A stretch of DNA of 18,338 bases from Promethearchaeota archaeon (lineage in GTDB: Archaea > Asgardarchaeota > Lokiarchaeia > Sigyniarchaeales > SOKP01): contig JABCSY010000083.1 in NCBI GenBank assembly GCA_018238625.1, positions 1 through 18,338 on the forward strand, given 5' to 3'. Below the pieces are notes generated by a model. That model did no database searches. It was not told where the DNA came from and saw only the letters and a program-made list of their open reading frames with translations. The position numbers were made by a program, and so were the translations under genes. Of this stretch, positions 1 through 18,338 are shown piece by piece; positions within the stretch are counted from its first letter, which is position 1, and every line of letters begins with the position of its first letter.

Positions 1-1249
1 CCTGGCGGATTGATGTCTGACCGGTGAGCAGCATTACCAGGCGGTCGATGCCGACCCCCAGGCCGCCGGTGGGCGGCATACCGTACTCCAGTGCCAGCAG
101 GAAGTCTTCGTCAACGGCTTCCTCTATCTCGCCTTCCGCCTGGCGGCTCTTTTGCTGCTCGATGAAGCGCTTTCTCTGCTCGAGCGGGTCATTGAGCTCG
201 GTAAAGGCATTGGCGACCTCCATACCGCCTATGAAAACTTCAAAGCGTTCCACCAGACGTTCATTACCTCGCTTCCTTTTAGCCAAAGGCGACATCTCCA
301 CAGGATAATCGAGAAGAAATGTGGGCTGGATAAGGTTAGGCTCGACGCAGGTGGAAATTAATTCGTCTATAAGTCTACCCCTCTGCTTGGCAGGGTCAAC
401 TTCCATACCCAATTCCATCATCCGCGACCTCAAGGAAGAGGTATCTGAATAATCCTCGAAGTCAAGACCGCAGTAATTCCCGACCGCCTCCCGCAGGCTA
501 AGTCTTGGCCAGGGAGGAGTAAAATCAATGAGCTGTCCATTAAAACTAATTTCGGCTTTGCCCAGAACTCCACGAGCAGTGGTTAAAAACATATACTCAA
601 CCAAACTCATCACATCGTTATAATCGGCATAAGCCTCATAGCTTTCCAGCATGGTGAACTCGGGATTATGTTTGGTGGAAATGCCTTCGTTGCGAAAAAC
701 CCGCCCAATCTCATAAACCTTGTCCAGGCCACCCACTATCAGCCGCTTGAGATGGAGTTCCAGGGCAATGCGCAAATACAGGTCTTCATCAAGGGCGTGG
801 TGATGAGTGATAAAAGGTTGAGCCAGAGCTCCACCAGCCTGTGGCTGTAATACTGGTGTTTCCACCTCCACAAATCCCCGCTCATTCAAGAAGTGCCTCA
901 CAGCAGCTATGATGCGACTGCGCATTATGAAAATGGGCTTGGTTTCCTCATTGGTAATGAGGTCAAGGTAGCGCTGTCGATAGCGCTTTTCAACATCAAC
1001 CATTCCATGCCATTTCTCAGGCAGGGGCTGCAGGGATTTAGACAAGATGGTGAAGTCGTTTACCTCAAGGCTAATCTCTCCGCTCTTTGTCCGGAAAAGC
1101 TTGCCCTCCGCCCCAATAATGTCGCCAATATCAAGGTCACGAAGTAGCTTATATTTGTCTTCGCCGAGTGGGTCGCGGCCAAAATAAAGCTGAATCTTCC
1201 CCGAACCATCGCGGATATCAAGAAAGGCAACTTTGCCCATAAAGCGGCT
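1..1249 (-). CDS. lysS: Class II lysyl-tRNA synthetase, partial (N-terminus missing at the ~1250 junction, 3' end runs off the window); bacterial type
   Basis: Manual minus-strand translation gives SRFMGKVAFLDIRDGSGKIQLYF, PLPEKWHG, RYRQRYLDL, FVEVETPVLQ, YLRIALELHLKRLIVGG, GRVFRNEGISTKHNPEFTMLE, PTFLLDYPVEMSPLAK, ANAFTELNDP and DEDFLLALEYGMPPTGGLGVGIDRL, all class II LysRS motifs. An in-frame TAA at 1264-1262 cuts the frame upstream. Confidence 0.97.
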
Positions 1250-2371
1250 TTGTTTAATTCTTTATTATTTGTTTTTTCCAAAAAAACTTTCCAGATATTC
1301 GTTACACATTCTCCAAATAATTTATTTATTTCAATTAAATATCCTTATTATTCAGATAATATATCACTTATAAAATTAAATTCTTCAGGGGAGATTCTTT
1401 TTTCAAAAGAATTTAGTCTAGACTTACATAATCATGATGTTTCTTTAGTTTTAGGTGAAAATAATTCCCTGCTAATTGTCGGTAGTTTTGATTATTATAG
1501 GAGAATATTTATAATGAAATTTAATAATGCTGGCCAATTCTTATGGAATACTTCATTTATCAGTAATTATTTTTTTATACATCCTTATATCGTAACAGAT
1601 TCCGAATATAACATGTATCTTGTGAATAATTCTTTATGTAGCTTGTCTAGCTTGGTTAAAATTAATAGTTCAGGGGCTATAGTGTGGCAAATGGGTTTAG
1701 AAAATATTAAAAAATTAATAGTAGATTCTGATAATAATTTATTTATCTTGTGGAAGAATTCTTCTACAGGATATATTCTAAAATTAAATAGTACTGGGAA
1801 TCAAATCAAGGAGATTCTAATAGAAAATTTCGACGCTTACTTTGCAAATATTTGGCATTTGAATGATTTATTTGTATTTAATAGGTATAATAGGTTAATT
1901 TTATGTTATGATTTAAATCTATATCTAAAATGGAGCTTTTCATTATCCGATTATATTAATCCCCATTCTCATCCTCAGACCTTTCTAGCTAAGGATTCAC
2001 ACGACAATGTTTACATCATCCAGAATAATGAGATAGGAAATATTAATTTAGTTAAAATTAGTAGTACTGGTGAATTTCTTTCAAGAATTACTTGGGGTGG
2101 TATTCTTAATGAAAAACCAAGATCTCTGATTATAGATTTAGATAATAACATCTATTTTAGTTGTTTTTGCGAATATTTTGATGTTTGGAGAGAGAGGTAT
2201 GCATACAATATATTAGTTAAAAATCCTGTAAATGGGGGTATTCCTCCCGAACCTATAAGGGATTTGGACATACGCGACTATTTTCTCTTCAGCGTCGTAG
2301 GTATTGCATGTATAATTTCTCCAATAGCATTATTATCGATATTAAGAAGTAATAAGAAAAGAATTGGTTAA
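1250..2371 (+). CDS. Membrane-anchored beta-propeller (SBBP-like) repeat protein, probably 5'-truncated at the junction
   Basis: Repeated blades LIKLNSSGEILF, IMKFNNAGQFLWN, LVKINSSGAIVWQ, ILKLNSTGNQI, LVKISSTGEFL plus DSxxNxY turns. C-terminal TM (YFLFSVVGIACIISPIALLSIL) followed by RSNKKR. The TTG start coincides with the composition break and no clear signal peptide is present. Confidence 0.7.
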   Translation: MFNSLLFVFSKKTFQIFVTHSPNNLFISIKYPYYSDNISLIKLNSSGEILFSKEFSLDLHNHDVSLVLGENNSLLIVGSFDYYRRIFIMKFNNAGQFLWNTSFISNYFFIHPYIVTDSEYNMYLVNNSLCSLSSLVKINSSGAIVWQMGLENIKKLIVDSDNNLFILWKNSSTGYILKLNSTGNQIKEILIENFDAYFANIWHLNDLFVFNRYNRLILCYDLNLYLKWSFSLSDYINPHSHPQTFLAKDSHDNVYIIQNNEIGNINLVKISSTGEFLSRITWGGILNEKPRSLIIDLDNNIYFSCFCEYFDVWRERYAYNILVKNPVNGGIPPEPIRDLDIRDYFLFSVVGIACIISPIALLSILRSNKKRIG

Positions 2372-2376
2372 TTTGT

Positions 2377-2889
2377 TTAAAAATATATGGGCAAATAAGC
2401 TAAGAAACCAACGAGAAAAGAAATTAAATTAGCAGAAAAGGTCATTCTAAGTATATATTTTGACGATAATTCTACATCTACTCCTTTTTGTAATTCAATT
2501 CTTAAGAGATACGATTCAATGAAAACAACTCCAATCTCTGTGAGAAATACGTAAAACAAAAAGAATAGCAAGAAATATATATAGAAAAAATAGGCAATGA
2601 TTTGTGTTAGCGGAAAGGTAACAAGATTAATTCTTAAAAATAATCTATAACGGCTTCTCGAGCTATCCTTAAATCTATGTTTTTTAAAAAACTTTGAATT
2701 AAAATAAGCGTACTCTACCCATGCCCCTATAAAAAACATGATTATTAACAGGGGGACTCTGATAAAGGGGCTTTCAATTGGGCCCATCACCTCCAAACCA
2801 ATATTTCCATAAACATTCTGAGTAAATTCAGAATACAAAAATACGAATACACCTATAACTAAAAAGATTGCTTTCCTTTTCACATTCAC
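2377..2889 (-). CDS. Hypothetical multi-pass membrane protein, 170 aa
   Basis: About 5 hydrophobic segments with embedded polar motifs INLVTFPLTQ, TEIGVVFIES, SANLISFLVG. GTG start. Confidence 0.8.
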   Translation of the reverse strand: MNVKRKAIFLVIGVFVFLYSEFTQNVYGNIGLEVMGPIESPFIRVPLLIIMFFIGAWVEYAYFNSKFFKKHRFKDSSRSRYRLFLRINLVTFPLTQIIAYFFYIYFLLFFLFYVFLTEIGVVFIESYLLRIELQKGVDVELSSKYILRMTFSANLISFLVGFLAYLPIYF

Positions 2890-3004
2890 ATTAATAATTT
2901 AGACATGGAAATTTAAATACTCATTGGTTCTCAAGTAATACTTCCCAAAAACTATTATATAGAGATGCTTTTCTTTTTATCAGATTTTTTTTCTTTTCTT
3001 TCAT

Positions 3005-3061
3005 TCATGTTAAGCTAATCTTGTGATATTTTTCAATTGAGATTAGTGGTTCAAATTTAGG
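3005..3061 (-). pseudogene. 3' remnant of a paralog of the methyltransferase-TPR gene
   Basis: Reads PKFEPLISIEKYHKISLT*, matching the end of 4075..5394 (PKFDPII). 25/36 nt identical with mismatches mostly at third codon positions. No start codon; in-frame stop at 3079-3077. Confidence 0.5.
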
Positions 3062-3158
3062 GATAAATAAGGGATCTTATATTAAGAGACTTTGCCCTAC
3101 AGAGCAACGCTGTCCGAACTGTAGAAAACTTTTTGATATATTTATGTGTGCTAAAGAG

Positions 3159-3758
3159 TTATAAAAAGAATAATAAGTTAAATATCAAAATTAACACAGT
3201 AACTATTATTCCTATATAGAAAAAACTTTTTTTTGACTCATTTAAAGAAATAATACTTCCTAATCCAATTAAAAAGATGGCAATATTGATCCCAAAAGAA
3301 CCAAAGCCGTATAACCGGTAACTCCAAAAAGATGCGTGAGTAAACATAACGGGTTCTAAATCTGGCATGAGAGAAAAAGCGTATTCTATAAATTTTATGT
3401 TTAAAGTTATTGAGAGATAAATTAAAACTATAAAAATAAATATTAATTCTCCATAGGATTTCCTATTTATATTGTTTAAACCAAATTCTATAGAAAGAAT
3501 TAATATCAAAATCGCAAAGAAAAGCACAACCATAGATAAGACTATATTTAGTCTAAAAGGTATTGCTAATGAAAATATTTGATCTTGTTCTTGATAAATT
3601 CCCAAATACCACACGTTGGATTGACTTGAGATTGATATCCCTTCTTCCCCCTTAGAAATTGCAAATGGTGTGAAAAGTGCAATTATTATTAGAATTGAAC
3701 TTAGTAAAGGTATTAACGCTAATGGGTTCCTTACAATCGTCTTAATTTTATCAATCAT
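3159..3758 (-). CDS. Hypothetical multi-pass membrane protein, 199 aa
   Basis: About 5 hydrophobic segments. ATG start 18 nt downstream of the 89-aa peptide gene on the same strand. Confidence 0.82.
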   Translation of the reverse strand: MIDKIKTIVRNPLALIPLLSSILIIIALFTPFAISKGEEGISISSQSNVWYLGIYQEQDQIFSLAIPFRLNIVLSMVVLFFAILILILSIEFGLNNINRKSYGELIFIFIVLIYLSITLNIKFIEYAFSLMPDLEPVMFTHASFWSYRLYGFGSFGINIAIFLIGLGSIISLNESKKSFFYIGIIVTVLILIFNLLFFL

Positions 3759-3776
3759 ATTTACACATAAATCTCT

Positions 3777-4046
3777 CTAAATAACTTGAAATTTCTTTTT
3801 AAAATCTCTAAGTTTTACAGTCGAGTATAGTGCACCAGAGGGGTAGACATTTTCGTTTATTTTTCCAACTATAAAAATTAAAGAGTTAAACCATCCTATT
3901 ATAATTAGGAACATGACGACAATTAGCAGAAGTCTCCATAAATAAGCATGTTTACTATTATCAAAAATCATTATCTGATTTATCTCTTTTTTGGTTAATC
4001 CTAATTCTTTTCCTACTTCATAAAATTTTATTTTATCACCAATCAA
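3777..4046 (-). CDS. Small hydrophobic peptide, paralog 4 (candidate radical SAM substrate)
   Basis: VGKELGLTKKEIN, hydrophobic core, VYPSGALYSTVKLRDF. TTG start preceded by GAGGG. Confidence 0.88.
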   Translation of the reverse strand: MIGDKIKFYEVGKELGLTKKEINQIMIFDNSKHAYLWRLLLIVVMFLIIIGWFNSLIFIVGKINENVYPSGALYSTVKLRDFKKKFQVI

Positions 4047-4074
4047 ATTTTTTCCCTCAAATTAAAAATAATCT

Positions 4075-5394
4075 TTAATATATTATCGGATCGAACTTAG
4101 GTTTATTTCCCTTCCTTTTTTTAATCCAATTGAATTCTTTCTGGATTTGCGATTTTAAATCTTGTTTATTTTCAACATTGGTTATCTTTATTAGACGCAA
4201 TGTCTTCTTATAAACTTTTTCTGATTGATCATATGATTTTAGTCTTGCTAATGTTTTACTTAAATTCCAGAAAAATAAATAATTATCTCGATTTAATTTA
4301 ATTGCTCTCAAAAATAAATTATGAGCGTGAGTATAATTATTTTGATGAAAAGATTTAATTCCGAGATAAAATAAGTTTAACCCTTTTCTCTCAATTAAAG
4401 TGGTTGAGAATATTTTATTATTTAAATCTTTAGAGGATTTGTGCAGAGTTTTAAGTTTTTCAATAAGTTTTTCTCGATTTTCCTTGGAATTTAGAAGATT
4501 TTCTATTAATTTTCTCGCAAACGATTCTACTGAAAAAAAGATAATTCTTTGCGATCCGGGATTTGTAGGACCTTCAGCTATAGAATTAAAAAGAATATTT
4601 ACAATTTGATGTTCAATTAAAAGCTCTGATATTTCTTTAATATTTAAGTATTCTACGTGAGAGATATAGTTTTCATTTTGTATAGCTAGTAATAAGGATT
4701 TAACGACTTCAGGCCATTTAAACAACAGTTCGACAAATAATTCCTTAGTTAACCCTTTTATTTTTGTTTTTTTTAACTCAAGTAGCTTTAATGCTATGTA
4801 AGTTATTAAATCTTCTTGCTCTTTAGCTAAGAAGGAATCAGCAAAATCAATTTGGTCGCTTAAAAGTAGCTCTTTACGGAGATTAGAAATAACTTGAAAT
4901 ACTTCAAGTTCATTGCTATTACCACTTTTATAGCATTCAAACCTAACTGAGGGAATAGCCTCATCGTTATAAAAACTTGAAGTCGTATTATTATCGAATC
5001 CTGCATTTTCCAATAGTTCGATTAAGAGGAACGGGGGAAAACATAATTTATGCTGCAGTCCTTTATGAGGTATTCCAAAAAACCATCCCAATATTTCTTT
5101 TTTTTGTTCTTCGTTAGCTTTTAAATAATGCTGGCAAGCTTTCTCAAGATCAGGAGTTTCAAGGATTAATTTCCCATTAGGTTCTAACACTCTAAAAAAT
5201 TCACTAAGAGCATAAATAGTTTCAAAAAAACTTAAGTGTTCAATTATATGGATCGCTTTAATTTCATCGCAAGTATTGTCGTCAAAATCAAGGCTAAAAG
5301 CTGACATCAGTTTATCAGCCACCAAATCTTCGTACAAATCGATATTACAATAATCGGGATCGTATTTTTTTCCGCAACCAATATTAAGCTTCAT
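4075..5394 (-). CDS. Class I SAM-dependent methyltransferase with C-terminal TPR-like repeats
   Basis: N-terminal KLNIGCG motif I, NID, HIIEHL, EFFRVLEPNGKLILETPD. C-terminal TPR-like YLGIKSFHQNNYTHAHNLFLRAIKLNRDNYLFFWNLSKTLARLKSYDQSEKVYKKTL. Start overlaps the upstream stop (ATGA, 5394-5391). Confidence 0.88.
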   Translation of the reverse strand: MKLNIGCGKKYDPDYCNIDLYEDLVADKLMSAFSLDFDDNTCDEIKAIHIIEHLSFFETIYALSEFFRVLEPNGKLILETPDLEKACQHYLKANEEQKKEILGWFFGIPHKGLQHKLCFPPFLLIELLENAGFDNNTTSSFYNDEAIPSVRFECYKSGNSNELEVFQVISNLRKELLLSDQIDFADSFLAKEQEDLITYIALKLLELKKTKIKGLTKELFVELLFKWPEVVKSLLLAIQNENYISHVEYLNIKEISELLIEHQIVNILFNSIAEGPTNPGSQRIIFFSVESFARKLIENLLNSKENREKLIEKLKTLHKSSKDLNNKIFSTTLIERKGLNLFYLGIKSFHQNNYTHAHNLFLRAIKLNRDNYLFFWNLSKTLARLKSYDQSEKVYKKTLRLIKITNVENKQDLKSQIQKEFNWIKKRKGNKPKFDPIIY

Positions 5395-5639
5395 TTTTTT
5401 TTATCAAAGTCTTTAATTCTTACAGTTGAATACTTTGTTCCGCTAGGATAAGTGTTGCTAATCGTTGATTCAATAAATAACCCAATAAAATAGGCCACAA
5501 TTGAAAATGTTATGATAAAAATAATCAGCAATATGGTTCTATTCTTAATATTATCAGAGAATAAAACTTTGTTTATTTCTTTTTTAGATAATCCTAATTC
5601 TTTCCCGATTTTATGTAGTTGGATCAAATCTTTCATCAT
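5391..5639 (-). CDS. Small hydrophobic peptide, paralog 3 (candidate radical SAM substrate)
   Basis: IGKELGLSKKEIN, hydrophobic core, TYPSGTKYSTVRIKDF. Confidence 0.88.
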   Translation of the reverse strand: MMKDLIQLHKIGKELGLSKKEINKVLFSDNIKNRTILLIIFIITFSIVAYFIGLFIESTISNTYPSGTKYSTVRIKDFDKKK

Positions 5640-5736
5640 TTTCTCAATAATCGCTCAAATTTTAAAGTTAATTTAATTTTTATATTTTTACCATCAAATT
5701 AAATTTTATGATTTCTTTAAGAAAAAAGTGTTGAAT

Positions 5737-6000
5737 TTAGCTTTTTTCGTTGAAATCTTTTATTTTAACAGTAGAATATAATGTTCCGGTTTGATAAGTA
5801 TTATTTTTTGGAACATATGGTGGTACAGATAAACAAGAGACTATAACTAAAATAAATATAAACATGAGAATTATAATTAGTATAAATCCCCCAAAATCTC
5901 TATCCTTAAAGTTGTCATATAAAAAGATTTTATCTATTTCTTTTTTTTTTAATCCCAATTCTCTTCCTATCTTATACAGTTGAAATAATTCTCTTTTCAT
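5737..6000 (-). CDS. Small hydrophobic peptide, paralog 2 (candidate radical SAM substrate)
   Basis: IGRELGLKKKEID, hydrophobic core, TYQTGTLYSTVKIKDF. SD-like AAGGAGG upstream, overlapping the previous stop. Confidence 0.88.
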   Translation of the reverse strand: MKRELFQLYKIGRELGLKKKEIDKIFLYDNFKDRDFGGFILIIILMFIFILVIVSCLSVPPYVPKNNTYQTGTLYSTVKIKDFNEKS

Positions 6001-6087
6001 TTTCTAAATCATCCCTCCTTATTTGAACTTTATACTATCATTTTTAGCTCTAAAATCTTTTATTCTAACAGTAGAATATAATGTTCC
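5753..6087. repeat. 35-bp direct repeat (5753-5787 and 6053-6087) encoding GTLYSTV(K/R)IKDF
   Basis: AAATCTTTTATT(T/C)TAACAGTAGAATATAATGTTCC, 34/35 identical, 300 bp apart. Confidence 0.9.
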
Positions 6088-6285
6088 AGCAGGATAAATA
6101 TGTCTTGAGGCTTCAATTCCTAAAATAATAACGAAAATTCCCAAAAAAATAAATACGATTATCATTAGGATTTTGTAAAATAATGGATATCTACTATCGT
6201 CAAATAAAAAAACTCTATTAATTTCTTTCTTACTTAATCCTAACTCTTTACCGATTTTATATAATTGAAAAAGATTTTCTAACAT
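6019..6285 (-). CDS. Small hydrophobic peptide, paralog 1 (candidate radical SAM substrate)
   Basis: IGKELGLSKKEIN, hydrophobic core, IYPAGTLYSTVRIKDF. GGAG upstream; 34 nt after the radical SAM stop. Confidence 0.88.
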   Translation of the reverse strand: MLENLFQLYKIGKELGLSKKEINRVFLFDDSRYPLFYKILMIIVFIFLGIFVIILGIEASRHIYPAGTLYSTVRIKDFRAKNDSIKFK

Positions 6286-6319
6286 TCTTAGGATATCTCC
6301 ATTAAATTCTGTTATCAGA

Positions 6320-7423
6320 TTATTTGAATATTAAGTTTTGATACATATTTTTTAATATTGAAATTGTTGAATCCAGTTTCCCTTTAATTGGTAATTGTTT
6401 CGATGAAAACATTTTATTTTCGATTGCTCTTAGGCAATAAGGCTCATCAAATTCTTTTAGTGCAAGGGCTGTTCCTAAACATCCTCCTCGACATATTTTT
6501 ACCATATCACAATCTACGCAATAACCTTTTAACTGTTTTTGCTTTAACCTTATCTTTTCCAAAATCGTTTTCAAACTCTGCGTTCTAACATTTCCTTCGA
6601 CAAATCCATCTGGGAGCGTTAAACACCCTTTTATGTTTCCATTGCTCTGAATACCTAAAACCGATAATCCCGCTTGGCATCCTACCCATGGATCCAACCC
6701 TAAATTTGGTATGAACCTTGAAAAATAACCGAAACAATGGGCACCAATAACGGGTAATCTTTTATAGGAATACTTTTTAACATTTATCGCAATGAATAAT
6801 GCAACGGTGTAAAATTCCTCCCTTGAAATCGTTAATTCTCTTGGGAAGCGTCCAATAGGGATTGCTATCTGGATTTGCCAAGCAATATTTCGATCTAATA
6901 ATATATCTTTTATCTTATCTAGTTCATTTAAATTAGTTTTACTTACTGCTGTAATAACACTGACTGGTAGTTTTTCTTCTTTTAACCTGTTAATCGCATT
7001 TAGTGTTTTTTCAAATGCTCCTGGAATACCTCTAAGATAATCGTGGACTTTCGCTGACCCTCCATCTAAACTTAGCGATACGCAGTCAACTTTTAAGCTT
7101 TTTAATTTTTGAATGTTATCAATTAAATTTAATCCATTAGTAACAATTGATAATTCCAGCTTATTTTTTTTAATTTCTCTCGCAATTTCATACCAGTCGT
7201 CTCTAATTAGTGGTTCTCCTCCCATTAAAGCAACTCCTTTATAACCGCAATCACGGATTTCCCTAACTAATTTTAAAGATTCTTCGGTATTTAGTTCATC
7301 AGGACGACTTTTTCCTGCTTTTGATCCACAATGAATGCAATTACTATTACACTTTAGCGTAATTTCCCATACAGCGCAAGAGGGTTTAATTCTTTGAGAT
7401 ATTAGAGAAGTAATGCTTGGCAT
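6320..7423 (-). CDS. Radical SAM/SPASM-domain enzyme, putative peptide maturase
   Basis: AVWEITLKCNSNCIHCGSKAG (CxxxCxxC), MGGEP, VTNG, SLSLDG. SPASM cysteines in GCQAG, GNIKGC, CVDCDMVKICRGGC (CX2CX5CX3C) and PYC. Confidence 0.95.
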   Translation of the reverse strand: MPSITSLISQRIKPSCAVWEITLKCNSNCIHCGSKAGKSRPDELNTEESLKLVREIRDCGYKGVALMGGEPLIRDDWYEIAREIKKNKLELSIVTNGLNLIDNIQKLKSLKVDCVSLSLDGGSAKVHDYLRGIPGAFEKTLNAINRLKEEKLPVSVITAVSKTNLNELDKIKDILLDRNIAWQIQIAIPIGRFPRELTISREEFYTVALFIAINVKKYSYKRLPVIGAHCFGYFSRFIPNLGLDPWVGCQAGLSVLGIQSNGNIKGCLTLPDGFVEGNVRTQSLKTILEKIRLKQKQLKGYCVDCDMVKICRGGCLGTALALKEFDEPYCLRAIENKMFSSKQLPIKGKLDSTISILKNMYQNLIFK

Positions 7424-7472
7424 ATCTTTAATTTGGATTCAGTTTATTAAATAATAAGTTATTAAGTAAATT

Positions 7473-7483
7473 ATTAAATGTTT
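7473..7483 (-). promoter_or_regulatory. Possible archaeal BRE/TATA element of the radical SAM operon
   Basis: Minus-strand AAACATTTAAT about 50 nt upstream of the ATG. The same 11-mer lies upstream of mscL (12269-12279, minus). The AT-rich background weakens this. Confidence 0.3.
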
Positions 7484-7602
7484 CCATCCAAAATCCATAA
7501 CTGTTGAAAAATTGCTATATGCCAGAAATTAAAAATATATAGCTAATCTTTAAATCTTTTTTTTAATCATCTTGTGTTGAATAGTTAAAAATCTGAAAAA
7601 TC

Positions 7603-7974
7603 ATGTCTCAAAATAAATGTTTGTTCCACCCTACAAGGACATGTTATTATTATACAAAATTCTGTAGAAAACTAAGTTGCGAGGAAAGTAGAAAAAATTA
7701 TCATTCTAATAGTAAAAAAGTTTATCGAATCTCTAGTAAAGAAGGGTCTCTACATGAGAGATGGCACGAAATTGACTTCCGATATATCCTCCTATATGTC
7801 GCATTATTCTTACTCGGTCTGATAGGAGTATATTTTGGTGTTCAATTCTATGATCCAATTTGTAATAGTGGTGATTATGACGAGACTTGCATCAATCTCC
7901 TAGCAAGTATTTATTTTGCCGGTTTACTTATGGCATTATCTACTGCTTTGGCAATCAGAGAGTTAAAAGGCTAA
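7603..7974 (+). CDS. Hypothetical membrane protein with Cys/His-rich N-terminus, 123 aa
   Basis: CLFHPTRTCYYYTKFCRKLSC followed by two TM segments flanking a CNSGDYDETC loop. Confidence 0.7.
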   Translation: MSQNKCLFHPTRTCYYYTKFCRKLSCEESRKNYHSNSKKVYRISSKEGSLHERWHEIDFRYILLYVALFLLGLIGVYFGVQFYDPICNSGDYDETCINLLASIYFAGLLMALSTALAIRELKG

Positions 7975-7988
7975 AAAAAAACACTCGA

Positions 7989-8870
7989 TTATTCCATAGG
8001 CCATTCGAGTAATGACAATATTAAATTTTTGTTAGATAATCCTCCTCGAGTAAGTGTACCTACAAAATTTTCTCGTTTAAACATTTTTTTTAAGACATAT
8101 CTTAAAAGTTGCTTATCCAGAAGTCCTTTTTGTTTAGCTTCATTTTGAAATTCGTGAGCTTTCAGATGTAATGAAGTAATCTCATCCATTCTATCTTTTA
8201 AAAACGATCTGCCTTTATAAACGCCCTTCCCAGAAGTAAAGAGGAGCAAATTGTCCATTCCTTCTGCGAAATCATATAATTTTTTAATTGATTGAAATAT
8301 AAGTGAGATATCCTCGGGAATGTCAGTATCCTTACCAAATATCATTTGATATTTTGGCATTACTGCGTCGGTGATAAATGCCCATTGTTTTTTTCGTTCA
8401 ATTAAACTAATTAGTTCAGGAGCATGTCCTGGAGTATCTATTATTTCAAAAATGTATTTACCTGACTTAGATCTAATTGAATCTTTTAATAGTTCAGCTT
8501 GAAACGGTTGGTAATCTACGCCCCAAGTCATCTGTCGATAATCGGGATATTCTTTTTCTTTCATTAATAGTGGAATAGCCAGCTTACTAGCGAAAACGGG
8601 AATGTTAAATTTTTCTCGGAGCATACGACCCCCGCCACAATGATCTTCGTGGTTATGTGTAATTACACACTTCTCAGTCATATTATTGGAATTAAGAGTT
8701 TTTATAAATTTGCGTAAATCGCCTACTCCTCCTGGAGCACCCGCGTCAATCAATAACCCGTCAATTAAAAATACTGATGTCCAAAAAGGCTGAGGCATTA
8801 ATTCGCTGTCTGAAGACCATTTCCATTCTAATATCTCGTTATTACAGTGATAAACTATCTGAACAGCCAT
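7989..8870 (-). CDS. MBL-fold metallo-hydrolase
   Basis: LLIDAG, THNHEDHCGG (HxHxDH), TPGHAPE, FITDA. Confidence 0.93.
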   Translation of the reverse strand: MAVQIVYHCNNEILEWKWSSDSELMPQPFWTSVFLIDGLLIDAGAPGGVGDLRKFIKTLNSNNMTEKCVITHNHEDHCGGGRMLREKFNIPVFASKLAIPLLMKEKEYPDYRQMTWGVDYQPFQAELLKDSIRSKSGKYIFEIIDTPGHAPELISLIERKKQWAFITDAVMPKYQMIFGKDTDIPEDISLIFQSIKKLYDFAEGMDNLLLFTSGKGVYKGRSFLKDRMDEITSLHLKAHEFQNEAKQKGLLDKQLLRYVLKKMFKRENFVGTLTRGGLSNKNLILSLLEWPME

Positions 8871-9018
8871 AATAATTAAAATATTTTAATACTAAATTAC
8901 TTTTTTTTTTAATTTTTTTATTATCTAAGGTTCCAATTCTTTCTGTTTATTACAAGTTAAAAAACATCGCTCATAAATTTAATTCTAACTCAACTTTCTA
9001 AATCTGCTAACTACTCTT

Positions 9019-11622
9019 TTACCCATATACAGGGTACATTATAGGGAAAACAAAAAGAAACGGAAGAGGGTAAAAAAGTGAAATAATAAATAGCGATACT
9101 AATCCAGGGAGAATACTTCTTCTTTTATAAAAAGCAAATCCTAGTAGTAATCCAGATACAAAAATATAGATAAATTCAAATACTAAATAGTATAAAAGTT
9201 GATCTATGTCTATATATTGCGGAGAGGAGCTAATAATAAGTAGATATGGAAGAATAAATTTTGAGACAAGAAAAATAACGGCTTGTTGTATTATTGCTTT
9301 TTTAGGGCTAGATTTTTTCATTAAAATCGTCAAAATAATTCCACGATATAACAACTCTTGGAAAAAAATATAGATTAAATAACTTGTCCATAGCATTATA
9401 TTAATATTAATATTAAACAAATTACTCGAACCTTGCAATTTCGTTAAGGATGTGACAATATATAAAACGGAAATAGATGAAATTACAAAAATAATGGTTT
9501 TGAGGCTTTTTTTATTTAAAATCAACTTAAGCCAACTTAGCCCAGAACAATCTAAATATTGACTAAGCGATTGTCTTCCGTTTGGCAGCCCTAAACATTT
9601 CGGTACAAAATAAAACCAAATAAATATCAAAAGGATGCACGGTACTCCAAAAATAACTATTACCTTAAATAAATATGAAAAATCTTGTTGACGCACATAA
9701 TAATAATCATACGGGTCTACCCAGATCCAAAAAAAACTTATAAAAAAAAAGAATAAGAAAAGTGAAACATAGTCTATAATAACTAAAGATACAATTGATA
9801 GCTTGTTGTTCCTAGAAAAAATAGTTGGTTTTTGCTCTACTTTTTTAACAAATAAAAAACTCTCTTTTTTGTAGGATGGCAATAATGTATCATAGAAGAT
9901 AAATACAATTAAAAACCCCACGATTAGAAAGATCCAGAACGATGTTACCATGTTATTCAAATCTTGAAAATAATATAATTGTAGAAAAATCGAAAATACC
10001 CAAATAAGAAGACCAAAAGGCACAGAAATGGTCATAGTCCATTTAAATATACGGTTTTGGGGATTGTAATATCCTAATACATAATTTTTTTTTTTCTTTC
10101 TACCGAATAATTCGATTCTTAAAAGAAATATAATCAATAAAATTAGCCAATTGAATGGTAATGTGAAAAGAAAATTAGCAATTATGGCAATAAAATTAGG
10201 ATTAGTGAGGTACATTAAAGAGGGTAAGAGTGTTGCGCAAGTTTGAAAAATAAAAATCAGAAATAATTTGGATTTAGCTTGCTCTCTTGGAACAATGGGC
10301 AAAGTATCAATAATTGACCCTCCAGATGCGTCTAGGTTCATTATCGCATGAACTAATAAGCCTGAAATAATTGGGCTAAAAATTAAAATGCGAATCCAGT
10401 TAAGTAAAAACCCACCATCAGTAAAACTAATGATTCCAATATTTTTAATGCCTATTATCGTGATAAAAATAAAAGAGAGCGTTATCGGCATAATAATTGA
10501 TATGAATGCTTTAATGTCTCGCGAGATTATGTAAAGATCTCTACGTAAGTATGCAATAAAAGATGTTGTAATTCTAACATCTACCCCATTATCCTTATTA
10601 ATTGCTTTAAAATTCCCTATTACATTAATTGCCTTGAGTTTAGAAATGCTAATTCTCTCAATTGCTTTAAATGCTTTTTTAGAAATCCAATATGTTATAA
10701 TGCTAAACAGTGCAAAGCCAATCAAAGTACTTACCCACAGCTGAGGGGATGCTTGATTGGGAGCGATAAATAAAGAAATTAAAAAGCTAGAACTAAAAGG
10801 ATAAGGAATAAGGCTTAGGATAAGGTTTATTATGGAATGATAATCGGAAGCGACAAATAGATCGTACATTATCCCTATCGAGCTAAAAAACCATTGAATA
10901 ATAGCGTAACTGCTAAAAATTATAATTATATAGCTAAAAATGTTAATTAATCGAATAAGTAAAGTTTTTTTTGATCCGATTTCATTAATGTCCAAAATTC
11001 GATTTATCCGTTCTCCAATTAGAATTAATATGCTAAATGAAAATACTAAATTAACAAATGAAATTCCAAAGCATATCAAGAACAATATTAAACTTTGGCT
11101 TCCAATTAATATAACTAACGGAAATGAAAAAAATAAAACTATAATTGGTATATCATAGCTACGAAATAAAGTTAAATAAACAATTTTCAATAATTTTTTT
11201 CTCGAAATTGGTAGCGTTTCTAGCCATTCAAAAATTTTGCCTGAGATAATCATTGTGGCATCTAACATCCCCATTATAAAAAAGTTTAAAAATTGCAGAG
11301 CAAAATAAAGAGAAAAAAGCAAACCCCCCATAAAAAATATACTTTCGATTGAAGCTGAGCTGTTCATAAAGAGATTGATTAGTTCTAAATAAGTTAATAG
11401 AGGGATTACAGGCATAACTCCAAAGATAATCGCGTAAAATAATTTCGTGAGAACTACTTTTAACTTAAATCTAAACGGACGATTATTATATTTATTTAAA
11501 AAATACGATTTGTTTCCACCCTTTGTAAATACTAATTCTTCAACTAGTAATTCTTTACTGGTGTATTTTGTCAAATAATACAGTGAAAGGTTCTCTTTTT
11601 CTATTGGATTTCTTCTTTTCAT
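9019..11622 (-). CDS. Large polytopic membrane protein: ABC-exporter permease-like region plus C-terminal degenerate CPBP (CAAX/Abi) domain
   Basis: Many TM segments; duplicated permease-like motifs WLETLPISRKKL and IIDTLPIVPREQAKSK; C-terminal FFQELLYRG and LLLGFAFYKRRSILPG. Confidence 0.7.
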   Translation of the reverse strand: MKRRNPIEKENLSLYYLTKYTSKELLVEELVFTKGGNKSYFLNKYNNRPFRFKLKVVLTKLFYAIIFGVMPVIPLLTYLELINLFMNSSASIESIFFMGGLLFSLYFALQFLNFFIMGMLDATMIISGKIFEWLETLPISRKKLLKIVYLTLFRSYDIPIIVLFFSFPLVILIGSQSLILFLICFGISFVNLVFSFSILILIGERINRILDINEIGSKKTLLIRLINIFSYIIIIFSSYAIIQWFFSSIGIMYDLFVASDYHSIINLILSLIPYPFSSSFLISLFIAPNQASPQLWVSTLIGFALFSIITYWISKKAFKAIERISISKLKAINVIGNFKAINKDNGVDVRITTSFIAYLRRDLYIISRDIKAFISIIMPITLSFIFITIIGIKNIGIISFTDGGFLLNWIRILIFSPIISGLLVHAIMNLDASGGSIIDTLPIVPREQAKSKLFLIFIFQTCATLLPSLMYLTNPNFIAIIANFLFTLPFNWLILLIIFLLRIELFGRKKKKNYVLGYYNPQNRIFKWTMTISVPFGLLIWVFSIFLQLYYFQDLNNMVTSFWIFLIVGFLIVFIFYDTLLPSYKKESFLFVKKVEQKPTIFSRNNKLSIVSLVIIDYVSLFLFFFFISFFWIWVDPYDYYYVRQQDFSYLFKVIVIFGVPCILLIFIWFYFVPKCLGLPNGRQSLSQYLDCSGLSWLKLILNKKSLKTIIFVISSISVLYIVTSLTKLQGSSNLFNININIMLWTSYLIYIFFQELLYRGIILTILMKKSSPKKAIIQQAVIFLVSKFILPYLLIISSSPQYIDIDQLLYYLVFEFIYIFVSGLLLGFAFYKRRSILPGLVSLFIISLFYPLPFLFVFPIMYPVYG

Positions 11623-11808
11623 CTTTTCATGAATTCCATAAAAATTAGCTTCAACTTACTAAAGTTTTTGTATAAATATAAAAATATTCCTATCTAAAAT
11701 GTTTAGACAGATTATTCCATATCACTCTGCTAAGAAACGAGTTTTTAAGTACGATTAAATTAAAAAAAGAAAAAAAAGTTATATTATCATTTAAACATCC
11801 AATCTTTT

Positions 11809-12186
11809 TTATTCGATACCGAGTTTTGCTGAGTATTTTATCAACAAAAAGATTACAAAAGCCACAATGATAAAAGTTAAAAGGTCTCCTAAAAAAGCCC
11901 CAATTCGAAAAACCCAGAGCGTGAATTCCTCCCATGGAATACTAGGTGGCAAGAAAAAAGTGACTAAAGGCATTACCAGATTATCTACAAGCGACTGGAC
12001 AAGGTCCCCGATATATTGACCCATAATAAAAGCAATAGCAAGACCTAAGACCTTATATTTCATTATAAAATCTTTGAACTCTTCTAAAAGATTTTTCTTT
12101 TTTTCAGGCTCCTTAGGAGGTGGAGTAGGTGCTAACGCTTCTCTGATTTTCCTTAATTCTTCTAACATTTCTGAATCTGTCGTCAT
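11809..12186 (-). CDS. mscL: Large-conductance mechanosensitive channel family protein
   Basis: LLEEFKDFIMKYKVLGLAIAFIMG (S1/TM1), LVQSLVDNLVMPLV, IGAFLGDLLTFIIVAFVIFLLIK (TM2). Confidence 0.92.
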   Translation of the reverse strand: MTTDSEMLEELRKIREALAPTPPPKEPEKKKNLLEEFKDFIMKYKVLGLAIAFIMGQYIGDLVQSLVDNLVMPLVTFFLPPSIPWEEFTLWVFRIGAFLGDLLTFIIVAFVIFLLIKYSAKLGIE

Positions 12187-12367
12187 ATTATTTCACTTAA
12201 CTTATTTGATTTGGATTAATGTTTTTTTAATTTGAATTTAGTGTTAATTTTAATTTCCTTTAGTTTTAATTAAATGTTTTTTTAATATTTTATTAGATGG
12301 AGATAAAAATTAATTCGAAACCTAACTTTTGAGAAATAAAACTAATCTTTTTACAATTAGTCAAAAA

Positions 12368-12375
12368 TTATTTAA
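12368..12375 (+). promoter_or_regulatory. Possible TATA box for the MoxR/VWA operon
   Basis: AAAAA followed by TTATTTAA ending about 24 nt before the ATG at 12399, consistent with a leaderless archaeal transcript. AT-rich background. Confidence 0.3.
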
Positions 12376-12398
12376 CTCTCAATTAATTTCATTTAATT

Positions 12399-13253
12399 AT
12401 GAGTAATACTGGATTTAATCAATTTAAAGGAGATGTTAATACTGAAAGGATCAAATATATTGCTGATCCTCAATTAAAAAACATCGTTAACGTTTCAATT
12501 GCCTTAGCTCGACCTTTAATAGTAAAGGGAGAGCCCGGTACAGGAAAGACCTTGTTATCTCACGCTATTGCCGAATCTTTGGGAAAACGATTAATTGTAT
12601 GGAATGTAAAAAGCACAACGGAAGCAATCGATGGGTGCTACATGTACGATACAGTCCAGAGATTAAACGATAGTCGATTTGGAAGCGACGATCGTAATGT
12701 AAATAATATTAAAGATTACATAACGCTTGGACCGCTAGGGGAGGCTTTTGACTCTGAGGAACAAGTCGTCCTTCTTATCGACGAGGTCGATAAGGCAGAT
12801 ATCGAGTTTCCAAACGATCTTTTACAAGAACTAGATGTAATGGAATTTTATGTTAAAGAAACCAAAGAATTTGTTAAAGCTAAAACTCGACCTATAGTTA
12901 TTATTACTTCAAATAACGAAAAGGAACTTCCTGACGCGTTCTTACGTAGATGTGTGTTTCATTGGATAGAATTTCCTTCAAAAGAATTTATGGCAGACAT
13001 CTGTAATCTTCACTATCCACATCTGAAACAAAACCTTTTAGACCAGTGCCTTAAAAATTTCTATGCGTTAAGAGCGATCACAAAACTAAGAAAAATGCCC
13101 TCCACATCTGAGCTTCTGGATTGGATCGGCGTTTTATTGAAGAGTGGAATAAGCCTAGACGAGTTGAAGCATGGAATACCATTCCTTGGAGTGCTCCTTA
13201 AAAAGGAAAAAGATCTCGAAATAGCCTTAGATAAAGTTAAGTTCCCTACATGA
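12399..13253 (+). CDS. MoxR-family AAA+ ATPase (CoxD-like)
   Basis: Walker A GEPGTGKT, Walker B VLLIDEVDKAD, FPNDLL, ITSNNEKELPDAFLRRC. Confidence 0.95.
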   Translation: MSNTGFNQFKGDVNTERIKYIADPQLKNIVNVSIALARPLIVKGEPGTGKTLLSHAIAESLGKRLIVWNVKSTTEAIDGCYMYDTVQRLNDSRFGSDDRNVNNIKDYITLGPLGEAFDSEEQVVLLIDEVDKADIEFPNDLLQELDVMEFYVKETKEFVKAKTRPIVIITSNNEKELPDAFLRRCVFHWIEFPSKEFMADICNLHYPHLKQNLLDQCLKNFYALRAITKLRKMPSTSELLDWIGVLLKSGISLDELKHGIPFLGVLLKKEKDLEIALDKVKFPT

Positions 13254-13288
13254 TCAATTTTAAATTATTTGGTTATAGGATTGAATAA

Positions 13289-14521
13289 ATGTTTGTTGAG
13301 TATTTTTATTACCTAAAAGAAAGGTTACCGGTCAGTATTACGGAGTATATGACCCTTATGGAAGCCCTTGAAAAAGGTCTTATCCATAACATGGTCGAGT
13401 TCTACTATATTTCGAGATCTATACTATGTAAGAACGAACATCACTTTGACATTTACGATATTTCGTTTGCTAACTTTTTCAAAGACGCGTCTTTAAAGTT
13501 TCCAGAAGAAATCAAACAAGAAATATGGGATTGGCTTCAAAAAGATATTAATCCACCCGAATTGCCTGACGGATTTCAGGAATTTCTTAACCAACATTTT
13601 GATATCGAAGAATTACAAAAACACTTCGAAGAATTACTTAAAAAACAGGATGAGGAGCATAATTTTGGGGATCAATGGATTGGAACTCAAGGTTTTTCTC
13701 AATTTGGTCATTCGGGGCAAAATCCAATGGGTATGAGGGTAGGTGGCTCGTCCGGCATGCGCATGGCAATACAAATCGCCCAAAAAAGAATCTTTGCCGA
13801 TTACAGAAAAGATATCGTTTTAGACACCCGCCAAATTAAAGTCGCATTGAAGCGTCTAAAAAAATTGGAAGAGATAGGGAAGCAAGACGAGTTAAACATG
13901 GATAAAACAATTGATGAAACTGCTAGAAATGGCGGGGACATCGAACTTATTTTCGAGAAAAAAAGGAAAAACAACGTTAAACTCATCCTTCTTATGGATG
14001 TTGGAGGAAGCATGACCCCTTATGCTCATCTTGTTAACCTACTTTTTTCTGCTGCAAACAACATGTCGCATTGGAAATCTTTTAAGTTTTATTACTTCCA
14101 CAATTGCGTGTATGACCAACTTTATTTCAATGCTCAAAGAAATTCTGACGAGGCTATAGATTTCGACGAGCTTTTAAGAAAATACGATAGTAAGTACAAA
14201 GTAGTTGTCGTGGGCGACGCTGCTATGGCCTCTTGGGAGCTTACGGAGAGATATGGTTCGATTTATTATTACCATAGAAACGAGATGCCCGGAATTTATT
14301 ACATTAGAGAAATAGCCAACCACTTCAAGAACAATGTCGTTTGGTTAAACCCTGAATTAATTCGATTAGAGTGGGTACCATGGACGAGGAAGATTATTTC
14401 GAGCCTTATCCCTATGTTTAACTTGACGATAGAAGGAATCGAAGAAGCGATGAATTATCTAAGAAACAGCGGGAAAAGCCAATTTACCACAGTTCATAGA
14501 CTTAAGGGACTGAATTATTAA
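13289..14521 (+). CDS. VWA-domain protein (CoxE-like partner of MoxR)
   Basis: MIDAS-like LLMDVGGSM, YYFHNCVYD, VVGDAAMA, VWLNP; directly after the MoxR gene. Confidence 0.92.
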   Translation: MFVEYFYYLKERLPVSITEYMTLMEALEKGLIHNMVEFYYISRSILCKNEHHFDIYDISFANFFKDASLKFPEEIKQEIWDWLQKDINPPELPDGFQEFLNQHFDIEELQKHFEELLKKQDEEHNFGDQWIGTQGFSQFGHSGQNPMGMRVGGSSGMRMAIQIAQKRIFADYRKDIVLDTRQIKVALKRLKKLEEIGKQDELNMDKTIDETARNGGDIELIFEKKRKNNVKLILLMDVGGSMTPYAHLVNLLFSAANNMSHWKSFKFYYFHNCVYDQLYFNAQRNSDEAIDFDELLRKYDSKYKVVVVGDAAMASWELTERYGSIYYYHRNEMPGIYYIREIANHFKNNVVWLNPELIRLEWVPWTRKIISSLIPMFNLTIEGIEEAMNYLRNSGKSQFTTVHRLKGLNY

Positions 14522-14689
14522 AAGATATCTCTAAACAATTTTTCTTAGAATGTTGTTATCAATAGTTATATCGTAAGAGTAGTAAAAAGTCGAATAATAT
14601 TTTTAGTAAAAATCCTCTTTTTTTGCTAAGATTGATTAAGTGTCTTTTTTTTGGTTTACCGAAAGCCCATAGGATTTTAACTCAACTTG

Positions 14690-14883
14690 ATTTAATATCA
14701 AATGATCAGTTTTGATAAAAGAAATCCTAGAGCTTCTCATGCTATAAAATCTTAAAATTTTACCGGTAAAATTGAGGGATTACACCTAAATTTACTGCTT
14801 CTACCAGTAATTATGTTCTTTAAATTTAAATAGACTGAAAAAGTAATTATTTAACATCAAATGATCAATTTTGATAAAAAAAA
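14690..14883 (+). repeat. Duplicated 35-bp promoter/operator-like element (14690-14724 and 14849-14883)
   Basis: ATTTAA(T/C)ATCAAATGATCA(G/A)TTTTGATAAAA(G/A)AAA, 32/35 identical. Each copy has inverted arms ATCAAA-N8-TTTGAT. Confidence 0.8.
14756..14773. promoter_or_regulatory. Perfect 18-bp palindrome, candidate transcription factor site
   Basis: AATTTTACCGGTAAAATT equals its own reverse complement; intergenic, upstream of the solute-binding protein gene. Confidence 0.55.
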
Positions 14884-14897
14884 AAAAGTGTAAAATA

Positions 14898-17339
14898 ATG
14901 AAAATTAAGAAATATTTTATAGTGTTAATCATTTTTTCGCTATTGCTAACCATTTCGTTGATAAATATTGATAGAAATATAGATTCGTGGCCAGCTAACG
15001 ATAAAATTCATCTTTCGAGCAAACCGATGCAACAAGTACTTTTTAAGGTTGGTGTGACCTCCGTTCCTTCTGATATCGATCCACACTACATGTGGAGTAT
15101 GAGCCCCTTTTATTTTATAGACCAAGTTTGCGAAGGATTATTTGCCTACAACCTGAGCGATCCCGATAATTCGATTATTCCTAACCTTGCACTCTCGGGA
15201 ACTTGGAATCTTGCGGGAACGGAGTATACGTGTATCCTTAGGCAAGGAGTTACTTTCCACGATGGAGCTCCTTTTAACGCAGACGCAGTTAATTTTACAT
15301 GGAGTCGACTGAATTGGGCGCTAAATGTAACTGGAACAAATACTGATGATGTCTCTCAATTCCACGAATTATACGAGCTTCCAGACGGAAGACCTATAGT
15401 ATCGAGTATAACTAAAAATAACGATTATAACGTTACATTTGTCTTAAACGACCCTTATGTACCGTTCGAAGCGTTATTATGTTTCAGTGGTTCTTACATG
15501 TTATCTCCTTCCTCAACTCCTGCAACTGCTTACATTGATATAGCCACCGGAGATCTCGTTGGAACGGGTCCTTTCGTCTACGATAATTATACATTAAATG
15601 TAGAAGTTAATTTCCACGCTTTTGATAACTACTGGAAAGGAAAAGCGAATATAACCGCGATGAGATTCCAAATTATTAGTAATTCAGACGCGTTACATGC
15701 GGCGTTATTAGCGGGTGATGTTCACTTTATAAGTGCTACTAAATCTTCGTGGTATTCAGCAATTAAGTCTTCTCCTAATATTACATTTTTAAATACTAGT
15801 ACTACAAAAACTGAAGTTTGGTATTTAGGGATGAATAACGAGCTTCTTAATACCACTTGGAGAGAAGCCATCGCATATGCGATCGATTATGATTATATAG
15901 TCGATGTCTTAAGAGAAGGTAACGCTGTAAAAATGGAATCACCGATTCCAGAGGGTATCATGTATGCCAACTGGACATTCGATGAAGCTGTATTAAATGT
16001 TTCATATGCTCGTGAGATCATGCAATCTATGGGTTTTGGTGTTGGATTAAATGTAACTGTGAATGGTCCTGACGAATCGGTTTGGCAAGCGTCCACATTC
16101 TTATCCGTTAACTATTCTTATAACATTGGAAACTCATTCCGAGAAGATGTCTTAGTCTTATTACAAAATAATCTTAACAAAATCGGAATTGTTGTAGAAG
16201 ATGCCGGTATGTCATATACGGATTTTTTAAATAGACTTTTTGAAAAAGACGGTCTGCACAGAAACATGCTTCAACTCTACTGGATTGGATGGGGTATGGA
16301 CTATAACGACCCAAGCAATTTCATTAACATGTTATTTACAAATAGATCAAGTGCATATAATTTTGCTCAATATGATGGATACCAAGCAGCGATTGAAGCG
16401 GGAAGGAATCCTTTAGATGTGAACGATAACGTACAGCTTTTAATGGAAGCAACACTTTCAGAATTAGATCCCGTGGTAAGAGAAGCTCTTTATGATAGGA
16501 TTCAAGAACTTCTTATCGAAGAAGATCGTCCATGGGCGTGGGGTTATGTTCCATATGTTTATCACGCGTATGACCAGCATTTAACCGGTTTTCAACAAAA
16601 CGCTATGAACAAATTCTACTTCTACCCATGCGAATGGAATTCGTTTCCAGTTTTACCTGGACTATTTAGCATACTTTCCGATGCCGACGATCCGGATACT
16701 GACGGGAATTTTAATGTTACATGGTCACCGTCAGCTTACGCGGATAATTATTCACTATATGTATCTTCCAGCGTAATAACGGTAATTAATGAGGATGTAA
16801 CAGTTCTATTGAATGAAGTTACAGATTTATCTTACGAAGCAAGTGGATATTCATACGGAACTTATTATTTTCTAGTAGTGGCGGAGAATGGAAATGGCAA
16901 TACAACCTCGAGCAATTTAATGGTAAATGTTGAAACTCCGATACCTGAACCCTTTACGTTATCTTCGGACGCTGAAAGTCCTGACGCGAACGGAAACTTC
17001 ACTCTTACTTGGACTCCTTCAAACCTTGCGGATAATTATTCTCTGTACGTCTCTTCTAGTTTAATTACCGAAATTACTGGTAGTTTAACTTTACTTCTTG
17101 ACGAAGCTACCGATCTTTCTTACGACGCAAGTGGATATTCAGACGGAACTTATTATTTTGTTGTAGTAGCGAAAAACGCATATGGTACGACATTGTCCAA
17201 CAATATTGAAGTTGTTGTCGAAATAGAAGAACTAGTACCAGCTCCGCTGATCCCTGGGTTTGAAATGTGGACGATGTTCTTCGCGATTAGCTCAGTTGGT
17301 TTAATTATACTGTTAAGAAAGAAGAAGAAAATTACCTAA
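14898..17339 (+). CDS. Family 5 (DppA/OppA-like) ABC solute-binding protein with two FN3-like domains and a C-terminal IPGF-TM-basic anchor
   Basis: ATG at 14898 preferred over TTG 14871 (gives signal-like MKIKKYFIVLIIFSLLL). LRQGVTFHDGAPFNADAV, VGTGPF, REAIAYAIDY, GWGMDYNDP. Ends IPGFEMWTMFFAISSVGLIILLRKKKKIT. Confidence 0.93.
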   Translation: MKIKKYFIVLIIFSLLLTISLINIDRNIDSWPANDKIHLSSKPMQQVLFKVGVTSVPSDIDPHYMWSMSPFYFIDQVCEGLFAYNLSDPDNSIIPNLALSGTWNLAGTEYTCILRQGVTFHDGAPFNADAVNFTWSRLNWALNVTGTNTDDVSQFHELYELPDGRPIVSSITKNNDYNVTFVLNDPYVPFEALLCFSGSYMLSPSSTPATAYIDIATGDLVGTGPFVYDNYTLNVEVNFHAFDNYWKGKANITAMRFQIISNSDALHAALLAGDVHFISATKSSWYSAIKSSPNITFLNTSTTKTEVWYLGMNNELLNTTWREAIAYAIDYDYIVDVLREGNAVKMESPIPEGIMYANWTFDEAVLNVSYAREIMQSMGFGVGLNVTVNGPDESVWQASTFLSVNYSYNIGNSFREDVLVLLQNNLNKIGIVVEDAGMSYTDFLNRLFEKDGLHRNMLQLYWIGWGMDYNDPSNFINMLFTNRSSAYNFAQYDGYQAAIEAGRNPLDVNDNVQLLMEATLSELDPVVREALYDRIQELLIEEDRPWAWGYVPYVYHAYDQHLTGFQQNAMNKFYFYPCEWNSFPVLPGLFSILSDADDPDTDGNFNVTWSPSAYADNYSLYVSSSVITVINEDVTVLLNEVTDLSYEASGYSYGTYYFLVVAENGNGNTTSSNLMVNVETPIPEPFTLSSDAESPDANGNFTLTWTPSNLADNYSLYVSSSLITEITGSLTLLLDEATDLSYDASGYSDGTYYFVVVAKNAYGTTLSNNIEVVVEIEELVPAPLIPGFEMWTMFFAISSVGLIILLRKKKKIT
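16656..17226 (+). repeat. Tandem 96-aa (288-nt period) FN3/Ig-like domain duplication
   Basis: PGLFSILSDADDPDTDGNFNVTWSPSAYADNYSLYVSSS...GTYYFLVVAENGNG versus PEPFTLSSDAESPDANGNFTLTWTPSNLADNYSLYVSSS...GTYYFVVVAKNAYG; units start at 16656 and 16944. Confidence 0.9.
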
Positions 17340-17346
17340 TAACCCA

Positions 17347-17368
17347 TTTTTTTTTTATTCATTTTTTC
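17347..17368 (+). terminator. Archaeal oligo-T terminator
   Basis: T10 run followed by a T6 run just after the stop at 17339, in a convergent intergenic gap. Confidence 0.55.
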
Positions 17369-17419
17369 TATAATATTGCTACATTTAATTAATTATAAAA
17401 CGATTAGATAAAGATAGCT

Positions 17420-18338
17420 CTAAGCTATCTTTCTCAATACCTCTTTCTCAATAGTTATATCATAAGAATCGTAAAAAATTGAATAGTATTTTTGGTAAAA
17501 TTCTTTTTTCTTTGTTAAAACCAATTTAGAATCGTCCTTTTCTGCTTTTCCCGAAGCCCAAAATATTTTTCCTGAACCGCCCATATTAAAATTCTCTTGG
17601 TTTTTTATAATTTCTCCTGATTTTATCACGAATTCTATGTTTTCAAGCGCTTTCTTTAAAGTTTTAACATCTTTCAAAACATCGACATCGTTTAAGTTCA
17701 AATTCAAAACATTAAGGTCACCATCAGCCCCTAAACCTAAATTACCTTTTATGCTTCCAATACCTAGCGATTTTGCTGGGCTCGAACGAGTTAGAATTAC
17801 AAAGTCGTTAAAAGTTAGTACATTGTCATTACTGACTAGAGAATTATCTTTTAAAAAGCCGGCATCCATATCTTTCATAAAACTTTCACGAGCTTTGTTG
17901 CTCAACAACCAAGTTGCGATTTCAGGAACTTTAGTTATATTTGCATAGTTCGGGTAGTTGACTGAGAATTGCATTTGCCACGGGGAAATATTTAACGCTA
18001 AATAAATAGCGTTTGCCCACAAAATACAATCGCTTCCCTTTTTTTTACTAAATTTTCTTAGAGTTACAAATGAATCTCCCTCTGATTCTACTGATGATTT
18101 AATTAGTTTATACGCGTTTTCCGAATTTATTAGGTTATTTACCAAATGACGGTCGGATGTAATTAACGGATTCAGCTCATCAAACCCTATAAAACCTAAG
18201 TCCATGTCAAAATCGTTGTTCTCGTTGTAAAATTTAATCAATTCTGAGTTTTCTCCGTCAAAATTATAAGCTGAAGCGTGTGCAAGGTGAAATATTTGAG
18301 ACCGTTTAAATTCAAGGGAGTTATTTGTGCTAGGCTTT
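17420..18338 (-). CDS. fwdA: Formylmethanofuran dehydrogenase subunit A-like amidohydrolase, divergent, 5' partial
   Basis: The frame stays open to the window edge (KPSTNNSLEFKRSQIFHLAHASAYNFDGENSEL...). LWANAIYLAL-PW, PEIATWLLS, LTRSSPAKSLG, KGNLGLGADGDL and VIKSGEII follow the FwdA C-terminal pattern. Confidence 0.75.
   Translation of the reverse strand, partial: KPSTNNSLEFKRSQIFHLAHASAYNFDGENSELIKFYNENNDFDMDLGFIGFDELNPLITSDRHLVNNLINSENAYKLIKSSVESEGDSFVTLRKFSKKKGSDCILWANAIYLALNISPWQMQFSVNYPNYANITKVPEIATWLLSNKARESFMKDMDAGFLKDNSLVSNDNVLTFNDFVILTRSSPAKSLGIGSIKGNLGLGADGDLNVLNLNLNDVDVLKDVKTLKKALENIEFVIKSGEIIKNQENFNMGGSGKIFWASGKAEKDDSKLVLTKKKEFYQKYYSIFYDSYDITIEKEVLRKIA

Follow-up and report, generated by a model that had tools for sequence, protein, structure and literature searches.

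Asgard archaeal radical SAM/SPASM and methyltransferase genes linked to putative membrane-anchored peptide substrates

Described systems and the architecture of the locus

Spliceases excise tyramine at XYG, and the binary systems have a leader helix instead of an RRE (PMC11414181, in the parts available). Such binary (Y-protein-free, type II) spliceotide systems include RhaX/RhaA, RcsX/RcsA, and RasX/RasA of Rheinheimera (available text of PMC11414181 and PMC11626197). As far as these texts describe them, they resemble the locus reported here in that a SPASM radical SAM enzyme (rSAM) adjoins at least one precursor with a helical leader, a separate RRE is lacking, and the invariant target Tyr follows a variable residue and precedes a small one. 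These bacterial spliceotides appear to be the nearest described systems and a close analogue. Membership is not claimed because the window (i.e., the whole stretch of 18,338 nucleotides analyzed) has Tyr-Ser in place of Tyr-Gly and its rSAM scores far under the family cut-off (203.5 vs. 725 bits for TIGR04103). Also unlike spliceotides, the window has a membrane helix between leader and core, a leader of neither the Nif11 nor the NHLP type (unmatched in NCBIfam and Pfam), an archaeal host, and a fused methyltransferase-TPR protein (MTase-TPR) that is an obligate neighbor in Asgard genomes.

Triceptide systems (XncB, OscB, MscB, YxdB, and YhhB), as described in the accessible part of PMC11002830, likewise combine a SPASM rSAM with precursors whose short, conserved aromatic motifs frequently occur in several copies, and the locus possibly shares a Tyr-x-Thr unit with them. 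However, none of the best 25 NCBIfam matches of the window's rSAM is a triceptide maturase, and the leader and membrane helix are unrelated. In the CrpC/CrpA pair of Methanococcus voltae, a SPASM rSAM installs thioether links on a protein. According to the available text of PMC13692751, this pair is similar in having an archaeal SPASM rSAM and a gene-neighbor protein target bigger than a classic RiPP, although the substrate is putative in the window. CrpA is cysteine-rich and carries thioethers, and an RRE is predicted in CrpC, whereas in the window the peptide tails have no conserved Cys and no RRE was found. A literature search found no system with this precursor type in Asgard archaea, as the preliminary description had stated.

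The window contains a run of seven co-oriented ORFs on the minus strand, in the order rSAM/SPASM, P1, P2, P3, MTase-TPR, P4, and a 199-aa protein. This run and its gaps (34, 18, 97, −4, 28, and 18 nt) agree with the preliminary description after recomputation from the ORF coordinates. The P3 stop codon overlaps the start of the MTase-TPR gene by 4 nt.

The first gene (6320..7423) encodes a 367-aa protein that is a probable maturase. Its assignment as rSAM/SPASM was borne out by Pfam, with matches to Radical_SAM (PF04055) at 3.7e-28 and SPASM (PF13186) at 6.9e-5 and 23.5 bits (cut-off 21.5). The CX3CX2C motif is located at C25/C29/C32, and eight more Cys in the SPASM part (C230, C249, C267, C302, C305, C311, C315, and C330) are invariant in 20 orthologues; an N-terminal RRE domain is absent. 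The top NCBIfam match is TIGR04103, a Nif11-class peptide maturase family that we take to be the PlpX subclass, at 4.1e-60. The second match, TIGR03913, comes close to this one with 184.5 bits, also far under its cut-off, and AhbD has 161.7 bits. IPR026482 is named for PlpX in the available text of PMC11002830. A branch of 1.71 (SH-aLRT 97) in a quick tree separates all 65 peptide-linked rSAMs from three paralogues that the window's own genome encodes.

The MTase-TPR protein (4075..5394; 439 aa) was recognized as such from the sequence, and Pfam is in agreement, with Methyltransf_11 at residues 29–78 (23.3 bits; cut-off 21.2) and TPR matches at residues 341–404. Its AlphaFold model (pLDDT 88.8, pTM 0.86) consists of a class I SAM methyltransferase (residues 1–157) and an all-helical domain (residues 160–426) ending in TPR repeats, and Foldseek returned only generic class I methyltransferases for it. 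This protein is a probable tailoring enzyme, and its helical/TPR part is possibly a peptide-binding module. The reported absence of an RRE/PqqD gene or protease from the operon held at Pfam E ≤ 0.1, and the cassette has no exporter.

The peptides, the linked enzymes, and the multi-core relatives

P1 (6019..6285; 88 aa), P2 (5737..6000; 87 aa), P3 (5391..5639; 82 aa), and P4 (3777..4046; 89 aa, TTG start) are true paralogues, as previously proposed, with 40–49% identity to P1 and 21 invariant columns. Each matches their joint profile at E-values of 4e-39 to 4e-41, and no other match to this profile is found in the 4.29-Mb genome. Judged from sequence, P1–P4 are real, conserved genes; peptide homologues number 139 at E ≤ 0.01 (out of 140 candidates).

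All four peptides have three parts in common, namely a helical head (GKELGLxKKEI), one membrane helix, and a 15-residue tail (Y-x2-G-x2-Y-S-T-x4-D-F). In the precursor-like P1, the head is a helix-turn-helix leader (residues 1–23, ...LYKIGKELGLSKKEIN; 6217..6285), which is followed by the membrane helix (residues 34–57; 6115..6186) and the conserved core motif Y64-P-A-G-T-L-Y70-S-T-V-R-I-K-D77-F78 (6052..6096), the probable site of modification. The P1 structure model (pLDDT 80.4) has helices at residues 2–14 and 19–24, a transmembrane (TM) helix at 34–61, and a coil at 62–74. Among 47 sequences from several Asgard families, Y64 and Y70 of the tail never vary, conservation reaches at least 90% at G67, D77, and F78, and G12, G16, and L17 of the leader are invariant or nearly so (P1 numbering). 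The second Tyr is followed by Ser in all of P1–P4 and in 57 of the 60 close-family units, and by Ala in the other 3. P4 represents a distinct subtype with a longer TM helix and the tail ...KKKFQVI. Exactly one hydrophobic segment is present in 78 of the 90 BLAST-cluster members; the remaining 12 are 11 M199-type proteins (included via an L032 artefact) and one peptide scoring two segments. Versions with three TM helices (148–170 aa) also exist, and the number of paralogues per locus varies from one to five.

The peptide, rSAM, and MTase-TPR genes travel together across many Asgard families. The peptide adjoins the rSAM and/or MTase-TPR gene in all but one of the 25 related loci (both genes in 21, with 3 cut by a contig end), and this recurrence of the same neighbors is far above chance. 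The rSAM orthologues (21 related loci) are 61–96% identical, and the MTase-TPR orthologues, which adjoin peptides in 24 of the 25 loci, are 46–90% identical. The sole orphan locus (L026) is 100% identical to contig C71 of genome G219, which bears the full cassette on C100. The rSAM–MTase pair also accompanies more distant peptide forms of other Asgard families in 13 of 16 loci. Among 400 Asgard genomes, 77 are peptide-positive, of which 74 have the rSAM (E ≤ 1e-70); the exceptions are G244 and G393, which are 88% and 52% complete, respectively, and G003, whose rSAM is split in two. The trait is patchy, with both genes absent from the 100%-complete genomes G249, G260, and G267 of the same genus.

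When 1.84 billion representatives were searched with a profile (threshold E ≤ 1e-3), 177 matches were obtained, indicating a small family that extends beyond Asgard archaea. Relatives without a membrane helix are present in Thermoplasmatota-labelled MAGs and metagenomes. In these, the same helix-turn-helix leader heads one to seven tandem 15-residue units ([DE]x-Y-K-A-G-T-x-Y-G-T-[VI]-S-x-K). Gly follows the second Tyr in 129 of the 145 units and the residue preceding this Tyr is variable, a likeness to the X-Tyr-Gly of spliceotides. One to four adjacent rSAM/SPASM homologues are found in 21 of the 43 helix-less loci (14 of 26 among loci of at least 7 kb), and these homologues match the profile of the Asgard enzymes at E-values from 1e-89 to 1e-132; the 22 loci without an rSAM include many short contigs and single-core orphans. 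Since a leader with repeated cores beside an rSAM is the classic multi-core RiPP layout, P1–P4 are very probably substrates of the cassette enzymes. The earlier suggestion to this effect thus gains comparative support from both the enzyme linkage and the multi-core relatives. An OYE-type flavin oxidoreductase gene is located 3' of the Thermoplasmatota cluster.

Candidate chemistry and competing explanations

Most likely, the rSAM and the methyltransferase rewrite the Tyr motif in the tails of the four membrane-anchored peptides. The leader would dock the enzymes, and the cytoplasmic rSAM/SPASM would target the invariant second Tyr (Y70 in P1) before the peptide leaves the cytoplasm. Such access is possible because the membrane helix, at 22–49 residues from the C-terminus, is tail-anchor-like and would insert only post-translation. 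The most likely rSAM chemistry would be splicease-like excision of tyramine at X-Tyr-(Gly/Ser), which the analogy with spliceotides makes a real but tentative possibility. The MTase-TPR protein would methylate the peptide, with its helical/TPR part perhaps holding the leader, and the 199-aa membrane protein may assist or partner the P4 subtype. Insertion of the helix afterwards would keep the head in the cytoplasm and expose the modified tail on the outside, leaving the product tethered at the cell surface. This topology is reasonably likely; the median numbers of K+R within 15 residues flanking the membrane helix are 3 vs. 1 on the N and C sides in 60 close peptides and 2 vs. 0 in 18 distant ones, and the 3-TM forms have both motif halves on the same side of the membrane. 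However, the close-family tails are strongly basic (median net charge +4), which weakens the tail-out assignment. The chances of permanent anchoring appear evenly balanced. As a whole, an Asgard form of an archaeal rSAM RiPP-like maturation system, with P1–P4 as substrates, splicing, and surface tethering, is our best explanation, plausible though still tentative.

Alternatively, the rSAM/SPASM may act on the same substrates by making a Tyr-centered cross-link and leave the backbone unspliced, e.g., as a three-residue cyclophane from C3 of Y70 to the beta-carbon of T72 (Y-S-T). Triceptide maturases are SPASM rSAMs that join residue i to i+2, and in known cases the link runs from Tyr C3 to the C-beta of Asp or Arg (available text of PMC11002830). 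Thr occupies the second position after the invariant Tyr in 134 of the 145 repeat units and 53 of the 60 close-family tails (T, V, or A in the 3-TM forms), a pattern that a three-residue cyclophane fits as well as splicing does. Moreover, the one to four rSAM paralogues per helix-less locus would suit several distinct cross-links. Nevertheless, we consider this alternative rather unlikely, given that a variable residue before Tyr and a small one (G, A, or S) after it is the splicease signature (PMC11626197, in the parts available), and that the best 25 NCBIfam matches of the rSAM include no family named for a cyclophane maturase, all matches beyond these having E > 1.2e-19 vs. 4e-60 for TIGR04103.

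An explanation in which the peptides are not substrates is that they serve as membrane anchors or regulators holding the rSAM and MTase-TPR, whose target would be elsewhere (a lipid, quinone, or tetrapyrrole). A membrane helix and 3-TM versions are unusual for RiPP precursors, the cassette has neither protease nor exporter, and the rSAM resembles the tetrapyrrole enzymes AhbD/NirJ (3e-47 and weaker) and has a weak PDB sequence match to an archaeal tetraether synthase (1.5e-6). However, the rSAM misses all tetrapyrrole family cut-offs by a wide margin, and the invariant residues of the peptides lie in the tail (Y64, Y70, D77, and F78) rather than the helix. Up to five paralogues per locus also argue against an anchor, for which a head followed by as many as seven tandem tail units beside rSAMs in helix-less homologues would be pointless. 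These points make this explanation improbable.

In the PQQ and mycofactocin pathways, the SPASM rSAMs PqqE and MftC modify a Tyr close to the C-terminus of a small peptide (PqqA and MftA, respectively), an arrangement that is putative in the window, and PqqB has a metallo-beta-lactamase (MBL) fold. Despite matches of the window's rSAM to the PqqE and MftC models (1e-20 and 2e-34), an MBL-fold gene upstream in the window and six close relatives, and the OYE-type gene mentioned above, it is very improbable that the peptides are membrane-tethered precursors of a Tyr-derived redox cofactor, as both equivalog cut-offs are missed (119 vs. 265 and 74 vs. 381 bits), a PqqD/MftB-type RRE, a peptidase, and further pathway genes are absent from the window, the MBL gene is found in none of the 16 distant loci, and the tandem multi-core precursors of the relatives are not a cofactor layout.

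Accessory and neighboring genes

The MBL-fold gene (7989..8870, minus strand; 293 aa, PF00753 at 1.9e-8) has full-length copies upstream of the rSAM gene in 6 of the 25 related loci, all close relatives, and is directly upstream in four (L015, L017, L018, and L024). This distribution suggests a lineage-specific neighbor, not a core member.

For the two membrane proteins that had been listed as cluster members, the results diverge. The 199-aa protein (3159..3758) has five hydrophobic segments and belongs to no Pfam or NCBIfam family. Ten of the 25 related loci (L016, L017, L020, L021, L022, L025, L027, L031, L032, and L037) have a homologue encoded directly 3' of a peptide, and wherever present (11 loci including the window) the protein follows a P4-type peptide only; it is an accessory member. 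In contrast, the 170-aa membrane protein (2377..2889, minus strand; GTG start) is separated from the 199-aa gene by 269 nt, is not conserved with the cassette, and probably lies outside it. Only two of the 25 related loci, L013 and L024, have homologues, and these are placed elsewhere in the locus, paired with a beta-propeller gene.

Cassette layout and linkage of peptides and enzymes in Asgard genomes

All genes of the cassette are located on the minus strand. The gene for the radical SAM/SPASM enzyme (rSAM; 7423..6320) is followed by genes for three precursor-like peptides, P1 (6285..6019), P2 (6000..5737), and P3 (5639..5391), by a fused methyltransferase-TPR gene (MTase-TPR; 5394..4075; 439 aa), by the fourth peptide gene P4 (4046..3777), and by a gene for a 199-aa protein (3758..3159). 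A 170-aa protein is encoded 269 nt beyond the latter (2889..2377). The ORF list reproduces exactly the layout of the preliminary description, and the ORF coordinates return the same gaps of 34, 18, 97, −4, 28, and 18 nt. The four peptides had also been called paralogous, which agrees with their 40–49% identity to P1 and 21 invariant columns. P1–P4 are the only copies of this family in the 4.29-Mb genome. No Pfam or NCBIfam family was matched at E ≤ 0.1 by P1, P2, or the 170-aa and 199-aa proteins; the three weak Pfam matches of P3 and the one weak NCBIfam match of P4 are all far under the cut-offs. For RNA, one metatranscriptome run (X4) contains two short contigs, 86–96% alike, that cover positions 3276–3448 and 3995–4089. 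These contigs derive from relatives and may be DNA, and they were not counted as evidence of expression.

When one genome per prokaryotic species was scanned, 25 related loci were found; they are mostly titled as Promethearchaeota or as an Asgard candidate phylum, with four labeled only as "uncultured archaeon". The peptide is adjacent to the rSAM and/or the MTase in 24 of the 25 loci. The peptide adjoins both enzyme genes in 21 loci, a contig end falls inside or next to the MTase in three, and a single locus (L026) has neither gene. The orphan peptide of L026 was dismissed as a counter-example, as this locus is 100% identical to contig C71 of a genome (G219) that has the complete cassette on another contig (C100). 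Two gene orders are present, rSAM-P(n)-MTase-(P-199aa) and P-MTase-rSAM-P(-199aa); the association between peptides and enzymes therefore survives rearrangement.

When 400 genomes of the Asgard phylum were compared, the peptide was found in 77 and the rSAM (E ≤ 1e-70) in 107. The co-occurrence that the preliminary description had proposed to check with a peptide profile is nearly complete, with the rSAM found in 74 of the 77 peptide-positive genomes. The three misses are two genomes that are 88% and 52% complete (G244 and G393, respectively) and one with the rSAM in two pieces (G003). In the family to which the window belongs, the rSAM accompanies the peptide in 54 of 55 genomes. Both the peptide and the rSAM are missing from several 100%-complete genomes of the same genus, and the cassette is therefore an accessory trait with a patchy distribution. 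In G003, the cassette rSAM (L041:6063-7131) is split into ORFs of 170 and 130 aa, with the MTase and both peptides intact; this may represent a decaying copy or a sequencing frameshift.

Peptide anatomy and relatives that lack a membrane helix

The 61 family members from the window and the 25 related loci align without difficulty. The alignment has a conserved head (l-x-k-i-G-K-E-L-G-L-x-K-K-E-I), one hydrophobic helix, and a conserved tail (N-x-Y-P-x-G-T-x-Y-S-T-V-K-I-K-D-F) that is followed by a few basic residues. Across 47 sequences from several Asgard families, L17, Y64, and Y70 (P1 numbering) are invariant, conservation is at least 90% at G12, G16, G67, D77, and F78, and no cysteine is conserved. 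The AlphaFold model of P1 (pLDDT 80.4) contains helices at residues 2–14 and 19–24, a long helix at 34–61, and the Tyr motif as coil; the leader is predicted to be helical with pLDDT of 85–92. The N-terminal motif was rejected as a DNA-binding HTH, given that the model has two short helices only and that the same motif also heads soluble multi-core peptides. ESM Atlas searches with P1 and the 199-aa protein found no informative cluster (best scores 0.76 and 0.89, no Pfam family).

In 16 loci from other Asgard families, the rSAM adjoins the MTase-TPR in 13, two are cut by a contig end, and one is without an adjacent MTase. Their distant peptide partners are of two types. The first (107–154 aa) combines a longer head with a single helix and the tail T-Y-x-P-G-T-x-Y-G-S-I-S-P-K-D-F. 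The second (148–170 aa) has about three helices; a Y-P motif comes after the first of them, and the C-terminus bears a Y-[GSDN]-[VT]-[FY] motif. Given an odd number of helices, the two motif halves lie on the same membrane side.

The membrane helix is located 22–49 residues from the C-terminus, and the median K+R count on its N side vs. its C side is 3 vs. 1 among 60 close peptides and 2 vs. 0 among 18 distant ones. Because of this N-side excess and the proximity of the helix to the C-terminus, the sequences suggest an orientation with the head in and the tail out, and the helix would be inserted once translation has ended, as in tail-anchored proteins.

A profile of the 47 peptides, compared with 1.84 billion cluster representatives, matched 177 proteins at E ≤ 1e-3, including 89 at E ≤ 1e-10. 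Some of these proteins have no membrane helix whatsoever. Such helix-less relatives have the same head (I-Y-x-x-G-K-x-L-G-L-x-K-K-D-I-D), then a short linker and tandem copies of a 15-residue unit ([DE]-x-Y-K-A-G-T-x-Y-G-T-[VI]-S-x-K), and the protein ends in K-D-F. A genome scan with an alignment of six closer sequences located this form in four loci, all from two Thermoplasmatota-labeled MAGs, and a metagenome scan added 39 loci. A peptide is detectable in 40 of these 43 loci; 52 of the 54 peptides lack a hydrophobic segment, and the number of units per peptide ranges from one to seven. One to four rSAM/SPASM homologs are directly adjacent in 21 of the 43 loci (14 of the 26 loci of at least 7 kb), and these match the Asgard enzyme profile at E values of 1e-89 to 1e-132. 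A tree of 68 enzymes, built by a quick method only, has a branch of 1.71 (SH-aLRT 97) that separates 65 peptide-linked rSAMs from three paralogs of the window's own genome. The multi-core profile found no multi-core form in the 400 Asgard genomes, and its single match is a membrane-type cassette peptide.

A leader with repeated cores beside rSAM enzymes is the textbook layout of RiPP precursors. By sequence comparison, the window peptides share this leader but have a single core, and a membrane helix separates the two. The leader and core parts by which RiPP precursors are recognized are both conserved, and the precursor adjoins the modifying enzymes in 24 of the 25 and 21 of the 43 loci. Since the relatives have this leader ahead of tandem cores beside rSAM enzymes, P1–P4 are very probably substrates of the cassette enzymes, and the substrate role previously inferred for them gains comparative support. 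A complex prediction of rSAM, MTase-TPR, and P1, run without controls, gave ipSAE values of 0.01 and 0.22 against a mark of 0.32, which speak neither for nor against binding.

The helix-less locus L054 begins with a non-SPASM rSAM and an rSAM/SPASM gene, followed in order by a 2-core peptide, two rSAM/SPASM genes, a 3-core peptide, and an OYE flavoprotein. This cluster (L054:3431-10341) and that of L055, both from the Thermoplasmatota-labeled MAGs, combine one non-SPASM rSAM and three rSAM/SPASM paralogs with 2-core and 3-core YKAGTxYGT peptides, an OYE-type flavin oxidoreductase, and a Methyltransf_23 gene. The same two MAGs also encode, at other places (L056 and L057), orphan peptides of 61 aa with a single core. 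In two family proteins, P0337 (174 aa) and P0368 (133 aa), the whole leader-plus-core unit, not the core alone, is repeated two to three times. A metagenome locus (L088:6662-6868) encodes a 68-aa peptide with the same leader, a membrane helix, and a divergent tail (…ISINDFDFF) beside an rSAM homolog, and this peptide may be a membrane-anchored form from outside the sampled Asgard genomes.

Enzymes, candidate chemistry, and possible role

The enzyme is a member of the radical SAM/SPASM superfamily, with matches to PF04055 (99.2 bits, cut-off 29.5; 3.7e-28) and PF13186 (23.5 bits, cut-off 21.5; 6.9e-5). The CX3CX2C cysteines (C25/C29/C32) and eight cysteines of the SPASM region are invariant in 20 orthologs, and the rSAM has no N-terminal RRE. 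The best NCBIfam match is TIGR04103 (Nif11-class peptide maturase 3), which we take to be the PlpX subclass, at 203.5 bits against a cut-off of 725. Other matches include TIGR03913 (GDL-motif peptide maturase; 184.5 bits, cut-off 592) and WgkB (E 8e-36). A tetrapyrrole enzyme of the AhbD/NirJ type is not supported, as both equivalog cut-offs were missed (AhbD, TIGR04545, 161.7 vs. 500 bits; TIGR04051, 114.9 vs. 515 bits). A PQQ/mycofactocin maturase is not supported either, with cut-offs missed for the MftC (TIGR03962; 119.2 vs. 265 bits; E 2e-34) and PqqE (TIGR02109; 73.9 vs. 381 bits; E 1e-20) models and no PqqD-like gene. By these scores, the rSAM belongs to none of the families listed. A PDB sequence search found matches to the rSAM core only (SkfB 3e-18, PqqE 6e-10).

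The MTase-TPR consists of a class I methyltransferase head (PF08241; 23.3 bits, cut-off 21.2) and TPR repeats at residues 341–404 (Pfam). Its Gly-rich motif is intact, with N4, G6, G8, and D19 invariant in 22 orthologs, as are E52, H53, D82, W104, H115, and K116. The model (pLDDT 88.8) has a confident all-helical domain joined to a compact class I enzyme, and its Foldseek matches are class I methyltransferases only (2p8j at 1.9e-5; 1vlm), which are generic; nothing was found by Foldseek for the helical/TPR half. Both sequence and model identify a class I SAM-dependent methyltransferase. Because MTase-TPR is a constant partner in Asgard genomes and rare in helix-less systems (2 of 43 loci), it probably acts as a tailoring enzyme, and the TPR part may serve as a leader clamp.

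The cassette is an rSAM/SPASM RiPP-like system that is nearest to the binary spliceotides. Its distinguishing features are a precursor anchored in the membrane, a Tyr-Ser site, and the fusion of MTase and TPR. In spliceotides, excision of a tyramine equivalent at X-Tyr-Gly is carried out by an rSAM termed the "X protein", and binary systems have no Y protein or RRE, with the leader helix filling the place of the latter on the enzyme (PMC11414181). No PqqD-like protein was detected in the cassette (Pfam E ≤ 0.1), and the leader is predicted to be helical. PlpX is placed in SPASM subclass IPR026482 (PMC11002830). The window rSAM falls outside the PlpX-type family by its TIGR04103 score. The second Tyr is followed by Ser in all four window peptides and in 57 of the 60 close-family sequences (Ala in three), in contrast to the spliceotide X-Tyr-Gly motif. 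However, that motif is present in relatives, as Gly follows in 129 of 145 helix-less units (Ala in 14) and in 10 of 17 distant Asgard tails (Ala in six). Various residues (R, K, Y, I, H, W, D, F, L) precede this Tyr, as would be expected of a splice site that yields diverse beta-residues. Splicing is favored tentatively, at somewhat below even probability.

Alternatively, the rSAM may form a Tyr cross-link instead of splicing the backbone. Triceptides have an i/i+2 cyclophane cross-link (PMC11002830), which a 3-CyFE rSAM enzyme makes in an aromatic-X-X motif, and this chemistry would suit both the Y-S-T motif and the Thr at position +2 after the Tyr in 134 of the 145 units. However, the 25 best NCBIfam matches of the rSAM include no family of cyclophane maturases, and the cross-link is judged rather improbable. 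Other chemistry accounts for the remaining probability. Sacti- or ranthipeptide chemistry is ruled out, since no peptide cysteine is conserved.

Splicing removes 135.06 Da from the peptide and leaves a ketoamide that inhibits proteases (PMC11626197). The preliminary description had noted no stand-alone RRE/PqqD or protease in the operon, and none was detected at Pfam E ≤ 0.1; the cassette also has no conserved partner gene for a transporter, a protease, or an RRE. This absence fits a product that is kept in the membrane or self-exported by its own helix. As a tail anchor, the membrane helix would bring the tail, once modified, across the membrane with no need of a transporter or protease. The displayed tail may be an alpha-ketoamide, a protease-trapping warhead. 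If so, the cell surface would bear a covalent inhibitor of proteases or a reactive hook, and the RiPP would never leave the membrane of its producer. This whole reading, in which a secreted multi-core rSAM peptide became a self-exporting, surface-retained Asgard product, is conceivable and considered doubtful.

Literature searches found no paper on these peptides or on any RiPP precursor in which a membrane helix separates leader and core, and they likewise agree with the remark that no characterized system of this precursor type is known from Asgard archaea. In a survey of archaeal RiPPs, Asgard rSAM RiPP clusters are mentioned as antiSMASH classes only (PMC12144867). An earlier mining study is reported to have found spliceotide clusters in both bacteria and archaea (PMC11626197), and that study may already list archaeal or helix-less members. 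The cassette would add an archaeal, Asgard-wide branch to radical-SAM peptide chemistry. We know of no RiPP product that has been characterized in Asgard archaea. If backbone splicing occurs, the reaction would extend to Tyr-Ser sites and membrane proteins, and Asgard cells, which live in tight syntrophic contact, would gain a surface-tethered ketoamide that bears on foreign proteases and partners. The multi-core helix-less relatives, with up to four rSAM paralogs, are easy targets for heterologous expression.

Neighboring genes and contig features

The 199-aa protein, which has five hydrophobic segments and matches no known family, is an accessory member of the cassette. Its gene comes after that of a P4-type peptide both in the window and in 10 of the 25 related loci. 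An apparent fusion with the peptide in one locus (L032) is an artifact of bases read as X, and the two families are not homologous. The 170-aa membrane protein, previously included in the cluster, was dropped as a cassette member: it recurs only in L013 and L024, elsewhere in these loci and paired with a beta-propeller gene.

The upstream metallo-beta-lactamase (MBL) gene is full-length in only six relatives, all close, and was rejected as a PqqB-like member. Also upstream and on the same strand, an 867-aa polytopic membrane protein (9019–11622, minus strand) has a C-terminal Rce1-like CPBP intramembrane protease domain (PF02517; 7.8e-9); it was rejected as a cassette protease, having no homolog in any of 41 related Asgard loci. 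The 565-nt gap between the MBL and rSAM genes contains a 123-aa ORF (7603–7974, plus strand) with a Cys-rich head and two hydrophobic segments. No homolog of this ORF was seen in the 25 loci, and the same gap spans only about 115–230 nt in L015, L017, L018, and L024.

At one end of the contig, positions 2–1240 (minus strand) encode a fragment of a class II lysyl-tRNA synthetase (PF00152; 1.3e-87) with a G+C content of about 51%, compared with 27–33% in the next 10 kb. At the nucleotide level, the DNA of this fragment matches none of 41 genomes from the same genus, in which only bases 1301–1400 match. This synthetase-bearing stretch may reflect a chimeric end of the contig or a recent transfer. 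Farther along, an MscL channel gene (11809–12186, minus strand) precedes a MoxR-like AAA ATPase (284 aa) and a CoxE-type VWA protein (410 aa) that are encoded as a pair (12399–14521, plus strand). Among the 42 loci compared for synteny (window included), the AAA gene is found in 13, MscL in 12, and the VWA gene in eight. Finally, positions 14871–17339 (plus strand) encode an 822-aa family-5 solute-binding protein (PF00496; 3.7e-65) whose C-terminal part contains two repeats, each of about 100 aa, and ends in a membrane anchor.

What the first reader, a model, noticed from the sequence alone, without database searches (positions are those of the whole stretch)
3777..6285. Four peptides with conserved ends and a hypervariable hydrophobic core
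Seen: all four share G[KR]ELGL[STK]KKEI[ND] near the N-terminus and Y[PQ]xG[TA]xYSTV[RK][IL][KR]DF near the C-terminus, while the ~25-aa Ile/Leu/Phe/Val-rich middle differs in each. Inference: either leader + variable core + follower, or a single-pass membrane protein with the two motifs on opposite faces. In the second case a cytoplasmic radical SAM enzyme could reach only one motif after insertion. The N-motif loosely recalls the end of Nif11-type leaders (AIAKEAGF), a weak resemblance.
Basis: partly seen in the sequence, partly recalled or inferred. Interest (0 to 1): 0.8.

Follow-up and report, generated by a model that had tools for sequence, protein, structure and literature searches.

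The report
Tyrosine-tail membrane substrates of radical enzyme
Four small membrane proteins of an Asgard archaeon carry a shared docking motif at the front and a floppy tyrosine-containing tail at the back, which the neighbouring radical SAM enzyme and methyltransferase most likely modify chemically; the variable middle is only a membrane anchor.

Summary
In detail: four minus-strand ORFs (82-89 aa) carry both motifs exactly as written. Among the paralogues, identity is 54% in the N part, 14% in the middle and 59% in the C part. The interpretation needs correcting. The hydrophobic middle is a transmembrane helix. It is 70-76% conserved among orthologue-like rows and is absent from distant relatives, so it is a spacer or anchor, not a modified core. 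The C-terminal motif is the core. TM-less relatives repeat it 1-7 times as [DE][LIV]YK[AS]G[TG]-X-YGT[IV]SPK[DE], with only X hypervariable, and they lie beside homologous radical SAM genes. The N motif is a helix-turn-helix leader shared with those relatives (hhalign 98%); it is not Nif11. The cassette rSAM/SPASM, peptide(s) and methyltransferase-TPR recurs in 16 of 16 fetched same-genus loci, and its methyltransferase-TPR gene is found in 73 of 301 genomes of the phylum. The nearest annotated enzymes are the Nif11-class maturase 3 (next to a Nif11 precursor with one Leu-Tyr-Gly site) and the GDL-motif maturase. The likeliest chemistry is therefore splicease-like editing of the second tyrosine, here at X-Tyr-Ser rather than X-Tyr-Gly. 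The chemistry is untested, and earlier notes of this scan report the same system in other genomes.

The parts
6320..7423 (-). Radical SAM/SPASM enzyme, 367 aa. The CxxxCxxC motif starts at residue 25. There is no N-terminal RRE/PqqD domain. This is the putative modifier of the tyrosine tail.
   Evidence: Pfam Radical_SAM 3.7e-28 and SPASM 6.9e-5. Best NCBIfam models are TIGR04103 at 203.5 bits (cut-off 725) and TIGR03913 at 184.5 bits. It is the only TIGR04103 match in the genome at E up to 1e-10. Seven SPASM-region Cys are invariant in 28 homologues.
6019..6285 (-). pepA, 88 aa: leader helix-turn-helix (N motif at nt 6217-6252), TM helix (residues 34-60), tyrosine-tail core YPAGTLYSTVRIKDF (nt 6052-6096).
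   Evidence: GGAG lies upstream of the ATG.
5737..6000 (-). pepB, 87 aa: N motif at nt 5932-5967; core YQTGTLYSTVKIKDF at nt 5752-5796.
   Evidence: AGGAGGG lies upstream of the ATG.
5391..5639 (-). pepC, 82 aa: N motif at nt 5571-5606; core YPSGTKYSTVRIKDF at nt 5406-5450. Its stop overlaps the start of the methyltransferase gene (ATGA).
   Evidence: The same 4-nt overlap is seen in L027, L034 and L038-L040 (coordinates).
4075..5394 (-). Class I SAM methyltransferase (residues 1 to about 150), helical middle, then C-terminal TPR (about 335-420); 439 aa. Putative second modifier and peptide-binding partner.
   Evidence: Pfam Methyltransf_11/23 and TPR_2. SAM-binding residues G6, G8, D19 and D27 are invariant in 16 homologues. 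AF2 pLDDT 82.6. Foldseek returns only generic class I methyltransferases.
3777..4046 (-). pepD, 89 aa, TTG start: N motif at nt 3978-4013; core YPSGALYSTVKLRDF at nt 3801-3845. This paralogue type always sits directly upstream of the 199-aa membrane protein.
3159..3758 (-). 199-aa polytopic membrane protein of no known family, starting 18 nt after pepD. Possible membrane partner of the pepD type.
   Evidence: No Pfam or NCBIfam hit. A homologue lies directly after a peptide gene in 7 of 16 same-genus loci: L028, L029, L031, L032, L033, L035, L041. The ESM Atlas gave no informative neighbour.

Best explanation
The four ORFs are paralogous precursor or substrate proteins of a three-part maturation cassette: a radical SAM/SPASM enzyme, the substrate(s), and a methyltransferase-TPR protein.

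Each substrate has three modules.
1. An N-terminal two-helix leader (..IGKELGLSKKEIN..). It docks to or activates the enzymes, possibly through the TPR domain.
2. A transmembrane helix. It is only a spacer and anchor, specific to each paralogue lineage.
3. A disordered C-terminal core, Y-x-x-G-x-X-Y-S-T-V-x-x-x-D-F. The second tyrosine of this core is the site of radical chemistry, and a methylation follows.

Only about 25 residues follow the helix. The protein should therefore be released from the ribosome before the helix can engage the membrane. That leaves time for the cytoplasmic enzymes to edit the tail before insertion; the edited tail and the leader then end up on opposite faces.

The most likely chemistry is the splicease reaction. 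[quoted passage not shown] Here the site is X-Tyr-Ser instead of the canonical X-Tyr-Gly.

What is shown and what is inferred:
- Shown: the module architecture, the homology to TM-less multi-core precursors, the gene linkage, and the nearest enzyme relatives.
- Inferred: which tyrosine is hit, the reaction itself, the order of modification and insertion, the role of the TPR domain, and the biological use.

The confidence given (0.7) is for the architecture and the substrate role. For tyramine excision specifically I give about 0.4.
For: Gene linkage:
- In 16 of 16 same-genus loci the order rSAM, 1-3 peptides, methyltransferase-TPR is kept. These loci were fetched from 16 of the 20 same-genus genomes with a strong peptide match.
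- Around methyltransferase-TPR homologues from other lineages of the phylum, the rSAM is adjacent in 18 of 20 loci. A small membrane ORF with a C-terminal X-Y-[GSA] tail is present in 18 of 20.

The C motif is the core:
- TM-less relatives carry 1-7 tandem copies (38 precursors, 122 units). Every position is conserved except X (R23, Y21, K17, L12, I10, D9, W5 ...), and Gly follows the second Tyr in 113 of 122 units.
- These precursors lie beside rSAMs 40-56% identical to the window's in 13 of 20 metagenome loci. Methyltransferase-TPR homologues are present in 4 of those 20.

The N motif is a shared leader:
- hhalign of the 42 TM forms against 8 TM-less forms gives probability 98%, E 1.6e-13, over 28 columns.
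- AF2 models helices at residues 2-14 and 19-26.

Enzyme kinship:
- TIGR04103 and TIGR03913 are the top two NCBIfam models for all 28 archaeal rSAMs tested.
- tblastn against plasmids finds a Nostoc 'nif11-class peptide radical SAM maturase 3' at 34.3% identity, E 4e-53. MftC scores 29%, E 5e-29.
- The Nostoc gene sits between a Nif11 precursor ending ..AGG/RGSIALYGLPPELF and a 71-aa ORF. This is the A-X-Y layout of type I spliceotide clusters.
- A quick tree puts the 44 archaeal enzymes in one clade (SH-aLRT 99). That clade lies next to the bacterial clade holding TIGR04103 and the GDL enzymes, apart from MftC, TIGR04053 and a PqqD-linked rSAM.

Literature:
- Spliceases are rSAM/SPASM enzymes that excise tyramine at XYG sites with variable X. 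In binary systems a leader helix activates the enzyme, and a core of about 25 residues suffices (PMC11414181, parts 1-2 read; passages of PMC9811515 and PMC10533398).

Tolerance of Ser:
- One cassette with a single rSAM (L131) holds tails with Y-S and with Y-G.
- L118 holds Y-A and Y-G.
Against: - The rSAM scores 203 bits against TIGR04103, far below its 725-bit cut-off. In the tree the archaeal clade is a sister of the bacterial enzymes, not nested among them. A different reaction is therefore quite possible.
- All 4 window tails, and 41 of 41 motif-bearing tails of the genus, have Tyr-Ser and not Tyr-Gly. In the papers I could read, only XYG sites are described as spliced.
- The first tyrosine and the glycine three residues after it are also invariant in these forms, which splicing at the second tyrosine does not explain.
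- No role for a methyltransferase is known in spliceotide pathways from what I read.
- No PqqD-like Y protein is in the window.
- Topology is open. K+R counts in the 15-residue flanks favour N-in (3.5 against 1.6), but the far C tail is Lys-rich.
- The tree is a quick search with only 9 bacterial sequences, picked from plasmid hits.
- 7 of 20 metagenome loci with TM-less precursors showed no rSAM. Four of these are contigs under 6 kb or weak matches, but L079 (6.4 kb held), L080 (12.2 kb) and L086 (12.1 kb, weak match) had room for one.
- No expression data exist.
Confidence: 0.7

Rival explanations
1. Same architecture and same enzyme-substrate relation, but a different radical chemistry on the tail. 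Candidates are a tyrosine cross-link (a three-residue cyclophane Tyr-x-Thr as in triceptides, a Tyr-Tyr link, or a Tyr-Lys/Asp link) or a side-chain modification, followed by methylation.
For: - Two tyrosines, the glycine between them, and Thr/Ser two residues after the second tyrosine are conserved. That is more than an XYG splice site needs.
- Ser, Ala or Asn can replace Gly after the tyrosine. A Tyr-x-Thr link would tolerate this easily.
- The enzyme falls below every curated NCBIfam cut-off and branches outside the bacterial clade.
Against: - The triceptide maturase models (XyeB, GrrM, FxsB; names recalled) are not among the 25 best of 81 NCBIfam families shown for the rSAM.
- In the multi-TM and shortest forms only X-Y-G-[VT]-[FY] remains at the C-terminus. 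The first tyrosine is then far away or missing.
- The only hypervariable position is the one before the tyrosine, as in spliceotides.
Confidence: 0.25
2. One reading: the N motif is a leader, the variable hydrophobic middle is the modified core, and the C motif is a follower or recognition sequence.
For: The middle differs most between paralogues, at 14% identity, as cores of some RiPP families do.
Against: - TM-less homologues have no middle at all, yet keep the leader, the C motif and the rSAM neighbour.
- The unit that is multiplied is the C motif.
- The middle has no invariant residue in 42 sequences and folds as a confident 27-residue helix.
- It is 70-76% conserved among orthologue-like rows.
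Confidence: 0.03
3. The tail is the precursor of a peptide-derived redox cofactor or prosthetic group, in the manner of PQQ or mycofactocin. It would be made from the conserved tyrosine(s) and either released or kept membrane-bound.
For: - MftC and PqqE are detectable relatives of the rSAM.
- Old-Yellow-Enzyme family flavoproteins lie beside the rSAM and precursor genes in 3 of the 11 TM-less loci whose neighbours I scanned: L069, L071, L072.
- A mycofactocin locus likewise carries a FadH/OYE oxidoreductase next to mftC.
Against: - Up to 7 tandem cores with a hypervariable residue next to the tyrosine suit a diversified product set, not a single cofactor.
- There are four paralogues in one genome.
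- No OYE gene was found in the window.
- MftC is a much weaker match than TIGR04103 or TIGR03913.
Confidence: 0.07
4. The four proteins are ordinary unmodified small membrane proteins (for example an HTH-anchored regulator or an assembly factor), and their position next to the rSAM is only conserved synteny within one genus.
For: - The N motif looks like a helix-turn-helix: weak z-alpha hits in 11 of 42 sequences, best E 0.043.
- MscL, AAA and VWA genes are also syntenic in the genus.
Against: - The linkage holds far outside the genus, across families of the phylum, and in TM-less forms from other archaea with different flanking genes.
- The stop of the peptide gene overlaps the start of the methyltransferase gene.
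- No known family matches.
Confidence: 0.04

Closest known systems
Spliceotide pathways: rSAM/SPASM tyramine spliceases. These are type I PlpX/PcpX with the Y protein and Nif11-type precursors, and binary RhaX/RcsX/RasX with a leader helix.
   Same: - An rSAM/SPASM enzyme sits next to small precursors.
- The target is a Tyr in a short disordered core, with the preceding residue free to vary.
- A helical leader is separable from a core of about 25 residues (PMC11414181).
- The nearest curated enzyme model is TIGR04103. A Nostoc member of it sits by a Nif11 precursor with one LYG site.
- No Y protein is present, as in binary systems.
   Different: - The enzyme is well below the family cut-off, and the archaeal clade is a sister clade.
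- The site here is X-Tyr-Ser.
- The leader is not Nif11 or NHLP.
- A transmembrane helix lies between leader and core.
- A methyltransferase-TPR fusion is an obligate partner.
- The hosts are archaea.
- The chemistry has not been measured.
GDL-motif peptide (DUF1843) systems with the TIGR03913 radical SAM/SPASM maturase, in Azospirillum and Aureibacter.
   Same: - This is the second-best (for some archaeal homologues the best) NCBIfam model; tblastn gives 33% identity at E about 1e-50.
- Several tandem small peptides lie upstream of the rSAM.
- The peptides carry X-Tyr-Gly or X-Tyr-Ala: RPYGP, QPYGAG, LYAAG, MYAAS.
- In Aureibacter a class I methyltransferase follows the rSAM.
   Different: - In those peptides the Tyr motif is at the N-terminus of a soluble helical peptide.
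- They have no TM helix and no TPR domain.
- The Aureibacter methyltransferase shows no BLAST similarity to the window's.
- The function of that system is unknown to me.
Mycofactocin and PQQ maturation (MftC/MftA, PqqE/PqqA).
   Same: An rSAM/SPASM enzyme acts on a tyrosine near the C-terminus of a small precursor. Both are detectable homologues.
   Different: - Those systems need an RRE chaperone (MftB, PqqD), which is absent here.
- They are much weaker matches.
- They use single-copy soluble precursors without a variable residue.
Tail-anchored membrane proteins.
   Same: A single hydrophobic helix lies close to the C-terminus, with a median of 25.5 residues after it. This implies insertion after translation.
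   Different: The tail is longer and more charged than in classical tail-anchored proteins. The orientation and the insertion route are unknown.

Membership tests
Spliceotide / splicease system | The enzyme belongs to the PlpX-type splicease family. NCBIfam TIGR04103 is taken as its model; that equation rests on the Nostoc locus seen here and on recall. | tested here: not met
   The score is 203.5 bits against a cut-off of 725, although it is the best of 81 matching models. All 28 archaeal homologues are below the cut-off. In a quick tree the archaeal clade is a sister of the bacterial clade.
Spliceotide / splicease system | The precursor carries an X-Tyr-Gly splice motif. | tested here: not met
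   The window has X-Tyr-Ser in 4 of 4 tails, and the genus in 41 of 41. TM-less relatives have Tyr-Gly in 113 of 122 units. Mixed Y-S/Y-G and Y-A/Y-G tails occur in single cassettes L131 and L118.
Spliceotide / splicease system | [quoted passage not shown] | not testable with these tools
   This needs mass spectrometry of a co-expressed or reconstituted substrate.
Spliceotide / splicease system | An activating helix, supplied by a Y protein or by the leader. | tested here: inconclusive
   No PqqD-like ORF is in the window. The N motif is modelled as two helices and is shared with TM-less precursors. Whether it binds the enzyme was not established.
Nif11-type leader peptides | Sequence match to the Nif11 leader domain. 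| tested here: not met
   None of the 42 peptides hit a Nif11 or NHLP model in NCBIfam at E up to 10. No Nif11 model is among the 25 of 48 Pfam families shown at E up to 10. hhalign against a Nostoc Nif11 precursor gives probability 0.2%.
RiPP-type precursor (leader plus core, encoded beside its maturase) | A small ORF next to the modifying enzyme, with a conserved recognition part, a separable core, and multi-core variants. | tested here: met
   In Pfam the best recurrent hit is z-alpha, in 11 of 42 sequences at E 0.043. NCBIfam gave no recurrent family. In PHROGs, 3 unnamed families matched at most 3 of 42 sequences. Foldseek against the PDB gave no match at E up to 0.001.
Triceptides (three-residue cyclophane RiPPs) | A maturase of the XyeB/GrrM/FxsB type (names recalled) and aromatic-x-x motifs. 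| tested here: inconclusive
   Tyr-x-Thr is conserved. Those maturase models are not among the 25 of 81 families displayed; the remaining 56 were not shown.
Tail-anchored membrane proteins | A single TM helix so near the C-terminus that insertion must follow release from the ribosome. | tested here: met
   22-42 residues (median 25.5) follow the uncharged span in 42 sequences, and there is one confident helix. The insertion route itself is not testable here.

The most novel reading that the evidence does not exclude
Asgard archaea use a relative of the backbone-splicing radical enzymes on integral membrane proteins, not to make secreted peptides. The tail is edited in the cytoplasm during the interval before a tail-anchor-like insertion. 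The cell then carries a family of membrane-anchored proteins whose tails hold an electrophilic alpha-ketoamide, further methylated. The side chain beside the ketoamide and the transmembrane helix differ from paralogue to paralogue. This would be a genetically encoded, diversifiable covalent trap at the membrane, for example for proteases or partner proteins. The soluble multi-core precursors of other archaea would be the secreted version of the same chemistry, and Tyr-Ser would be a new kind of splice site.
Probability: 0.25. Interest if true: 0.8.

Novelty: new variant of a known kind. Interest (0 to 1): 0.62.

Why it matters
If the tail is really edited, this would be a rare case of radical backbone or tyrosine chemistry applied to integral membrane proteins, and it would be in the archaeal lineage closest to eukaryotes. 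It would extend splicease-type chemistry in three ways: to archaea, to Tyr-Ser/Ala/Asn sites, and to a new partner, the methyltransferase-TPR protein. The TM-less natural relatives give ready soluble substrates for a direct mass-spectrometric test. Spliceases are already used as protein-engineering tools (PMC11414181, PMC10533398), so enzymes with another site preference and a different leader would be useful in practice. The methyltransferase-TPR marker of the cassette was found in 73 of 301 sampled genomes of the phylum, so the cassette is a common, unannotated part of Asgard cell biology.

Tried and rejected
- Complex prediction of the rSAM (alignment of 28) with pepA (alignment of 42), SAM and three 4Fe-4S clusters: no answer, score 0.02 against a mark of 0.32; controls were not run. 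It is no evidence either way.
- RNA evidence: no RNA holder was listed among 21 runs. All laid runs were DNA contigs, so nothing can be said on expression.
- Nif11 idea: rejected.
- Holin, pilin and other known membrane families: no match.
- Structure of the methyltransferase-TPR protein: AF2 pLDDT 82.6, but the SAM-binding N-terminal 60 residues are at 38-69. Foldseek found only generic class I methyltransferases, so the methyl acceptor stays unknown.
- PDB sequence search of the rSAM found only SkfB, a cytosylglucuronate decarboxylase, PqqE and a tetraether synthase at E 3e-18 or weaker. This did not discriminate.
- ESM Atlas for the 199-aa membrane protein: no hit at 0.9 or above.
- The 'relatives' sample at first suggested the peptides are confined to one genus: 20 of 36 same-genus genomes at E 1e-24 or better, and only weak hits (E 8e-4 to 9e-3) elsewhere. 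This was corrected. Two further genera of the family carry them (L130-L132), and more distant tails occur across the phylum.
- Odd versus even TM counts as a topology clue: dropped, because L129 appears to have two helices while others have one or three (read by eye).
- Literature: searches for splicease/tyramine, spliceotide/archaea, TIGR04103, the title of Scott et al. 2022, and archaeal RiPP/radical SAM/Asgard found no description of this cassette. The key survey (Scott et al. 2022, Chem; 939 predicted splicease systems according to PMC10533398) is not in the library. A passage of PMC11626197 speaks of spliceotide and graspetide clusters 'in bacterial and archaeal genomes', so the archaeal family may already be listed there.


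Full report
**1. The observation**

The window is the whole of contig C40 of a 4.29-Mb, roughly 30% G+C genome. Public records with related loci are all labelled Promethearchaeota or Promethearchaeia, that is, Asgard archaea. A few carry depositor labels Odin-, Hod- or Hermodarchaeota.

Four ORFs lie on the minus strand at 6285..6019, 6000..5737, 5639..5391 and 4046..3777. Each contains G[KR]ELGL.KKEI[ND] at residues 12-23, and Y..G..YSTV[RK][IL][KR]DF 64-83 residues in. Among the paralogues, identity is 54% in the N part, 14% in the middle and 59% in the C part. A profile of the four finds only these four in the genome, at E about 1e-39 to 1e-41.

**2. Gene context**

- A radical SAM/SPASM gene (7423..6320) lies upstream of pepA.
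- A gene for a class I methyltransferase fused to TPR repeats (5394..4075) lies between pepC and pepD. Its ATG overlaps the stop of pepC.
- A 199-aa polytopic membrane protein of no known family follows pepD 18 nt downstream.

A search of 61 related genomes found strong peptide matches in 20 of 36 same-genus genomes. I fetched loci from 16 of these. All 16 show the order rSAM, 1-3 peptides, methyltransferase-TPR. In 7 of the 16 a peptide gene is directly followed by a homologue of the 199-aa protein. MscL, AAA/VWA and a metallo-beta-lactamase-fold gene recur nearby in some loci. I read that as ordinary synteny. The 867-aa CPBP-domain membrane protein of the window has no counterpart in those loci.

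**3. What the three parts of the peptides are**

An alignment of 42 full-length peptides keeps G12, L15, L17, Y64 and Y70 invariant. G16, G67, S71, K76, D77 and F78 are kept in at least 90%. Nothing in the middle is conserved.

AlphaFold2 on this alignment (pLDDT 80.9) gives helices at 2-14 and 19-26, one long helix at 34-60 with pLDDT above 90, and coil at about 60 for the Tyr motif.

The middle is not hypervariable in the sense of a diversifying core. Against orthologue-like rows in other genomes it is 70-76% identical, and the flanks are 79-86%.

The decisive evidence came from the exhaustive profile search of 1.84 billion representatives (83 hits at E up to 1e-3).
- Besides TM forms with Y-G, Y-A or Y-N tails, it found proteins with the same N motif, no hydrophobic segment, and tandem repeats of the C motif.
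- One member of such a cluster is an NCBI protein of a Thermoplasmatota MAG.
- In 38 such precursors there are 122 units with the consensus [DE][LIV]-Y-K-[AS]-G-[TG]-X-Y-G-T-[IV]-S-P-K-[DE], at 1-7 units per precursor. X is the only variable position. 29 of the 38 carry the leader-like motif, and some are leaderless.
- hhalign aligns the N motif of the TM forms to that of the TM-less forms at 98% probability.

So the N motif is a leader, the C motif is the core, and the hydrophobic middle is an inserted anchor.

**4. Linkage beyond the genus**

Twenty metagenome loci hold TM-less precursors.
- 13 of 20 carry one to four rSAM genes 40-56% identical to the window's.
- 4 of 20 carry a methyltransferase-TPR homologue.
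- 7 of 20 show no rSAM. Of these, L067, L077, L081 and L085 are short contigs; L079, L080 and L086 had more than 6 kb, and L085 and L086 are weak matches.
- In the 11 of these loci whose neighbouring genes I scanned, extra genes include B12-binding rSAMs, Old-Yellow-Enzyme flavoproteins (3 loci), a CPBP protease, a LuxE-type acyl-protein synthetase and a transglutaminase-like protein.

A profile of the methyltransferase-TPR protein finds it in 73 of 301 sampled genomes of the phylum, in 16 of 70 genera. I fetched 20 such loci.
- The rSAM is adjacent in 18 of 20. L122 lacks it, and L123 ends at the contig edge.
- 18 of 20 hold small membrane ORFs with an N-terminal ..[IV]G..L[GN][LV]....[EI].. 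motif and a C-terminal X-Y-[GSA]-[STV] tail. Some have one helix; some are 140-180 aa with several helices and end in X-Y-G-[VT]-[FY].
- Within single cassettes, Y-S occurs beside Y-G (L131), and Y-A beside Y-G (L118).

**5. The enzymes**

The rSAM has the CxxxCxxC motif from residue 25, seven invariant Cys in the SPASM region, and no RRE domain.

Its best NCBIfam models are TIGR04103 ('nif11-class peptide radical SAM maturase 3', 203.5 bits, cut-off 725) and TIGR03913 ('GDL motif peptide-associated', 184.5 bits). These are the top two models for all 28 archaeal homologues tested. It is the only gene of the genome that matches TIGR04103 at E up to 1e-10.

tblastn against plasmids ranks the hits as follows:
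- an unannotated Agathobacter rSAM, 35%;
- a Nostoc TIGR04103 enzyme, 34.3%, E 4e-53;
- GDL-type enzymes, about 33%, E about 1e-50;
- MftC, 29%, E 5e-29, and TIGR04053, 30%, E 4e-25.

The Nostoc gene is flanked by a Nif11 precursor whose core is RGSIALYGLPPELF and by a 71-aa ORF. This is the layout that the literature describes for type I spliceotide clusters (PMC11414181).

GDL-type enzymes sit behind DUF1843 peptides that carry X-Y-G or X-Y-A near the N-terminus. In Aureibacter a class I methyltransferase follows the rSAM; it is unrelated in sequence to the window's.

A quick maximum-likelihood tree has 53 rows. The careful search did not finish, and the 9 bacterial rows were chosen from the plasmid hits. 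It gives one archaeal clade of 44 rows (SH-aLRT 99). That clade sits next to a bacterial clade of TIGR04103, GDL and related enzymes (99) and the Agathobacter row. All of these are separated (98) from MftC, TIGR04053 and a PqqD-linked rSAM. The TM-type enzymes of the window's family nest beside the multi-core enzymes.

The methyltransferase domain keeps its SAM-binding residues in all 16 homologues aligned. It resembles only generic class I methyltransferases.

**6. Mechanism**

[quoted passage not shown] X is naturally variable. In binary systems a leader helix activates the enzyme rather than guiding the core, and a core of about 25 residues is enough (PMC11414181, parts 1-2; passages of PMC9811515, PMC10533398, PMC11626197 and PMC10849128).

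The present family fits this logic point by point: a helical leader, an arbitrary linker, a short disordered core, an invariant Tyr, and a hypervariable residue before it. I therefore take splicease-like editing of the second tyrosine as the most likely reaction, at about 0.4.

Four points argue for caution.
- The enzyme is only a sister of the known clade.
- The window's site is Tyr-Ser.
- A second invariant Tyr and an invariant Gly are unexplained.
- The methyltransferase has no known role in spliceotide pathways.

A tyrosine cross-link is the main rival.

Two facts ease this.
- Recognition does not need a membrane, because TM-less homologues exist.
- Only 22-42 residues follow the hydrophobic span. 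By the general rule for tail-anchored proteins, the helix leaves the ribosome only at termination, so modification can precede insertion.

Orientation is unresolved. The near flanks favour N-in, with K+R of 3.5 against 1.6, but the distal tail is Lys-rich.

**7. Presence elsewhere**

Contigs of independent cold-seep runs (X5 and X8, from a different study than the likely source) cover parts of the cassette with 0-20 differences per piece. The locus therefore exists in more than one sample. No RNA data were available.

**8. Known or new**

No paper in the searchable library describes this cassette. The main splicease survey is not held, and it may list archaeal members.

Earlier notes of this scan describe the same kind of cassette in other Asgard genomes, including Tyr-Ser and Tyr-Asn forms. 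I reached my reading before seeing them and tested the overlapping claims on my own data. One of those reports was later marked 'part of it fell', so they are not support.

I rate this a new variant of a known kind. It is a real and coherent system. The chemistry remains open.

Noticed in passing
window 1-1240 (minus strand ORF 2..1240): A class II aminoacyl-tRNA synthetase fragment of the Asp/Asn/Lys type (Pfam tRNA-synt_2, 1.3e-87) has 51% G+C, against 27-32% for the following 10 kb of the contig. No listed contig piece of four other runs bridges positions 1240-1345, and one run continues with different AT-rich sequence before 1345. This may be a chimeric contig end or a transferred gene. 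The genome's only other match to this protein is 24% identical.
   Followed up: partly
window 3159-3758 with 3777-4046; L028, L029, L031, L032, L033, L035, L041: The pepD-type paralogue is always followed directly by a 199-aa polytopic membrane protein of no known family (7 of 16 same-genus loci). In L031-L033 this pair sits apart from the rSAM cassette, on the other side of mscL. This suggests a helix-helix partnership specific to the paralogue.
   Followed up: partly
window 9019-11622 (minus); L069:11335-12051: An 867-aa polytopic membrane protein has a C-terminal CPBP/Rce1-like protease domain. A small CPBP protein also lies in one TM-less multi-core locus. It could be a processing protease or an immunity protein, but it is not conserved in the 16 same-genus loci.
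   Followed up: partly
L068, L069, L071, L072, L082 (metagenome loci): TM-less multi-core loci hold 2-4 paralogous rSAM/SPASM genes interleaved with 2-3 precursors. They also carry B12-binding rSAMs (L068), Old-Yellow-Enzyme flavoproteins (L069, L071, L072), a LuxE-type acyl-protein synthetase and a transglutaminase-like protein (L082). These look like much more elaborate pathways than the window's.
   Followed up: partly
L078, L079, L082, L083: Some multi-core precursors have no leader motif at all (MKKKEHADP.. followed directly by repeats YKSGGxYGTISPKD). They still sit beside the rSAM, and in L078 and L082 also beside the methyltransferase-TPR gene. A leader is therefore not always needed.
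   Followed up: no
L143 (Aureibacter plasmid), L139 and L148 (Azospirillum plasmids): Bacterial DUF1843 'GDL motif' peptides next to TIGR03913 rSAMs carry X-Tyr-Gly or X-Tyr-Ala within their first residues. In Aureibacter a class I methyltransferase follows the rSAM, so the trio of rSAM, Tyr peptide and methyltransferase recurs in bacteria with unrelated peptide scaffolds.
   Followed up: partly
L120:6063-7131: In one Asgard locus the rSAM is split into two ORFs of 130 and 170 aa. This may be a frameshift, a pseudogene or an assembly error.
   Followed up: no
window 7989-8870 (minus): A metallo-beta-lactamase-fold protein lies upstream of the rSAM. A homologue lies upstream of the rSAM in 4 of 16 same-genus loci (L026, L029, L030, L034). 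A role in the pathway is possible but not supported further.
   Followed up: no
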